A DNA stretch of 61,535 nt from a virus (IMGVR_UViG_3300035182_000178:1-61535); one strand, 5' to 3'. Numbered from the stretch's first letter, positions 1 to 61,535 are shown. Translations and numbers: made by a program. Notes: generated by a model from the letters alone, not told the origin.

Positions 1-74
1 GCCCACAATAAGCAAGCCCCCTACTGAGCGGCAATATTCCTTCACGAGCCACACTATACAGCTAAGAGCCTACT

Positions 75-782
75 ATGAACGACACACTGAAAGAAAAACT
101 ATTGGATATTGCGGTCGCGCACGGACACATACACAAGCGCACGAAGACCTCAACCTCTGGTACAAGCCTGACAATCTTACGTGACTGGTTTGCAGAGACG
201 GATAACCCTGAAGTAAAAGGCCGACATATGGCTGACTGCCGATGTGCTTGCGGTAACGAGCTGACCTTACCCTGGAACCAAGTCAAAAAGAAAATAATCA
301 CACACTGTGGATGCCTGAAGAAACCAACGAAGGACAGAGTGCTTGCGAAGTACAAAGAAACTCGTGTAGTCGCCCCCAAAGGACACAGGGACTGGACGCG
401 AGCGGGTGTTGATGCTGACGGAGTATTTGGCCTAATGCGTTTTGTTGGATGGGAACGGAGAGCGGACCCCACGTACAGACCAAAACCTGTTCCCAAGGAT
501 CAGCGCAAGCGTAGCGGTGAAAGACGTGGTGTTGAGGGGACGCGGGTGTTTTGGAAGATGGTTTGTGCTTGTGGGAAGGTTGTGTGGGTGCAGAGTATTG
601 ACGTGAACAGGCGCGTGCCGCTGACTTGCGGGGGATCGTTCTGCACGCGCTTCTTAGCGAGTGGGTATAGTCGCAGGCAGGCTATGAAGCACTTCACTAA
701 GATGAGGAACAGGGACAAGGAAATCGTGGAGTCGTTCGATCACGTGACCGAAAACAAAGTTGATGGTGGATATCGCTTGTAA
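75..782 (+). CDS. Cys-rich protein with two CxCxCG/CxCG...CG modules, like the N-terminal region of HNH/AP2 homing-endonuclease-associated proteins
   Basis: CRCACGNELT...THCGCL and WKMVCACGKVV...LTCGG; no clear HNH catalytic domain. Confidence 0.5.
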   Translation: MNDTLKEKLLDIAVAHGHIHKRTKTSTSGTSLTILRDWFAETDNPEVKGRHMADCRCACGNELTLPWNQVKKKIITHCGCLKKPTKDRVLAKYKETRVVAPKGHRDWTRAGVDADGVFGLMRFVGWERRADPTYRPKPVPKDQRKRSGERRGVEGTRVFWKMVCACGKVVWVQSIDVNRRVPLTCGGSFCTRFLASGYSRRQAMKHFTKMRNRDKEIVESFDHVTENKVDGGYRL

Positions 783-787
783 ATGTA

Positions 788-816
788 TTGCGCTCTGGAA
801 GGTTAGGTGGCATACT
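788..816 (+). promoter_or_regulatory. sigma70-type early promoter
   Basis: TTGCGC-17 bp-CATACT with TG extended -10, upstream of an AGGAG RBS and ATG 868. Confidence 0.6.
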
Positions 817-867
817 GTGTCACATGGCAGTTAGCTGCCTAACCCTCAATCATACAGGAGATATATC

Positions 868-1836
868 ATGGCACACGAAATCCACCGCGACGCCTCTGGC
901 AAGGCACACTTCGCTTATGTAGGCTCAACCCCTTGGCACGGACTCGGGCAACTGCTGACGCCCGACGCGTCACTCGCTGTCTGGACCCAAGAAGCGGGTT
1001 TCAACTGGCAAATCGAACGCGGCGATGTGATGACCGAACTGGCCGACGGATCCAAGATCGTTATGCCCGAACGTAACCTCCTGTATCGCTCTGATACGAA
1101 GGTTCCGCTGGCAGTTGTTGGTTCCAAGTACAAGATCGTACAACCGACCGAAATCCTGCACTTCTACGAAGACTTGATCGGTGCCGCTGGCTTTACGCTC
1201 GAGACTGCGGGTATGCTGTTCGGTGGTCGGCGTTTCTTCGCAATGGCGCGCACCAACTACTCCGACGAAGTGCTGGCAGGGGACAAGGTTGATCAGTTCC
1301 TGCTCCTGACTACCGCGTGCGACGGCTCTCTGGCCACGACTGCTAAGTTCACGAGCGTTCGTGTCGTGTGTAACAACACCCTGACGATGAGCCTGCATCA
1401 CGACAGCAAGCAGAACACGGTCAAGGTGCCTCACTCCGCTTCGTTTGATCCCAAGAAGGTCAAGGAGACACTGGGCATCGCTGGTGAGACCTTTGATAAC
1501 TTCCTGGTTGACATGCGCAAGCTGGCTGAAACGCCGATGTCCAAGAACGAGGCGATCAACTTCCTGATCGAACTGGTTGGCGATCCGATGGAATCTCTGG
1601 AAGACCAGACTCCGGGCGCGGCCAATCTCATGACTCACTTGTTTAATTTGTGGAATACGGACAGTATCGGCAACGAACTGGCGGGACATACTCATTGGGG
1701 CATGCTGAACGCTGTTACGGAATTCTACGACCATCACACGGGCCACAAAACCCGCGACGCTGCCCTGAACAATACGTGGTTCGGCGAGGGCGAAAAGCTG
1801 AAGCTCCAAGCCTACGACATGCTCGTTGCGGATTAA
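868..1836 (+). CDS. DUF932 / TIGR03299-type phage/plasmid protein
   Basis: TPWHGLGQ, YKIVQPTEIL, ETAGMLFGGRRFF, TSVRVVCNNTL, THWGMLNAVTEFYDH; strong RBS. Confidence 0.85.
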   Translation: MAHEIHRDASGKAHFAYVGSTPWHGLGQLLTPDASLAVWTQEAGFNWQIERGDVMTELADGSKIVMPERNLLYRSDTKVPLAVVGSKYKIVQPTEILHFYEDLIGAAGFTLETAGMLFGGRRFFAMARTNYSDEVLAGDKVDQFLLLTTACDGSLATTAKFTSVRVVCNNTLTMSLHHDSKQNTVKVPHSASFDPKKVKETLGIAGETFDNFLVDMRKLAETPMSKNEAINFLIELVGDPMESLEDQTPGAANLMTHLFNLWNTDSIGNELAGHTHWGMLNAVTEFYDHHTGHKTRDAALNNTWFGEGEKLKLQAYDMLVAD

Positions 1837-1862
1837 CTGATCTGTAGTGCCTCCCCCGCTTT

Positions 1863-1892
1863 CCCTCGGCCTTCGGGTCGGTGGGTCTTTTT
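1863..1892 (+). terminator. intrinsic terminator
   Basis: CCCTCGGCC-TTCG-GGTCGGTGGG stem-loop then TCTTTTT after the DUF932 stop. Confidence 0.6.
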
Positions 1893-1910
1893 GTACAGAA
1901 GGATACAGAT

Positions 1911-2321
1911 ATGAGAACACCTCAAGAAATTAGCGATCTACTCGTTGAAAGGGCACGCTCCAATTACCGAAATCCCTGTCAGTACATTTGCGATTGTTTC
2001 TACCACGACGATCCTATGGATCTGACTCAAGACGAGTTAGACATTGCTGTTGATATCGTGGATCGTATCCACGCTTACATTCACCAGACTATCGAAGGAC
2101 ATTGGTCTGTCTTTGAACACCTGCTCATCAAGAACCACAGGGACAAGCTCACTCACCCTGTCGTTGAGTCTATTGAAAAAGGTCTTTGTGTCTACCCGGC
2201 TTTTAGCTTCGCCTTCATAGAAACACTGGAAGATGAGACCAACGCTTTTCGTAAAGACTTGTTGGACACAATCAAATCCATGTCGGCCGACGGCCTTTTC
2301 TGCGAGGATAATCCATCATGA
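1911..2321 (+). CDS. hypothetical early protein
   Basis: AAGGA RBS before ATG 1911; ATGA overlap with the next ORF. Confidence 0.6.
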   Translation: MRTPQEISDLLVERARSNYRNPCQYICDCFYHDDPMDLTQDELDIAVDIVDRIHAYIHQTIEGHWSVFEHLLIKNHRDKLTHPVVESIEKGLCVYPAFSFAFIETLEDETNAFRKDLLDTIKSMSADGLFCEDNPS

Positions 2322-2785
2322 CTACTATTGACGAACTCTCCTTAGAACTGTCCATACTAGGTATAGTCTACGACAGGGTCAAGGCCAAGAACTTTGAATA
2401 CCCGTACATTTGCACGATGGTCCACTCTATCATCGCACGTTTGTATCCCGGTGCCGACGAAATGGAAACCAATGCTTTCGGCGATGAAATGAGTCGCCGC
2501 ATCAGAGGCGAAGTGACCGAGATGCTCGACGGGTTCGGTTCTGTCGAAGGCATGCTTTACGGGAACGAGCTTGACCGCTACCTCGTAGAGCAGCATGAAC
2601 GTGAGCCAGTGCACTATTGCGCCGAAGACCTGCTGCAAGATAGCCTTGCAGGGGTTTCCACAGTGGCGTGGCAATACCGCTTGGCTATCCTACGCGTCCT
2701 CATGGCTCGGCGCAGTGCCACCATCGCCAAATTACAAGAAGAACACGCCATGCGCCATGCAGGGTATGGTCCAGGGGGTCTGTGA
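2318..2785 (+). CDS. hypothetical early protein, possibly a weak paralogue of 1911-2321
   Basis: Coupled ORF; both have an early YIC motif (CQYICD / YPYICT) and G-x-x-SV (EGHWSV / DGFGSV). Confidence 0.55.
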   Translation: MTTIDELSLELSILGIVYDRVKAKNFEYPYICTMVHSIIARLYPGADEMETNAFGDEMSRRIRGEVTEMLDGFGSVEGMLYGNELDRYLVEQHEREPVHYCAEDLLQDSLAGVSTVAWQYRLAILRVLMARRSATIAKLQEEHAMRHAGYGPGGL

Positions 2786-3006
2786 TGAACCTCTCTGTTA
2801 CGGATGCGAAAACAGTTCTTGGTCAACACAGATCCTCGAAGACGCCGCTACAACGGTGCCTCACAGCACTACCTGCCACAGATGAAATGACGGAGGCTTC
2901 ATCGTGAACAAGTTTATCGAACAAATGCCTTCCATCGTTTTCTGGGCGGCAATCTTTCTTGTTTCTACCAACCTGTTAGACATCCAATGGGTGTAAGGAG
3001 AATAAA

Positions 3007-3258
3007 ATGAGTATCGCGGACCGCATCTTTATCGAAGGTCTTTTGGCTGTTGCATCTGAAGACATTCGCGCTCAAACCATCGACCTTACCACCAAGCTGA
3101 TGAAGCTCATCAGCGAGTACCCGAAGCCTGTTATCGCCCTCACCTTGCTTCGTATCAACATGGAAGTCGGTGAAATGGCACACAGCGAACTGGAACGCAT
3201 TATCTACGATCGCAAGCAACCCGCGCCTCCGAAACCCGTCACTTCTGGGATGCACTGA
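3007..3258 (+). CDS. hypothetical protein
   Basis: AAGGAG RBS, 83 aa ORF. Confidence 0.6.
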   Translation: MSIADRIFIEGLLAVASEDIRAQTIDLTTKLMKLISEYPKPVIALTLLRINMEVGEMAHSELERIIYDRKQPAPPKPVTSGMH

Positions 3259-3447
3259 CATGGCCGACTTCAAGCATGACGATCTAACCGCGTACGAAGG
3301 GCTGTGGCATCAACGTTGGTCGCTGCCCACCGAGTCGGTTGAAGACAGGATTAAACGCCGCCTCAAAGATAACCACAAGTGTCTGGATCGTGAAGGAATC
3401 GTAGTCTTTAAACAACTGATTGTAGAATCTGCTGAATGGAGAAGGAA

Positions 3448-3687
3448 ATGAAAAAAGTATTCTGTGACATCTGCGGCGAGGAAATGGACTACGCCACTAT
3501 GCCGAATTTCATCAGGGGGAAACAGGAACAGGTGACTGTACTCAGCGTCAATCATGAGAAAATCAATGTGTCCCTCTGCGTCAAGGTCGACGAAGCGTAC
3601 GACAAGAATGGCAGTCACACAGATGTTTGTACGGACTGTCGTATGAGCGCCCTTTCTATGCTCAACAAGCGTCCCAAAGCTACTTGA
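3448..3687 (+). CDS. small CxxC...CxxC putative zinc-binding protein
   Basis: FCDICG ... VCTDC; AAGGA RBS. Confidence 0.55.
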   Translation: MKKVFCDICGEEMDYATMPNFIRGKQEQVTVLSVNHEKINVSLCVKVDEAYDKNGSHTDVCTDCRMSALSMLNKRPKAT

Positions 3688-4068
3688 GGATAACGGACAC
3701 ACCGAAAATTAAAGATGTCGCTGTTGTCGTAGGTTCGTACGAAGGTCACGACATGAATCCAAGTCTCGTCCTTCGTACGATGACCTCAGTGACGATGTCC
3801 CTTTCTAAGGTGTGGTATGGTCGCACTCTTTTACATTGTTCTCTTATTCATGGCGTTTATGTGGCTAATCTCAAGAAAATGGTGAACACCGATAACTACT
3901 GGCGTTCGCAGCAAGCATCGAAACCATCAATGCTCGGCGCTTCCATACCACTGAAGAAATGTCGCTGTTGCGGACTCTACAGGACCCCAACAGGATCCAA
4001 GAACGTCGATATCGGTGAACGTCAACGCGCTTTTGTTTGCGCTGACTGCGTTAAGAAAGGGAAACACG

Positions 4069-4287
4069 ATGAGCTACGTGATAGAAGTGTTCGATAACAC
4101 TGCCCAGCGAATAGGGTATGCGTGGCGCGGTAAATTAACCGTGCGCAACACAGGCCACTACCCACACCCATCCTCAGCAGCTAAAGGCGTGGTGGCATAC
4201 CTTAAAACGCACCCCGAGCACCACTGCTTCGTCAACAGATTCAAAACAATACGACATCGCTTTGGTGTTTGTTTTCCGCCGCGCTAA
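4069..4287 (+). CDS. hypothetical protein
   Basis: AAGGG RBS before MSYVIEVFD. Confidence 0.45.
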   Translation: MSYVIEVFDNTAQRIGYAWRGKLTVRNTGHYPHPSSAAKGVVAYLKTHPEHHCFVNRFKTIRHRFGVCFPPR

Positions 4288-4335
4288 TTGTGGTACTATG
4301 TTCCTGTAGTAAATGAACACATACAGGAGATAACC

Positions 4336-4590
4336 ATGTCTGACAATCAACTGAAGTATAATCCTAGCATGTCGCAAGATAAGACGAAGCCTCACCATTT
4401 CTACGCTTCGTCTATTTGCACTTGGCGCACCAACACCAATCTCGAAGAACTGATCGCAGACATGAAGCAAGAAGGCCGAAGTTTCAACGTGTTCTATGTT
4501 CCTCTCGACGAAACGGCAATCTACAAGATCCGGTGCTACGCGCCCGAAGTTGAAGGCGTTATCTACCTCGGTATCTGGAACAAGGAGTAA
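4336..4590 (+). CDS. hypothetical protein
   Basis: CATACAGGAGATAACC-ATG leader. Confidence 0.6.
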   Translation: MSDNQLKYNPSMSQDKTKPHHFYASSICTWRTNTNLEELIADMKQEGRSFNVFYVPLDETAIYKIRCYAPEVEGVIYLGIWNKE

Positions 4591-4593
4591 GTC

Positions 4594-4872
4594 GTGTCCA
4601 ACGTGATCCCCGCTTCTTGTACACTGAACCAAGAGTTCATTGGCAAAGTCAAACCAGCTATTTTGCGAGTCTGGAACAGCGTTGCTGCCGATTTGTGTGA
4701 CGATGATGACGAGATGAGCAACCAGCTTGCGATTGAATACTGTATTGATGCAGATCGACTCTGGTTGTGTGGTGAAGATAAAGACGCCAACGATCTTGTT
4801 CGCGAACAGTGTAAAATTCACGGTCACACCAGAGTTCTCAAGTTTTTGTCCCGTAACATCTCTATTTACTGA
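4594..4872 (+). CDS. hypothetical protein
   Basis: AAGGAG RBS, GTG start. Confidence 0.55.
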   Translation: MSNVIPASCTLNQEFIGKVKPAILRVWNSVAADLCDDDDEMSNQLAIEYCIDADRLWLCGEDKDANDLVREQCKIHGHTRVLKFLSRNISIY

Positions 4873-4999
4873 GGAGATATTGTGAGTAATGAAACACCAG
4901 AACAACGTCGTGAAAAAGAACGATTCACCACTGTTTCATCAACAAGTATCGTAATACACTGCATCGGTTTCACTGCTTCACCACATACAGGAGATAACA

Positions 5000-5233
5000 A
5001 TGGCAACAATTGACAAGACAATCGCCGACCGCATCGTTGCTGGCGAGTTTACTGAAGACAACATAAATCGTATCGTTCGTTATATCAATGCGTGGAGCAA
5101 CCCGGCGTATGGTGTGACATTCGGTACTCAGGATAAGTCGCGTTACATGGTCGAGACGCCTTTTGTTCGCAACCCCGTCATCTACTGGGATCCGGCAGAA
5201 GGCATTGACAGATCTGGAGAATTTGACACATAA
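5000..5233 (+). CDS. hypothetical protein
   Basis: CATACAGGAGATAACA-ATG leader. Confidence 0.6.
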   Translation: MATIDKTIADRIVAGEFTEDNINRIVRYINAWSNPAYGVTFGTQDKSRYMVETPFVRNPVIYWDPAEGIDRSGEFDT

Positions 5234-5454
5234 GAAATGCGAACTATTCTGTACGTCTCTTGATGGACGGAGATACGGTCAAAGTGCTCGCGCCGTCGAC
5301 TCTGTACCTGAAACCCAAACCAAGGAGCAAGAAATGAACACCCAAACTCAAGACACCGCAAGATCAAAGCTAAACCGAAAAAAACTGGTGCAGAAGATCG
5401 CTTCTCTCAACGAAGACATCGAAGCTCTAGTGTCGTATGTAGACGGTTGCTAAC

Positions 5455-5679
5455 ATGCTCCGCGTCAATAATACTGGTTACGAGGAATCTGACCTGATTG
5501 CTGACGCGGTTCGCCGCATTGATCTCTGGGCTCCGGCAGGAGTTCCTAATTGGAAAGCCTTACAGAACGTATTCGGTATCCCGGAGCAAGCTGCTCGCGA
5601 AATCTGCGTCATGTGTGACGTCAACCCTGATCTCTGTGAAGGTGCACGATGTCTATCGTCGAAAAACGCGAAGTCATAA
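5455..5679 (+). CDS. hypothetical protein
   Basis: 74 aa ORF in the early gene run. Confidence 0.45.
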   Translation: MLRVNNTGYEESDLIADAVRRIDLWAPAGVPNWKALQNVFGIPEQAAREICVMCDVNPDLCEGARCLSSKNAKS

Positions 5680-5922
5680 AACTTTTGAGCAAGTACGTCA
5701 ACTTCGACGATGAGCAAGTTACCGGTCAAGTCGTGTACCTACTCGGCGGCGTTGCGCAAGTTGTGTTCAACTGGCAAGAACTTGAACTGTGGCGTCAAGC
5801 CACTGGCCTTAACAAGAGTTTGTTTAAGACACACGTCTGGCCTATCTTCGAGTACAAGTTTTACAGGTACGACGAACTGCATCGCCTCGTGTCTGATGTA
5901 CCAAAATATTTACGAGAAGGGG

Positions 5923-5950
5923 TTGCATTGACGCCAAAATCCGGTATAAT
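5923..5950 (+). promoter_or_regulatory. sigma70-type promoter for the 6072 gene
   Basis: TTGCAT-16 bp-TATAAT. Confidence 0.6.
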
Positions 5951-6071
5951 TCAATCCATACAGAGGGATAATCAACCTCGTATCAATCCGCAAACGCCGA
6001 CCGCCAAATCGTCGTTTGCTTCATCCACACCGCTTCGTGAAAGAAGTGGTTTATCTCAGGAGATAGAGATC

Positions 6072-6560
6072 ATGGCAAAGACCGCAGTGTTTGATTCCGA
6101 AAACGTCCTCGTTGATATCTACGAGTCCAAGAAAGAAGCCAGGGCCCACAACAAGGGCACCGACCTGAAGTTCATCGACGCCAAGTCCTTCCCGAAGGGC
6201 GGTATCGGCGAATACGCCACCGTCGAAACCCTGTTCCCTGCCAAGGAAAAACCGGCCAAACCTGAAGGCGAAAAGACCCGCACCGTGGTCAAGCGCGAAG
6301 GTACTTACCGTGTCGTCAAAGCCGACGGTGCGCGCTTCAACGATGGCGACGAGCGCGGTCTCCTGCACACCGCACTGATGGGTTCCACTTCTGTCGAAGA
6401 ATATCTCGGCAAGGCACCGAAGGAAGCTAAGTTCACCTCTTCGCGTGGCGCTGCTCAAGTCGTTACCGCTGCTGGCTATATGTCCTACGCTTTCAAGCGT
6501 GGTTGGATTTCCCAAGGCGAGGCCAGTGACGATCAGCCGGAAGTGGTCGTCGAAGAATAA
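6072..6560 (+). CDS. small putative DNA-binding protein, paralogue of 59823-60437
   Basis: CAGGAG RBS before ATG 6072 inside ORF 5649-6560; GTYRVVK...SVEEYL...YAFKRGWI domain shared with the 59823 ORF. Confidence 0.7.
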   Translation: MAKTAVFDSENVLVDIYESKKEARAHNKGTDLKFIDAKSFPKGGIGEYATVETLFPAKEKPAKPEGEKTRTVVKREGTYRVVKADGARFNDGDERGLLHTALMGSTSVEEYLGKAPKEAKFTSSRGAAQVVTAAGYMSYAFKRGWISQGEASDDQPEVVVEE

Positions 6561-6572
6561 TCTGCACCGCCC

Positions 6573-6604
6573 AAAACAAACCCGGCCTAGGCCGGGTTTT
6601 TTAT
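6573..6604. terminator. bidirectional intrinsic terminator between the early and replication operons
   Basis: Perfect palindrome AAACCCGGCCTAGGCCGGGTTT with A/T tracts on both sides, between convergent genes. Confidence 0.85.
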
Positions 6605-6632
6605 TGCTTGTTTTATGGGCCTGAGACTGTTT

Positions 6633-7094
6633 CTACGGCACCTTGGCTGGCTCAACGCGTTGGCCCCTAGGGGCAAGTATAGGCCAACCCAATAGAGTTG
6701 CTGGCGTACTGTCCAAGGGAACTGCATACTCAGTAAGTTCCGTCCTTGTCATGTCGTTAAAGTGTTCAGCTAGGTGGCTCGGAACAATAAACGTTTGCCG
6801 TGCATGGCTTACCCCCACACCACATAAGATAACGCTGCGTAGGCGCTTCTGCGAAGCTGCTATGTGCCATGCTATTTGTTCCACGCGCAGTCCGTCACGA
6901 CCAAACACCTTAGTTGTGTCACGCTTCGGCCATTCTTTCTGTGCTTTCAGTTCTACCCAGCAGTACCAGTCACCTTCGCCGATCCACAGGTCTGGAACAC
7001 CGTCACCAGTACTGGTCTCTATACGTACGTGAAAAAGCCCCGCTTTCTGCAAGCGAGGCTTCAGGGAAGACCAGAGATTATTCTCGGCTGCCAT
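6633..7094 (-). CDS. VRR-NUC-like PD-(D/E)xK nuclease / Holliday junction resolvase
   Basis: RIETSTGDGVPDL, WVELKA, LRVEQIAWH. Confidence 0.75.
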   Translation of the reverse strand: MAAENNLWSSLKPRLQKAGLFHVRIETSTGDGVPDLWIGEGDWYCWVELKAQKEWPKRDTTKVFGRDGLRVEQIAWHIAASQKRLRSVILCGVGVSHARQTFIVPSHLAEHFNDMTRTELTEYAVPLDSTPATLLGWPILAPRGQRVEPAKVP

Positions 7095-8044
7095 TATTTT
7101 TCCCAGGGACGTTTGACAATTGCCACGCGATTGATGTGATTGTCCTTTATCAGAGCGACGTCAGCGTCGGTGTAGCCCTCGAGCTTGACCTTACCGAATT
7201 TATCTGGTAGCAGACCGATACGGTAAGATGGATGATCACATCGTGAACAGATACCGATCTTATCACGCTCACCTGTGAGAAGGATTCGACGTGCAGCTTT
7301 GAACTTTTCATTGTTCCAGATCGTGTCAATTGCAGTGTGGTTGATGTTACCGAAATCAGTTTCGCGACGCCAGTCAATGCAGCAGATGGAAATATGTCCG
7401 TCCCACTTTACAGCCACCTCGCGGAACACCTTGGCACAACGTGCCTTCACCTTCCTCGGAGGAAGCCCGATTCCAGCGTGGTTGTTCAGTACGCTGTGTG
7501 TGCCTTTGGTTTCACCTGCAATGTCAGTCAGGAACACGAGACGCTGCTTGCGTGAACGCTGGTGCGGATTGGCGTCCTTGTTCGCTGGATAGTTCATTAC
7601 TTCGCGTGAAGCAGGCCAAGCAATCTTTTCGCCGAGGCCGCCGTCATAGTCTTCGATCGCCAGTGTGTTGATGCCAGCATCGAATATTGAATCGATCATC
7701 CCTTCTTTGGTGAACTTGGCGCCGTTACTGAGCATAACCATGTACTGACGCGGCAGGTGACGTCGGAAGGCTTCAATGATCAGGAACACATTGGGATTCA
7801 TAGAAGGCTCGCCGAAGCCAGCGAACAAGAGTTGACTATTCCACCCTGCGATCTTGATCTGCTTTGCTAGCTCCTCCGCCGTTTCCAGCGTCATGAACTT
7901 GTAGTCGCCGACGCCTTCACGAATACCATTGAGACCGCACGCCCAACAAAGTCCTTCGGTGCCGTCTGGTCGTGGAACACGGATATTACAACCTTCTGTC
8001 AGGTCGATCTGGATAGTAAAGGGCGCGTCTTGATTATAACTCAT
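7094..8044 (-). CDS. radical SAM enzyme with C-terminal SPASM/twitch domain and atypical CX13CX2C motif
   Basis: IDLTEGCNIRVPRPDGTEGLCWAC, AGFGEPSMNP, LSNG, CAKVF...WDGHISICCIDW...GN...IWN...ICSRC. Confidence 0.85.
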   Translation of the reverse strand: MSYNQDAPFTIQIDLTEGCNIRVPRPDGTEGLCWACGLNGIREGVGDYKFMTLETAEELAKQIKIAGWNSQLLFAGFGEPSMNPNVFLIIEAFRRHLPRQYMVMLSNGAKFTKEGMIDSIFDAGINTLAIEDYDGGLGEKIAWPASREVMNYPANKDANPHQRSRKQRLVFLTDIAGETKGTHSVLNNHAGIGLPPRKVKARCAKVFREVAVKWDGHISICCIDWRRETDFGNINHTAIDTIWNNEKFKAARRILLTGERDKIGICSRCDHPSYRIGLLPDKFGKVKLEGYTDADVALIKDNHINRVAIVKRPWEK

Positions 8045-8951
8045 TGTAGATCTCCAGGAGTGTGGACTTAAGTTCTGCGACATAGTCTGTCGTCCACAGG
8101 TTACGTTGCTCGTTTCGCATAGCTAGTAGATCGGTGCTGCGATACATATGCTCAAGATCAGCAGCGTTTTCTACTTGCCACTTTTCAGGAACAATAATGT
8201 TGGCTTCGCGCAGCATCTTCACCGACCGTATGTCAAAGAAGATCGGGACACCGGCTGACAGCATTTCATAGAAACGATTGGCTGGCGAATGAAACTCACG
8301 ATGCGAGCGCTCGTCTTCTATGTAGAGCGCAGCATCAAAGCGACATGCTTCCTTGATCACGTTTTCAAACGGCTTGATGAACTTAACGTTCGCACCTATC
8401 GCCTCAAACTTCTTGCGACGAAGCGTCGTGGTGCTGACGGTGATCGGGCAGGTGCCTGTGAAGAACCGCTTGAACGACTCTTGTCGCTTTTCACGGAAGG
8501 CGCCGTAGTAAAGGACACAGTTGTTGCTGAGCATCCTGAACGGATGTGGGTCATAAGTCAGTTGGTTCCAGTTGATGTACCTATCGTCTTCAGTTATGAC
8601 GTTATTACGACATGTGGTCCAGAACACAGGGCGCAGCTTAAGTTCAGCGAAGACCTTACGGAACGGTGATTCGGCGTTACTATTGGCTGACGGCGGCATG
8701 ATCGTATAGTCTTGCTGCACCCAGACTACTTGCTTGCTTCGCCGGACAAGGGTAGCAAGCTCCGGCAGGAAGTCACAAAAGGCCATAGGTCCGTTGACGA
8801 TGATCAATTTTTCAATCGGACCTTTGTCCTTTGCTCGTTCTTTGGTGTCAATGAGACTGAGACCAAGTGTATCGCAAATGAACCGGGCGACACGCGCACT
8901 GGCGATTGTACTGTTCGGCTTACATTCTGTCATATGTACGACGCAGTTCAT
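8034..8951 (-). CDS. T4 beta-glucosyltransferase-like GT-B DNA glycosyltransferase
   Basis: Collinear motif matches to T4 BGT as recalled: KLIIVNGPMAF~RLIVVNSSINF, WVQQDY~YLFTDI, LYYGAFREKRQE~IYGGSFRSGQRE, AALYIED..NRFYEML~AALIIGD..LRVWETM, WQVENAADL~FYVNNRAEL. Confidence 0.75.
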   Translation of the reverse strand: MNCVVHMTECKPNSTIASARVARFICDTLGLSLIDTKERAKDKGPIEKLIIVNGPMAFCDFLPELATLVRRSKQVVWVQQDYTIMPPSANSNAESPFRKVFAELKLRPVFWTTCRNNVITEDDRYINWNQLTYDPHPFRMLSNNCVLYYGAFREKRQESFKRFFTGTCPITVSTTTLRRKKFEAIGANVKFIKPFENVIKEACRFDAALYIEDERSHREFHSPANRFYEMLSAGVPIFFDIRSVKMLREANIIVPEKWQVENAADLEHMYRSTDLLAMRNEQRNLWTTDYVAELKSTLLEIYNEL

Positions 8952-9169
8952 TCAAACTTCTCCTTTCTTATTTCAAGCGCAGCGTCTGCCATGTTAGCCG
9001 CGAACGCAGCCGCGTCCTTTACTGACACAACATCGGGATTAGCACACATACTGGTCAATGCCGCAATGAAATATCGATCCCATGCCTCCGACCAACGTGG
9101 TTTACGCAACTGCTCAACTCTATCAGCGGCTTTTTCCATTTCGCTCAGCTTATCTATTATGCTACTCAT
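8948..9169 (-). CDS. hypothetical protein
   Basis: DRYFIAAL...AANMADAAL small phage protein pattern; ATGA overlap with the glycosyltransferase. Confidence 0.6.
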   Translation of the reverse strand: MSSIIDKLSEMEKAADRVEQLRKPRWSEAWDRYFIAALTSMCANPDVVSVKDAAAFAANMADAALEIRKEKFE

Positions 9170-9314
9170 AGCTTTTCTTCCTTCCTAAAACGCCCTCACA
9201 CCAGAGCATAGTTTCGGCGGACCTACGCAGAGATCACGATTGTTTCTCCGGCATCTTTACATAGGTGCTCACCATAAAACTCTTGCGTTATTGATAGCAC
9301 CAGCCGTACGGTTA

Positions 9315-9668
9315 CTACTCGTCGCAAGCGCCCTTTACCCATCTATATTCGTAACCGCGCTTTCGGTTATAGACCTTTGCGCCATCACGATTCTGCTTCT
9401 CAATAAAACCCATTTTCTCGAGCTTCCGGAGAAAGGGAGTAGATACAGTCGACGCATAGCCGAGACGCTGCTCAATCTGCGCTTGCGTTGACCATGTTTC
9501 AGAAAAAATAACTTTTGAATACCGATCGATAGCTTCTTGGGTATGCTGTTCGCGACCCTTCTGCGCAATCGCTTTCCAGCGTTCGAGTTTGGCATCGTCC
9601 GTACCCTTGTTGCGGTTGAAATGACTGGCAGCTTTACCTGCCGCCTCAATCTGAGCTACGAGACTCAT
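9315..9668 (-). CDS. winged-helix DNA-binding protein
   Basis: STQAQIEQRLGYASTVSTPFLRKLEKMGFIEK. Confidence 0.6.
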   Translation of the reverse strand: MSLVAQIEAAGKAASHFNRNKGTDDAKLERWKAIAQKGREQHTQEAIDRYSKVIFSETWSTQAQIEQRLGYASTVSTPFLRKLEKMGFIEKQNRDGAKVYNRKRGYEYRWVKGACDE

Positions 9669-10219
9669 TTTTCTTTCACCTGCTGAGTCGCATGATCGCC
9701 GTTATAGCGACCACGAACAGCGTAAGACTTGTCTTCCGGCACTGGCTCTGAACGCCAGAAGATCATCTGACCGATACGAACATTGTGGTGGAGACGAATC
9801 GTGTGCCAGTTGCAGAAGTTGGTTAGTTCTAGCGTTAGAACACTGTCGTGCCAGCGTGGATCGCACCAAGTAGCCAGCGAATTTTCCAAGCCAACGCGAG
9901 CGCCAGAGCTATTGAGCTTGAACTCACAGCTGATGTCGTTCGGCAAGAAGAACTTCTCGGTCGTCGAAGCAAGGATAAACGCCTTAGGCCGTAGGTCAAA
10001 GTAACTGTTCGTGATGTCGACTTCTTGCATGAACAATTGTTCTTTGTCGCGCAAAGAAATGGTTGGGTTACTTTCCGGGTAGCATTCGAACTGCACCTTC
10101 TGACCTAGGTGAACGTCAATAGACGTGCCGTTGATGTCCTTAGGGTCTACCCCGGTAATGTAACCACGTTCAACAAACTCGCATAATTCGTTATAGCTTA
10201 TTAGACTTTTTTGCTTCAT
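9665..10219 (-). CDS. dcd: dCTP deaminase (trimeric dUTPase fold)
   Basis: INGTSIDVHLG, FILASTTE, SSGARVGL, DPRWHDSVLTLELTN, RIGQMIF, GRYNG. Confidence 0.85.
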   Translation of the reverse strand: MKQKSLISYNELCEFVERGYITGVDPKDINGTSIDVHLGQKVQFECYPESNPTISLRDKEQLFMQEVDITNSYFDLRPKAFILASTTEKFFLPNDISCEFKLNSSGARVGLENSLATWCDPRWHDSVLTLELTNFCNWHTIRLHHNVRIGQMIFWRSEPVPEDKSYAVRGRYNGDHATQQVKEK

Positions 10220-10376
10220 CTTCCTTCTCCTTCTGTGGTTGCAGTTGTTCGTGTTCGACACAAGTGTCAGTCGCTTTGGTCTTCTTGCCGAAGATGCGCT
10301 CGTAGCTGTCGCGTCCTTTTTCAGACAAGATCCCTTTGGTTCTGATCTTGTCCCCTGTTATGTCATTTCTGCTCAT
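10191..10376 (-). CDS. small hypothetical phage protein
   Basis: MSRNDITGDKIRTK...YERIFGKK; overlaps both neighbours. Confidence 0.5.
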   Translation of the reverse strand: MSRNDITGDKIRTKGILSEKGRDSYERIFGKKTKATDTCVEHEQLQPQKEKEDEAKKSNKL

Positions 10377-10870
10377 GTTTGTTCCTCAGCGCCTTGGATG
10401 GCTGCTAACTGTTCGTCCATTTCAATAGTCCCAAAACAAAGGTTATCAGCAGAAGGAGTGTGTCCGGTAATACGATCTGGTACGCCGATTTCTTGTAGCA
10501 CCTCGGCCTGCGAAGTAGAGCAGCAAGTAACAACAGGGACGACTTTTCCTTTATGGACATGGCGTCCTACAAGTTCATCGGCTGTCGGTAATCCATTCCT
10601 GGTTGCATTTGTCTCGCAGCGTTCGCATAAAATAGCATCGTCTGAAGGATTTGATGTAAACGTCAGGTGACGATCATGTGATGAGACAACCATACCGCAC
10701 CAGAACTGCACGGCGATGTGAGGGCGCTTGTGGATGCTGTAGGTAGATCCGCTCCGTGGCCGGTGTATCAATACACCACGTGAATTCTCAACAAACGGTA
10801 GACAGGCTTTCCACGGTGCTTGTCTGCTGACAATGTGCTTTGGTTTTTCCAGGTCAATAAGTGTACTCAC
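10373..10870 (-). CDS. hypothetical Cys-containing protein
   Basis: GGAG RBS, GTG start; FWCG and LCERCE. Confidence 0.55.
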   Translation of the reverse strand: MSTLIDLEKPKHIVSRQAPWKACLPFVENSRGVLIHRPRSGSTYSIHKRPHIAVQFWCGMVVSSHDRHLTFTSNPSDDAILCERCETNATRNGLPTADELVGRHVHKGKVVPVVTCCSTSQAEVLQEIGVPDRITGHTPSADNLCFGTIEMDEQLAAIQGAEEQT

Positions 10871-11168
10871 GATAATCTCCAAAAAAGACTCCCAGACGAA
10901 ACTCCATCCTTGAAGCAAGGTCAGGCAACTGAAGTTAAGAAGCTATGTCTGGGAGTTGGAAACCGTTAGTCGTTTGCATTCGGTCTTCACTCGACCGGCC
11001 TTGACATTGGCGTGAATCTGTCTAGCGTATTCCTTGCACTCGTTGTACGTTTGCATTGGATATTCGTTGACAGAAGTCGTCCCTCTGTACATGTACACCA
11101 CAATAAGGAGGACTTTCATGTAGCACCTTTCTATCTGTATGAATACTTGTTATGGGTATTGTAGCACA

Positions 11169-13076
11169 CTACCCAGCTAACCCCCAATTGGCACCGCGAC
11201 CATCAGACACCAAAACAGGAACTACCAGCTTGTAGGCAGAAGTCATGATGTGTTTCATGTGCAAAGCTGCTTCCTCGTGACGCGGATTACCTGTCTCTAT
11301 ACTCATGCCTAACTCGTCATACACCGTGTTATGGTACATACCAAGAACGTCGGTGACTCCGTCTTGTACGCCCATAACCATCGCTTTCTTGATCCAATCA
11401 GCATTAGCCCCCTGCATGATAGCGTTCGCGGCTTTGTGCGTATGTGCGCGTTTGACCGCACCCCATGCCCTAATGGCAGCTTCTTTGTCTCTGGTGGGTT
11501 TCCATTTGTCTGGGTCTTTGGCTCGCTCTTCGGGACTAACCCACTTCGCACACTCCCAGGACTCAAATCTACGGCGGCGACCCCCTATGGTCATCACCCA
11601 ACCACGCGCCTGAGCGCGTTCCATGGCCTTATTGGACATTGCTTTTACGAACGGAGCGCGTTCATGATACTGGTTAAGAATCACCAAAGATTCTTTCTTG
11701 CTCAGCCCCAAAGACGAGGCCAATTTCTCTACGCCCATCCCGTACGCAAGACCAAAGTTAATGTTCTTCGCTTGCTTCCGGGTAAGCCCGGTGAGCTGAG
11801 CACACATTTCGTGGAAATCTGTTGCTGGATCTTCTTGGTACATTCGGAGCGCTGCTTCCACACCGCTGCGAGGAATTGTACTCGCAAAATGTACCATGAG
11901 GCGATATTCCATTTGGCTAAGGTCATAGCGAAGCCATTCGCACCCAACTTCAGGAAGGAACATCCCACGACACTTTTGAGAAAAATACGGATCTTTCTCT
12001 GGATTCGGAATGTTCGCAAGATTGGGGTGCGCGGTTGAAGTGCGACCTGTAACAGTTCCATATTCGTCTCCTTTGAGTTGATTGAAAATCGCATGAACAC
12101 GTCCGTTGACGTGCGAATTAAGGATATATCCTTGAATAAACGTATTTAGGAAATGTCGGTACTTCTTTGCATCCCTGATTGCACCAAGGAACGGTACTTG
12201 GTCTTCAAGTGTTGCGAGGACTTTACTGTTGAGTTTGGGATTACCGATTATAATGCCCTTCTTGAGCATCGCTGACGTCGGGGGATGGCGAGGATACGAC
12301 ACACCGAGCTTGTCAAGCTCTGCGGCAATCTGAGTAGAAGAACCAGCGTTAATTCCCGCGAATGACTTTTCCAGTTCTCGAAGTTTCTCGGCCCACTCAG
12401 CTTGAAGTGTTTCGGCATATTGAACATCGACGCGTACTCCTGTTAGATGCATACGAACAAGGATGGGGAGCAGGGCACATTCTACTTTCCAAATGTCTAG
12501 CAGACCTTGTTCTTCAAGAAGCGGTAACTGCTTGTCAAGTATTCGTATAGGTAAGTCGACGTCGCCTTTGGCGTAAGGTTCGACGATGTGAGCCGGACAT
12601 TTCCAGATGAATTTCTTTTCATGACCCGGCTTCGCTTTGAAGTGCTGACGGATATAGGTCAGCATTTCGTCTTCTACTTTACCTTCGCCGAGGTATTCTT
12701 GAGCCAGTGTTTCGAGTGCGTAACTGAACCTCTCTTCGTCGATAAGAGGTTCCGCAACTTGGATGTCGAAGAACGGGCCTTCCACTTGCACACCTTCAGA
12801 CCATAGGAACATAAGGTCGTATGCAAGGTTGGCACCACATTTAGGTATAGGTGTGGAGAGTTGTTCACTGAGCCAGCGTAGAACGGTATTCCTGTCAAGG
12901 TTTCCGCCTCCTTCATGGCGGATAGGAAAGTACCAGCGAGCTGTGCGCGTCCCGATAGCGACACCGGCAATATACCCGTCACGAACTGCTCCCGGCCCTT
13001 TTTCCTTGAGGTCAGGGTCGTAGGTTTCACAGTCAATGGAGATAATGTCTGCATTTTGTAGGTTTGGAAACATCAT
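11169..13076 (-). CDS. polA: family A DNA polymerase with 3'-5' exonuclease domain
   Basis: IDCET (ExoI), NLAYD (ExoII), YAKGD (ExoIII), TVTGRTS, DLSQMEYR (A), RKQAKNINFGLAYG (B), TVYDEL (C). Confidence 0.95.
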   Translation of the reverse strand: MMFPNLQNADIISIDCETYDPDLKEKGPGAVRDGYIAGVAIGTRTARWYFPIRHEGGGNLDRNTVLRWLSEQLSTPIPKCGANLAYDLMFLWSEGVQVEGPFFDIQVAEPLIDEERFSYALETLAQEYLGEGKVEDEMLTYIRQHFKAKPGHEKKFIWKCPAHIVEPYAKGDVDLPIRILDKQLPLLEEQGLLDIWKVECALLPILVRMHLTGVRVDVQYAETLQAEWAEKLRELEKSFAGINAGSSTQIAAELDKLGVSYPRHPPTSAMLKKGIIIGNPKLNSKVLATLEDQVPFLGAIRDAKKYRHFLNTFIQGYILNSHVNGRVHAIFNQLKGDEYGTVTGRTSTAHPNLANIPNPEKDPYFSQKCRGMFLPEVGCEWLRYDLSQMEYRLMVHFASTIPRSGVEAALRMYQEDPATDFHEMCAQLTGLTRKQAKNINFGLAYGMGVEKLASSLGLSKKESLVILNQYHERAPFVKAMSNKAMERAQARGWVMTIGGRRRRFESWECAKWVSPEERAKDPDKWKPTRDKEAAIRAWGAVKRAHTHKAANAIMQGANADWIKKAMVMGVQDGVTDVLGMYHNTVYDELGMSIETGNPRHEEAALHMKHIMTSAYKLVVPVLVSDGRGANWGLAG

Positions 13077-13230
13077 AGATAAATGAGTCCTCTGTTACAG
13101 GTCCGAAGAACCAGGTGTGAATGATTACCGATCACGCAAGGTAAACATCATGAGATACCTGACCGAAACCCGCTGCGTGGTCTTCACTTCAACACCCAGA
13201 ACCTCGTACAGATTCTTTCATGTCAGTTCC

Positions 13231-13620
13231 TTACTTTTCAATCTTCTTACATTCTATGAAGACACGAAGACCTTCGGTGGCGGCGATCAGTTGGGAGACA
13301 CTTTTCCAGTGCATAATGCAGTCGATCAAGTAAATCTCTTCTTGAGGAAGACTGTTACTTACACAGAACCTCTGGAAAAGTGTTTCGTTCTTACGCGCCC
13401 CGCGAATGATTCCAGTGTAGCTGTGGATACATTCCAGGCGCTTAACAACGTACGAAAGCGCCTTTTCAAGATCAATGACACCGTTTTTCTTCCGCCAACG
13501 AGTGATATATTTCGTCGCCGCGTATTCCAGATTGGGTACATTGACTTCTACGCAGTAGTCCCAGTGTTGGTAGTCTGCCTTGTAATGCGTCCCCGCGACC
13601 TGTTTGCTGTCACTTATCAT
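13231..13620 (-). CDS. DUF3310 / T7 gp1.7-like putative nucleotide kinase
   Basis: QVAGTHYK, KYITRWRKKNGVIDLEKALSY. Confidence 0.7.
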   Translation of the reverse strand: MISDSKQVAGTHYKADYQHWDYCVEVNVPNLEYAATKYITRWRKKNGVIDLEKALSYVVKRLECIHSYTGIIRGARKNETLFQRFCVSNSLPQEEIYLIDCIMHWKSVSQLIAATEGLRVFIECKKIEK

Positions 13621-14128
13621 ATGTGCTTTCTACGCTACGAAGAGATGAGACGACTGAATCCAGAAGTATCTTGGCTTTCGCTGGTAATTCCGACAGTTCG
13701 AATGAATCAAAGAACTGAACACCGTTTCGAAGAGGTTCGATGGCGTTCTTGTTGCCCATGTTGATTTCGTCAATACAGAACTGGCACAGTTCCATCATGT
13801 CAGCGAACTTCAGCTCCCGGGTTTCTTCTGCTGTCAGGTTCTGAGTCAGGTTATAACGCTTGTCAAATTCTGCTTCTTGAAGCGAGAGCTGACGCCGTAA
13901 TTCAGGCGAACGCCACTTCGTTGTGGCCGGGATATCACCTGTTTCCAGTTCGGCGAGATCGTGATAAAGAGCCGCTTTCAGAAGTTCTGGACGCACGTTT
14001 CCTTCGTAGATGTGAAGAAGAATCACAGCCACACCGTAGGAATGCTCGGCGAGACTCTGATCACGAGTAGTGGGTATGGTGTGAAAACGCTTCACACGAC
14101 TTGCAAAACGAAGACTATTGTAGCTCAT
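13610..14128 (-). CDS. HD-domain 5'-deoxynucleotidase (YfbR-like)
   Basis: VKRFH, QSLAEHSY, ALYHDLAELETGDIP, LKFADMME. Confidence 0.85.
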   Translation of the reverse strand: MSYNSLRFASRVKRFHTIPTTRDQSLAEHSYGVAVILLHIYEGNVRPELLKAALYHDLAELETGDIPATTKWRSPELRRQLSLQEAEFDKRYNLTQNLTAEETRELKFADMMELCQFCIDEINMGNKNAIEPLRNGVQFFDSFELSELPAKAKILLDSVVSSLRSVESTYDK

Positions 14129-15096
14129 TTCTTGTCCTTGTTATAACGACGCTCAAGCCATTCGGTTGTGTACAAGCGCCAGTCGTCGGCACGAATGTTG
14201 TTGACGAAATCAAGACCGTTGCGGTAGTGCTTGTGGGCAATGAAGACTTCCCACATAGGCTTGACTACTTCCACAAAGAACGGGGTATCGAAGGAAACGC
14301 GTTCGTAGTTTTCGAAGAAGTTAATGAGATCAGAATTGAACTTATCGCGTGTAGTTTCCTTGAACAGGGGATAGAATGTCACAGCTCCTTCTCGGTATGG
14401 GTCTGTGATGTGAACATGGTGGTTCTTTACTTTTTCCCATTTATCGTTCAATTCCGTGTAGACATGCATGGAGTCGGTAGTCTGGTGATAGACGCCTACT
14501 TCGCAACCGATACACCCGGCCATGTATTCTTGAAGGATGCTGAACTGAGGCATGTTGGCCCCGGTCATACCCCAGATGAAATCATTACTACGATTGAACA
14601 CGTGGATATTCAAAGCACCATTGCGAATTTTGCAAGCGATCGCGGTGTTACACGGTTGATCTTTACCGGAATACCACATATCGTCCGGTTTACGAATCTG
14701 TAAAACAACGCGACGATCATCTGGATTTTGCTTGAGAATCTCAATCGCTTTCTCAATCTGGTCATTCGGGTGGCGCATACGATGCCCGTAAGCACCGTAG
14801 AAGACATCGCCGTTGTCACTATACTCTTTGAATGTAGAAACAATGTCTGCCAGGAACTCTACATCTTGTTGGCCAGCGAGAATCCACAGTGGTTCGAAGA
14901 AGTGTAAGAACGGGTTGATGTCACGAACTTTGTCAAACAGTACTCGCTCTTGTGGGCGTGTGTATGAGATACTGACGGGGTTCTCGTATTCAATAACAGG
15001 TCCATTACGACTTGCCCGTCGTTCACCACGACAATTCAAGAACAAGATTCCTCTCGGGAATGCATCGTTCACATTTCTGGCTTTGATTGTGTCCAT
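14125..15096 (-). CDS. thymidylate synthase-fold dUMP hydroxymethylase
   Basis: SRNG, NPFLHFFEPLWILAG, GAYGHR, DDRRVVLQI, DQPCN (catalytic Cys), RSNDFIWGMTGAN (Asn, uracil-type), SMHVY. Confidence 0.8.
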   Translation of the reverse strand: MDTIKARNVNDAFPRGILFLNCRGERRASRNGPVIEYENPVSISYTRPQERVLFDKVRDINPFLHFFEPLWILAGQQDVEFLADIVSTFKEYSDNGDVFYGAYGHRMRHPNDQIEKAIEILKQNPDDRRVVLQIRKPDDMWYSGKDQPCNTAIACKIRNGALNIHVFNRSNDFIWGMTGANMPQFSILQEYMAGCIGCEVGVYHQTTDSMHVYTELNDKWEKVKNHHVHITDPYREGAVTFYPLFKETTRDKFNSDLINFFENYERVSFDTPFFVEVVKPMWEVFIAHKHYRNGLDFVNNIRADDWRLYTTEWLERRYNKDKK

Positions 15097-15278
15097 TAAC
15101 GCTTTCCTCCAGTTTTGTGGTAGTTCTCCCACCACACTTTGCATTTACGATACTGGCTGACTGCTGCTTCCACAGAAACGCACCAACCATTAGGGTCACC
15201 TTTGACACGGAACATTTCTTTACCGGAAATCGCCCCGTGTTTCTTGGCTACAACAATCTTTTCAGCCTCGGCCATCAT
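15096..15278 (-). CDS. hypothetical protein
   Basis: Short ORF coupled between the kinase-family and hydroxymethylase genes. Confidence 0.5.
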   Translation of the reverse strand: MMAEAEKIVVAKKHGAISGKEMFRVKGDPNGWCVSVEAAVSQYRKCKVWWENYHKTGGKR

Positions 15279-16104
15279 ACTTACTCCGCACCTTACCGCC
15301 ATCATACTTCAAACGCATGTACTTGTCAAACTCACACATACAGTTCTGTATGTCGTGAAGCGCAATGTCTTCTCCAAGGCGGCTATTGACTATTTTCTGT
15401 ATGTCCAGTAGTTCACGCGTCCCCTGCTGTTGTTTAATTGTACCACCCAAGGGGCGTCCGTATAAACGGTTCAAGCCACGAGTAGATCCTGGGCCGAGGG
15501 GTGCGAACGTGTTCCAGTCTGCGGCTGCGATGAGCGGGTGTGTGTACTTCAAATCCGCAATAACTTGACCAGCCATAAACGAAGAGAAGCCCTGAAACTG
15601 CTGAAGATAATTCCAATATTCTTCGAGTGACTGACCGACCACCGGGTTCTTGATCGTACTCAAGAGGGGTTTGAATACGACATCACACACGTAGTCAATC
15701 TTGTCCATAGAAAGACCGCAGGTTGATACCGTATAGGCACCAGTGAAAATCTTGTGCCCACCGACATCGCGACGACATTTCAACTTATCACGAACTTTAT
15801 TGAGGTCCGGTGATTCAGAAAATATTTCGTCTTGTATAGCGTGCAAGGTATCTGGCCAGTTGAAAATACGCGCGACGCACATGGCAAAGGCGAGGTTCTT
15901 GTGCGTGCTGAACATGTTCATCCAGTTTTCTTGGATCCAAATACTGACGCGGTCATCGTTTCGGCGTACGTTACAAAACTTGTAGTCGCGAAGGATCGGG
16001 TCTTTCGTCCAAGGTTTCGGGGAACCGAGTACGTCTTTCTGGATACGAATTGCTTCGCGTTCCGTGATCCAGTGAAGCAACTCAGAAAGGGCAGTTTCCA
16101 CCAT
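15262..16104 (-). CDS. aGPT-Pplase1 family / 5-hmdU DNA kinase-like helical protein
   Basis: WITEREAIR, PWTKDPILRDYKFCNVRRNDDRVS, RIFNWPDT, IFTGAY, FMAGQVIADL, GPGSTRGLNRL, DIQNCMCEFDKYMR. Confidence 0.85.
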   Translation of the reverse strand: MVETALSELLHWITEREAIRIQKDVLGSPKPWTKDPILRDYKFCNVRRNDDRVSIWIQENWMNMFSTHKNLAFAMCVARIFNWPDTLHAIQDEIFSESPDLNKVRDKLKCRRDVGGHKIFTGAYTVSTCGLSMDKIDYVCDVVFKPLLSTIKNPVVGQSLEEYWNYLQQFQGFSSFMAGQVIADLKYTHPLIAAADWNTFAPLGPGSTRGLNRLYGRPLGGTIKQQQGTRELLDIQKIVNSRLGEDIALHDIQNCMCEFDKYMRLKYDGGKVRSKYDGRG

Positions 16105-16271
16105 TATATTTCTCCCAGTAAAGTTTCCCGTCAATCGGGTCACGAATATAACGACCTTTTTCGCCACGGTATTCAAAATACGCAGTGGTGAGGCTGTGAG
16201 ACTCGAACTTCAGTCCTGAAAGAAACACTGTCTCACCTTTCCAAGGGCCGTCTGCGCAAATAAAATCTGAC

Positions 16272-17801
16272 TTAATATTGATACCCGTACCTTCCTTGCG
16301 GTAGCACGATGGTGACGTCTTGCTTGCTTCTTGTGACTGCGACATAGGCGCATCTGTGTTCGGAACATGGGTCACGCTGCATCTCCTCATAAGTTTTTCG
16401 TGACATATCAGACAAAATGATCACGTGGTCGGCTTCACCACCCTTGACACCGTGGATCGTGTTAACGTGAACACGGGCTTCTCCGGAAAGACGCTGTCTG
16501 CGCCTGAGCATACCGATATAAAATTCTCTCTTTTCGAGCGGTATTCCCAGTAGTGCTTTGTGCCACACGGGTTTATCAAGAAGTCCGTAATGATCTCGGA
16601 GAGTTTCCCATGTGAAATACTCGTCGGACTTGTCGATGTCGTTAAGTAAGGATTTCCCTCCACGCTGGAGTATAGTACCAACCCGTAAAAACTCGTAGAC
16701 AAGTTGGGCGGATTCAAGAGGTATGGCCTCACCACGCCTAAGAGATTCCCAGGCACTGATCGCACGAACATGCTCTTGATCGACTGCTCTTGTATCATTT
16801 CGCCCAGTGTAGTTGAATCCTCGTAGCTTGAGAAATTCGTATACTTCCTTCAGCAAATAGACATTGCGAACAAGGATGAGCGTACTTTGCTCAGGGTTAA
16901 TCTTAACTGCATCTAAAGTGCTAACGTAAGCCAGTTTGCCGGGGTGGCCTGCGGGTGTAAAAGGCTTGTCGAAGCGTTGCCTGACGCGGCCTATTAGGCT
17001 CGCGGCCTTATTGTATGCTGCCATAGGCAAGCGGTAACTGTGAGCTAGCACAGTAACTTCCCCGGCAAGGCTAAGGAACGTATTTAAGTCGGCACCAGAC
17101 CACTTGAAAATAGATTGGTCGTCGTCTCCGGCTATAGTGACTTTCTCGCAGTCCTGGAAACAACGTTGCAAAACTTCCCATTGAATACGAGACAAGTCCT
17201 GTGCTTCGTCAATGTACGCATAACGCACACTGATAGGATTACCTGATTCAATGTACCTGTCTAGTAGATCTGTAAAGTCTAGCTTACCGTTCCGTTTTTT
17301 ATATTCCCTGTATGCATTTGAAAATCTTTCTACTTCTGCGAACATTGTGTTGCTGTCTGAGTCTTTCCAGACGTCTCGCAAAGGTTTTCGCATCACCCTC
17401 GCCAAGTTATCTATAAACAGAAACTTGGCTCCTTTGTCTTGATCTGGGAGAACCAAAGCGCCGTCTTCAATGTTGATTGAAGCATTAAGTTCGTAACCCA
17501 GTAAAGCGCCTAGTTCAGCGTAGTTTTCTCTGGACATCAGATCACTACGCTGACAGCTCAGTTGTCTATAACAAAGTGCGTGGATAGTCTGGAAAAACGG
17601 CAGTCGGTCTTTGGTAAAGCCGAAACGCTCACTGACACGCTGTACAGCTTCACCGACGGCTTTCTTTGTAAAACTGACGAGCGCTATTTCGTTAGGTTCG
17701 ACGGAAACCAAATCCTGTTCGATTCTATTCAGAATCTCAGTTGTCTTACCAGTGCCAGGAGGACCTAGTAAGACAAACTGGTTAGACGCTATCTGCATCA
17801 A
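16272..17801 (-). CDS. SF1 UvrD/Rep-like DNA helicase
   Basis: GPPGTGKTT, TIHALC, IDEAQD, AGDDDQSIF, SYRLP, TIHGVKGGEAD, YVAVTR. Confidence 0.9.
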   Translation of the reverse strand: MMQIASNQFVLLGPPGTGKTTEILNRIEQDLVSVEPNEIALVSFTKKAVGEAVQRVSERFGFTKDRLPFFQTIHALCYRQLSCQRSDLMSRENYAELGALLGYELNASINIEDGALVLPDQDKGAKFLFIDNLARVMRKPLRDVWKDSDSNTMFAEVERFSNAYREYKKRNGKLDFTDLLDRYIESGNPISVRYAYIDEAQDLSRIQWEVLQRCFQDCEKVTIAGDDDQSIFKWSGADLNTFLSLAGEVTVLAHSYRLPMAAYNKAASLIGRVRQRFDKPFTPAGHPGKLAYVSTLDAVKINPEQSTLILVRNVYLLKEVYEFLKLRGFNYTGRNDTRAVDQEHVRAISAWESLRRGEAIPLESAQLVYEFLRVGTILQRGGKSLLNDIDKSDEYFTWETLRDHYGLLDKPVWHKALLGIPLEKREFYIGMLRRRQRLSGEARVHVNTIHGVKGGEADHVIILSDMSRKTYEEMQRDPCSEHRCAYVAVTRSKQDVTIVLPQGRYGYQY

Positions 17802-19339
17802 AATGCCTCCGCACCAAGATCAGCTTCTGGTAGGTCTTCGTTAACAACAACCTTTTCAGCTTTCACAAACCACGTTTGAACAACTGATTTACCAATGCCG
17901 AGTTGACGATGCTGCGTACCAGATTCACGGAGAGAAGCCCAGATCTTACGTGGCTCTATGCGCAACCCATTGTTCTCTAGGAAACGAATAAGATCGTTAC
18001 CACGGAAATACACGAATCCGTCTTCTTGGTTGTGCCAAGGGCGACCCAGCAACAGTTCTTCTCGTGTTTCTCCGAGTGGTGTGTTGATCAGGTACTGATG
18101 AACGTACTGGTTGACTCGTGTACCGACTCTAGTTTCGAGCGGCGCTTCGAGCAGTTCTACATTTTCCAGTTTCTCACGAATCATGCGCTCCCAAGGGATA
18201 CGTTTCATCAGTGGAGGTAGCTTGTTAATTGCCATCATACAGGCGCGACGAAACCTGTTTTGGTCCATCAGTTCTTCGGTGTCTAACTGAAGACGCACAC
18301 CCTCTACGTCAATAATCCAGATCGGTGGTTCAGTGTTTATCTTGCACAATGAACCAACGTTTAAGGTGAATTCTTCTTCAAGATCTCCGATACCAAAGAC
18401 ACGCTTTTTACATAAGTCTTTATTACAGTGTTCTTGTATCGGCGACTTACCGCACGGGTAGAAATATTCTTTGCGACCTAATGACTTGACAATAGTGCTG
18501 ACTTCTCTGGATTTCAGTGGGACTTCCAAAAAGTCCACATTCATCTCTTCTACTTTTTCTTGCCAGCCGTCCTCCCATTTTTTCCGGCAATATACACCCA
18601 AGGCAAAAAGCGCATTGTTACGCGAGCCTTCCGGGATTTTACCACTTTTTGTCAGAAGTTGGAGACACGGTGGGCCGTCGTCAAAGTTGCCTTCTGTGCT
18701 GACCGTGATGTCCATGAACGTTTCTTCGTCTACTTTGATACGTTCTGCCAACATCAAAAACTGCTCTATGTTGAGCGGCTTACCTCTGAAAATCGCGTAC
18801 CGTTTCGTGTTTTTGTACTCGAAATACGGCATGTTCAACCAGTTACCAACATCGCGTTTACTGGCGAGCGACGACTGCTTCGGGAAAATTTCTACGCCAC
18901 CGTGTCCAAGAGCAATAGAGAATTCGTACAGTTTGGCACGAACTTTCTTGCACGAAATAGGCTCAGAGAAGTAACACGTTAGGTGCGCGCCACCAGACTT
19001 AGTACGCAGAAGAAGTAACGGAAGGTTGAGTTCCCTTACCTTATTCTCGAGCTCGTCAAGATCGAGATCATATTTGTCAATATCAATCGCGCCCCAAGAA
19101 CAATTGGCATCATCAGTGATCGGAATAACGCCAAGACCGGCTGCCCCGTGCAGGTGTCCAACCCACAAATCAGCCTTGTATTTTCCTAGTTCAGTGGAAG
19201 CCCGTCCTTGTGTTTTCTTTCCATCTACGCCTTGTTTTGTGACGGTGTATTTTCCGTACGCACGATCTAATCCCTTGTACAGATCGAACAGAAGGTTTGC
19301 ATACTTCTGTTCGTCTGTTAGCTCGAAATCTTCAGCCAC
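17798..19339 (-). CDS. AEP-type primase with PriCT-like domain
   Basis: GAIDID, RTKSGGAH, EIFPKQ, GNWLNMPY, PPCLQ, GSRNNALF. Confidence 0.85.
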   Translation of the reverse strand: MAEDFELTDEQKYANLLFDLYKGLDRAYGKYTVTKQGVDGKKTQGRASTELGKYKADLWVGHLHGAAGLGVIPITDDANCSWGAIDIDKYDLDLDELENKVRELNLPLLLLRTKSGGAHLTCYFSEPISCKKVRAKLYEFSIALGHGGVEIFPKQSSLASKRDVGNWLNMPYFEYKNTKRYAIFRGKPLNIEQFLMLAERIKVDEETFMDITVSTEGNFDDGPPCLQLLTKSGKIPEGSRNNALFALGVYCRKKWEDGWQEKVEEMNVDFLEVPLKSREVSTIVKSLGRKEYFYPCGKSPIQEHCNKDLCKKRVFGIGDLEEEFTLNVGSLCKINTEPPIWIIDVEGVRLQLDTEELMDQNRFRRACMMAINKLPPLMKRIPWERMIREKLENVELLEAPLETRVGTRVNQYVHQYLINTPLGETREELLLGRPWHNQEDGFVYFRGNDLIRFLENNGLRIEPRKIWASLRESGTQHRQLGIGKSVVQTWFVKAEKVVVNEDLPEADLGAEAF

Positions 19340-20015
19340 GTTTAAATTCCCCGTTATGTTCGCAGTGTGTTACAGGGCAATATTTTTTGCACAGACCTGA
19401 AGGTTTCTTATACCAAGTGTCTGTGGCGAGAGCATGCTGGAGACGATCAACGCGCTTGATGAAACGCTCCCAAATCGGTTGATAGAAGTCTCGAAACACT
19501 TTAGACGGTGTAGTGTCTTTATGGCGGAGCCACACATACTCGTTATGAACGGTCGTGATGTGCGGATAGTGCGCAAAAACCAGTGCGGAGTTAGCTTTCA
19601 GTTGTTCGCTGTAAGCGTTCGGTTTTCCGTTTTTCCAGTCGAAAATCGCGCCCGTAGAGTTTTCTGGATTAACGTACATGACGTCAAGAATACCACGATA
19701 ATAGCAATCGTTTTTATCGTAGTAGTCACATGGTTGCAGATCTTTTGTAACGCCAAGTTTATGTTCAAACTTCATGAACTTAACTTCGCGACCACGAAGA
19801 GCTGTATCCACCATTGCTTTGACAGTGGCATCAGGGAGAGGTTTATTTTCCGTAAGATGCAGTTCGATTACCTTGTGGATATCGATGCCGTTGGCGGCTT
19901 CTTGATACTGCTTCTTCTGTACGGTTTTATGGATTCGCTCAGCGGCAAAGCGAAAACCACAGTTCTCATAAGACGTGAGAGAACTATATGACCAAGGTAT
20001 GACTTGTGCGCTCAT
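19332..20015 (-). CDS. Cas4-like PD-(D/E)xK exonuclease
   Basis: WSYSSLTSYENC, RGILD, FDWKNGK, EQL, LCKKYCPVTHC. Confidence 0.85.
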   Translation of the reverse strand: MSAQVIPWSYSSLTSYENCGFRFAAERIHKTVQKKQYQEAANGIDIHKVIELHLTENKPLPDATVKAMVDTALRGREVKFMKFEHKLGVTKDLQPCDYYDKNDCYYRGILDVMYVNPENSTGAIFDWKNGKPNAYSEQLKANSALVFAHYPHITTVHNEYVWLRHKDTTPSKVFRDFYQPIWERFIKRVDRLQHALATDTWYKKPSGLCKKYCPVTHCEHNGEFKRG

Positions 20016-20050
20016 TTATCACCTGTATGGGTTGTTGTAGGTGGGTAACT

Positions 20051-20079
20051 AGTATAACCCCGGCACGTAACCGGGGCAA
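20051..20079 (-). promoter_or_regulatory. sigma70-type promoter with palindromic spacer
   Basis: Minus strand TTGCCC-17 bp-TATACT; CCCCGG/CCGGGG inverted repeat over the spacer and -35. Confidence 0.55.
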
Positions 20080-20172
20080 TTAGGAACCCTTTGACCAACA
20101 GTTCAAAGTATACCACACTCCGGCAACTGCTTGGGTTCTGGACAAGTTAAGAAACCAGAATGCGATTTAGTT

Positions 20173-20246
20173 TGGTGCCTCCGAACGGAATCGAACCGCT
20201 ACCTGATGATTACAAATCAACTGCACGACCTTCATGCTACGGGGGC
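20173..20246 (-). tRNA. tRNA-Thr(UGU)
   Basis: GCCCCCG acceptor, TTTGTAA anticodon loop, GGTTCGATTCC T arm, encoded CCA. Confidence 0.85.
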
Positions 20247-20286
20247 TTTGTCCTCCGCACTTACCCGGCGGAGGTTAGGACGTTAA

Positions 20287-21087
20287 TTAAAACGCAGCGT
20301 TGTCGTGATCACTGGATTGATCTTCAGCTTGTTCGTGCTTAACCTGCGCAGTACCGGAGCGTACGGCATTCCGGAAATCCATGGCCGCATTGTATTCGGC
20401 CACATCTTCAACGATGCCGATCAGCTCAACATTCGGCACGAACCACGAACCCTTGTCATTGGACTTGGGAACAGTGGTGATCTTGTACTTGCGGCTGGAC
20501 ATCGGAGCAGTAACAAACACACCAGCAGCGTTCTTGATCTTGATGCCTTGCATCTTCGACATCCACTGGCGCGAGACCTTGGAAGCCGTAGAAGAAAGGG
20601 CGATCAGGGCCGGAGACAACATGCCGTCTTGGCCAACGATCAGAACGTAATGGTTGCGCGTATCGACAAGGACGTTCCCGTTCGGCAGCATGTCACGACC
20701 TTTGTCGTCTTTACTTGTGGTATTGACGATGTCGTCGGAAGGCAGGTGCTCAGCTACGAAACCGCCGCCAGATTCACGGGTCTTCCACTCGACGAAACGT
20801 TGAGTGTAGTGACACGGAATGACGACGATACCGTCTTCGCCGGAAAAGATCTCTTGCGTGACGGTGTTGTAGAACATGCCTTCTTCAGCGCCTTTGATGT
20901 AAGCGCCATCAGACTTCTTGCATTGCGGGGAACCAGACTGCAAAACTTGCAGGAACGGGATAGCGTAAGCTGATGCACCAGCTTCCTCGAAGCCTGCGTT
21001 TGCGTCTTCGGCGAACTGTTGCTGCATGGCGGCGACAGCGGTTGCTTCTGCATCCTTCTTAACGACTTCAGTTTCGGACTTTGCCAT
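20287..21087 (-). CDS. putative single-stranded DNA-binding protein
   Basis: IPFLQVLQSGSPQ, EWKTRESGGGFV, NDKGSWF, acidic tail ending in F; CAGGAG RBS; replication context. Confidence 0.6.
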   Translation of the reverse strand: MAKSETEVVKKDAEATAVAAMQQQFAEDANAGFEEAGASAYAIPFLQVLQSGSPQCKKSDGAYIKGAEEGMFYNTVTQEIFSGEDGIVVIPCHYTQRFVEWKTRESGGGFVAEHLPSDDIVNTTSKDDKGRDMLPNGNVLVDTRNHYVLIVGQDGMLSPALIALSSTASKVSRQWMSKMQGIKIKNAAGVFVTAPMSSRKYKITTVPKSNDKGSWFVPNVELIGIVEDVAEYNAAMDFRNAVRSGTAQVKHEQAEDQSSDHDNAAF

Positions 21088-21302
21088 TTTGAAAACTCCT
21101 GAATTTAAATAATGAAATTGACTGTCTTTCCGGTCTGTCAAGTCCTTTATCGAGAGAACCAGTACGACCCTTCGTAGACATTTAGAGACCGTCTTGAAGG
21201 ATGAAGTCATCCAGTCTTAACTTAAACTCGGTCTTTGGTACGGAATCCAAACCACCGCGCTCGATGAAACATGTTACTACACCTAGGAAACAGTGTGGGT
21301 GC

Positions 21303-21331
21303 ATTATACACCGGCCACGCACAAACACTAA
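21303..21331 (-). promoter_or_regulatory. promoter for the SSB-like gene with a long leader
   Basis: Minus strand TTAGTG-17 bp-TATAAT. Confidence 0.5.
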
Positions 21332-21717
21332 TGGACTTCTTGTGTCTTGGTTGTGCTTCCGTTCTCAGCGCAGTTCAGTTTAACCTTCAAGAGTTCGTTC
21401 TGGAGCTGTTGGTACAGATTGTACCCCTCCAGCTCCCACAGTCGGTTTCGCGCCAGTGCGGCCGCACTGTCAAAAGCCATACGACGACCAATGCCTTCAT
21501 CGAAGTTCTCTGGGGACACACACGCACTGTGTCCAGTCGCCAGGAAGAACTTGTCGTGCAGGAAAGCATGACAGAATGTACTGGTGTTGACTATGTTATA
21601 GTGATAGCTAACCTGAGCCATCAGTGAATTGATGCGGTCGTTTGTAATGCGTGGAGCAACGAGGTTCTTCTCCACGATCTCTTGTTCGTATTCACTGTCT
21701 TGACGGGCAGTCGTCAT
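21328..21717 (-). CDS. N4 gp49 / Sf6 gp66 family protein
   Basis: APRIT, GHSACVSPENFDEGIGRRMA, LWELEGY. Confidence 0.85.
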   Translation of the reverse strand: MTTARQDSEYEQEIVEKNLVAPRITNDRINSLMAQVSYHYNIVNTSTFCHAFLHDKFFLATGHSACVSPENFDEGIGRRMAFDSAAALARNRLWELEGYNLYQQLQNELLKVKLNCAENGSTTKTQEVH

Positions 21718-21833
21718 TTGTGTTTCCTCCTAAGTCATTTGATAAATCGTGTCATGGGTGTCGGAGCTCGAAATATTCTTAAGAAAAGAATCGTCCAAAG
21801 ATACTGTGATGAAATCGAATTTCGAGTTCGTGT

Positions 21834-22355
21834 CTACTTCTTTACAAGCGTGACCTTGGTTTCGTTCACAGCTCCAGCGCCGAACAAGTCCATAGGAAAT
21901 TCAACACCGCGTTCGATCAGATCTTTGACGAAAGACTTGAGCGTCATAGGATGTATATTCATATCCTGAACTGGTCTGAACCCGAGGGAGATCAATTCGC
22001 GCATAGCTTCCTTGGCTTGCTCATTTTCCCCCTTAGCGAAATCGCATTTGACCGTATTCTTGATAATCGAATCGTAATTATGTGAAGTAAGCCAATCAAA
22101 GGCTTTTTGACGTTGCTCCACGGGAATGGAAGCATAGTACTTCTGCTTCACTTCAATCTTGGAACCGTCCTCCAGTTTTACGAGTTCAACCCCCAGTTCA
22201 GCCATAGCATTAGGAAGTTCTACCTGACTGATATAGTTCAGGTGCTCTTTGGCTTGCTTCAGCTGAACTTCTAGGTCAGCGACAACTGCTTCTTGTTCGA
22301 CTTGTCTCTTGCACAAGGTAGAAACAAGTTGAAGTTCTGTGTCAGTTAGCTTCAT
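21834..22355 (-). CDS. conserved phage replication-region protein
   Basis: ELPNAMAELG, KLEDG, AFDWL, IIKN, IHPMTLKSFVK. Confidence 0.7.
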   Translation of the reverse strand: MKLTDTELQLVSTLCKRQVEQEAVVADLEVQLKQAKEHLNYISQVELPNAMAELGVELVKLEDGSKIEVKQKYYASIPVEQRQKAFDWLTSHNYDSIIKNTVKCDFAKGENEQAKEAMRELISLGFRPVQDMNIHPMTLKSFVKDLIERGVEFPMDLFGAGAVNETKVTLVKK

Positions 22356-22965
22356 TGTGGTACTCCTTGCATCCGAAATAAACCTCGATACAGGCATCTA
22401 CGTCTGCCATAGCTGTGTGCGCGTTCTCGAAGGCCGCGCCCTTGAAAAAGGTGTATGCTTCAGTCAAGTTGGGTTTCTTGTACTTGTTGAAACCGGCGCG
22501 AATCATGCGAGGGGTCGGAGGGCACTTGACAATGTCCGTAGACATGTCGGCGGTACATTCTGCAACACCTGTTTTCCAGGCGTCCGCTACTTCGCGATCA
22601 AAGTGACGCAAAAGAGCGATTCTGAGAAGTTTGGCGTCGAAACCTTCATTATGAGCGATTCGCGTGTTAGCCTTGCGCCACAGGCTGAGGAAGTTACCGA
22701 ATACGTCCTTGGCATCAATTCCCTCGGTAATGGCTCGTTCAGTTGAAATACCGTGAATTTTTGCAACGACTTCAGGAACAACCCAGCCGTCCGGCTTCAC
22801 AATCGCTTCATACGAATCTAGTACGACGCGGGTATTCAAGTCGACCAACTTCGCGGCGATCTGAACAACGTGCGGTTGATGCACTGCATCGGACGGAGAT
22901 TTAAAGTCCGGAAGCCCTGAAGTTTCGGTATCGTAAAAGAGACCGATGATGGGTTGTCCCCTCAC
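22342..22965 (-). CDS. DEDDh 3'-5' exonuclease (DnaQ-like)
   Basis: FYDTETSGLP, IHGIS, AHNEGFD, AHTAMADV; GTG start overlapping the upstream stop. Confidence 0.85.
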   Translation of the reverse strand: MRGQPIIGLFYDTETSGLPDFKSPSDAVHQPHVVQIAAKLVDLNTRVVLDSYEAIVKPDGWVVPEVVAKIHGISTERAITEGIDAKDVFGNFLSLWRKANTRIAHNEGFDAKLLRIALLRHFDREVADAWKTGVAECTADMSTDIVKCPPTPRMIRAGFNKYKKPNLTEAYTFFKGAAFENAHTAMADVDACIEVYFGCKEYHNEAN

Positions 22966-23297
22966 TGTGCTGCTCCTGATGTGTCTACTTGGATAACAAG
23001 GTATCGTCGTTGTAGACGATCCCACTTAAGAAACTTCACACGACCGTTGTTCTTTTCCCCGGCGACCATAGCGACGGTACTCATCAGTACCGGGTCGCCG
23101 ACCGGGAGAAGGTAGTCTTCGTCACCGAAATTTTCAAGATCGTTGCGAAGTTTACGAACAGTTGGCACCGGGGCAAGAAGAGATTGAGTGTGCTTCATAA
23201 GCACAACCAGTTCTCCGTACTCAGTGGCTGGAGAGAAGTCCATCTTTGAACCGCCGCTTTGAGACACTGGTTCGCAGACAATAAATACTTTTGGCAT
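22962..23297 (-). CDS. conserved hypothetical protein
   Basis: ATEYGEL, DYLLPVGDP, FLKWDR; AAGGA RBS. Confidence 0.65.
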   Translation of the reverse strand: MPKVFIVCEPVSQSGGSKMDFSPATEYGELVVLMKHTQSLLAPVPTVRKLRNDLENFGDEDYLLPVGDPVLMSTVAMVAGEKNNGRVKFLKWDRLQRRYLVIQVDTSGAAQ

Positions 23298-23336
23298 ATT
23301 TTTCCTTGTTGGTTTTATAGCAGTATAGCGCCCATT

Positions 23337-24824
23337 TTACACAATATTTTGCCCAGAATTACTGAGATCAAGCATAAAGGCACTAAGATCTTTTTTGTTG
23401 CTCAAGGACAAAAGAATTTTCTTGTCGATCGTACTTTCAGCTTCAAGATCGATGTACAAAACCTTGTCCGCTTCTTGACCAATACGATGACAACGATCTT
23501 CGGATTGCCAACGATGACTGGCGCTGAAAGAATTACTGTAGTAAATAGCAGTTGCTGCGCGAGTAAGGTTAAGACCAATACCGCCAGAAGAAGGCGTGCC
23601 AAGGAGATATTTCACCTCGCCGTTACGAAATCTCTGAAGATTTAGCGAGCGTTCGTCTTTACTGACTTCTCCGTAGTACTCGACACAGTCGTCTCCGAAC
23701 ACTTTGCTGAGAATACGAATATCCTCCTGAAAACGACACCAGATAATCACGCTACCTTCTATATCTTCCACAGTTTCAAGAAGAGCCGCTACACGCGGGT
23801 TTTCCTTGGGATCGTGTTTGAATAGGTCGATGAAATTGTTGTCTTGATCAACGAGGTATCCGCAAGTCAATTGTTGTAACCGAAGCATAAGTGTCAGTTT
23901 ATGAAGAACTGGAACACTCACGTCGTTAAGTTCAAACCTACATTCGTCCTCCAACTGATTGTACAGTTTTCGTTGGTAGTCAGAAAGTTTGAAGTAGCGT
24001 TTCTCGTAGATCTTCGGCGGAAGATCCAAACACTCTTCTTTTGTCACGCGCATACTGTAAGGTGCAATTTTAGCTTTCAGTTGGTCCAGGTTACGGTATC
24101 GCTGCGATCCGTCCGGGTTTTTCGCCGCAATTTGTGGAGCGTGACGCAAGTTGTTCTTGCGCATGATCGCTGTGACCATCGGATGGTCTTTGGGCAGCAT
24201 CTCCGCATAATCGGCTTTGAATGCCGGGTAGGAATCGCCAAGGATAGACTCATCTAGGAAAGCGAACTGGGAGAACACATCAAACGGACTATTGACCACA
24301 GCGTCGCCAGCGAGGATACGGCGATACTTCATGAGCGGTTTGAGTTTCATCAAACGTTTCGTTCGCATAGCAGTCGGAGACTTGATTCGCGTAGATTCGT
24401 CAACAACGACCATAGCGTCCGTTGCAAGGAGAAGACGTTTCAGAAATTTCGGAAGTGCGTCGTAGCTCATACCTTCGATGTTCGCACACAAGATACGAAG
24501 ATGCTCCCCTGTATCAAGGAGTTTCTCGCACGCAAGCATGGAATTCTTGTTCCCCGCTTCCCAGACGGCTGCTTTGAATTCGATGTGGTCTGGAAGACTC
24601 AGCGGGAAGTCTTCTTCCAACCACTTTTTATGAACACCGTTCGGTGCTAGGATGACCACACAGTTAATGCGCCCAAGTGAATACAAGTACGCAGCGGTGT
24701 CTACCGTGGGCTTTGACTTACCGGCCCCCATTTCAAACAGGATGGCGAATATTTCTGCTGTCCGAGAAAGCATAAAACATTCGTGCTGGTGTTCGTACGG
24801 TTTAGATTTGTACTGATATTCCAT
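23337..24824 (-). CDS. SNF2-family SF2 helicase
   Basis: EMGAGKS, VDESTRIK, GGIGLNLT, QSEDRCHRIGQ. Confidence 0.9.
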   Translation of the reverse strand: MEYQYKSKPYEHQHECFMLSRTAEIFAILFEMGAGKSKPTVDTAAYLYSLGRINCVVILAPNGVHKKWLEEDFPLSLPDHIEFKAAVWEAGNKNSMLACEKLLDTGEHLRILCANIEGMSYDALPKFLKRLLLATDAMVVVDESTRIKSPTAMRTKRLMKLKPLMKYRRILAGDAVVNSPFDVFSQFAFLDESILGDSYPAFKADYAEMLPKDHPMVTAIMRKNNLRHAPQIAAKNPDGSQRYRNLDQLKAKIAPYSMRVTKEECLDLPPKIYEKRYFKLSDYQRKLYNQLEDECRFELNDVSVPVLHKLTLMLRLQQLTCGYLVDQDNNFIDLFKHDPKENPRVAALLETVEDIEGSVIIWCRFQEDIRILSKVFGDDCVEYYGEVSKDERSLNLQRFRNGEVKYLLGTPSSGGIGLNLTRAATAIYYSNSFSASHRWQSEDRCHRIGQEADKVLYIDLEAESTIDKKILLSLSNKKDLSAFMLDLSNSGQNIV

Positions 24825-24984
24825 GATGTGCGCTTATGAAGGTATTGCGCTAGTGTAACGCAAAACACCACGCCCATAGCAACACAACACAGATACTACA
24901 CAGCGGCGCACCGGGGGTGTATAATGGCACCCTATACAGGTCATAAAGCGCAAAAAGAAAGACAAATATGTAAACGGTATAGCT

Positions 24985-25216
24985 AGCTAGCCCTAGCAGA
25001 TACCCAGCACCTCTTTTGCCATTACAAAACAGCAACATAGCAGCACTAGCAGCTATATACGCTCGAAAAAACAAAAAAATTTTTTTTATTTTTTTGGCTA
25101 GCCGCTATGTGCTAGCCAAATACACGTAAGCCATGTGGCACAAGCAAACCCAGCTAGCACCTTACCTGCTAGTAGCTGCTAAGCTAGCAGCTAAATAGCA
25201 TATTTTGGCGCGTGCG
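24985..25216 (+). repeat. long-range inverted repeat, copy 1 (AT-rich, TAGC-rich)
   Basis: 25035-25087 is the reverse complement of 61401-61454 except for one A in a homopolymer; 12-mers at 24995-25006 and 25205-25216 also match. Confidence 0.9.
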
Positions 25217-25272
25217 TGCGTCTTATGAAAGACAATTATTTAATACGCATACACACGTATTTGGTGTTTTTG

Positions 25273-27117
25273 CTATTTACCTGTCCTTGTACGAAGACCA
25301 CGAAGTGTTTCTTCCGCGTCTTGTTGAGGATACTGAAGAACTGACCATGCGGCTCGCCCCGGTACGTTCAGGTTTTTGAGCTGTCCAAGGCCACCGCTTG
25401 AAGGCACTTCTTCGCGCAAAAGATTACGACCCATCATGAAACGCTGAACGGCAGGACTGGTTGTCGCACCTTCAAATCCCGGCATGTGTCCGGCTAAACC
25501 GAACACTATATCTTTAGGGTTTTTGGCGACAATACCTGAAGCAACACGAAGATTACCGACACCGTTGGCAGTCAGATTGTTGCCGGGATTTTTCAGAACA
25601 CGGGACAGTTCAGGAATCAGTTGGAATGTGTTAACCATGTCCTGGCCGTTTTGTGACATATACGGATGCAACCAACTCAGCTCTGTGGGCTTGTTTGCCA
25701 AATCAGAGTAGAATCGGTGAGCTTCCTTATACGCATTGTCCTTAGCACCGTAAGTACCACGATTCGCTTTCATGAACAAATCATTGTTGATTGTACCCGG
25801 TACAACATTCTCACGCCAGAAGTTCTTGGCTTCCGTGACCATTTTCATGGCTGTCGGATTGGTGACGCCCCAGCGATCAACGTCGGCAGATATTGAAGCA
25901 TACATGCTGTCCAGTTCACGAACAGCCATTTTAGCCGCCGCTTTCTGGTCAGAAGATTCTGCTGCTTGGCGAGCAAGTTCTTTCGCACGACCAATGACCG
26001 ATTGCAATTCATGCAAGGATGTAAAGTCTGCGTGACTGATACCCTTAGCGGTCGCCATGTCACGGAAGGCTTTCATCCCCGTACCTGAAGCGTCATCTGC
26101 TTCCTTGATGTAATACAGTGCGTTATTCTGACTAGGTAGCTGCTGTGCAGTTCGACCACGCGGCGCTTGACCGTATTGGTTCAGTATAGTACGTGCAGTG
26201 TTCTGAGAATCTGGAGTCAATACGTTCGGCAAATTGTTGGACGTGATGTAGTCGTCAACACCCTTCCAGAGTTCAGAGCCTTTTCCTTTAAGAGCCTCGC
26301 CAGCACCGACGATTTCTTGGCGAATATTATCACCATGCAGAACACGTGATTCAGGTTGACCGATAACCCCGGTAGGAGCATTCACTGTTCTGTCAGCGGC
26401 GGTCTCAAAAGCCTTCAATTGCTTGGCTGTCATTTTCGGAGTACCGGCGTAACCCGCTTCTATCGTATGGAATACGGAAAGAGGATCAACTGAACCCATT
26501 GTCGGATCAATACCGAGTCGACGAGCAGAATCTGCCAGCGGCATAGTTTCCTTGCCCATGTCGTTATAGCGTCGAAAGACACCACCAGCGGTTTTCCCTG
26601 TGGCGGCGATCGGCAGACCCATTACCCCTGTTGTCACACCACTTTCAAGACCTCTCATACCACGAGTACCGAGCATCACACCATCGATGTCACCTTCTGT
26701 GGGAGACATTGCGGCCTGAAGCCCGGCGGTGCCCATCTGTGCGCCAATGCGAGCAGGGGTTGAAAGTGCCAGCGCAGCGTCAAAACCGAACCCTCCCATG
26801 TTGGCAGGCCAGTTTTTCATCAGACGACTGTCAATAGCACGTTTTTCTTTCTTAGCAGCATTAGAAGCAGCAATCTCTTCCTTGGTGCCAAATGCGCCAA
26901 CGCCGATTTCCTTGAGACCCTGGATTATGTCATCGGCTTTTTTACCGACACCGGCGAGCGCAAGCTGTGGGCCAGACATACCAGCGGTGTAATCTTCGTT
27001 GTCTACAGGGGTATTCTGACGAGCCTTCGCGGCCTTTACCGCAGGCGCAATGACCATCTGACTAAGTTCTTTTTCCAAGTCCTCGTCAGTCATCAGAGAA
27101 TAACGATCATCAGACAT
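25273..27117 (-). CDS. internal virion / DNA ejection protein
   Basis: Large Ala/Gly-rich protein at the end of the virion operon. Confidence 0.6.
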   Translation of the reverse strand: MSDDRYSLMTDEDLEKELSQMVIAPAVKAAKARQNTPVDNEDYTAGMSGPQLALAGVGKKADDIIQGLKEIGVGAFGTKEEIAASNAAKKEKRAIDSRLMKNWPANMGGFGFDAALALSTPARIGAQMGTAGLQAAMSPTEGDIDGVMLGTRGMRGLESGVTTGVMGLPIAATGKTAGGVFRRYNDMGKETMPLADSARRLGIDPTMGSVDPLSVFHTIEAGYAGTPKMTAKQLKAFETAADRTVNAPTGVIGQPESRVLHGDNIRQEIVGAGEALKGKGSELWKGVDDYITSNNLPNVLTPDSQNTARTILNQYGQAPRGRTAQQLPSQNNALYYIKEADDASGTGMKAFRDMATAKGISHADFTSLHELQSVIGRAKELARQAAESSDQKAAAKMAVRELDSMYASISADVDRWGVTNPTAMKMVTEAKNFWRENVVPGTINNDLFMKANRGTYGAKDNAYKEAHRFYSDLANKPTELSWLHPYMSQNGQDMVNTFQLIPELSRVLKNPGNNLTANGVGNLRVASGIVAKNPKDIVFGLAGHMPGFEGATTSPAVQRFMMGRNLLREEVPSSGGLGQLKNLNVPGRAAWSVLQYPQQDAEETLRGLRTRTGK

Positions 27118-28706
27118 TACTTGTCCTCCTTGACACCCATGATCTTGTTGTAGGCATCGCGCAAACGAAGCGTTTCGATCTTGCCGTAACGTTCCTTCAT
27201 CTTCAACCAGTCAGAAGACAAGAGGCCATTTTTGTCAGTGTGTTCACTGGCTTTTTGTGCCAGTCGCATATTGGATTGCGCTACAGCGATCATCATCTGC
27301 ATGAGCTTCATGTTGCCTTCACGCGTCCCAGAAAGACCAGGAGCCATTGACTGTAACAACTGGTCTTCGTAGTTGGACATCGCACCCGGTAACAAGTTCT
27401 GACCGTCAGCCGATTTCATACCTAACGCAAGTTTCTTAGCGAGCGCATCAAACACCTGTGTGTCAGGCGTACCTGCATCCACCTCAATTCCCAGAGACTT
27501 AAGACCACTACGGAAATTCTGGATGTGTGGGCCAAGTTCGCCTTCAGGCATTGTCGGATTATTTTCAAGGAGTGCAGTCATGGCAGACAGATTGTTGACC
27601 AGACCAGAATTCTTGGAGAACAGCTCTGACATAGCGACGCGTTCCTTGGAAAGAGCCTTCCCAGCTTCTGGTTTCTGTGCCTCTTGAACTTTGTCCTTAA
27701 AAGGCACACCCGTAGGCGCATTTGCGGGGGCTTGCGGGGCGCTAGGTTTGCCCGGTACGGCCATTTCTGCCTGTGTAGGCGGACTCGCAGTAGGCTGGGT
27801 AGTACCAGTGCCTTGCCCGCTTTGCCCGAGTTGCAAGTTTTGGCGCACAGGATCTATACCGTACGAAGAAATCAGCTCCTGACGAGCCAGTGCCATGTTG
27901 CGCAGACCTTCCTGATACATGCGGCTTTCCGGTTGTCCGCGAGAATTCTCTACTTGTTGCTTCGCTGCGTTGAATTCGTCAAAGACGATTTTTGCCCGAT
28001 CATTGGCCGTCAGTGGCCCCTTTTCGTCTTGCGACACAGGGACAGTGACTCGGTTCGGTTCAAGTTGCGTCTGCGAAAGAGGAGCTTGCGGCTGCATAGA
28101 ACCTTGCGGTGCTTCATTGCCTCGCGGACCAGTGGGTTGCGTGGCGAACTGTTCGATGTAGTTCTTCACGGCGTTATCAGCTTGAGCACGAATCCATGTC
28201 ATACGCTGCTCGCCATCAGGGAAGTCCATTTCCTTGGCAACTTGCGCGGCGCTATTCATCGCACCGTTATAAACAGTCCGAAGCTGTTCCGGAGAAGGCA
28301 TCTTACCAAGAGCTCCGCGACCAAGCAATGACTTGTCGAAGCTATCTGCTTCACGCACAGCATTTTCAGCCATACGTACTTCTTCTTGATCGGCTTTCTG
28401 TGCACGAATCAGCTGTGCGTTCGCCATATCTGTTGTACGCTGACCTTCAGAACCGATGGCCTGAGCAGCGGCATCCCACGAACGCTTACGCGGGTCTGCA
28501 CCATAGCGAACAAGGTAGTCACTAACCATCCGACTAACAGATCCTTGATCAGCTAGAGGAAGGCGCATTGTGTCAAGAGCTTGTGCTTGTGAGTCATCTC
28601 GCCACTCGCGCATGTTCTGACGCTCAGCTGGGTTGTAGTTGTCCTCATTCAACAACTTAGACAACACACCTTGTACAGAATTCGGATCAGGTTGAATACC
28701 AGCCAT
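27117..28706 (-). CDS. internal virion / DNA ejection protein
   Basis: Gln/Ala-rich helical protein; LPGAMSNYE...APGL motif. Confidence 0.6.
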   Translation of the reverse strand: MAGIQPDPNSVQGVLSKLLNEDNYNPAERQNMREWRDDSQAQALDTMRLPLADQGSVSRMVSDYLVRYGADPRKRSWDAAAQAIGSEGQRTTDMANAQLIRAQKADQEEVRMAENAVREADSFDKSLLGRGALGKMPSPEQLRTVYNGAMNSAAQVAKEMDFPDGEQRMTWIRAQADNAVKNYIEQFATQPTGPRGNEAPQGSMQPQAPLSQTQLEPNRVTVPVSQDEKGPLTANDRAKIVFDEFNAAKQQVENSRGQPESRMYQEGLRNMALARQELISSYGIDPVRQNLQLGQSGQGTGTTQPTASPPTQAEMAVPGKPSAPQAPANAPTGVPFKDKVQEAQKPEAGKALSKERVAMSELFSKNSGLVNNLSAMTALLENNPTMPEGELGPHIQNFRSGLKSLGIEVDAGTPDTQVFDALAKKLALGMKSADGQNLLPGAMSNYEDQLLQSMAPGLSGTREGNMKLMQMMIAVAQSNMRLAQKASEHTDKNGLLSSDWLKMKERYGKIETLRLRDAYNKIMGVKEDK

Positions 28707-28708
28707 GA

Positions 28709-29632
28709 TTAGGCTCCAGAGCCAGTGATATTGAAACCAAGATCACCAAGCAGAGCCTGGATAGACGAGTCGTTCAAGCCAGACTGCATAGCTTGAAGAG
28801 CAGCAAGCACCTTGGAAACGTTGTCAGGTTGCGCAACAGGGGTAGAGATATTTGGTTGAACACCCCTGGATATATTGCCAATAGCGGACGAAATAGAATT
28901 GAGACCAGAAATAGGGAACTGCTGCTGTTGCAACCAATCCTGATAACCCTTGTCCAGTGTGGTCTGCTGAAGTTGCTGACCAGTATTCGCCGCTGTGAGT
29001 TGGTTCGTAATGTCCTGCTGCGTGAGTTGAGAGCCAGTACCAGACACACCAGTGAGACCGCTGGCAGACTGATTACCCTGTTGCGCCCAGTTCAAGTAGT
29101 TCTGGTTAGCTTGCGTGAAGTCAGCCGCATTCTGTTTCGCCAGTGCGGAATCAAGACCCATCTGCTGATCGCGGATAGCTCGAGCAGTGAAGTCAGCATT
29201 GCGACTAGAGCCGAATTGACCAGCACCCGTGAACGTACTATTCACATTAGGCAAAATATTCTCAAACAAGTTGCGATTAGATGCATCGATCGTTGCTTGA
29301 TTGGCGTCCTGAGTGTAAGGATTCAGGAACTGCGTCATCTTATTCGGATCGTAGTTGGCGTTCTGTTGATACAGACCAGAGGCCTGAGACAACCCACCGC
29401 CCCAAGTACCGACAGCATTGTTCCCGCTCATCGTATTGAAAGCGTTCTGTTGGTCAGGGGTGATCCCAGTGCTCAGCGGCTGATTGTACCAGTTCTGGTA
29501 AACTTGTTCTGTCCAGTTAGGGAAACCGGCAGCGTAGTTAGAACCTGTATCTGTCAGGTTTGTCCAGGTATCTGGATACAAGTACTCGACGTTCTGGGTG
29601 TTGGGGCTGCTTGTCGTTGAGAGAGCACTCAT
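28709..29632 (-). CDS. DNA pilot / ejection protein
   Basis: Gln/Asn-rich; FLNPYT, GAGQFGSSR. Confidence 0.65.
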   Translation of the reverse strand: MSALSTTSSPNTQNVEYLYPDTWTNLTDTGSNYAAGFPNWTEQVYQNWYNQPLSTGITPDQQNAFNTMSGNNAVGTWGGGLSQASGLYQQNANYDPNKMTQFLNPYTQDANQATIDASNRNLFENILPNVNSTFTGAGQFGSSRNADFTARAIRDQQMGLDSALAKQNAADFTQANQNYLNWAQQGNQSASGLTGVSGTGSQLTQQDITNQLTAANTGQQLQQTTLDKGYQDWLQQQQFPISGLNSISSAIGNISRGVQPNISTPVAQPDNVSKVLAALQAMQSGLNDSSIQALLGDLGFNITGSGA

Positions 29633-29633
29633 G

Positions 29634-30413
29634 TTAGTTCTTCCTGTACAGAGTCAGAGGAGCCTTGGAACCTGTAGCACCTGTCTTGATATTCGCGACA
29701 GTGCTGTCACGTTTGGACACCTTGGCAGTTGGGTTGTTGCGCAAAGCCTGAGCCATCATCAGAGCGGCACTGGCGGCAGCGAGGCCTCGCCCAAGCCCAG
29801 AATTCTGAGCGTTCTGTTGCGCTTGATATTTTTGAAGCGCATTTGTTGCCTGTGCCTCGGCCAGACGCTGAAGCGCAGATTTACCGCCAGAGCCAGAACT
29901 CTTAACACCAGATTCATCTTGAACAGCAGCGTTGGCGATATCTGAGTAATACTCGTTCTGACCAGTTTCGTCGAGATACCCAACAATGTTACCTTGCTCG
30001 TCCAAGATATAATCTTGACCGTTCAGATTGACGACATGTTGATCTAACGGCAGACCTGTCGCTTGACTGTAGGCATTGTCCATGTCCGTGTATGTATCTT
30101 GGAACGGTACAAGATTCATACCGTCGAAGACACTGGTCGGCAGTGTGCCGCCCATCATCAGAGAACTCGTATCCAGAGTCGGACTGGTGAAATTCAAGAT
30201 ACCCGGAATCTGGGTGAGATCAGTGACACCACTGAAATCTCCACCGAGAGCCTGCGTCAAAAGAGCACCGAGGTCAGGACTAGCCAGATTGGTGTAGTAC
30301 GACGGATCGTACGACGTGGCGTCATTGTACGCTGCGTCTGACAAGTAGCTATTGTCTGAGATACCGTAAGCGTTGGGATCGTCGACAGGGTCGTAGTCAA
30401 GAATGTCGCTCAA
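29634..30413 (-). CDS. putative virion protein
   Basis: Acidic N-terminus, basic C-terminus; coupled within the virion operon. Confidence 0.5.
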   Translation of the reverse strand: MSDILDYDPVDDPNAYGISDNSYLSDAAYNDATSYDPSYYTNLASPDLGALLTQALGGDFSGVTDLTQIPGILNFTSPTLDTSSLMMGGTLPTSVFDGMNLVPFQDTYTDMDNAYSQATGLPLDQHVVNLNGQDYILDEQGNIVGYLDETGQNEYYSDIANAAVQDESGVKSSGSGGKSALQRLAEAQATNALQKYQAQQNAQNSGLGRGLAAASAALMMAQALRNNPTAKVSKRDSTVANIKTGATGSKAPLTLYRKN

Positions 30414-32080
30414 TTTTTACCTCCATACAACTTGTTCGCGAGAAGAGTCTTGGCAACACCGTTCGTCACACCAGAAAGCGGACCACTGTTTAGACCAAGG
30501 CCATTACTGATCGCATTAGCTGCGATCCCAGATGCAGAATTCAAAGCGCCTAGCTTCATCCCGTTTGTGAAGTTCCCACCTCGTGCAAGGCTACTGAGAC
30601 CACCGGCGAGGCTATTATAGCCCAAACTCGTAGCTGCCTTACCGAGTGAACCGAAATCACTTGCAAAATTACCTGCGAGATTTCCGCCGTATGTCCCAAG
30701 ACCTGACATCAACGCTGAAGTCAGAATCTGATTACCGTCTTGTCCACGGGCAGCAGCTACAGCAGCACTCAGTAATGCCTGGTTGGCCGCAGCATTGGCT
30801 GCATTACTACCGAGGCTTACGCCAGTACCCGCCACGCTGCCGGTAGGCACATTGCTACTTGCATACGAAGCTAGGCCGTTGATAGCGTTACGCCCAACCG
30901 CGTTCCAGTCGCCTGTAGAAGCGTTCTGCGCTGCCATGAGGATAGACCCCCACGGGACACCTCCTGAGAAAACAGCTCCCAGAATGTTGCCGACAGGCTC
31001 GCCTATCTTACTGACCATGTCTAGGCGATTATCGAATCCAGCATTTTTGGCGTCTGTGTTCGTCACAAAATTTCCGATAGGGTCGTACTTTTCAGTGAGG
31101 TTATTCAGGAAACCCAGAATGCCGCCACCGCTCTTTCGTTCGGCGAACTGACTATTATTACGCTCAGGAGTCCAACTCAAGTTAGTCTTACTTGGATCAA
31201 ACACGAGCCCGTCTTGACCATTGTAGTTGTATCCGTACAAACCTTCCGTAGACGCAGGAGAGTACCAAGTGTTCGCAGTACCGGAGCGTGTCGCGTCGAA
31301 GTTACTTTTTGGAATGAAGTAGTACGGTGTCCCCTTCACACGCTGCGTTTCGTGCGCATAACCCCAAGGATCAGAATAGTACGTGTGTCCAGCCACCACG
31401 CCACGTGGATCTTGGAACCCGTTACCACCTCCTGGCTGGAGAATAGCTGGGAGAGCACCGATGACCTTGACGCCGTTGATGTCTTGACCAACATCAGGTA
31501 GTGCGTCGTACACGCCGCTCAATGCGTCTTTGTCGTAAAAATTGGTACCCTTGGCACTAGCCAGTTTATCAACTGACATATTGGCACGTTTGAATAAGTC
31601 CTGAGCCTCAGTGTCGGTCAAGGCGCCGTAACGACTAAGTGTTTCGCCCAGTTTCGTTTTGTCGTAGAAATTCAGGCCTTTATTTTGTCCGATAGAAGTC
31701 AGACCGCCGAGTAAGGGTGACAGAGAAGAAACTGTGTCTGTGTCAAGAGCGGATAGACCAGACGCCAGTTTATCCATGTCACCTGCCTTGAAATACAACT
31801 TGTTCCCAAGACCAGAAGTGTCCTTCATGTAGCTTGACCCGAGCCCAACAGTGGAAGCTGCGGCCTTGTCCTTGAAGTAGTCGTACATACCACCGAGATC
31901 ATTCTTGTCGAATGTCTGGTATCCATTCAAAGCTGTCTTTATTGCATCGTAGTCTCCAGAAGCTGTTGCACGACTATAGCTGTTCAGTGGTACGTTGTAC
32001 GTCAGCTTATTGTCACCGAGCAAAGGAGACAGCTTTTCCAACACGGCTGTCTGCTGCGGATTGAAATTTGTGATTGCCAT
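30410..32080 (-). CDS. putative internal virion protein
   Basis: Gly/Ala/Asn-rich C-terminus resembling membrane-interacting ejection proteins. Confidence 0.55.
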   Translation of the reverse strand: MAITNFNPQQTAVLEKLSPLLGDNKLTYNVPLNSYSRATASGDYDAIKTALNGYQTFDKNDLGGMYDYFKDKAAASTVGLGSSYMKDTSGLGNKLYFKAGDMDKLASGLSALDTDTVSSLSPLLGGLTSIGQNKGLNFYDKTKLGETLSRYGALTDTEAQDLFKRANMSVDKLASAKGTNFYDKDALSGVYDALPDVGQDINGVKVIGALPAILQPGGGNGFQDPRGVVAGHTYYSDPWGYAHETQRVKGTPYYFIPKSNFDATRSGTANTWYSPASTEGLYGYNYNGQDGLVFDPSKTNLSWTPERNNSQFAERKSGGGILGFLNNLTEKYDPIGNFVTNTDAKNAGFDNRLDMVSKIGEPVGNILGAVFSGGVPWGSILMAAQNASTGDWNAVGRNAINGLASYASSNVPTGSVAGTGVSLGSNAANAAANQALLSAAVAAARGQDGNQILTSALMSGLGTYGGNLAGNFASDFGSLGKAATSLGYNSLAGGLSSLARGGNFTNGMKLGALNSASGIAANAISNGLGLNSGPLSGVTNGVAKTLLANKLYGGKN

Positions 32081-33816
32081 TATGATCTCACATCACCGGG
32101 TTCGAGGTGCAGAAGTGTGCGTCCGCCTTCGTAATTACCGTCAAGACTGTTGCTCGTAATACGTAAACGAATCAGTCTACGCTGTTCGCGCATGTCAACT
32201 TTTTCTGTGGCTCTGCTAAACACGTAATCGTCGCTGATCTTATCTACACCGTTAGGGAATTCTCTTCCGATGACGTTAAGTGTCAAATCGCCTACCTGAT
32301 TAAAGTCGGGCTCAACTCTGACCAGTCGCGTGAAACGGTTAAGACCTTCCTGCTGATTAGGCTGTGCGCCGCCAGTAGGAAACCCAAAATCAGCAGTTTC
32401 AAAGAAACTCATGATCGCCGTTTCTTCTTCTCCGACTATTTTGTTGTACCCTTTTTCGTGCACATAGGCGGAGTAGTTAAGAGTAACGTCTGTACAAGTA
32501 CCGACACCACCAGATGTCAAATTAGACAACCCTTCACCAATAGTCGGTGTCTGAGTATTGTCATGCAACACGCAACGAAAAATGTTACTGCCGAACGTTT
32601 CGGCTAATGTGAACGACACCTTGGACGTCACACCAACGATATTATCACCAACAGAGAATGTCCCTGAACCAACGGTCAGAGTTACTGTCGCGTATGTCTT
32701 GTCGGACTCAGAATCTATCATCACAGGTTTTGTGAAAACCTGAGAGTAGAATCCGGCTGCACGAGGATTTGCGTTGTCATACCAGCATTTTTCACGAACA
32801 TTGTATATGACACAATGGGTGCATTCCGTGGCATCACCGAACGGGAAATACCAGTGGATTTCTCCGAAGCGCGGTACTTTCATAGCCCATACTTTTTGAC
32901 GTTGTTCGTAATTCAGGTTATCGAAGAACCAGTTCTGATTACTGTTGTTGGCTAGTTCTTGTACACGACCACTAGAATACACCAAGAAACGATCTACACC
33001 AGCCCAGAAATAGTCTCCGTCGTATTCTATCACTGAATTCTGCGACAGAATAGACGTCTGGGAAGAGATGGTTGTGAAACGGAAGATTGCACTACCTCCG
33101 ACCCACTGCATAGCGATCAATGAGTCAAGTGACCACAACAAAGCGGCTGGGCCACTAGAAGATCTGATCGGGAGACCTTTGACAACTTTTGCACCAGTTA
33201 CTCGATCAAAACCAGCATCCCCTGAACTCAACGTCTGCGGCTGATTAACATCAGACCAACCTACGAGACCATCTGAGCCAAAGTAAACGAGATAAGGATC
33301 AATACAAACAACCCCGCCGCTAACGGAAAGACCAGTGATCGGAACAAATTGCGACGTTTGATCTGCGAGCCCATAATACACCTGTTTCGTAGTTTCGTCG
33401 TCGATATTGACGAGCGCATTCGTGGCAACAGCAACAACAATTGTACCCTTGCTCCCGGCAGCGTCGTCATACATTGTATCAACAGACCAAATATGGTCAG
33501 GATTAACTGTAAATCCCGCCGGAGTACGATCTACGACGTAACCACCGAGGCCGTTCTTATCCATCGAAACCATCTCGATGAAACCAGAAGAAAATGCGTA
33601 CAGATTATTCATCAAGCCTCTAGACCACACCAGTGTCTGACGAACGGGGCCACGGAGACGACCAGTGATCTGCTGGAAACCTCCCATTTTACGAGGGCGA
33701 CCACGTTGAAAACGCACCCATTGTCCGTCACAAAAGACATCGGAATCCAGATTCGTACCGTCACGCTGGATTCCGGGCTTTGAGACTAATTGAAAGAGTT
33801 CTTTGATTTCAGCCAC
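32080..33816 (-). CDS. tail hub / packaged-DNA stabilization protein (podoviral nozzle)
   Basis: KPGIQRDGT, WVRFQRGRPRKMGG, VGWSD, FGEIHWYFP, YNVREKCW, RVEPDF. Confidence 0.7.
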   Translation of the reverse strand: MAEIKELFQLVSKPGIQRDGTNLDSDVFCDGQWVRFQRGRPRKMGGFQQITGRLRGPVRQTLVWSRGLMNNLYAFSSGFIEMVSMDKNGLGGYVVDRTPAGFTVNPDHIWSVDTMYDDAAGSKGTIVVAVATNALVNIDDETTKQVYYGLADQTSQFVPITGLSVSGGVVCIDPYLVYFGSDGLVGWSDVNQPQTLSSGDAGFDRVTGAKVVKGLPIRSSSGPAALLWSLDSLIAMQWVGGSAIFRFTTISSQTSILSQNSVIEYDGDYFWAGVDRFLVYSSGRVQELANNSNQNWFFDNLNYEQRQKVWAMKVPRFGEIHWYFPFGDATECTHCVIYNVREKCWYDNANPRAAGFYSQVFTKPVMIDSESDKTYATVTLTVGSGTFSVGDNIVGVTSKVSFTLAETFGSNIFRCVLHDNTQTPTIGEGLSNLTSGGVGTCTDVTLNYSAYVHEKGYNKIVGEEETAIMSFFETADFGFPTGGAQPNQQEGLNRFTRLVRVEPDFNQVGDLTLNVIGREFPNGVDKISDDYVFSRATEKVDMREQRRLIRLRITSNSLDGNYEGGRTLLHLEPGDVRS

Positions 33817-33817
33817 A

Positions 33818-34141
33818 TCACACCCCAATGAAGCCGATGCCTTTCAGTGCCTTCAGACGAAGAGGAGCATAGCTGGAAGAAATAACTACTGACGCTGCAC
33901 CGTTGATGGTCTCTCCAGACTGCGGTGTTATGGTGACGTTGTTTGCGCCGAGTGTCCGAATAATTATAACACGCTTACCGCCCGATGCAAATGGTAAGGT
34001 GAGACTCACTGCACCGGAGGTAGCGTCTACCAGAACAATGTCGTCATTCTTGTTGATACCACCTGAAGTAGACACATTACGAACTCTCTCAAGGTCGTCT
34101 AGCAAGTGTCTGTCATCAGATGTCAATCCCGCGTCGCTCAT
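33818..34141 (-). CDS. small tail-associated beta-rich protein
   Basis: VDATSGAVSLTLP, ETINGA. Confidence 0.55.
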   Translation of the reverse strand: MSDAGLTSDDRHLLDDLERVRNVSTSGGINKNDDIVLVDATSGAVSLTLPFASGGKRVIIIRTLGANNVTITPQSGETINGAASVVISSSYAPLRLKALKGIGFIGV

Positions 34142-34668
34142 ATTTTTGTCTTCAACCGAAATGACGACGTAAATTTTGCCCGTCCGTACTTTGCTCCCGG
34201 CAAGTTCCAGCCGATAAACAAGTCGATGAAGCGTGTCTTGGTGATCCAAATTGGGCGACGGTAAAGCCAGTACCCGAAGATATTTTGCCAGTAGTATTCA
34301 CCTTCCTTGATAAAGTGCGAATCACGACACCCGAACGCACCGTAGCTGATTTTGTTACCACCGTTCCGAATCAACCAACGAGTACGGTTGATGTAAGCGT
34401 AGGGGTCCGATCCAATTAGATGCTCTTCCTTCCAGCCTGAGTCACCGCCAAGATCGTTATCGATAGTGTCAAGCCATTGAAACGGTGAGAGCAGGAATCG
34501 ACGATCATAGGTGACGAACAGTGCCGCTACCGGGGAAACGATCACACATAGAATCGAGAAGATCAGATTGATCGGAAAGAGAAAGAGCCAGAGGAGTTTT
34601 TTCATCGCTCGTGTAGGAGGTTTACGGGACAAGAACGAAGCGAGAAGGTAGATCAGGTGACGCATCAT
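34138..34668 (-). CDS. membrane-anchored hypothetical protein
   Basis: Hydrophobic segment; WLDTIDNDLGGD, WLIRN. Confidence 0.55.
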   Translation of the reverse strand: MMRHLIYLLASFLSRKPPTRAMKKLLWLFLFPINLIFSILCVIVSPVAALFVTYDRRFLLSPFQWLDTIDNDLGGDSGWKEEHLIGSDPYAYINRTRWLIRNGGNKISYGAFGCRDSHFIKEGEYYWQNIFGYWLYRRPIWITKTRFIDLFIGWNLPGAKYGRAKFTSSFRLKTKI

Positions 34669-35129
34669 AGCGTAGAAGCATACTGGATCATTTGTGTCGT
34701 TTCGGCTTCTGTCTTGTTGATACTGGCCCCAAGGGCGATAACAAAAGGATCGTCAGACCGAAACTCAGTAGCAAACGCCCAACCGTCCTTAAGTGTTTGG
34801 TTGCTTGACGACGCCACGACATCTTCAACAACTTGCCGCAAGCCCCATGCATTTAGCGCCTTGCGAATCTGCCAAGAGGTGCAACTGAACACAACAGTCT
34901 GAGGCGCTACGTAGACTGGCAGTTGCGGGGCTACGACATCTGGAAAGTCTGCACGTGTAAAACCGAAACGTTCGATTGTGGTGTTATCCTCGACAGCGCG
35001 CCACGTTTGCGCCACGTCGTCTTTTTCCAAGCGCCACAAACTGCCTGCAAGCATCGCCATAAAAGAGGCATGCGCCGGTGTCCCAGCAATTGCGTCCAGA
35101 TCAGAGCGTGTATTAATAATCTGCATCAT
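34665..35129 (-). CDS. tail-fibre-associated protein / possible chaperone
   Basis: IINTRSDLDA...IERFGFT and WQIRKAL...WAFATEFRSDDP; directly after the fibre gene. Confidence 0.55.
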   Translation of the reverse strand: MMQIINTRSDLDAIAGTPAHASFMAMLAGSLWRLEKDDVAQTWRAVEDNTTIERFGFTRADFPDVVAPQLPVYVAPQTVVFSCTSWQIRKALNAWGLRQVVEDVVASSSNQTLKDGWAFATEFRSDDPFVIALGASINKTEAETTQMIQYASTL

Positions 35130-35134
35130 TCATC

Positions 35135-38100
35135 TCAATTAATAATCAGGTGGTCACAGACGCCCCGCGCACCTACTGAGTTGTACGAGGCTGTAGGGGA
35201 ACTATTCCAACTAGAACAACGAGAGCCCGGCTCGGTTGAATAGCCCCAGCTACAACCAAAGGTGGCGACGTTTTCCATTTGATACGTGGAACCACGCCCG
35301 CCAGTGTTGGCTGTCCAGCCGCTGGCCGCTCCTCCGCCGAAGTTGCCGCCCCAAACCCACATACAGCCAGTGGCTTGGATGACACCCCAGCGTGAAGTAA
35401 ATTTGTTCCAGGGGTTTGTCGCCCCTGTTCCGCTCACACCAGTGGTCGGTACGTCGCTGCCACCACTGGATGTTGCCTCGGTTGTACCATAAGCCAGCGC
35501 GGCGAACTCATCATAAGTCGGAGAACGTTTACCCCAAGATTGAAGCACCTCATTGGCTTCCCACCAAGTAAGCGTAGAGTACGTCGTGCTACCGTTACCG
35601 CCGAACTTGGCAGGAATTTTCGGAGGACTTGAACCGTCCGCGATGGTCACGTTATACTTACTAGTGCCATTAGTTAGGTGATCCACGCCAAGCAGGTAGA
35701 TGTCAGCCCAAAACGAATCGGCTACAAGAACCATACCACGTGGGTCTACAGCGGCCGGGCGGAAATTCAAGTCCCAGAATGAGTAGGCATTGATTGCTGG
35801 CGTAGCGTCTCCCCCGGACATGGCCGTAGCGTTTCCGCCGGGGGCGTAGTGGAAACCACCAATCTTTCGCCAGTTGCCGGCACTAGGCGGTGAGACGAAA
35901 TCGGTAGTCGCCTGAATCGTGGCATCGTCCTTGACCCAAATCGCGTAATCAGTACCGGATGTCAGGCTAGGCATGGTGATGGTGGTGTCACTGGCAAAGG
36001 TTATAGCAGTACCACCGACGACAATCTTAGTGCCGGATTTGATTGTTGCCGCACCTGCTCCGGTCTTGGTGAAAGCTACGGTAGTCGGATCAGTCTTGTA
36101 GAACAAGGTTTCCGAAGCAAGTGCGGGAAGCTGCGCCGTAGGTACCTTACCGCTTGCGTCGAGTATAGCCATCGCAGTCCACGATGATCCGTTCCACCAT
36201 TCTATTGCATTTGTTGTGCTGTTTGCCCGAGTGTCACCGAATGAAGGAGACCCCGGTCGCTGACCCGTCGTACCGCTCGGCATATGGGCTGCTCCAGTTG
36301 CAGAGTCTTTCACAACACCTGTAGAAGGACTTAAGAAGTCAGTACCAGCGGCGGCAAGCGACCATACTCCAGCAGATACTTTCGGAATACCAGACCAAGC
36401 AGAAGAGTTCTGACCCGTACCGCCGTACACGTTTCCGATCACGGAACCGTTCCACGTAGACCCTGTACCGAGCGTTTTGTTGGTGAGCGTTTCAACTCCC
36501 GTCAAGGAAGCGAAGTCGGCGTCAGAACAAGCCGTATTAAACTGCGCCAATGTCCCTGTAAGTGTGTTACTTGTCAGGTCGAGTGTCTTATTGGTGAGCG
36601 TATGAGCGGAGGAAACAGACGGTATAGTCGTTTGTCCTAATCCGTTACCTACCAAAAGGAAAAATCCGTCGCTATCCCACTGAATATCTCCGTTGACCGT
36701 GGGAGTCGGGGATACACTTTGCTTCAGGGTCAGCGTCGGAGTGGTCAGTGTCTTATTGGTCAGTGTCTCTGTCCCCGTGAGAGAGACAAAGTTATCGTCG
36801 GAAAGTGCTGTATTAAACTGAGCTAACGTTCCTGTAAGCGTGTTGCTTGTCAGGTTGAATGTTTTATTGGTCAGTGTCTGAGTGGCTGCGATGAGGGCTA
36901 GTGTGTCCGCACTGACAGCCGGGATAGTATGCTGCTGAATAGTCGAAGGACCAATCTTCGCGGATACGACCGGCGATGTGCCGTTAAAAGTAGTCCCGGT
37001 GCTCTGGACATCAACGAGAGCACTGCCAGCGACCGCTATTCCCAGTCCTGTCCCAGACTTGAACAAGCCAGTGTTGGTCTGCGAAGAAAAGTTAAGAGAC
37101 GGAGAAGCAGCAGCGCCGTCAACGATTGATATCGTTGTCGAAGCCTGAACAGACTGTGCAGAAACAACGTTTGTTCCGTTACACAGGGCAATAATACGAG
37201 ACGATTGCGGAACAGAAACCCCTGTGCCACTTGAAGTTTTCAAGGTGATAGCCTGTGTCGTTGACAACTGACTGTCAACATAGTACACTGAAACCACAGC
37301 AGGGACATTAACTGTCACAGGGGTTGCTGGATTACCGACAAAGGTCAGAAGTTTGTTCGCCACTTCTGCACTAGAGAGCGTGAATGTGCCACCTGCGGAC
37401 ACGTCTTTGACTAGTTGACTGAATTGGTAGATCGTACTCCGACCGTAACCAACTGAATACCACTCCGCACCTGAGCAGAAAAGACCGAGGGATTCGCCGG
37501 GTTGAACAGTGATTGTACTTTGACCATCGATCTGTTCGGAGCCATTTGGATCAATCGTGGCCGTACCGCTTCCTGCGTTACGGAAGAACACAAAGAAGTC
37601 ATCACCGAGGGTTGCCACTGCGGTCAACGACAATGTGATATTACCGCCGTTGTTCACCAACAGGGAGGCGCGGTGAGAAGACGTAACCGTCGTGTTTGTG
37701 CTAATGAGAGCAACAGGGTGTGATTGATTCAGAGAAGCACCAAGAGCTTTGATACCATAACCGATCAGTTGTGCTGCGCTAACAGAAGAAGCCCCAGCTC
37801 CAAACGCGATGAAACTCCACTGCCCATTATCCGTAGTATTGTCGGATAAATAGAAGTAACCGGCTGTACCTGCTGAGACAGTACCGACCGTGTTACCACC
37901 TAGATCCTTTAATGTGACAGTATTTGCGCCGACGTTCTGGACCAAGAAATCTTCGCCTACACCAGCTTCACTTGCACTTGGGAGCGTGAGATTTGCTGCT
38001 ACACCGGAAACCTTGATGATCTTCGCAACAGAAAGACTTGCACTGTCCGAATTCCAAGGCCACTCAAAAGAAACGTCGCCGGTCAATACCAGCGACAAGT

Positions 38101-38152
38101 AAGTGTTCTGAGAAGGCGGCACCGTACTGGAACCGAATACGTCGTTGTACAT
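35135..38152 (-). CDS. tail fibre with C-terminal Mtd-like (C-type lectin fold) receptor-binding domain
   Basis: TLTNKT repeats; GGFHYAPGGNA, DPRGM, FWADIYL, SRWGVIQATGCMWVWG, GARGVCDHLI resembling Bordetella phage BPP-1 Mtd. Confidence 0.85.
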   Translation of the reverse strand: MYNDVFGSSTVPPSQNTYLSLVLTGDVSFEWPWNSDSASLSVAKIIKVSGVAANLTLPSASEAGVGEDFLVQNVGANTVTLKDLGGNTVGTVSAGTAGYFYLSDNTTDNGQWSFIAFGAGASSVSAAQLIGYGIKALGASLNQSHPVALISTNTTVTSSHRASLLVNNGGNITLSLTAVATLGDDFFVFFRNAGSGTATIDPNGSEQIDGQSTITVQPGESLGLFCSGAEWYSVGYGRSTIYQFSQLVKDVSAGGTFTLSSAEVANKLLTFVGNPATPVTVNVPAVVSVYYVDSQLSTTQAITLKTSSGTGVSVPQSSRIIALCNGTNVVSAQSVQASTTISIVDGAAASPSLNFSSQTNTGLFKSGTGLGIAVAGSALVDVQSTGTTFNGTSPVVSAKIGPSTIQQHTIPAVSADTLALIAATQTLTNKTFNLTSNTLTGTLAQFNTALSDDNFVSLTGTETLTNKTLTTPTLTLKQSVSPTPTVNGDIQWDSDGFFLLVGNGLGQTTIPSVSSAHTLTNKTLDLTSNTLTGTLAQFNTACSDADFASLTGVETLTNKTLGTGSTWNGSVIGNVYGGTGQNSSAWSGIPKVSAGVWSLAAAGTDFLSPSTGVVKDSATGAAHMPSGTTGQRPGSPSFGDTRANSTTNAIEWWNGSSWTAMAILDASGKVPTAQLPALASETLFYKTDPTTVAFTKTGAGAATIKSGTKIVVGGTAITFASDTTITMPSLTSGTDYAIWVKDDATIQATTDFVSPPSAGNWRKIGGFHYAPGGNATAMSGGDATPAINAYSFWDLNFRPAAVDPRGMVLVADSFWADIYLLGVDHLTNGTSKYNVTIADGSSPPKIPAKFGGNGSTTYSTLTWWEANEVLQSWGKRSPTYDEFAALAYGTTEATSSGGSDVPTTGVSGTGATNPWNKFTSRWGVIQATGCMWVWGGNFGGGAASGWTANTGGRGSTYQMENVATFGCSWGYSTEPGSRCSSWNSSPTASYNSVGARGVCDHLIIN

Positions 38153-38155
38153 GAA

Positions 38156-38773
38156 TCAACCTCGTACAGAAGAAGCGTTGATGAAACGTTCTTGGTCTTC
38201 CGATACGATGTTATTCAGAGCGGCCATGTAGAGACCTTGAAATTCCTGCATACGTTCGGAAGTCTTCAAGAACGGCATAGCTTCTATCAACGAAGCGTAA
38301 AGAAGAAGTTGTGGTGCATACTGCGTCAGCCAGTTTGTCTGATTGCTTTTGTCCAAAGGCTCTGGCCGCTCGTAGTATTGTAGCTCGAATTGGTACGCTT
38401 GTGCAGGTGTCGGCACAACAAAGAAATGTTCGTAGTCGTAGTCGGCGAAGTACACGGGGACGTCAATCTTGGATGGATCGGGCCAATAGGCACGACAATA
38501 TTCGTAACCGCGTAACTTCAACGTCACTCGACCTGTTGAAGTGATCAATGTGATGTTCTTTGTTTTGCGCCAGCGAACAGGTTTTTGCATCACGTTACCG
38601 TTCATGACCCCCGTTACGGTACGCAAGAGACCGAAAGATTTTTTCTCACTGGCAATACGGTTCTCCGCCATCATAATGAAACGCGGGATTTGGGAAACAA
38701 ACGGGTCATCGCTTCGCTCACAGTAAGTTTGAATATCAGTAGTGAGCGAATCATACGTCATTACTTCAGCCAT
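38156..38773 (-). CDS. head-tail adaptor protein
   Basis: IPRFIMMAENRI, PTPAQAY, TNWLTQYAPQLLLYASL. Confidence 0.7.
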   Translation of the reverse strand: MAEVMTYDSLTTDIQTYCERSDDPFVSQIPRFIMMAENRIASEKKSFGLLRTVTGVMNGNVMQKPVRWRKTKNITLITSTGRVTLKLRGYEYCRAYWPDPSKIDVPVYFADYDYEHFFVVPTPAQAYQFELQYYERPEPLDKSNQTNWLTQYAPQLLLYASLIEAMPFLKTSERMQEFQGLYMAALNNIVSEDQERFINASSVRG

Positions 38774-38775
38774 GA

Positions 38776-39003
38776 TTACACCAGTTCTTCGTCAGGGCGC
38801 GGGTGGCGCAGGGTAATAACCTCTGTCTTACGCGCAGGGAGCTTGTATGGATCTTTGTTGTCTTTGCAATCAGGACAGACGCGTAATCCAGGGAAATTTG
38901 GGTCTGGTGAGAGTGAGTCGTAATCAACTTTAAAACGACAACGGTCGCACATTGCAACAGCGACCGTGTTCCCACCTAGCTTGACCGGGCGGTAGAGAGA
39001 CAT
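38776..39003 (-). CDS. small Zn-ribbon virion-operon protein
   Basis: AMCDRC...GLRVCPDC...PRPD. Confidence 0.65.
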   Translation of the reverse strand: MSLYRPVKLGGNTVAVAMCDRCRFKVDYDSLSPDPNFPGLRVCPDCKDNKDPYKLPARKTEVITLRHPRPDEELV

Positions 39004-39005
39004 TG

Positions 39006-39995
39006 TCAGCCTCCTGTGTATCCGCGAATATTGGGTGCGATAAATACAGGGGAACCGTCGACTTCCGAAGAGCCAGCAGTGAGTGTAAATCTGTCCGCCA
39101 TTTCTCCGATTTCTTTACGGCGAGCTGGATCAACGTTCGGTACTTCAAATGACGCACGTAAAGCGAGTTGCCAGTTCACGGCTTCAAGCCATCGTGTCGG
39201 AATCTCGATCTCGTTGGTCAAGTCCCCGATGTCTTGAATCTGTCTGTAGCGAAACAGCTTTAGGTAGTTCGTATCTTCGTTGGGCACCGGCCACAGTGAA
39301 ATGCGCGGGGCAATGAGTTTCTCGAAAAAGAAATTCAGACTCACAGAACTCTGTGATTCTTTATTCGGAAGTGCGGAATAGTCGTCGCGATTGAATGCAG
39401 ACATCGGCACTTCACGCGCAGAAGAGGCGAGCAAGATATTGTTCACAGCGACAGCCGCCGTAGAAGAAACACGGAACTGCAAAACAGAGATCACTGGATC
39501 AACTTCGAACCAGTTATAGAAACCTGTCGGTTCCAAATTTGCGACCTGCACTGTTTTCAGGTTATTCCAGCTAATGCCGTCCGTCGAGTACTCGACGAGA
39601 ATAGGTTGTGTTGGAACAGAATCTAGACGAAAAGCGTACCGAACGATCGAAGCATTCGCAGCAAGCACTGCCGTCTTAGACGTTGCATTCGAAGAGAATG
39701 AGTCTACAGCGACCAAGCTGGGTACGCAAAACAACAAGTTAAGAACGTCTGTTGTGCCGATGGGCGTATCGTAAGTCTTTTTGCCGGAGAACACTGGGAG
39801 CAGATTCTGCTCTACGCACCAAAGATTAAGCCCTTCGTTACTCAGGGATACCAGGAACATGAACAAGGATTCGCGTAACGAATCAGATATTTCTGGCGTG
39901 AGCGTTTCAGGTGCAATCCCGCAACGACGAAGCGCCTTGGACATCATCTTGTCGATGTCCATAACAGTTAGGCCGACTGTGCCGGATGTAGCCAT
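39006..39995 (-). CDS. head completion / tail tubular protein
   Basis: MATSGT, ALRRCG, NEGLNLW, DYSALPNK, LWPVP, PTRWLEA. Confidence 0.65.
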   Translation of the reverse strand: MATSGTVGLTVMDIDKMMSKALRRCGIAPETLTPEISDSLRESLFMFLVSLSNEGLNLWCVEQNLLPVFSGKKTYDTPIGTTDVLNLLFCVPSLVAVDSFSSNATSKTAVLAANASIVRYAFRLDSVPTQPILVEYSTDGISWNNLKTVQVANLEPTGFYNWFEVDPVISVLQFRVSSTAAVAVNNILLASSAREVPMSAFNRDDYSALPNKESQSSVSLNFFFEKLIAPRISLWPVPNEDTNYLKLFRYRQIQDIGDLTNEIEIPTRWLEAVNWQLALRASFEVPNVDPARRKEIGEMADRFTLTAGSSEVDGSPVFIAPNIRGYTGG

Positions 39996-40004
39996 GAGAC
40001 CCTC

Positions 40005-40286
40005 TTAGGTGTAGAGGACGTTCACTGTCGCGGTGCCGCCGACTACGACGTAGATACCATTCTGAGCCGCCATACCGATGCCACTGAAAACTAGGTCAGC
40101 ACCCTGAGCTAGAGAGGCTTTCGCGTACAGAATGTTACCTGTGGGAGTACCTGTATCTGTGTCGTAAATGGTGATTGAACCCGAAGTGGAGTTAACTACA
40201 ATCAAGCCAAATAGACCAGCAGGTCCAGTTTTGACTTGCACCCCCGCAGTTTGGTCAACCTTCTTGTAGCCAATCTTATCAGCCAT
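40005..40286 (-). CDS. small virion protein
   Basis: Beta-rich; VKTGPAGLFG, NGIYV. Confidence 0.55.
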   Translation of the reverse strand: MADKIGYKKVDQTAGVQVKTGPAGLFGLIVVNSTSGSITIYDTDTGTPTGNILYAKASLAQGADLVFSGIGMAAQNGIYVVVGGTATVNVLYT

Positions 40287-40332
40287 GATAACCTCAATGC
40301 AAGTTGGGGGGACCGAAGCCCCCCCCCAGTTG

Positions 40333-40767
40333 TTACAGCTTCGGTGAGAAGAGCAATACCGCTTTCGTGAGACCTACAGAAGTAGGTGTACCGAGAGCGA
40401 GTCGCAGATACACCGGGGTATCCGACTGACCACTGGTGTGAACCAAAGACTGCATGGACGTCAGTTGAGCAGCGGTGAAAGTCGGGCGAACCCGACCGCC
40501 GCTGACCACACTGGTAGCCGGAGCGATTTCCGTACCGCCCAGTGTCGTACCAACAGACAACGTAGCTGACGCCGAGGTATGCGCGGTGACGGTATCCATG
40601 AGGATATCGACAATCTCACAGCCATCGGGAAGGTACGCGGTGAAGTCGGCAGAGGCTTGGCCTCCAGCCTGAATATCAACAGCCTTGGCATAGATAGCGA
40701 ACCCAGAATCACGGCTGTCGCCGGGAGTAGAGCCAGCTTTCTGAGCGCCTTGAGCGTAAGAGCCCAT
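40333..40767 (-). CDS. capsid decoration-like protein
   Basis: LPDGCEIVDI, ATLSVGT; follows the MCP. Confidence 0.55.
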   Translation of the reverse strand: MGSYAQGAQKAGSTPGDSRDSGFAIYAKAVDIQAGGQASADFTAYLPDGCEIVDILMDTVTAHTSASATLSVGTTLGGTEIAPATSVVSGGRVRPTFTAAQLTSMQSLVHTSGQSDTPVYLRLALGTPTSVGLTKAVLLFSPKL

Positions 40768-40777
40768 GATTTTCTCC

Positions 40778-40805
40778 TTAAAAAGGAAGGGGCCGAAGCC
40801 CCCTC
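40778..40805 (-). terminator. terminator after the major capsid gene
   Basis: Minus strand GAGGGGC-TTCG-GCCCCTTCCTTTTT. Confidence 0.7.
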
Positions 40806-40812
40806 ACAGGGC

Positions 40813-41724
40813 TTAGACGCCTTGGTTGCCGAACATGGCACGCCAGTCGGTCCAGCCGGAACCGAAACGCATGGTGGCCTTGTAACGAACCGAGTCGGTT
40901 TCGAAGTCGCCTTCCATGGCCTTTTCCAACTTACGACGCCACAGAACCTTCAGGCCATTGCGAGCATCGGTTTGGATGAACCAAGCGGTCGGAGAGGTCA
41001 GACGCGAAAGAGTGACAACATCATTGATAGAACCCGAAGACTTGATGGGGTTCAGATCATTGTTGTTGGTGCCCGTACGCAGAACCGACTTCAGGAGGAC
41101 TTCGGCAGTCAGCATGTTGGACGGATGGACGACCAGTTTCTTGCCGGTCAAGCGGATGCGCTTGCCACGGGAATCCTGGGCTTGACGCAGTGTGATCAGA
41201 GCCTGTTCCAGCGAGGTCTGGGACAGAGCAGCCGACGTCAGGACGTTGGACTGAGTGCCACCGATGACCGGGTGGGAAGCGGAGCAGAGAGCGACACCAT
41301 CGCCGCCGTTGTAGCCGGAAGTGAAGGCGCGGTTGATGTGGTTGGCGGTCACGGTTTCCAGAGTCTCGTCCATGGCTTGGGCGAGGTGTTTGGACATCGT
41401 GGTGCCGAGACGGATGTGATCACCGTCTTCAACAAGAACCTTGGTCAAGGCGAAGGCCAGACCGTAGACGTCATAGGTGTAACGCTTGACGTACAGTTGA
41501 CCGCCTTCGTCGTAGGTGATGGGCTGACCGTCCGGGAGGATCGGTGCAGCGCCCATGCCGTACAACATGACTTCTTCATGGTAGCCGCGGGCCGTGCCAG
41601 TTTCGGTCGCGAAAATTTGCTTGTACTCGTCGGTGCGCTGGTCGTAAACACCGTCGAACGACTGATTGAGGATCGGTTCGACGATATTCTTGAACTGAGT
41701 ACTGCGCATAATGGTGCCGGACAT
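40813..41724 (-). CDS. major capsid protein
   Basis: DGQPITYD, YGLAFALT, GGDGVALCSASHP, DFETDSVRYKATMRFGSGWTDWR; strong codon bias. Confidence 0.85.
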   Translation of the reverse strand: MSGTIMRSTQFKNIVEPILNQSFDGVYDQRTDEYKQIFATETGTARGYHEEVMLYGMGAAPILPDGQPITYDEGGQLYVKRYTYDVYGLAFALTKVLVEDGDHIRLGTTMSKHLAQAMDETLETVTANHINRAFTSGYNGGDGVALCSASHPVIGGTQSNVLTSAALSQTSLEQALITLRQAQDSRGKRIRLTGKKLVVHPSNMLTAEVLLKSVLRTGTNNNDLNPIKSSGSINDVVTLSRLTSPTAWFIQTDARNGLKVLWRRKLEKAMEGDFETDSVRYKATMRFGSGWTDWRAMFGNQGV

Positions 41725-41736
41725 TTATCGGTCTCC

Positions 41737-42306
41737 TTAAATGGCAGTCTTCGCAGACACGAACTGGTGACGAGCATTCTGCACCAGTACAGTCGGGAAG
41801 GGGTTGAGTGTGGCGTCATAGACACCGTCGTTGCCGAAACCGACAATACGGAACTGACCCTGGACACCGGCACCCTTGAGCGTGGCATTCAGAGCTTGCG
41901 CGCTTTGGCCTGTGGCAGCGTTGACTGTGCCAGTGACGAGGTCGGCTTGGTCGCCGATTGCAGCTTGAACATAGCCAGAGCCGCCGGAAGCGACCTGGAC
42001 TTCGTAGATTTCGTCCGGGTTGTCGTAGACGTAGCACTCGATGTTGGTTGCGACAGTGCCAGCAGGCCAGTTCTTCTGGAAGCACGGCTTGCCTGTAGCG
42101 TCTGTGAAACGAACACCGGCGAATTGACCGATAGTATCGGAGTTGGCGGCACCTGCGACGATTGTACCGTTCGTGTTCAGGATGACGAAGTCACCGTAAC
42201 CGATATCAGTACCGTAGCCGGAGGCGATTGTGTAGGCACTCGCACGCGATTGACCAGAAGGGTTTTTGCGCAGTGCGAAGCCGAAGGGAGAAGCAACAAG
42301 GCTCAT
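41737..42306 (-). CDS. minor capsid / decoration protein
   Basis: PFGF, YTIASGY, GQFAGV, VYDNPDEIYEVQ; upstream of the MCP. Confidence 0.7.
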   Translation of the reverse strand: MSLVASPFGFALRKNPSGQSRASAYTIASGYGTDIGYGDFVILNTNGTIVAGAANSDTIGQFAGVRFTDATGKPCFQKNWPAGTVATNIECYVYDNPDEIYEVQVASGGSGYVQAAIGDQADLVTGTVNAATGQSAQALNATLKGAGVQGQFRIVGFGNDGVYDATLNPFPTVLVQNARHQFVSAKTAI

Positions 42307-42317
42307 TCTTCAGATCC

Positions 42318-42875
42318 TCAGGAGAAAGTTGTTGGTTTGACACGCCGAGCCAGAGCATCAAAGCCTTCGGCTTCAACAAGCTCACGACCCTTGCTGTCTT
42401 CTTGTTTCACGTTGTCGACGGCGTTGTTGCGCAGAATCTCTTCTTCTTCCATGGGACGTTCGTAGTGAAAAATCCGCATGATTTCCTGATAAATTTTTTC
42501 AGGGACTTTGAACAGAAGCATTTCGTTGCAAGCAATACAACCCTCGAATTCCCCCTGTGTAACCTTGTACTGCGCGAAGCCCGGAACATCGCTAGCGCGA
42601 ACAGGCTCGTAGCCTTTCTGCACGCGCTTGAAAATCGGGTCAGCGGAGTTCGTGGTAGAAAGCCAGCAGGTATGCCAGCCTTCAATCTTCGGGGGAGTAG
42701 GAAGCACTTCCTGATTCCATTCCGAACGAATCATAGCAATTCGCTCAGCAATGGACAGAGCAGTACCGTCCTTTTGGGTGCGTTCAGCATCACCCTCAAC
42801 GCGATCACCGCGAACATTTGTGGACTCGACAGACTTTTTCAGTTTGTCGTCGCCAGTGGATTTAATTTCGCTCAT
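42318..42875 (-). CDS. head morphogenesis-region protein
   Basis: LPTPPKIEGWHTCW, KGYEPV, MLLFKVP. Confidence 0.6.
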   Translation of the reverse strand: MSEIKSTGDDKLKKSVESTNVRGDRVEGDAERTQKDGTALSIAERIAMIRSEWNQEVLPTPPKIEGWHTCWLSTTNSADPIFKRVQKGYEPVRASDVPGFAQYKVTQGEFEGCIACNEMLLFKVPEKIYQEIMRIFHYERPMEEEEILRNNAVDNVKQEDSKGRELVEAEGFDALARRVKPTTFS

Positions 42876-42887
42876 TCTGATCGCTCC

Positions 42888-43865
42888 TTATGCCTTAGAC
42901 TTCTTGTCGGATTCTTGATAACGCTTAATCATCGCGGCCCGTTGTTTCGGGTCGTCCCACATACCTGCTTCCTTCAGCGCAGAAACGCGCTCAGGAGAGA
43001 GGCGGAAGACGCCCTTGTTCTGGGTCGGAGTACTTTCGCGTCCGGAACCGGCAACGACAGACTTCGGCTTATTGGGTGACACTTTACCACGAGGTGTGCG
43101 ATGTGGCAAGTATTTTTTGATACGGCTGTTAAGTTCGTCCCAGTATTCTTGCGTACGAGGGTTCCAACCTTCACGATGCATAGCATCGTCAATCTGACGA
43201 GCGATCTGGGAATCCAGGTCTGCACCATTGGGGTCGTACCAAGAATTCTTGGAAACCCACTCGTCGGCACGAATACGCACTTGCGGATCAATCGGAGAAA
43301 CTTGCTGCTGACGTTGCGCGTACGCAGTCTTAACGTTGACAAGCTGTTGATGACGCTGGTTCAGTTGGTATAGTTTTTCAGTGGCTTCAGCGACTGCCTT
43401 ACCGTCACCGGCCTGAGTAGCTGTTGCGATCTGTTCCTTAAAGAAACGTTGACCTTGTTCTGTCTGATTGATCGCCGAATCAAGCTGAGCCAGTTGATTA
43501 GCACTATTGTTACGCTCGATTGACTCAAGACGCTGGCGCATCTCGTTCAGTTGTGCTTGGCTAGCGGAAAGTTCTCGCTTGAGCGTGTCTTCACGCTCAC
43601 GTTGCGCTTCCTTGCGATGACGACGTTCTTCGCGACGACGCTGGCGAATGGCCTCGCGCTCTTCGTCACTGTCACCTTCACCGGAACCCTCGTTGGAACC
43701 TTCACCGGAACCCTCGTTGGGACCTTCACCGGAACCCTCGTTGGAACCTTCACCGGAACCCTCGCTGGAACCTTCGTCGTCTTCGTCGTCGAGGGATTCC
43801 GTGTTGGTTTCTAGTACAGGGTTCTCGACAATTTCACCTTCTTCATTGACGTAAATATCAGACAT
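42888..43865 (-). CDS. capsid scaffolding protein
   Basis: Acidic N-terminus, coiled coil, WVSKNSWY, YWDELNSRI, LSPERV. Confidence 0.7.
   Translation of the reverse strand: MSDIYVNEEGEIVENPVLETNTESLDDEDDEGSSEGSGEGSNEGSGEGPNEGSGEGSNEGSGEGDSDEEREAIRQRRREERRHRKEAQREREDTLKRELSASQAQLNEMRQRLESIERNNSANQLAQLDSAINQTEQGQRFFKEQIATATQAGDGKAVAEATEKLYQLNQRHQQLVNVKTAYAQRQQQVSPIDPQVRIRADEWVSKNSWYDPNGADLDSQIARQIDDAMHREGWNPRTQEYWDELNSRIKKYLPHRTPRGKVSPNKPKSVVAGSGRESTPTQNKGVFRLSPERVSALKEAGMWDDPKQRAAMIKRYQESDKKSKA
43675..43775. repeat. 24-bp tandem repeat, about 4 copies, encoding EGSNEGSG in the scaffold
   Basis: CCTTCACCGGAACCCTCGTTGGAA units. Confidence 0.85.
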
Positions 43866-44028
43866 TTTCTTTCCCTTCAGTTTGTTGCATGAGAGCAGCT
43901 TGCTCACTGACCTGCGTTTGGATCTTCTGGATCGCGGAGAGTGAAACCTTGGCGGGGAGTTCTAGTAGACCAGACAGGACAAGATTAACGTCGTCCACTT
44001 CCAGTGTAAGTACGAATTGATTTTTCAC
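43858..44028 (-). CDS. small protein below the ORF-track cutoff (56 aa)
   Basis: Manual translation MKNQFVLTLEVDDVNLVLSGLLELPAKVSLSAIQKIQTQ...; GTG overlaps the GroES stop and its stop overlaps the scaffold start. Confidence 0.55.
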   Translation of the reverse strand: MKNQFVLTLEVDDVNLVLSGLLELPAKVSLSAIQKIQTQVSEQAALMQQTEGKENV

Positions 44029-44432
44029 AGGAGCTCATCCAGTTCTTCGAAAGCCTCGGGATCAACAGAAGCAATGATTTCGTGATCCTGAAAAATACAG
44101 AAAAGAGCTGTGTCTTCGCTTCCCGGAATCTTACGCTCGAAGCGATCTCCGCCGTAACGTGGAACACGAATCAAATCACCAATCTTTGCCCAGACACCTT
44201 CCGGCCACAACTGACCAGTGTCGCGATTATGAAAGGCGATGGGGCCGATAGCAATGAGTTTGCCTACCTGCGAAATTGCTTTGTTGAACTGCTTGGTCTC
44301 GTCAACAATGACAATACCAGATGCCGTTTTGGTACGAACGGTACGCAGTTGGACAATTACGCGGGTGCCCAGTGGTTTGACACCGGGAGCAACTTGAGGG
44401 AAGGCTTCTTCCAAACGAGCAGCAGGAATCAT
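44025..44432 (-). CDS. groES: GroES-like co-chaperonin
   Basis: KPLGTRVIV, KTASGIV, IAIGP, KIGD, RYGG, DHEIIA. Confidence 0.8.
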   Translation of the reverse strand: MIPAARLEEAFPQVAPGVKPLGTRVIVQLRTVRTKTASGIVIVDETKQFNKAISQVGKLIAIGPIAFHNRDTGQLWPEGVWAKIGDLIRVPRYGGDRFERKIPGSEDTALFCIFQDHEIIASVDPEAFEELDELL

Positions 44433-44520
44433 AACGATTCTCCATAAAGTCTCCATAAAAAGCTACCGCGTGAAGCCGGAGACTGACTTCCTTCACCGTC
44501 GTGAAGTGCGGTAGCTGAAC

Positions 44521-44709
44521 TTATTCGTCGATGTTTTCTTCTATGATACGTTCAAGTCTGCGAAGTGAACTGATCAGTTCACGGGCACGACCTTGAAGAA
44601 TACCGACTTGAGTGAGGCTTTCAAAGTTCGTGGAGACAAAGGCTTCCTTGATAACACGCAATTCTTCGCGTGTTTCTGCTACGAACTGTGAAAGCTGGCG
44701 GTCGCTCAC
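44521..44709 (-). CDS. hypothetical protein
   Basis: 62 aa helical ORF upstream of GroES. Confidence 0.5.
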   Translation of the reverse strand: MSDRQLSQFVAETREELRVIKEAFVSTNFESLTQVGILQGRARELISSLRRLERIIEENIDE

Positions 44710-44720
44710 TTATTTTTAGC

Positions 44721-44912
44721 CTACGAAGTTTTCGCGGTCGCTTTCACTTCAGGCTTCGATTCTTCTTTTTCTTCTACCAAGGCGACTGTCGCTTTTTCCG
44801 GGTTGAATGTGTCACCGAAACGACTGGAAATGTATTGTTCTACCGTATCGCAGTCGTGCTTGTTGACGATTTCTTTTTCGTCTCCTAGCCACGTGATTTC
44901 AAACTTTGCCAT
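44721..44912 (-). CDS. hypothetical protein
   Basis: AGGAG RBS. Confidence 0.55.
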   Translation of the reverse strand: MAKFEITWLGDEKEIVNKHDCDTVEQYISSRFGDTFNPEKATVALVEEKEESKPEVKATAKTS

Positions 44913-44921
44913 AACAATCTC

Positions 44922-45395
44922 CTATGTGAGTAATAAAAGCAACAGTTCATCGTCTTGACGTTGCCTACGACGCTTTTCAGATACGAGCTCCAAGTTTAGC
45001 GCAACCGGGGCATAACTTGCAAGCAGTTGGCGCAGGTACAAAGTAGCCTGCCACGCTGCGTCGAGCACTGTATGGCGCACCTCGGGCGCTTGCACATGTG
45101 TGGTAGGCTTAGGCTGCGGTACGGTTTTTACACTGAGTTGCTCTTTGACAGGTTGCTTTTTCGTAATAACAGGTTTCTGTACGCGCTTTTTCGCTTTAGA
45201 AATGACTATTTCTTGTTCCGTTACTTCTTGTTCTTTCTTATCTTCTCTCAGTGCTTCTTCCTGCATCTGATAAAAGAAAAGACGCCAGTAACCTGAGCGA
45301 GCCTGACCGCCTCCATCTGCAAGACCTAGACGAGCAGTGTGTTGAACCCCGAAACCTACGCCAATCTTAGCGATGGAGTCAGCAATGATGTTCAT
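44922..45395 (-). CDS. hypothetical protein
   Basis: Ends RRRQRQDDELLLLL. Confidence 0.55.
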   Translation of the reverse strand: MNIIADSIAKIGVGFGVQHTARLGLADGGGQARSGYWRLFFYQMQEEALREDKKEQEVTEQEIVISKAKKRVQKPVITKKQPVKEQLSVKTVPQPKPTTHVQAPEVRHTVLDAAWQATLYLRQLLASYAPVALNLELVSEKRRRQRQDDELLLLLLT

Positions 45396-46399
45396 TGACG
45401 GGTCACCGTTACTGTACCACTAGACTCAGTTACCACACACTGAATCCCCCCGAACTGAATACTGGTGGGAGTCTGAACCAACGGGTTAGCTGCATCCAAA
45501 CCCAGACGCTGCCAGATTTCTAGTATCATGGTAGAAGGATCATTATTAGAAGGAAGCAAGGAACCCGTACGGGTAGATCCTCCATCCGATAGGGTTTGGT
45601 GAATAGTTCCGGTGTCCAATGTAGTAGTTGTGATAGACACAGGATTGTTGACATCTAGTTCTAGCCTTGTCCAGATTTCCGTTAGCATCTGTAGGTCAGA
45701 GGCACTAATCGTGATATTATTATCGACGATGTAGGTGTTAAGAGCCACAGACAAGGTAGAAGCAGCACTAATGGCTGAGTTCAGACTGGTCAGTACTGAT
45801 TGCTGAGCTGAGATCGCGGAGCTAAGGGAAGAGACCTTCGACTGTGGTACAGCTACGCCCGCGCTTAGTGAGCTGGTGACATTCTGCTGAGTCTGTACTA
45901 CCGCGGACAGGGAAGTAGCTGCGTTCCCCGAGTCCTGCACTGCCGCAGATAGAGAAACAGATACCGTTGCTCCCGCTTGGATGTAAGTGTCTAGTGACGC
46001 TGACACCTGCGAGGATGCCTGAATAGCCGCAGATAGAGAGGCACTGACGCTGAAAGCCTGTTGAACTGCCGCAGACAGTGAAGACTGGGATAAGGCGTCG
46101 ACCTGAATGGCGGAGTCTAGCGACAGCGTAGCAGTACGTGCCGACTGGATGGCGGAGTTTAAGCTAACTGAGACTTGAGAAGCCGACTGGATGGCTGCAT
46201 TCAGTTCGGTAGCCTGACTCCCTCCGGTCTGGATAGCGGAGTTTAAGCTAGCAGTAGCTACCGCTGCTTGCTGAATTGCAACACTTAGGCTAGAAGTAGC
46301 CGTTAGTGATTGTTGAACCGCCGCATCTAGGGACGAGGGGACGGTTCGGGTAACGGGGCCACCCCCACTACTCTGGTTGAACAGAAGTAGTAGGGACAT
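45392..46399 (-). CDS. fibre-like virion protein with 13-aa repeats
   Basis: Repeated SL(S/N/D)(A/S)A(V/I)Q units; duplicated EIW-R-L-LD-NP motif. Confidence 0.6.
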   Translation of the reverse strand: MSLLLLFNQSSGGGPVTRTVPSSLDAAVQQSLTATSSLSVAIQQAAVATASLNSAIQTGGSQATELNAAIQSASQVSVSLNSAIQSARTATLSLDSAIQVDALSQSSLSAAVQQAFSVSASLSAAIQASSQVSASLDTYIQAGATVSVSLSAAVQDSGNAATSLSAVVQTQQNVTSSLSAGVAVPQSKVSSLSSAISAQQSVLTSLNSAISAASTLSVALNTYIVDNNITISASDLQMLTEIWTRLELDVNNPVSITTTTLDTGTIHQTLSDGGSTRTGSLLPSNNDPSTMILEIWQRLGLDAANPLVQTPTSIQFGGIQCVVTESSGTVTVTRQ

Positions 46400-46402
46400 A
46401 GA

Positions 46403-46729
46403 TTACCCTTGAGCGATGATCTGGTATTGACGAACCAAAGCGAGGACAGCCAACATAGCTTGATTCAGGTTAGTGTCCGTGCCCAGAGGTTCGGCATTTT
46501 CTGGGCTGATAAGAGGGACCGGATCGTTCCCGTGCTTAGAGAAGTCTAGTTCCACTTCGATCGGAGACATCTCCTCCAACGTTCGAATCGTACCGTCCGC
46601 CAGTTTAACGGCCAAGGACTGTTCGATCGTAGCATGAGGCAAGGGTCGTTCGATAGAGTCCGGCCACACCAACGTAACCCGATGAGCTCGGACATATGGA
46701 ACTCCTACCTGTGAAGGATCATAGTTCAT
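46403..46729 (-). CDS. hypothetical protein
   Basis: AAGGAG RBS. Confidence 0.55.
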   Translation of the reverse strand: MNYDPSQVGVPYVRAHRVTLVWPDSIERPLPHATIEQSLAVKLADGTIRTLEEMSPIEVELDFSKHGNDPVPLISPENAEPLGTDTNLNQAMLAVLALVRQYQIIAQG

Positions 46730-46738
46730 GGCAACTCC

Positions 46739-47401
46739 TTAGATTGGAACTTCTTCCCACATCAATGCTGATGCCACGTTAACTGTGGTAGTGCTGACAG
46801 TATTGAGTAGTGCAAGAACACCCCCAGGAGGAACAATAAGCCCGCCGTCGAATTCCTCTACTCCGTCACCAGAGATAATTGGGGATGCAGTAGCGCCTTG
46901 AGCAGCTATGAGCGTACCAAATGCGGACGACATTTGAATAGTCAGGTTATTAGTTAGCCCGGTAAGTGCGGTTGTGATATTGAAGCCTTTAGCAACAGAA
47001 CCAGAAGATTGCAGTGTAGAACGATTCATCGGAGTAAGCCCATTGGAGATAGCTCCGTTACCAACGGACGTAGCCCACACAAAGCCTCCGGGAGCCACTG
47101 CAGAGTTGCCCGCTGCGGTGATAAGACACTTACTCTTCAGAATAACCAAGTTCTTACCTGATCCCGTAGGATTCCACACGCCAATAATGGGAGTAGTCGT
47201 GGCGGTTAGTGTGACGGTGTTTGCGGACAAGGCTGTGCTAGTCATACCAACAGAATACAGGTTTCCCTGTTTATTCTGTTCATAGTAACGACCATGCAGT
47301 TCAGAAACAATGAGATCTCCGAGTTGACCCATACGTGCGCTAGGAGTTGAACCGGCGGAAAGTGAGTTGGCTGGCGCCCCAACGATGCCTTGAATTTGCA
47401 T
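46739..47401 (-). CDS. putative structural protein
   Basis: SELHGRYYE, WNPTGSGKN, IVPPGG, WEEVP. Confidence 0.6.
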   Translation of the reverse strand: MQIQGIVGAPANSLSAGSTPSARMGQLGDLIVSELHGRYYEQNKQGNLYSVGMTSTALSANTVTLTATTTPIIGVWNPTGSGKNLVILKSKCLITAAGNSAVAPGGFVWATSVGNGAISNGLTPMNRSTLQSSGSVAKGFNITTALTGLTNNLTIQMSSAFGTLIAAQGATASPIISGDGVEEFDGGLIVPPGGVLALLNTVSTTTVNVASALMWEEVPI

Positions 47402-47410
47402 GATATCTCC

Positions 47411-49126
47411 TTAAATGTAAGTCGTTGCTACTTTGACTTGACTTGCAGTCACAGCAGTAGTGTCACTGTCAGCCGCTAGGTTAGTAATAGCGAGAGCTAT
47501 GCCGGTAGCGAACCTCTGCCCCATTGCACCACACTCTACAGAAACTGATCCGGAAGCCGGAATAGAAATGGTCATAACCGGAACATCCGTACCGACTGTT
47601 GGCGCTGAAGCCTTGTTGTAGAACTTGACAAATGCAGCAGCACTTCCGGTATTAGTAACGTTAACACAGTATAGCGTGCCAGCAGATGCCTTTATACTAG
47701 TTGCATTAGTCGTAGCGGCCGAGTTAGTGAATGTGGTTGTGGGAGTCGTTGGGGTGACATTAACAGTCCCGGCGACCTGTGTAGTCTGCCCGAATGCGGT
47801 AAACACACCCACGCTATGCTGAACAAACTGAGCTGAGAGGCGCATTGTGATCGGAACGTTCAGACCTGCAGATGAACTAGACACCCTAATTCGTATACGT
47901 TCTGCACCATATAGACTTAGTACATGAAACTGTGCTGAGGTCAGGGCTCCGTTAGAAATTGAAGCCACTGCTCCGCCGAAACCAGTCAACGCCTTCCATC
48001 CGTCAGCATAAAGCCCCTCAGCGGTTATAGTTCCGCTACCGTATGTGCCTGTGGCAACGAAGGCACTTTGATACTGGTCGCAAGGCACATCAAACAAAAC
48101 ATTACCTACCGAGGTAAGGCTAATAACCCCTTTAAAACGCGGGCTGAAGGAATTGGTAAATAAGGAGCCACTTCCAGGTTCCTGCGGAAAGACTCTTCCT
48201 AAATCCCCAGTAGGCCTAACATTAAGCTCCATGCCTGATGTCTTGTCCGTAACCAAGGACAAGACATCAAGAGAGTCAACTCCTACCCCAGAACGCCCAA
48301 GAATACTAATTGAAGCTGTTCCAGTGATACTAATGGTAGTCGCACGGAGATATCTACCAGAGGGTTTTATCGTGTATATGCCGTTGCAATTGACGATATC
48401 CTGAACACCATATGAGCTTCGTTGAATGACAGGGATTAGTTCCCAGTTAGTGAGATCATTGCTGTGCTCAAAGTAAATATTCCCACTCCAGATACCGGAT
48501 AATTGCATCACTATGCTCAAGTAGCCAAGTGTATCTACCACTGAAGTAGACCCGGTGTTCGTTATAGATGCACTGAGAAGTTGAACACCGTCGGGAGAGA
48601 CCACAGGCACGGACGCCTGAGCTGGAACAAGGCCTGCGGGTTGAATAGTTCCGTAGTAGGTGTTTATATTCAGGCGTGTTGTAGCAGCAGTACCTACGTT
48701 CTGGGCAATGAGTCTAAAATAATTACCATTTAGGGTAAATGATTGAGCAAAACCTTGATTAGCTTGAAAACTAAACACCCAAGAACTAACTTGATTTACC
48801 CCTGTGGCATCAATAAACTGCTGAACAGTAACTTGTAGAGGTTGATCAGAGTTAATCAGGAGAGAGCAGGTGGGCTGACTAAGAACATCTTCAATTGTTC
48901 CGGTGAAGGTGGCCCCGGCAGAAAGATTTGCGGTAGAAGTGTTTCCTGATCCAGCAATGTAGTATGCAGCGGCAGGCTGTATTGGTAGAGGGTTAAGCTG
49001 GTCGACATCTCCATCATATGCCCCATCAACCCCAAATCCCAGTTTAATGCGCTGGTACTTTACTCCGCTGATATCGTCAGAGGCAATTACATCACCAGTA
49101 CCAGGAAGAGTTGTATTGTCAGACAT
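47411..49126 (-). CDS. putative fibre/spike structural protein
   Basis: DDISGVKYQRIKLGFGVDG N-terminus; beta-rich; VKFYNKASAPTVGTD C-terminus. Confidence 0.6.
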   Translation of the reverse strand: MSDNTTLPGTGDVIASDDISGVKYQRIKLGFGVDGAYDGDVDQLNPLPIQPAAAYYIAGSGNTSTANLSAGATFTGTIEDVLSQPTCSLLINSDQPLQVTVQQFIDATGVNQVSSWVFSFQANQGFAQSFTLNGNYFRLIAQNVGTAATTRLNINTYYGTIQPAGLVPAQASVPVVSPDGVQLLSASITNTGSTSVVDTLGYLSIVMQLSGIWSGNIYFEHSNDLTNWELIPVIQRSSYGVQDIVNCNGIYTIKPSGRYLRATTISITGTASISILGRSGVGVDSLDVLSLVTDKTSGMELNVRPTGDLGRVFPQEPGSGSLFTNSFSPRFKGVISLTSVGNVLFDVPCDQYQSAFVATGTYGSGTITAEGLYADGWKALTGFGGAVASISNGALTSAQFHVLSLYGAERIRIRVSSSSAGLNVPITMRLSAQFVQHSVGVFTAFGQTTQVAGTVNVTPTTPTTTFTNSAATTNATSIKASAGTLYCVNVTNTGSAAAFVKFYNKASAPTVGTDVPVMTISIPASGSVSVECGAMGQRFATGIALAITNLAADSDTTAVTASQVKVATTYI

Positions 49127-49134
49127 GCCTCACC

Positions 49135-49365
49135 TCAAGGATTCAGATCTTGCGTAGTAACGATGACATGCGCACCTTGCTGGTAGACTCGAACACCGTT
49201 AAGCTCGGTTACCAACCAACACTCTTCTCGTGCCTGTTCAGTACCCACGCCCTTAATAGCTCGACGTTTGAACATCGTACCCTCTTCCAGTAGGGAGACG
49301 GTTATAGTTCCGTCCGTTCCATGCTTAACCCCGTTCTCAACTCTGATGTCATGGACTACACACAT
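49135..49365 (-). CDS. hypothetical protein
   Basis: Coupled ORF. Confidence 0.5.
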   Translation of the reverse strand: MCVVHDIRVENGVKHGTDGTITVSLLEEGTMFKRRAIKGVGTEQAREECWLVTELNGVRVYQQGAHVIVTTQDLNP

Positions 49366-49856
49366 TAGATTTCATCCCAGGCAAGTGTCAGTGTTTCGGA
49401 TGGAGTTACTCCCCCAGTCGCTGAGGTTCCTACCGTGAGCATCATTACTAGGTGATCCCCTTTTTCACCAGTGGATGTATAAGGACCAGCGCCGAGGACC
49501 AGTGGAGATCCAGAGGTATAAGTAAAGAAGTCGGTGTATCCCGTGGTAGCGGTGGCTTCAGCCGGGGTTGCGTAAGCCGTCACAGTTTTCGCGTACAAAC
49601 TTACCCCTGTACCCAGTCCATTAGCGCCATCGGAGTAAACCCTGATATTCGTAATCTGCGTGTAAGTGCCGCCGGACACGTTCATGCGAAGCCACTTCTC
49701 GAATGAGTAATCCACACCGGCACCGGGCTTGACCATCGGATTGACAAGGTCTACAGTGGAATTGTCTGCATTCTTGAAACGGATGTTACCGGAAGTTTTG
49801 TCGGTCTGAGTGCCCCCAGCACCATTCTTCTCGACGATTTGGACGGTTGCGGCCAT
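49365..49856 (-). CDS. putative structural protein
   Basis: RFKNADN, YSFEKW, ETLTLAWDEI. Confidence 0.6.
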   Translation of the reverse strand: MAATVQIVEKNGAGGTQTDKTSGNIRFKNADNSTVDLVNPMVKPGAGVDYSFEKWLRMNVSGGTYTQITNIRVYSDGANGLGTGVSLYAKTVTAYATPAEATATTGYTDFFTYTSGSPLVLGAGPYTSTGEKGDHLVMMLTVGTSATGGVTPSETLTLAWDEI

Positions 49857-49865
49857 GATGGCTCC

Positions 49866-50321
49866 TTACTTAACGATTGCCCTAACTTGTTCCGGGGAAG
49901 TAACCTTGTCGTCGTGTATGTGCATACGCATTTCCGCGACAGCTTTGACTTGGTCGTCTATAATAGCATTCACGCGATAACCGACCGCCGACCAGAAGAC
50001 GCTAATAGCAATGACAAATCCGGTGGCTGTGTAAAGCCACTTGTCATACCCGTGATGCGCACTCTCGTCTATCTTGATGTGTTCTTCGAGTTCTCGCTGG
50101 CTTTTTTCAATGGACTTGAAAGCTCGTTCAATAGCCGCATTGCTATTGTTGTGATTGACCTCAAGTACCGCGAGACGGGACAAGGCTTTTGTATTTTCGT
50201 CAACGACTGTTGTGAGTCGCTCCACGTTACTGTTCAGGGCATCGAGCTTGGCTTGCAAAGTTCCACCTTGATCGGACATTCCCATTCTCCGTTCATTGCC
50301 GTCCCAAATAGGTTCACTCAT
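49866..50321 (-). CDS. single-TM coiled-coil membrane protein of the lysis cassette
   Basis: WDGNERR, LSRLAVLE, TM segment WLYTATGFVIAISVFWSAV. Confidence 0.55.
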   Translation of the reverse strand: MSEPIWDGNERRMGMSDQGGTLQAKLDALNSNVERLTTVVDENTKALSRLAVLEVNHNNSNAAIERAFKSIEKSQRELEEHIKIDESAHHGYDKWLYTATGFVIAISVFWSAVGYRVNAIIDDQVKAVAEMRMHIHDDKVTSPEQVRAIVK

Positions 50322-50641
50322 TTGTTCGCCCCTTTGCAACGTACATTATCTAATTTTGTTTTTTCACGATGCTGCGCAATGGTCAACCATTGCATGTTCG
50401 TGGCTACGTCTTTACCGCAGCATTCCAGTGCATCGATGTGATCGATCTGATATCCCGGACAAGACCCTGTTTTACGCCCTGTGGCAGGACAAGGGTTCAG
50501 TTTTTTGAACTTCGCCACTTGGTACGAAGAACGCTTAATTTTACCATGAGTTGTACGCTCGATGGTACATTCAGCACCAAAAGCATAGCCGCCTGCAACG
50601 AGCGAAGCGGCTACGAATAGTGAGATGAAAAATTGCTTCAT
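50318..50641 (-). CDS. HNH-fold nuclease with predicted signal peptide
   Basis: MKQFFISLFVAASLVAGGYAFGA signal; PCPATG...CPGYQIDHIDAL..G.D...NMQWL...H..KT. Confidence 0.7.
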   Translation of the reverse strand: MKQFFISLFVAASLVAGGYAFGAECTIERTTHGKIKRSSYQVAKFKKLNPCPATGRKTGSCPGYQIDHIDALECCGKDVATNMQWLTIAQHREKTKLDNVRCKGANK

Positions 50642-51171
50642 TTCGTCACCAGTTTGTCGATCGTTGAGTCTTTGTTCTGACTACCCCGAGTAGTACCGAA
50701 CTCGAACGAGTAAATGTTGTCGAGATAACCAAGGAATCGTCCAAGTACCAGTGTCACGATTCCTTTCATGAACTCGTTGATAGATGGGTCTTTCCAGATC
50801 GCATAAACAAGAGCGCAGATAACACCGACAGCCAGAACAAACATCACGTCAGCTCGGTAGTTCCTATTACCTGAAGACTGAATCGCAGAGTCTCGTACCC
50901 GCGCAGAGTCACGATCCTTAAACTCCAGCTCAGCATAACGAAATCCTCGCTCAGCCTCTTCGTCCTTGTACTTCAGCTCTAGCTGTCGAAGCGCAGAGAC
51001 CTGCTCACTGGTTAGTGAACCATTCTCAATGGCAACCTTGATCTGGTCCTGAGTCGCATCAGGAATACCCAGAAGTTCACCGATAGCAGTAACAGCAGCG
51101 CCAGCGAGGGGACCGCCAAGAGCAGTTGCAACAGTCGGTGCGAGTTTAGCAAGTGTATCCTTCCAGTTCAT
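50638..51171 (-). CDS. holin-like membrane protein
   Basis: APTVATALGGPLAG, DRDSAR, two C-terminal TM segments, FEFGT. Confidence 0.65.
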   Translation of the reverse strand: MNWKDTLAKLAPTVATALGGPLAGAAVTAIGELLGIPDATQDQIKVAIENGSLTSEQVSALRQLELKYKDEEAERGFRYAELEFKDRDSARVRDSAIQSSGNRNYRADVMFVLAVGVICALVYAIWKDPSINEFMKGIVTLVLGRFLGYLDNIYSFEFGTTRGSQNKDSTIDKLVTK

Positions 51172-51584
51172 TGAAGTTTAGCCCCAGCTTGAAGTTGTTC
51201 GAGCGTCAATCCGTTTGAGAACTGACAATGTGCAGTTTCGCGGAGTTTACCGGCCCAACGCCCAGCCCACTCAAGCCCGACTGATTCCGCGATGATACCA
51301 GCCTTAAGGTAGAGATCTGCGTTTTTCCATGCAGGTTTTCCACCCACAAGCGGAACAAAGTCGAATGCACAGTGATAATTATGGAAAGATTGGCCGCCGC
51401 GAGCATTAGTGACAACGTCACCGGGTTTGGTGCGACCTTGTGCAAAGAGTTCATCTTGCTCTTCCTTCGAACGATAGGTGCAGTAAATCAGGATGTCGAT
51501 TCCGGATTCGGCGCAACGTTGTATGAACAATTGTGCTTTGGCTTTAACCGACGGCACGAGATCTTCTAAAGAACGACTAGCCAT
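51168..51584 (-). CDS. endolysin, M15-family L-Ala-D-Glu peptidase
   Basis: TYRSKEEQDELFAQGRT, VTNARGGQSFHNY..AFD, GLEWAGRW, ETAHCQ. Confidence 0.9.
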   Translation of the reverse strand: MASRSLEDLVPSVKAKAQLFIQRCAESGIDILIYCTYRSKEEQDELFAQGRTKPGDVVTNARGGQSFHNYHCAFDFVPLVGGKPAWKNADLYLKAGIIAESVGLEWAGRWAGKLRETAHCQFSNGLTLEQLQAGAKLQ

Positions 51585-54313
51585 TATTCGCTCCTAGCAC
51601 CGATGGTCTCGCCTTTTGCATCCTTGACCAAGGTGGTGACTTTTGGTTTAGAAAGGTGTGTGATCGTTTCACGCAGTCCATTCATGATCTCAGATAATGC
51701 GTCATTTGTCTGCTGTCTACCGATTTGGTCCAGCATTGTCTGGAGTTTTTCCAGGTTTGGACCTAGTTCGGGCTGACGTTCACCAACTTGACTCATAGAC
51801 GCTTGCATACTGGTCAGTTGTTGCTGCATCTGTGCGATTGCCATCTTCGTGTCGTTGTCGTCGCGATTCTTGAGCAAGTCAGTAACCTGCTTTTGATGAT
51901 TGTCAGCTTCGTTCTTCATCAGTTCAACTTGCTGACGCAGTTGCTCTGCTTGGTCTTCAGAACGAAGACGCATCGTTTCTATCATCTGTTCAAACTGATG
52001 CTGCGCGGTTTGAAGTTGCTGTTCAAACTGAACGCGATTCTGTTCGATAGCTTGACGATTCTGTTCCAGCTGATTTTCAGCTTGCATCTTGGCTTGCTGA
52101 TTAGCGAGCGTAGCCTTGTCGTACTCAGACTTACGCTGGGTGTCCATTTTGGCAATCTCCAGAGAGGCCTGGACTTCAGGAGGCATAGGCGGTGTCGGCA
52201 TCCGTTGCTGAAGTTGCTGCTGAACCTGCGAAATCGTCTGAATAACCGGAGCAAGATCCTGTTGAAGAATCAGCATGGCTTTCTGGTATCCGGCAACGAT
52301 GCCTTGCTCAGACATACCGTGATCTGCTGCAAATGTCAACGTGACACGCGTCTGATGCATCTGGATATGTTCGCCGATATGCTGCAATAATTGCATCAGT
52401 AATTGAGGCTGCACCAGAGGATTCATCATCTGGACTGGAGATGTCAAGAACATCAGGTGGCCGTGAATATGCGTCAGGTGATCCTGCTCAGGCTGAGCCT
52501 TTAGTGGATTACCTTGCATAATCATTGTGTTTTCAGAAAGCAGGTCGGAGCTGATAGGTTCCTTGGGCGCAGGGAGAAGCTCGTCGATATTCTCAATGCG
52601 CATCTGACGAAGCATGCGGCGGCGAACTGCGATCTGATTCCAAGGTATGTTCGGGTTTTGCGCGTCTCCGCCGGCCATTTGAAGAATGGCTTGAGACTGT
52701 GCAAATCGTTGAGCTTCGGAGAAGATTGTCGGATCTGAGACAGGTACAACATCCATCGAACCAGTGAAATCTTCGATAGAAATCTGATCTTCGTATCCTT
52801 CGTCGTCGTCCAGATACTGCGAATTCAACCTGTGTAAGATTTGCAGAACACGTTTCTGTGACTCGTGGAGACGTGCGTGGATAGCTGCGTACGTATTGCT
52901 GCCCTGCTCAACGAGCGCCATTGTGGTGCCGACAGGTGTGCGGTCACCAACTTGACCGATCTTTTCTTCTGCTGTAGCGACGACGCCCTTTGCCAGACTG
53001 TAAAGTTTATCCATCAAGTCCGCGAGGACAGGTGACGGAGGATTGAACGGCATCGGCATTGCCAGCTTGCGAATATCGTCAACGCCAGCAGGTCCTTCTA
53101 TTTCACAGACTTGTGTGATGTCTACCTGTGTATTTTGACCGTTGGCACGGGAAGCACCGCGCAACTTCAGCATCGTCGCGGCATTGTTGATGTGCGCAGA
53201 ATCAAGAAGCGCACGCAACGAACCTGTCAGAGCGGCGCTTAGGCCGCCGATAAGATGCGGGAGACCGAGAGCATACGCACCGCGCCACGGGATAAACTTG
53301 AACTCAACGATCCAGTCCAAACGCTCCATCGACGGGTCTTTTTCGTCCCAGTTGCGATAGATGGAAAGAACTTGCTCAGAGTAAGCGTCTACTGTGACGA
53401 TGTAAGGAGCGTAGTCGCCTCCGCTTACCGAGTCTTGTCCTTCTTCAAGGTACGTGTAGATTTCGTAGATTTCACGAAGTCCGTCTTCGTTAAATCCGTC
53501 TTCTTCTCGGCCTTCGATTTTATCGTTTGCTTCACCTGAAGCTGATTGATCAGGGATGGAGCTACTGACAATAGGATCAGAAACATCGCGGTACAAGCCA
53601 GAAGCCACTCGACGATTGTACTCGTCACGTGTGATGAGTTGGCGATGTGTGGCGCGTTGCGCTGTGTAGAAACTTGTTGCAGCATACGGAAGGAAAATGT
53701 CATCAACAGGGACGAACTCCACTCTGGCTCGACGCAACCGATCATCACGCCAAACCTTCATGTATTGCGAACCGCCCATCGGGACTTGTGTCAGCAACTG
53801 CTCGAGCTCTTCGCGGTATTCCTTGATACGAGTCGTAAGTTGCCAATTCATGTAGCGCGTCTTTCGTTGCGCCTTTTCCATCTTGTCCGGAGTGGTTTCT
53901 CCGGCGACCCAAGGTTTTACAGGACCAGTGGCCGGGAATAGCTCTTTGATTGCTCGACTGGCAAAATCCACGCAGGCTTCGGCCAACACTGGATGAACCA
54001 CTTTGTTAGCGCCAGCGAAATCAGCACCGCCCGGAGCATCGTCTCCTAGACCAGAGCGGCGAATACCTTCTTGATATTGTTCGTCTCGTTTTTCGCGGCT
54101 TTTCTGGTCTTTTTCAACAAGTTCAACAAGGTCGCCGCCGATGACTGAGAGAGTGTCTTCATCCCACACTTCAGCCAAGTTTTGCTGGAACGGTGTTTCT
54201 TCTAGCTCTTCCGCTTCCTCTCCGAGAAGAACATCGACTGAACCGTCCTCATTCTCGACCATGTTTTCCGGCATCTCGCCGAGAGTAAGGGGGTTCAGTT
54301 CATCTTCGTCCAT
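51584..54313 (-). CDS. portal protein (P22-like, long C-terminal coiled coil)
   Basis: VVHPVLAEAC, ELFPATGPVK, YMNWQLT, PVGTTMALVEQG, PVSDP. Confidence 0.9.
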   Translation of the reverse strand: MDEDELNPLTLGEMPENMVENEDGSVDVLLGEEAEELEETPFQQNLAEVWDEDTLSVIGGDLVELVEKDQKSREKRDEQYQEGIRRSGLGDDAPGGADFAGANKVVHPVLAEACVDFASRAIKELFPATGPVKPWVAGETTPDKMEKAQRKTRYMNWQLTTRIKEYREELEQLLTQVPMGGSQYMKVWRDDRLRRARVEFVPVDDIFLPYAATSFYTAQRATHRQLITRDEYNRRVASGLYRDVSDPIVSSSIPDQSASGEANDKIEGREEDGFNEDGLREIYEIYTYLEEGQDSVSGGDYAPYIVTVDAYSEQVLSIYRNWDEKDPSMERLDWIVEFKFIPWRGAYALGLPHLIGGLSAALTGSLRALLDSAHINNAATMLKLRGASRANGQNTQVDITQVCEIEGPAGVDDIRKLAMPMPFNPPSPVLADLMDKLYSLAKGVVATAEEKIGQVGDRTPVGTTMALVEQGSNTYAAIHARLHESQKRVLQILHRLNSQYLDDDEGYEDQISIEDFTGSMDVVPVSDPTIFSEAQRFAQSQAILQMAGGDAQNPNIPWNQIAVRRRMLRQMRIENIDELLPAPKEPISSDLLSENTMIMQGNPLKAQPEQDHLTHIHGHLMFLTSPVQMMNPLVQPQLLMQLLQHIGEHIQMHQTRVTLTFAADHGMSEQGIVAGYQKAMLILQQDLAPVIQTISQVQQQLQQRMPTPPMPPEVQASLEIAKMDTQRKSEYDKATLANQQAKMQAENQLEQNRQAIEQNRVQFEQQLQTAQHQFEQMIETMRLRSEDQAEQLRQQVELMKNEADNHQKQVTDLLKNRDDNDTKMAIAQMQQQLTSMQASMSQVGERQPELGPNLEKLQTMLDQIGRQQTNDALSEIMNGLRETITHLSKPKVTTLVKDAKGETIGARSE

Positions 54314-54373
54314 TGACGTGACCTCGGAAAATTTGGTTTATTGTACAATAAAGCCGACTGAAAATAAAGTGTC

Positions 54374-56344
54374 TCAGTAGTTAAACGAGTCTTTCAGTAA
54401 CTGATCAAAACTAGACATTTGACCAGCGATGTTCTCTTCGTGCAGCCCTAGGTCTCGGAGAGCTTTTTCGGCCTGTGTCCTGTTCATCAGGCCTTTCACC
54501 AGACCATCAGTAAACATATTCATATCAACAAGACCGGCGTTACTGTGATCTGCTTTGACTGGATAATTATTCTCTTGTATTAAGCGTTGAATATATGGCT
54601 GAAACGATTTATCAGGTGCTTGATTGGAATTACCTTTGATTTGAGTAATCACCCATCGTGGTTGTGTGACGTCAGGGTGATCACCAAATTTGTTCATCAA
54701 TGTGTCTATCACATTAGAATCTGAAGGATCTATACCATTGTCAACAAGGTGTTTTGTGAGTGCCTTGTCTAACTCTGGTGTGTTGTCTAGCCTATCCATA
54801 ACATCGTAAAATTGAGAACGATATTTGTCAGTAGCACGTTCTTCAAACTGCTCTTGTGTGAGGCCGTATTCGCTGTTAAAATAGCTGCGCCAGTAATCCA
54901 ACGGTAGAACACCGTCATTGCGCATTTCAATTGTTGCTTTTGGTTTTCCGTGGTTATCCACAAGTGACAAAACTCTGGCGCGACCATGTTTGATCGCATC
55001 CCAACCGCCGTGACCATAGTCAAGGAAACCGTCCTGCCCAGAGTCTTCAGTCCAATCAGGTGAACCGTATTCCGGCTCGTAGCCACGCACTGAATGACCC
55101 ATCGCATCAGACTCAGAAGCGAATGAACCAGGTTTGTTGAGTTCGATGAAACGATAACCGTCGCCGAAGTCTTGCACTGTCGGAAGACCTTCTCGCATAG
55201 CACGCTTCAATGCGCCTTCGTGCTCACGAATGGAATAAAGATGACGGATCATCTTCTCCATACCCATGTTTTGAAGGTCTTCTGGAGCGAGTTTCAGGTG
55301 AGCAGGGAGCTTCTCATCCGTCATCGCTTTCTTGACGTCTTCGAACATTTGTTCGAATCCGGAATCACCCAAGAAATGTCTGGGTTCAGATATTCCATAG
55401 ATTTTTTCTTCAGGTGGTAGAGTCTTTATCCATGGTTCATGGAAAAACTTCTGTGATTTACCTTCCTTATCCATCTGAACAGCTTGAGCGTGTGTCAGCG
55501 CATTTTCGTAAGTAGCTTCGTCGAGAAGTCTTCTTCCCCTGTGATCAACACTCCAGGTGCCGTCGTGTGGTGATTGTCGCAGGGTCGTACCGAAACCACT
55601 GTTGTCAAAACCATAGACAGGCATACCTGTATCAGCCGACTTGTAGAGTTCAACAGGTTCCGGAGGTAAGTACTCGCGTGCAGGGTGGTCGTGGATCACG
55701 CTATCAGCATATCCCTCCCAGAGTTTAGACTGAGGTGTTTTGGCTTCCCAAGTCTGTCCAGGACGCCAGTCATTACCCCATTGACGCGTGTCGAAGTTAA
55801 TGCGCTCCATCTCCGGAACATGGTAGATGCCTTGGTCTGCCAACAGACGAACAGGGTCTTTCATCGTCCCCATGTCATTTTTGATGTATCTGCTGAAAGG
55901 ACCATCGACCCATTTGTTGAGCGCTTCTTCGTGCGGTTGGGCTGGAGCGGGTGTTTTTCTTTCAAGAACAAGTGCTTCAGCGCGACGAGGATCCATGCCG
56001 GGGTACGCTCGCACCATCGCATTGATAGCGTTTGCTAGAGGACCGCGCTTTGCCTTCATAACAGCTTGTGCGACTTCGCTAGTCAGCCAGTTGCCTCCCT
56101 TGTTCTTTATAACGCCCAAAGCGCCAAGACCACCAGAACCGAAGTTGTCAAGAGCGCCTTGTATCATCTGCTCGGCTCGCTCATTGGTAGAAAGAGTACG
56201 GTAGCCGAGAGCGCCGCCTTTCGCCTCGGCTACACGACCCTTGTTGAAATTGTCCAGATTATCAACCAACTGCGCGAGTACGCCTTTAGGATCATCATAG
56301 ATTTCACGTAAGCGGCGAAGGACACCTTGAGAAATATCTGCCAT
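54374..56344 (-). CDS. polyvalent-type protein with PcfJ-like domain
   Basis: ESDAMGHSVRGY, VLSLVDNHGKPKATIEM, ITQIKGNSNQAP. Confidence 0.6.
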   Translation of the reverse strand: MADISQGVLRRLREIYDDPKGVLAQLVDNLDNFNKGRVAEAKGGALGYRTLSTNERAEQMIQGALDNFGSGGLGALGVIKNKGGNWLTSEVAQAVMKAKRGPLANAINAMVRAYPGMDPRRAEALVLERKTPAPAQPHEEALNKWVDGPFSRYIKNDMGTMKDPVRLLADQGIYHVPEMERINFDTRQWGNDWRPGQTWEAKTPQSKLWEGYADSVIHDHPAREYLPPEPVELYKSADTGMPVYGFDNSGFGTTLRQSPHDGTWSVDHRGRRLLDEATYENALTHAQAVQMDKEGKSQKFFHEPWIKTLPPEEKIYGISEPRHFLGDSGFEQMFEDVKKAMTDEKLPAHLKLAPEDLQNMGMEKMIRHLYSIREHEGALKRAMREGLPTVQDFGDGYRFIELNKPGSFASESDAMGHSVRGYEPEYGSPDWTEDSGQDGFLDYGHGGWDAIKHGRARVLSLVDNHGKPKATIEMRNDGVLPLDYWRSYFNSEYGLTQEQFEERATDKYRSQFYDVMDRLDNTPELDKALTKHLVDNGIDPSDSNVIDTLMNKFGDHPDVTQPRWVITQIKGNSNQAPDKSFQPYIQRLIQENNYPVKADHSNAGLVDMNMFTDGLVKGLMNRTQAEKALRDLGLHEENIAGQMSSFDQLLKDSFNY

Positions 56345-56346
56345 GA

Positions 56347-57681
56347 TTATCTCACGCTATGAAGGAATTCCGGCGGAAACGGGAAATCCTCAAAGAATGG
56401 GGTTGTTCGTTTGGAAGCATCGGAAGCGTGCTGAAGCGGAAGGGTTAGACGCTCAGCGACCTGATCAGCTTGTGCTTCGCCAGCATTGGCTCGGTATAGG
56501 GTGTAAAGATCGGCCACCTGCTCCTGAGAGAGACCCTTCATTGGATTATCTTGTCCGAAGCCTTTGGCGCTGGTCTTGACTTCGTATGGCGCGGCGTATG
56601 AAATACCCTTATCCAAAAGACCCTGTAGTGTGTCTCGTTTTTCCATGCTACGCATGATACGATTGGCGAAATCCGTATTGATCTGAGACAATTCCATCAT
56701 ATCGACAGGGTCTTCTTTGTGCGCATTCTGAATAATTCGCTGAATCCCTCGCCAATTGTCCTTACTCATACCGAGTTCGCCGTAAGTACGAAGCAGTTCC
56801 AACGGGTCTTTACCCTCAGAAAGATCGCGATAAACACCGGCTTTCATTAGGTACTTTTCAAACTGCGAGTCAATATTCTTGTCGTGGAGAATATCGCGCA
56901 TATATTCAGGCGTGGTGCCCCCGATCGCACCTTCAGCACCTTGTCCTAGATGGGTCAACTCGTGCGCCATCGCAGAGCGAACCCGTTGATCCGCCGCCAT
57001 TGGGTACTGACGGAAAAATTCTTGGTGCTCAGGTTTCAGGTGACCGACACCGTATCCGAGACCCATTTCATTCGCGCTGCGGGCGTAGAAACCTGTGCCG
57101 AGCGGTTCTGTCAGAGAATTTTCAAGTCGCGTGGCTGCGAGTTCAGGTTCATACGCCTTGAAAAATTTGTCAGGAATACGCCACTGATCCAAGAGAGGAA
57201 CGGGTTTCCCCCATTGCGTATTGCCTTTGCGCGGAAGCAGGTCTGCATCACCGACCTCGAACCAAGGTTTCCCATCAAATCCAGTATGGACGCGCAAGTC
57301 GCCTGAGTTGTGTTGATTGCGGTACTCTTGACCTGCTCGCTTGGCTTGAGAAGCGAACTCATGCTCCTTAGACAACGCGTCCAGGATCATGTTACTACCA
57401 ATTCGTTCTGCACCACGCATACCGACTAACACACCGAGCGCACCGCCGCCGAGTGCCTTGGTTCCAGCCAACTTGGACAATACACCCACGACTTTACTCG
57501 GGACACCTGTGCCGATAAGATCATCGGGAGACACCATCGGTTGCTCAAGCGCGTGACCACCTTTGCGCTCATAGTCAGACTGCCAAGTTTCTGACGGACG
57601 CGACATAACACTATCCCGCATTGGGTCATTGCGGTCTTTTGTGCGTCGTTGCGACCGAACATAGTCTTCAAGTGCGCCCAT
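56347..57681 (-). CDS. polyvalent-type protein with LPD23-like region and zincin metallopeptidase motif
   Basis: GFDGKPWFEVGD, FFKAYEPEL, AHELTHLGQGAEG (HExxH), YRANAGEAQA. Confidence 0.65.
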   Translation of the reverse strand: MGALEDYVRSQRRTKDRNDPMRDSVMSRPSETWQSDYERKGGHALEQPMVSPDDLIGTGVPSKVVGVLSKLAGTKALGGGALGVLVGMRGAERIGSNMILDALSKEHEFASQAKRAGQEYRNQHNSGDLRVHTGFDGKPWFEVGDADLLPRKGNTQWGKPVPLLDQWRIPDKFFKAYEPELAATRLENSLTEPLGTGFYARSANEMGLGYGVGHLKPEHQEFFRQYPMAADQRVRSAMAHELTHLGQGAEGAIGGTTPEYMRDILHDKNIDSQFEKYLMKAGVYRDLSEGKDPLELLRTYGELGMSKDNWRGIQRIIQNAHKEDPVDMMELSQINTDFANRIMRSMEKRDTLQGLLDKGISYAAPYEVKTSAKGFGQDNPMKGLSQEQVADLYTLYRANAGEAQADQVAERLTLPLQHASDASKRTTPFFEDFPFPPEFLHSVR

Positions 57682-57699
57682 TTTCTAAGCTCAAGTGGG

Positions 57700-57727
57700 T
57701 TAGGTGTAGGCCGCAGCCTACACCTAA
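57700..57727. terminator. 12-bp stem hairpin after terL
   Basis: TTAGGTGTAGGC-CGCA-GCCTACACCTAA; T tract only on the plus strand. Confidence 0.5.
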
Positions 57728-57736
57728 TTTTTGAGT

Positions 57737-59239
57737 TTAGCAAGCGTAAGGGTTATGCCTCGTCCGAGGCGTATCGGCATACTCTTCGTCGTACTCAACA
57801 GGGTCAACAGAAAGAAATGACTGATCCCGAAGCAGAGCCAGTGTCTGTGTGAATGCATCGACTTGGTCATCGTGCAAACTATTCGGAAACATGCAGATTT
57901 CCGAAATAAATTCCGTCGCCCAAGTGCGAAACTCCCCCGGCACCTTCGTAGATTCCGGGATATAACAACGTTCATTCGCCACCAAATGCGAAACTGCATG
58001 AAGCCGTTGAATCTTATCCATCTTACCGGGGTTGTAAGACCGCACTGGAAGACCAGCTCGTCCCAAATCCTGGAGCAATGTGATGCCAGAACCCTTTTCT
58101 TCAATTAGAATCAGGTCGGCTGGCTGACCTTTGTCAAAGGGATCATTTGGATTACCGCCGTACCGAGTTGTTTTGAACTCATGCGTCACTTTTTCCCGCA
58201 AATCCGGATACTTGAGGTGATCAGTCCAACAATCGAGCAGCATCACACAGAAAGGTGAGTCAGATGTTGGTCTGAAAACGCCCCAAGTCTGGTGAGCAGT
58301 GGGATCGTTGTGTGTTTTTTCCGTGAAAGCCGTATCGTAAGACTGAATAATATAGTCAAAACGAGGCAATTCCTTGTTCGCAGGCCAAAGTTTGAACCAA
58401 GAACGCTTCACAATCCCCTGTTCTTCCAAGTTAAGTACTTCAGCGTGAATTTCTTGTCGTCCAAGGAGGGTTCCTTCATATTGAACGAGTTGTTGGAAGA
58501 AGGTGCCGGCCAGATTTGTCCTGTTTTCGTAGCTGGAACCCGTGGTCAACAAGATTCGACCTTCTATCGGTTTCCCTTTTTCCATGTCATTGATCTGTTG
58601 TTTGATCTTTTTGATGAATTCTTGGACCAACGGGACAGGTTTGGGTGTGGTTGTCACGATCACTTGCGGGTTGTGACCGAGTCGTAGACCGAACATCGCC
58701 ATGTCCCATGCACGTTGCATGATTTCAGGGCTACTAAAGCCAGCAAGTTCATCCAACCAGAGTGCATCGTGCTGTGGTCCACGGAGTCGCTCTGGCTCTT
58801 CTCCTGAGTACAATGACGCGATTGCTCCGTTTGACCAAGTGATTCTTCGCTTCGTCGGTTCGTAGATTGGCCGGTTCCATGGCGGAAACACATTGATAAT
58901 ACCAGACTCGCCTTCAACAATAACGTCTCGGAGGTCGGCCGTTGTCGGTGAAATGATGCCAATACGCTTCTTCCCACACTTCTCCACCCAGTGTCGAACT
59001 TTCTCGGCCCCAGTGCGAGTTTTGCCGAACCCTCGTCCAGCAAGAATTAACCAAAGGAACCAGTTCTGGTTTTCGATTCCCTCTAGCTGTTTGGGTCGTC
59101 CGTTAAACTCCCAGTCGTAGAGCAAGGCTTCCGCTTCTTGGTCTGTCAACTTTTGCAAGAACTCTATGCGAGCTTCTTCTGGGAGAAGATTTAGTCGCTC
59201 TTTCTTGGACAAGAGCTTGGTGTCTGGTTTATCACTCAT
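57737..59239 (-). CDS. terL: terminase large subunit
   Basis: LAGRGFGKT, RLRGPQ, WLDE, VTTTP, SYDTA, HDDQVDAFTQ. Confidence 0.95.
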   Translation of the reverse strand: MSDKPDTKLLSKKERLNLLPEEARIEFLQKLTDQEAEALLYDWEFNGRPKQLEGIENQNWFLWLILAGRGFGKTRTGAEKVRHWVEKCGKKRIGIISPTTADLRDVIVEGESGIINVFPPWNRPIYEPTKRRITWSNGAIASLYSGEEPERLRGPQHDALWLDELAGFSSPEIMQRAWDMAMFGLRLGHNPQVIVTTTPKPVPLVQEFIKKIKQQINDMEKGKPIEGRILLTTGSSYENRTNLAGTFFQQLVQYEGTLLGRQEIHAEVLNLEEQGIVKRSWFKLWPANKELPRFDYIIQSYDTAFTEKTHNDPTAHQTWGVFRPTSDSPFCVMLLDCWTDHLKYPDLREKVTHEFKTTRYGGNPNDPFDKGQPADLILIEEKGSGITLLQDLGRAGLPVRSYNPGKMDKIQRLHAVSHLVANERCYIPESTKVPGEFRTWATEFISEICMFPNSLHDDQVDAFTQTLALLRDQSFLSVDPVEYDEEYADTPRTRHNPYAC

Positions 59240-59436
59240 GGGTCGTCACCCTTGGTTGGTTAGGAGCACACAGTGTAGCACGGGTTGGAGTAGGAAACTT
59301 GGTTGGTTGAGGGGAGTATGTAAATGGCATATGTAAATTTTTTGAACATTCAAAAATTTCGACTGCGGGTGAGTGGGCAGGGAGGCCGATGCACTCATCC
59401 AAATGGGGGTCTCTCGGTCATCAATCGACGAAGAAC

Positions 59437-59628
59437 GTTGTCCCGTTGTCCCGTTGTCCCGTTGTCCCGTTGTCCCGTTGCCCCGTTGTCCCGTTGCCCC
59501 GTTGCCCCGTTGCCCCGTTGTCCCGTTGCCCCGTTGTCCCGTTGCCCCGTTGTCCCGTTGCCCCGTTGTCCCGTTGTCCCGTTGTCCCGTTGCCCCGTTG
59601 CCCCGTTGCCCCGTTGCCCCGTTGCCCC
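59437..59628. repeat. 24 tandem copies of GTTG(T/C)CCC
   Basis: Counted directly: 192 bp of uninterrupted 8-mers with only one variable position. Confidence 0.95.
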
Positions 59629-59736
59629 ACGATCCGAGGTCAAGCGCCTGTCTCCGTTGTATGCATATGCACGGGAGGCATTAGCTAAACTTATGGGGCA
59701 ATAAAAATATTTATGGTACAGGTCACAAAAAAAGTA

Positions 59737-59764
59737 TTGCCACGGAAGGAAAGTGTGCTATAGT
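59737..59764 (+). promoter_or_regulatory. sigma70-type promoter with UP-element-like A tract
   Basis: AAAAAAAG-TA-TTGCCA-16 bp-TATAGT with TG extended -10. Confidence 0.65.
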
Positions 59765-59822
59765 TCAGTCATGGTCAGCGCAGTGCTGGCCTCTCAACCA
59801 TACAGTCATAAGGAGCAAGACC

Positions 59823-60437
59823 ATGAAAGCCACTCTTAAGAATCTGCATGTTACCCGTGACCTGCTACTGTCTGCTGACTTCACTCGCGATATGCTACTG
59901 GAATTGTCCGTCGGCACTGGCGCATACACCATACAAGGTGCCACCCAAATGGCCGACGCCAAGATGAGCAGGCCGAGCAAGATCCTTGCCGGTCTGGACT
60001 ACCCGAAGCTGCGCACTGCCTTGATCCAGAAGTTCGAGGTGATGTACCCCGACTTCACCGAGAAAGGTTTCATGTACAATGAGCAGAATGTTGAAGAAGA
60101 CCTGGACATCGGGAAGGCTGGTGCCAACAACAAGCGCAAGTCTGGCGGTCGTGCCAGCTCTCTAAAAGGTGAGTATGAGGTTGTAAAGAAGTCCGGCAAT
60201 GCCGAGTCGGACGAAGGCAAGTGGGCTATTTGGCAACACGTCTGGGCGTGCAAGTCGTTCGAAGAATTCTTCGCCGTGGCACCTGTCAAGAGCATCACGA
60301 AAACTGGCCGCGTTATTACCGCCAGTAGCGAGATTCAGTGGGCGCTCAAGTCAGGTTGGATCAAACCGAAGGCCGCCGAACAACAGGCCGCCGAACAACA
60401 GGCCGCCGAACAACAGGGCGAGGACAGCGCCCAGTAA
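59823..60437 (+). CDS. putative DNA-binding protein, paralogue of 6072-6560, antisense to the virion operon
   Basis: AAGGAG RBS; GEYEVVK...SFEEFF...WALKSGWI; 3x GCCGCCGAACAACAG (AAEQQ) tail. Confidence 0.75.
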   Translation: MKATLKNLHVTRDLLLSADFTRDMLLELSVGTGAYTIQGATQMADAKMSRPSKILAGLDYPKLRTALIQKFEVMYPDFTEKGFMYNEQNVEEDLDIGKAGANNKRKSGGRASSLKGEYEVVKKSGNAESDEGKWAIWQHVWACKSFEEFFAVAPVKSITKTGRVITASSEIQWALKSGWIKPKAAEQQAAEQQAAEQQGEDSAQ

Positions 60438-60459
60438 CCCAGAACCAACCCACCACGCC

Positions 60460-60487
60460 AAAGGCCTCCCAGCTGGGAGGCCTTTTT
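60460..60487 (+). terminator. intrinsic terminator
   Basis: AAAGGCCTCCC-AGCT-GGGAGGCCTTTTT. Confidence 0.85.
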
Positions 60488-60501
60488 GCATTTGAGGGAC
60501 A

Positions 60502-60600
60502 GGCTTGCGTGGCGGAGCCATAGGCGCTCGTAGCAGCTTTGCCGCTACGCTGGTACTAGCTGGCGTATATTGGCGCCTTGGCGGCTCCGCCACGCAAGCC
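60502..60600. repeat. 18-bp perfect inverted repeat with a structured spacer
   Basis: GGCTTGCGTGGCGGAGCC (60502-60519) / GGCTCCGCCACGCAAGCC (60583-60600). Confidence 0.85.
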
Positions 60601-60633
60601 ACAGAGGTATTGCTATACGGTGCAGCCCGCACC

Positions 60634-60665
60634 AAAAACAAAAGGCCAGCATTATGCTGGCCTTT
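60634..60665 (-). terminator. terminator downstream of terS
   Basis: Minus strand AAAGGCCAGC-ATAAT-GCTGGCCTTTTGTTTTT. Confidence 0.75.
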
Positions 60666-60682
60666 GTCCGTGCAGAGTTCGC

Positions 60683-61165
60683 CTAAGGCAGTGGCGTACC
60701 CAGCGCCTGAGCAAGTTTATCACGGGCAGACACCACTTCCACCGGGCCACCGTCCTTGCCGGTGAGTTCTATGCCACTCGTTTCCTTCCACCCAGCCTGC
60801 GACTTGAGCCAGAACTTAGTCATGTCTGGGAATCGGCCCGAGGACGCCATTTCAAGCGCCTTACGGGCGACAACAAGGTTGCTGATCTTACCGGCAACTG
60901 ACAGTTCACGCGAATAGAATTGCTTGAGCAGTTTCTGGTCGATGTTGAGCACGAGGGCTATCTCGTCTGGCTTCAGGCCAAGCGCCGCCATAACACTGAC
61001 TTCACGCGACTGAGCAATAGAGAGGTTAAATCCAGGAGATCCACGCTCAGGTTTCGTGCTGATGCCGATCTCTTTCAGTTGCTGAGCGTACAGATCATCC
61101 AGACGTTTCTTCGTGGCCTCAGGAGAGTCAATCTCCGGCAGATTCAAGTCTTCCCAATTAAACAT
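60683..61165 (-). CDS. terS: terminase small subunit
   Basis: HTH-like MAALGLKPDEIALVLNI..LLKQFYSREL, FWLKSQAGWKE, ELTGKDGGPVE; GGAG RBS before ATG 61165. Confidence 0.8.
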   Translation of the reverse strand: MFNWEDLNLPEIDSPEATKKRLDDLYAQQLKEIGISTKPERGSPGFNLSIAQSREVSVMAALGLKPDEIALVLNIDQKLLKQFYSRELSVAGKISNLVVARKALEMASSGRFPDMTKFWLKSQAGWKETSGIELTGKDGGPVEVVSARDKLAQALGTPLP

Positions 61166-61238
61166 AATCGGCTCCAATCACCAATCAAATCAATATACAC
61201 ATACTACCATTCAACAATCAAAAAAAGCAAGATTCACG

Positions 61239-61505
61239 CGCACGCGCCAATGAACAGTTATCAAAAAATAGTTTTGAACCTCGTAAAAAAAGACCTGCTA
61301 TTCACTAGCAGCACAATACTATCCAAAATAAACACCAGATACCCTTACACAGCAATAACTTACAGCATAGTTCCCTGTTATAGCAGGTCGCCAATTTTTT
61401 AAAAAAAATTTTTTTTGTTTTTTCGAGCGTATATAGCTGCTAGTGCTGCTATGTAATTGTATCCAAAGGTAAAAAAACCTAATGGGTATCTGCTTGGCTA
61501 GCACT
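61239..61505 (-). repeat. long-range inverted repeat, copy 2
   Basis: 61401-61454, 61483-61494 and 61239-61250 are reverse complements of blocks in 24995-25216. Confidence 0.9.
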
Positions 61506-61535
61506 AGTTTGTAGCCACATTGCATAAATTTTTTA

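What the first reader, a model, noticed from the sequence alone, without database searches (positions are those of the whole stretch)
7094..16104. Candidate new thymidine hypermodification pathway: 5-hmdU + DNA kinase + BGT-like glycosyltransferase + radical SAM, with no amino acid transferase
Seen: one co-directional operon holds a TS-fold hydroxymethylase with the uracil-type Asn (RSND...GAN), dCTP deaminase, HD nucleotidase, DUF3310 protein, an aGPT-Pplase1/5-hmdU kinase-family protein, polA, a T4-BGT-like GT-B gene and a radical SAM/SPASM gene overlapping it by 11 nt. Established: M6/ViI/phiW-14-type phages replace T with 5-hmdU, phosphorylate it on DNA, then use an amino acid:DNA transferase (aGPT-Pplase2), sometimes with PLP, rSAM or flavin tailoring enzymes. 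I cannot recognise an AADT or PLP enzyme here. Inference: a sugar rather than an amino acid is installed, on the hydroxymethyl or on the kinase-added phosphate, and the rSAM may remodel it. I do not know this gene combination from characterised phages.
Basis: partly seen in the sequence, partly recalled or inferred. Interest (0 to 1): 0.92.

Follow-up and report, generated by a model that had tools for sequence, protein, structure and literature searches.

The report
Kinase-free sugar-on-hydroxymethyluracil phage DNA cassette
This complete phage genome carries genes that most likely replace thymine with hydroxymethyluracil, attach a sugar to it with a relative of the T4 DNA glucosyltransferase and rework that sugar with a radical enzyme, a DNA chemistry nobody has yet measured.

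Summary
The genes are there, with one correction. The "5-hmdU kinase-family" gene (15262-16104) is only the helical aGPT-Pplase1 domain (PF18723). The P-loop 5-hmdU DNA kinase (PF18748) and the amino acid:DNA transferase (PF18724) are absent from the whole 61.5-kb genome, which CheckV rates complete.

- **Hydroxymethylase:** the thymidylate-synthase homologue is uracil-type (Asn) and closest to known hydroxymethylases.
- **Glycosyltransferase:** the 305-aa protein has no Pfam or PHROG match. It folds (pLDDT 94.9) like T4 beta-glucosyltransferase and keeps its catalytic Asp and UDP-binding Arg/Glu positions.
- **Radical SAM:** its only PDB sequence relative is BtrN. It carries a clade-conserved CX13CX2C motif.
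- **aGPT-Pplase1:** a structural paralogue of the transferase that keeps its catalytic Cys; its role is unknown.

In 160 viral loci the core is hydroxymethylase + aGPT-Pplase1 + a DNA glycosyltransferase. The radical SAM gene sits beside either a BGT-like or a TAGT glycosyltransferase, so it most likely tailors the sugar.

Best reading (about 0.55): glycosylated 5-hmdU whose sugar the radical SAM enzyme then alters. The option of a sugar on a kinase-added phosphate is rejected for this genome. My searches found no paper describing this.

The scan has noted the same kind of cassette before on other DNA (34 findings in at least 30 genomes).

The parts
14125..15144 (-). dUMP hydroxymethylase candidate (thymidylate-synthase fold, Asn/uracil type)
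   Evidence: PF00303 E 7.4e-21. phrog_5131 E 7.5e-98. Best PDB sequence match is MilA CMP hydroxymethylase 5b6d (E 2e-18), ahead of any thymidylate synthase (6.8e-13); its Asn aligns to the MilA Asp. 42.6% identical to the Pseudomonas phage MP1412 'deoxyuridylate hydroxymethyltransferase' and 40% over 65% of its length to SPO1 gp29. Below every NCBIfam thymidylate synthase cut-off.
15262..16104 (-). aGPT-Pplase1 (PF18723 'HMUDK_hel'): helix-hairpin-helix, AADT paralogue with an invariant Cys-Glu; not a kinase
   Evidence: PF18723, 154 bits. No Walker A. AF2 pLDDT 93.6. VIA-align top hit 8z2m PaMx11 gp46 AADT, Z 10.6, rmsd 4.1 over 213 residues, followed by HhH DNA glycosylases. C257, E258 and K261 invariant in 36 of 36 sequences. 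hhalign puts C257 on M6 gp51 C247 (weak: E 0.077, 16 columns).
8034..8951 (-). BGT-like GT-B DNA glycosyltransferase of an uncatalogued, virus-only family (database form starts at 8933, 299 aa)
   Evidence: Family invariants D75, R147, R150, R220 and E223 align to T4 BGT D100, the R191/R195 motif, R269 and E272. Only 1 hit in genome contigs (185,579 species, per the tool description), and it is a phage-like MAG contig with the same cassette.
7094..8044 (-). Radical SAM enzyme with one auxiliary-cluster (twitch/SPASM) domain, BtrN-like, CX13CX2C motif; overlaps the GT stop by 11 nt
   Evidence: Pfam hits. BtrN 4m7s/4m7t are the only PDB sequence hits, E 1.6e-12. CX13CX2C is found in 30 of 120 listed homologues, the closest ones (about 46% identity or more); CX3CX2C in the other 90. 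Invariant C19, C33, C36, G78, E79 and five C-terminal Cys.
9665..10261 (-). dCTP deaminase/dUTPase-fold enzyme, probable dUMP supply
   Evidence: PF22769 E 1.6e-22. TIGR02274 83.8 bits, under its 92.8 cut-off.
13610..14128 (-). HD 5'-deoxynucleotidase-like phosphohydrolase, probable removal of thymidine nucleotides
   Evidence: PF12917 E 1.7e-14. Follows the TS homologue in 30 of 80 GT loci and 44 of 80 rSAM loci.
13231..13620 (-). DUF3310 protein, possible nucleotide-level (hm-dUMP) kinase
   Evidence: phrog_5839 E 1.3e-25, plus weak hits to three PHROGs annotated 'nucleotide kinase'. Pfam DUF3310 is below its cut-off. The function is inferred.
11169..13076 (-). Family A DNA polymerase with 3'-5' exonuclease
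   Evidence: PF00476 E 2e-50, PF01612 E 6.1e-06.
8948..9668 (-). Two small ORFs (73 aa; 117 aa with a weak winged-helix hit), role unknown
   Evidence: MarR E 0.0023, below cut-off. No PHROG hit.
10373..10918 (-). 181-aa Cys/His-rich ORF, unknown
   Evidence: phrog_26046 E 9.5e-09, unknown function. No Pfam or NCBIfam hit. ESM Atlas gave no usable hit.
6633..7094 (-). Last gene of the operon, phrog_2165 member; followed by a convergent terminator-like hairpin at 6578-6599
   Evidence: E 1.3e-20.

Best explanation
**Before replication (inferred from family membership).** The phage makes 5-hm-dUMP from dUMP with its Asn-type TS homologue. The dCTP-deaminase-like enzyme supplies dUMP. The HD phosphohydrolase removes thymidine nucleotides. 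The DUF3310 protein may act as a nucleotide kinase. The phage PolA then puts 5-hmdU in place of T.

**After replication (inferred).** The BGT-like GT-B enzyme flips out 5-hmdU and transfers a hexose from a host UDP-sugar to the hydroxymethyl oxygen. This gives a base-J-like nucleobase with no phosphorylation step.

**Tailoring (inferred).** The BtrN-like radical SAM enzyme is translationally coupled to the GT. It acts on the DNA-borne sugar, most simply by oxidising a secondary alcohol to a ketone. Dehydration, epimerisation or a radical rearrangement are not excluded.

**aGPT-Pplase1 (role open).** It is an HhH paralogue of the amino acid:DNA transferase with the catalytic Cys retained, and it works on the same base. 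I think it most likely binds and flips 5-hmdU, and perhaps attacks C6, in concert with whichever enzyme derivatises the hydroxymethyl group. That enzyme is the kinase in classical systems and the GT here.

**Shown versus inferred.** Shown here: gene content, folds, conserved residues and co-occurrence. Inferred: every chemical step.
For: **5-hmdU route.**
- The TS homologue has the catalytic Cys and the uracil-type Asn.
- It is closer to hydroxymethylases than to any thymidylate synthase and falls under all NCBIfam TS cut-offs.
- 48 of the 53 TS homologues next to GT relatives are Asn-type.

**GT.**
- High-confidence model; the six best Foldseek PDB rows are all T4 BGT entries.
- hhalign to T4 BGT covers 214 columns, E 0.0018. 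Family invariants fall on D100, the R191/R195 motif, R269 and E272.
- The family is virus-only in what I searched.

**Linkage.**
- Of 80 GT-seeded loci, aGPT-Pplase1 is present in 56, TS in 53 and rSAM in 31. The rSAM lies within 300 nt of the GT in 26 of those 31.
- Of 80 rSAM-seeded loci, aGPT-Pplase1 is in 60, TS in 66, P-loop kinase in 0 and AADT in 0.
- The gene just upstream of the rSAM is a TAGT glycosyltransferase in 37 of the 75 upstream ORFs found.
- So the rSAM keeps company with DNA glycosyltransferases of two unrelated folds. The GT often occurs without the rSAM (27 of 80 loci are GT + Pplase1 only). That is the pattern expected of a tailoring enzyme acting after the GT.

**rSAM.**
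- BtrN is its only PDB sequence relative (E 1.6e-12), and four auxiliary-cluster Cys align.
- The unusual CX13CX2C motif is conserved across 30 homologues, so the gene is under selection.

**No kinase and no AADT:**

**No sugar-nucleotide genes** in the 58 of 76 ORFs scanned, so the donor would come from the host.

**aGPT-Pplase1.** It is paralogous to the AADT and keeps the Cys. The catalytic role of Cys247 is taken from passages of PMC11472151.
Against: - No chemical or sequencing-signal data exist. Only assembled contigs of four metagenome runs hold the region.
- The BGT relationship is structural. The profile search of PDB sequences finds nothing, the hhalign probability is only 14.9%, and no Pfam family matches. 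The acceptor base is inferred from context.
- Three distant GT relatives sit beside Asp-type (cytosine-type) TS homologues, so the family is not restricted to hmU.
- The rSAM is only about 20% like BtrN, so its reaction type cannot be read from that.
- The role given to aGPT-Pplase1 is a guess. M6 gp55, its homologue, was dispensable in the published lysate reaction (passages of PMC8989533).
- 25 of 80 GT loci also carry a P-loop kinase, so in relatives phosphate chemistry and glycosylation coexist.
- 18 of my 76 crude ORFs were not Pfam-scanned.
Confidence: 0.55

Rival explanations
1. aGPT-Pplase1 is the real group transferase. It uses its Cys to form the exocyclic methylene directly from 5-hmdU, or from glycosyl-hmU with the sugar as leaving group. 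It then installs a non-sugar nucleophile or linker. The GT glycosylates that linker, giving an SP-15/YerA41/Carin-5-like oligosaccharide-type thymine.
For: - Invariant Cys-Glu-x-x-Lys at the position of the AADT catalytic Cys (PMC11472151 passages).
- aGPT-Pplase1 is the most constant partner of both the GT (56 of 80 loci) and the rSAM (60 of 80).
- The only cultured-phage GT homologues covering the full query (99% coverage) are in coliphages IME392 and EP_H11. In IME392 the gene lies beside an aGPT-Pplase1-like gene, a P-loop NTPase, a PIG-L deacetylase and a TS homologue. IME392 is listed among phages with YerA41-like polymerases (PMC12686479 passages).
Against: - No leaving-group-installing kinase in this genome.
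- M6 gp55 was not needed for amino-acid transfer in vitro (PMC8989533 passages).
- The GT keeps BGT's base-glucosylating active-site pattern.
- The alignment of the two Cys is weak.
Confidence: 0.15
2. The virion DNA carries plain 5-hmdU, as in SPO1. The GT-rSAM pair acts on something other than DNA, such as a free nucleotide, a host envelope glycan or a small molecule.
For: GT-B enzymes and BtrN-like rSAMs mostly act on small molecules or glycans. After the BGT rows, the Foldseek list holds protein, lipid and small-molecule glycosyltransferases. There is no direct evidence of DNA binding.
Against: - T4 BGT entries fill the six best Foldseek rows, and the catalytic pattern is shared.
- The genes sit inside the replication and nucleotide operon, tightly linked to aGPT-Pplase1 and the hydroxymethylase in 160 loci.
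- In relatives the GT is replaced by TAGT, a DNA-base glycosyltransferase family.
- The family is absent from cellular genomes apart from one phage-like contig.
Confidence: 0.1
3. Ordinary nucleotide metabolism: the TS homologue is a thymidylate synthase and the DNA holds unmodified thymine.
For: Pfam and PHROG name the family 'thymidylate synthase'.
Against: - Scores lie far under every NCBIfam TS equivalog cut-off.
- Hydroxymethylases are the closest solved and characterised relatives.
- It co-occurs with aGPT-Pplase1, a marker of 5-hmdU hypermodification clusters.
Confidence: 0.03

Closest known systems
Thymidine hypermodification clusters of phages M6/YuA, PaMx11, ViI, PhiW-14, SP10 and SH-Ab 15599 (Lee 2021, PMC8989533; PMC11472151; PMC13458397; passages read)
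   Same: Pre-replicative 5-hmdU through a TS-fold hydroxymethylase. An aGPT-Pplase1 gene next to it. Post-replicative decoration of the hydroxymethyl group. A syntenic aGPT-Pplase1-TS-...-DUF3310-PolA block, as in Rhizobium phage RHph_TM26. The TS homologue is 42.6% identical to that of Pseudomonas phage MP1412.
   Different: No P-loop 5-hmdU DNA kinase (PF18748), no AADT (PF18724), and no PLP or FAD enzyme or acetyltransferase. A glycosyltransferase and a BtrN-like rSAM take their place. The M6 rSAM (gp53) was matched to spore photoproduct lyase by its authors (PMC8989533 passage), whereas the only PDB sequence relative of the rSAM here is BtrN. I did not compare the two directly.
T4 DNA beta-glucosyltransferase (PDB 1c3j, 1qkj, 1j39)
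   Same: GT-B fold, best structural match, similar size. Asp at the D100 position, and Arg/Glu at the R191/R195, R269 and E272 positions. The roles of the Arg and Glu residues are recalled, not taken from a call.
   Different: No detectable sequence-family membership: no Pfam hit, and the PDB profile search is empty. It is paired with a uracil-type, not a cytosine-type, hydroxymethylase. It is coupled to a radical SAM gene.
[quoted passage not shown]
   Same: The predicted first product is a hexosyl-5-hydroxymethyluracil in DNA.
   Different: Here hmU is made from nucleotides before replication, not by a dioxygenase on DNA. The GT is GT-B BGT-like, not JGT-like GT-A. Many relatives of this cassette do use TAGT, the JGT-like family. 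Here a further radical step follows.
BtrN, radical SAM enzyme of butirosin biosynthesis (PDB 4m7s, 4m7t); its function as 2-deoxy-scyllo-inosamine dehydrogenase is recalled
   Same: The only solved sequence relative (E 1.6e-12). One auxiliary 4Fe-4S site with four aligned Cys.
   Different: Low identity. CX13CX2C instead of CX3CX2C. The predicted substrate is a sugar attached to DNA.
Sugar-bearing thymine hypermodifications of SP-15, YerA41 and Carin-5 (PMC12686479, passages)
   Same: Thymine-derived base carrying sugars. A GT homologue lies in IME392, a phage listed with that polymerase group.
   Different: Those bases have a pentyl-type linker and phosphate, and the phages are large myoviruses with UDG-fused polymerases and sugar-nucleotide genes. 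None of that is present here.

Membership tests
T4 BGT-like DNA glycosyltransferase | GT-B two-Rossmann fold most similar to BGT | tested here: met
   AF2 pLDDT 94.9. The six best Foldseek PDB rows are all BGT entries, E 4.3e-10 to 3.4e-08, TMq 0.62-0.70.
T4 BGT-like DNA glycosyltransferase | Catalytic Asp (D100) and UDP-binding Arg/Glu positions | tested here: met
   hhalign A1 against T4 BGT: invariant D75 on D100, R147/R150 on the R191/R195 motif (one-residue register shift), R220 on R269, E223 on E272. D100 as the catalytic residue is stated in 10.1101/2023.12.21.572611 (passage). The roles of the Arg and Glu residues are recalled.
T4 BGT-like DNA glycosyltransferase | Sequence-family membership (Pfam or profile match) | tested here: not met
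   No Pfam, PHROG or NCBIfam family. The profile search against PDB sequences finds nothing below E 0.95.
T4 BGT-like DNA glycosyltransferase | Transfers a sugar to a hydroxymethylpyrimidine in DNA | not testable with these tools
   Inferred from context only.
Radical SAM superfamily with SPASM/twitch domain | Three-Cys cluster motif, GGE-like SAM motif, auxiliary-cluster Cys | tested here: met
   Pfam hits above cut-off. Invariant C19, C33, C36, G78-E79 and five C-terminal Cys. The spacing is CX13CX2C, conserved in 30 of 120 homologues.
BtrN-type radical SAM dehydrogenase | Oxidises a secondary alcohol of a sugar-like substrate | not testable with these tools
   Only sequence similarity (E 1.6e-12). 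No NCBIfam model reached its cut-off.
aGPT-Pplase1 (PF18723, HMUDK_hel) | Full-length match to the family profile | tested here: met
   154 bits against a 25-bit cut-off, profile positions 4-275 of 281.
5-hmdU DNA kinase (PF18748, P-loop) | P-loop kinase domain present in the genome | tested here: not met
   0 matches at E<=1. Walker A appears only in the UvrD helicase, the terminase and one antisense ORF. tblastn with two phage kinases gives best E 0.085.
Amino acid:DNA transferase (PF18724, aGPT-Pplase2) | Profile match | tested here: not met
   0 matches at E<=1 in the genome.
Amino acid:DNA transferase (PF18724, aGPT-Pplase2) | HhH two-bundle fold with the catalytic Cys on the C-terminal helix | tested here: inconclusive
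   The aGPT-Pplase1 model's best VIA match is 8z2m, the PaMx11 gp46 AADT (Z 10.6), but helical models reach such Z by chance. The Cys alignment is weak. The motif is invariant within the family. The nearest non-PF18723 Atlas clusters are ADDT.
dUMP hydroxymethylase (TS fold) | Catalytic Cys and an Asn at the pyrimidine-discriminating position; closer to hydroxymethylases than to TS | tested here: met
dUMP hydroxymethylase (TS fold) | Makes 5-hm-dUMP rather than dTMP | not testable with these tools
   Needs an enzyme assay.

The most novel reading that the evidence does not exclude
This would be the first radical SAM enzyme that works on a sugar attached to a DNA base. The final nucleobase would not be base J but a keto-, deoxy- or carbon-linked sugar derivative of thymine.

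aGPT-Pplase1 would be a Cys-dependent enzyme that forms the exocyclic-methylene intermediate without any phosphate leaving group. One possibility is that it turns un-derivatised or glycosylated hmU back into thymine. Another is that it exchanges the substituent. Either would give a function to a family that sits unexplained in thymidine-hypermodification clusters such as those of M6, RHph_TM26 and IME392.
Probability: 0.3. Interest if true: 0.9.

Novelty: new variant of a known kind. Interest (0 to 1): 0.8.

Why it matters
- **New base chemistry.** Phage DNA hypermodifications decide which restriction, CRISPR and glycosylase defences a phage escapes, and they have supplied enzymes for epigenetic sequencing. 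The known thymine pathways all pass through a DNA kinase and an amino acid or polyamine transferase. This cassette points to a second, kinase-free branch that puts sugars on hydroxymethyluracil. That base chemistry is known only from trypanosomes.
- **Radical tailoring.** It adds a radical tailoring step with no precedent on DNA-borne sugars.
- **Abundance.** The branch is common: 160 viral loci were fetched here, and the scan has noted it in at least 30 other genomes.
- **A test bed for aGPT-Pplase1.** The function of aGPT-Pplase1 is unknown although it accompanies known thymine pathways such as that of M6. The kinase-free layout is a clean setting in which to find it.
- **Ready to reconstitute.** The window offers a complete 61.5-kb genome with a minimal set of one GT, one rSAM and one Pplase1.

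Tried and rejected
**Searches that found nothing**
- Megablast of 7000-16200 against phage records: no match.
- Profile of the GT family against PDB sequences: nothing below E 0.95.
- tblastn of the rSAM in phage records: one unannotated record only.
- ESM Atlas for the 181-aa ORF: no usable hit.
- Promoter and terminator scan of 6000-20500: counts no higher than in shuffles. Only the hairpin at 6578-6599 looks convincing.

**Tests without a verdict**
- Complex prediction of GT with aGPT-Pplase1: no verdict (score 0.00, controls not run). It says nothing for or against binding.
- Foldseek of the aGPT-Pplase1 model: no row with E<=0.001. VIA-align was then used.

**Expression and read data**
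- The look-up of sequencing runs: four DNA runs hold the region, all kept as Logan contigs, and no RNA holder is listed. No base-modification signal or expression can therefore be read, and read laying was not used.

**Readings considered and rejected**
- 'Sugar on a kinase-added phosphate': no kinase in this genome.
- rSAM acting before the GT: the GT often occurs without the rSAM, and the rSAM keeps to glycosyltransferases.
- A defective rSAM because of the odd Cys spacing: the insert is conserved in 30 homologues.

**Literature**
- Eight searches were answered. None listed a paper on glycosylated 5-hmU in a phage, on the function of aGPT-Pplase1, or on a GT + rSAM + aGPT-Pplase1 cluster.
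- Iyer et al. 2013 (PMC3763556), which defined the aGPT-Pplase clades, is not held. Supplements are closed. Either may hold context maps that bear on novelty, for example the supplementary figures of PMC8989533 and the contig tables of 10.1101/2023.12.21.572611.

Full report
**What is there.** The window is a whole virus record of 61,535 bases that CheckV rates 100% complete. Positions 6633-19339 form one minus-strand block. In transcription order it reads:
- AEP primase
- UvrD-type helicase
- aGPT-Pplase1 (15262-16104)
- TS homologue (14125-15144)
- HD phosphohydrolase (13610-14128)
- DUF3310 protein (13231-13620)
- PolA (11169-13076)
- two small ORFs and a 181-aa ORF
- dCTP-deaminase-like protein (9665-10261)
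- two more small ORFs
- the 305-aa protein (8034-8951)
- the radical SAM/SPASM protein (7094-8044)
- a phrog_2165 protein (6633-7094)

A strong hairpin at 6578-6599 closes the block. The 11-nt overlap of GT and rSAM holds for the 316-aa start used in the protein database.

**The correction: there is no DNA kinase.**
- In the published pathways the 5-hmdU DNA kinase is a P-loop protein, and the aGPT-Pplases are separate helix-hairpin-helix proteins (PMC8989533, passages).
- Pfam now calls aGPT-Pplase1 'HMUDK_hel' (PF18723), the kinase 'HMUDK_HMUD1' (PF18748) and the transferase 'ADDT' (PF18724). I checked these names on Rhizobium phage RHph_TM26 and coliphage IME392 proteins.
- The window's protein matches PF18723 over its whole length and has no Walker A motif.
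- PF18748 and PF18724 each give 0 matches at E<=1 in the genome.
- tblastn with two phage kinases and one AADT finds nothing.
- The only Walker A motifs are in the helicase, the terminase and an antisense ORF.
- Pfam scans of 58 of my 76 crude ORFs show no PLP, FAD, acetyltransferase or sugar-nucleotide enzyme.
- The Pfam name is explained by a cluster of 577-aa proteins in the ESM Atlas that fuse PF18723 to PF18748.

**The hydroxymethylase.**
- The TS homologue keeps the catalytic Cys and has RSND...GAN.
- Its best solved relative is the CMP hydroxymethylase MilA (E 2e-18), ahead of the best thymidylate synthase (6.8e-13). The Asn aligns with MilA's Asp.
- It is 42.6% identical to the Pseudomonas phage MP1412 'deoxyuridylate hydroxymethyltransferase' and 40% identical, over 65% of its length, to SPO1 gp29. 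That SPO1 gp29 is a characterised dUMP hydroxymethylase is recalled.
- It falls far below all NCBIfam thymidylate synthase cut-offs.
- A thymidylate-synthase homologue can also make 5-hydroxy-dCMP (PMC13326640, abstract), but the Asn argues for a uracil substrate.

**The glycosyltransferase.**
- The 305-aa protein belongs to a family of 143 metagenomic proteins. None of the 120 listed has a Pfam domain.
- With a 42-sequence alignment AlphaFold gives pLDDT 94.9.
- The six best Foldseek PDB rows are all T4 beta-glucosyltransferase entries (E 4.3e-10, TMq 0.70). Other GT-B enzymes follow.
- A profile-to-sequence alignment with T4 BGT, taken from NC_000866, covers 214 columns (E 0.0018, probability 14.9%). 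It places the family's invariant D75, R147/R150, R220 and E223 on BGT D100, the R191/R195 motif, R269 and E272.
- The family is viral. One scan of the genome-contig collection (185,579 species, per the tool description) found a single hit, a MAG contig carrying rSAM-GT-Pplase1-TS-HD.

**The radical SAM enzyme.**
- Its only PDB sequence relatives are the two BtrN entries (E 1.6e-12). The four auxiliary-cluster Cys align. No NCBIfam model reaches its cut-off.
- The cluster motif is CX13CX2C. The ten-residue insert is conserved in 30 of the 120 listed homologues, namely the closest ones (about 46% identity or more). The other 90 have CX3CX2C.
- The family alignment keeps the three cluster Cys, a G-E SAM motif and five C-terminal Cys.

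**aGPT-Pplase1.**
- A 36-sequence alignment has an invariant Cys-Glu-x-x-Lys (C257, E258, K261). The same motif is in M6 gp55, RHph_TM26 and IME392.
- The model (pLDDT 93.6) has no Foldseek match at E<=0.001.
- In the full VIA-align search its best match is 8z2m, the PaMx11 gp46 glycine transferase (Z 10.6, rmsd 4.1, 213 residues). About twenty HhH DNA glycosylases follow. The tool warns that helical models reach such Z by chance.
- hhalign weakly puts C257 on C247 of M6 gp51. C247 is the residue that forms the covalent intermediate in gp46 (PMC11472151, passages).
- With PF18723 excluded, the nearest Atlas clusters are ADDT families.
- So the cluster does hold a transferase-like enzyme. Its homologue M6 gp55 was not needed for the published in vitro reaction, and I found no paper giving it a function.

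**Context elsewhere: 80 viral loci seeded with the GT family, local tblastn.**

| Gene | Loci of 80 |
|---|---|
| aGPT-Pplase1 | 56 |
| TS | 53 |
| PolA | 37 |
| rSAM | 31 |
| HD | 30 |
| P-loop kinase | 25 |
| DUF3310 | 19 |

| Layout | Loci of 80 |
|---|---|
| GT + Pplase1 only | 27 |
| GT + Pplase1 + rSAM + kinase | 13 |
| GT + Pplase1 + rSAM | 9 |
| GT + Pplase1 + kinase | 7 |
| GT + rSAM, no Pplase1 seen | 9 |
| other | 15 |

- Many loci are cut by contig ends. Among the 38 with at least 4 kb on both sides, the counts are 30 Pplase1, 29 TS, 15 rSAM and 12 kinase.
- The rSAM lies within 300 nt of the GT in 26 of 31 loci.
- Of the 53 TS homologues, 48 are Asn-type, 3 Asp-type and 2 unresolved.

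**Context elsewhere: 80 loci seeded with the rSAM family.**
- aGPT-Pplase1 is in 60, TS in 66, the BGT-like GT in only 4, and kinase and AADT in 0.
- An ORF just upstream of the rSAM was found in 75 loci. It is a TAGT glycosyltransferase (PF20691) in 37, Glycos_transf_1 in 1 and aGPT-Pplase1 in 5. Most of the others have no Pfam match.
- The rSAM therefore travels with DNA glycosyltransferases of two unrelated folds, always in a uracil-hydroxymethylase and aGPT-Pplase1 setting.

**Cultured phages.** The only full-length GT homologues (99% query coverage) are in coliphages IME392 and EP_H11. In IME392 the GT homologue lies next to an aGPT-Pplase1-like gene, a P-loop NTPase, a TS homologue, an HD protein, a PIG-L deacetylase and a methyltransferase.

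**How it most likely works.**
- *Shown:* the gene set, the folds, the conserved residues and the linkage.
- *Inferred:* dUMP is hydroxymethylated. Thymidine nucleotides are removed by the HD enzyme and dUMP is fed by the deaminase-like enzyme. The DUF3310 protein may act as a nucleotide kinase. It hits three PHROGs annotated 'nucleotide kinase', and its link to T7 gp1.7 is recalled. The polymerase incorporates 5-hmdU. The BGT-like enzyme then glycosylates the hydroxymethyl oxygen with a host UDP-sugar. The rSAM, an optional add-on that depends on a GT, alters the sugar. aGPT-Pplase1 acts on the same flipped base.
- I put 0.55 on 'glycosylated 5-hmdU further tailored by the rSAM'.
- The main rival (0.15) makes aGPT-Pplase1 the transferase and the GT a second-step enzyme.
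- Smaller rivals are a non-DNA substrate (0.1) and plain thymidylate synthesis (0.03).

**Novelty.**
- The eight answered searches and the passages read list no phage with glycosylated 5-hmU and no GT + rSAM + aGPT-Pplase1 pathway.
- Pyle et al. note only that GT-B-type phage GTs are often near thymidylate synthase genes (10.1101/2023.12.21.572611, passage).
- Iyer et al. 2013 is not held and supplements are closed, so a context figure showing this layout may exist unseen.
- The scan itself has met this kind of cassette on other DNA: 34 findings in at least 30 genomes, with the BGT-like GT noted in four other genomes. Those follow-ups reached the same general reading. I reached mine from my own calls.
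- Particular to this window: a complete genome, the minimal one-GT, kinase-free layout, the BGT-like rather than TAGT transferase, and the CX13CX2C clade of the rSAM.
- I class it as a new variant of a known kind, 5-hmdU-derived thymine hypermodification.

Noticed in passing
window 7094-8044 (minus strand): The radical SAM cluster motif is CX13CX2C, with a conserved VPRxDGTxGL insert. 30 of 120 listed homologues share it, the closest ones (about 46% identity or more). The other 90 have CX3CX2C.
   Followed up: partly
ESM Atlas cluster seen from window 15262-16104: A cluster of 76 proteins of about 577 aa fuses PF18723 (aGPT-Pplase1) to PF18748 (P-loop 5-hmdU DNA kinase). This explains the Pfam name and argues that the two work together.
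   Followed up: no
L001 (Escherichia phage IME392, MH719082) 3069-12607: A cultured coliphage carries a homologue of this GT beside an aGPT-Pplase1-like gene, a P-loop NTPase, an Asn-type TS homologue, an HD protein, a PIG-L deacetylase, a methyltransferase, a BCCT transporter and a further 344-aa protein. It looks like a richer sugar-type thymine pathway in an isolate that could be tested.
   Followed up: partly
L065, L078, L081: Three distant relatives of the GT (28-32% identity) sit beside Asp-type (cytosine-type) TS homologues, so the family probably also serves hydroxymethylcytosine phages.
   Followed up: no
rSAM-seeded loci L086-L165: In one locus the gene upstream of the rSAM is a Tet_JBP dioxygenase, and in 37 it is a TAGT glycosyltransferase. 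A 10-member cluster of 316-351-aa upstream proteins has no Pfam match and may be another uncatalogued GT family.
   Followed up: partly
window 13231-13620: The DUF3310 protein hits three PHROGs annotated 'nucleotide kinase' through its conserved core. It follows the TS and HD genes in many related loci, so it may be the hm-dUMP kinase.
   Followed up: no
window 20287-21210 and 21834-22397: Pam3 gp34-like and Pam3 gp33-like proteins. This ties the genome to Pseudanabaena phage Pam3, which also carries aGPT-Pplase1 and aGPT-Pplase2 homologues.
   Followed up: no
window 44025-44456: A Cpn10 (GroES-like) co-chaperonin homologue lies inside the virion module.
   Followed up: no
window 6578-6599: A perfect 9-bp GC-rich hairpin with T runs lies between the convergent plus-strand gene 5649-6560 and the end of the minus-strand operon. 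It is a likely bidirectional terminator.
   Followed up: no
L166 (MAG contig, genome contigs): The only hit to the GT family among cellular species genomes is a 19-kb contig binned as Patescibacteria that carries rSAM-GT-Pplase1-TS-HD. It is probably a phage contig binned with a cell.
   Followed up: partly
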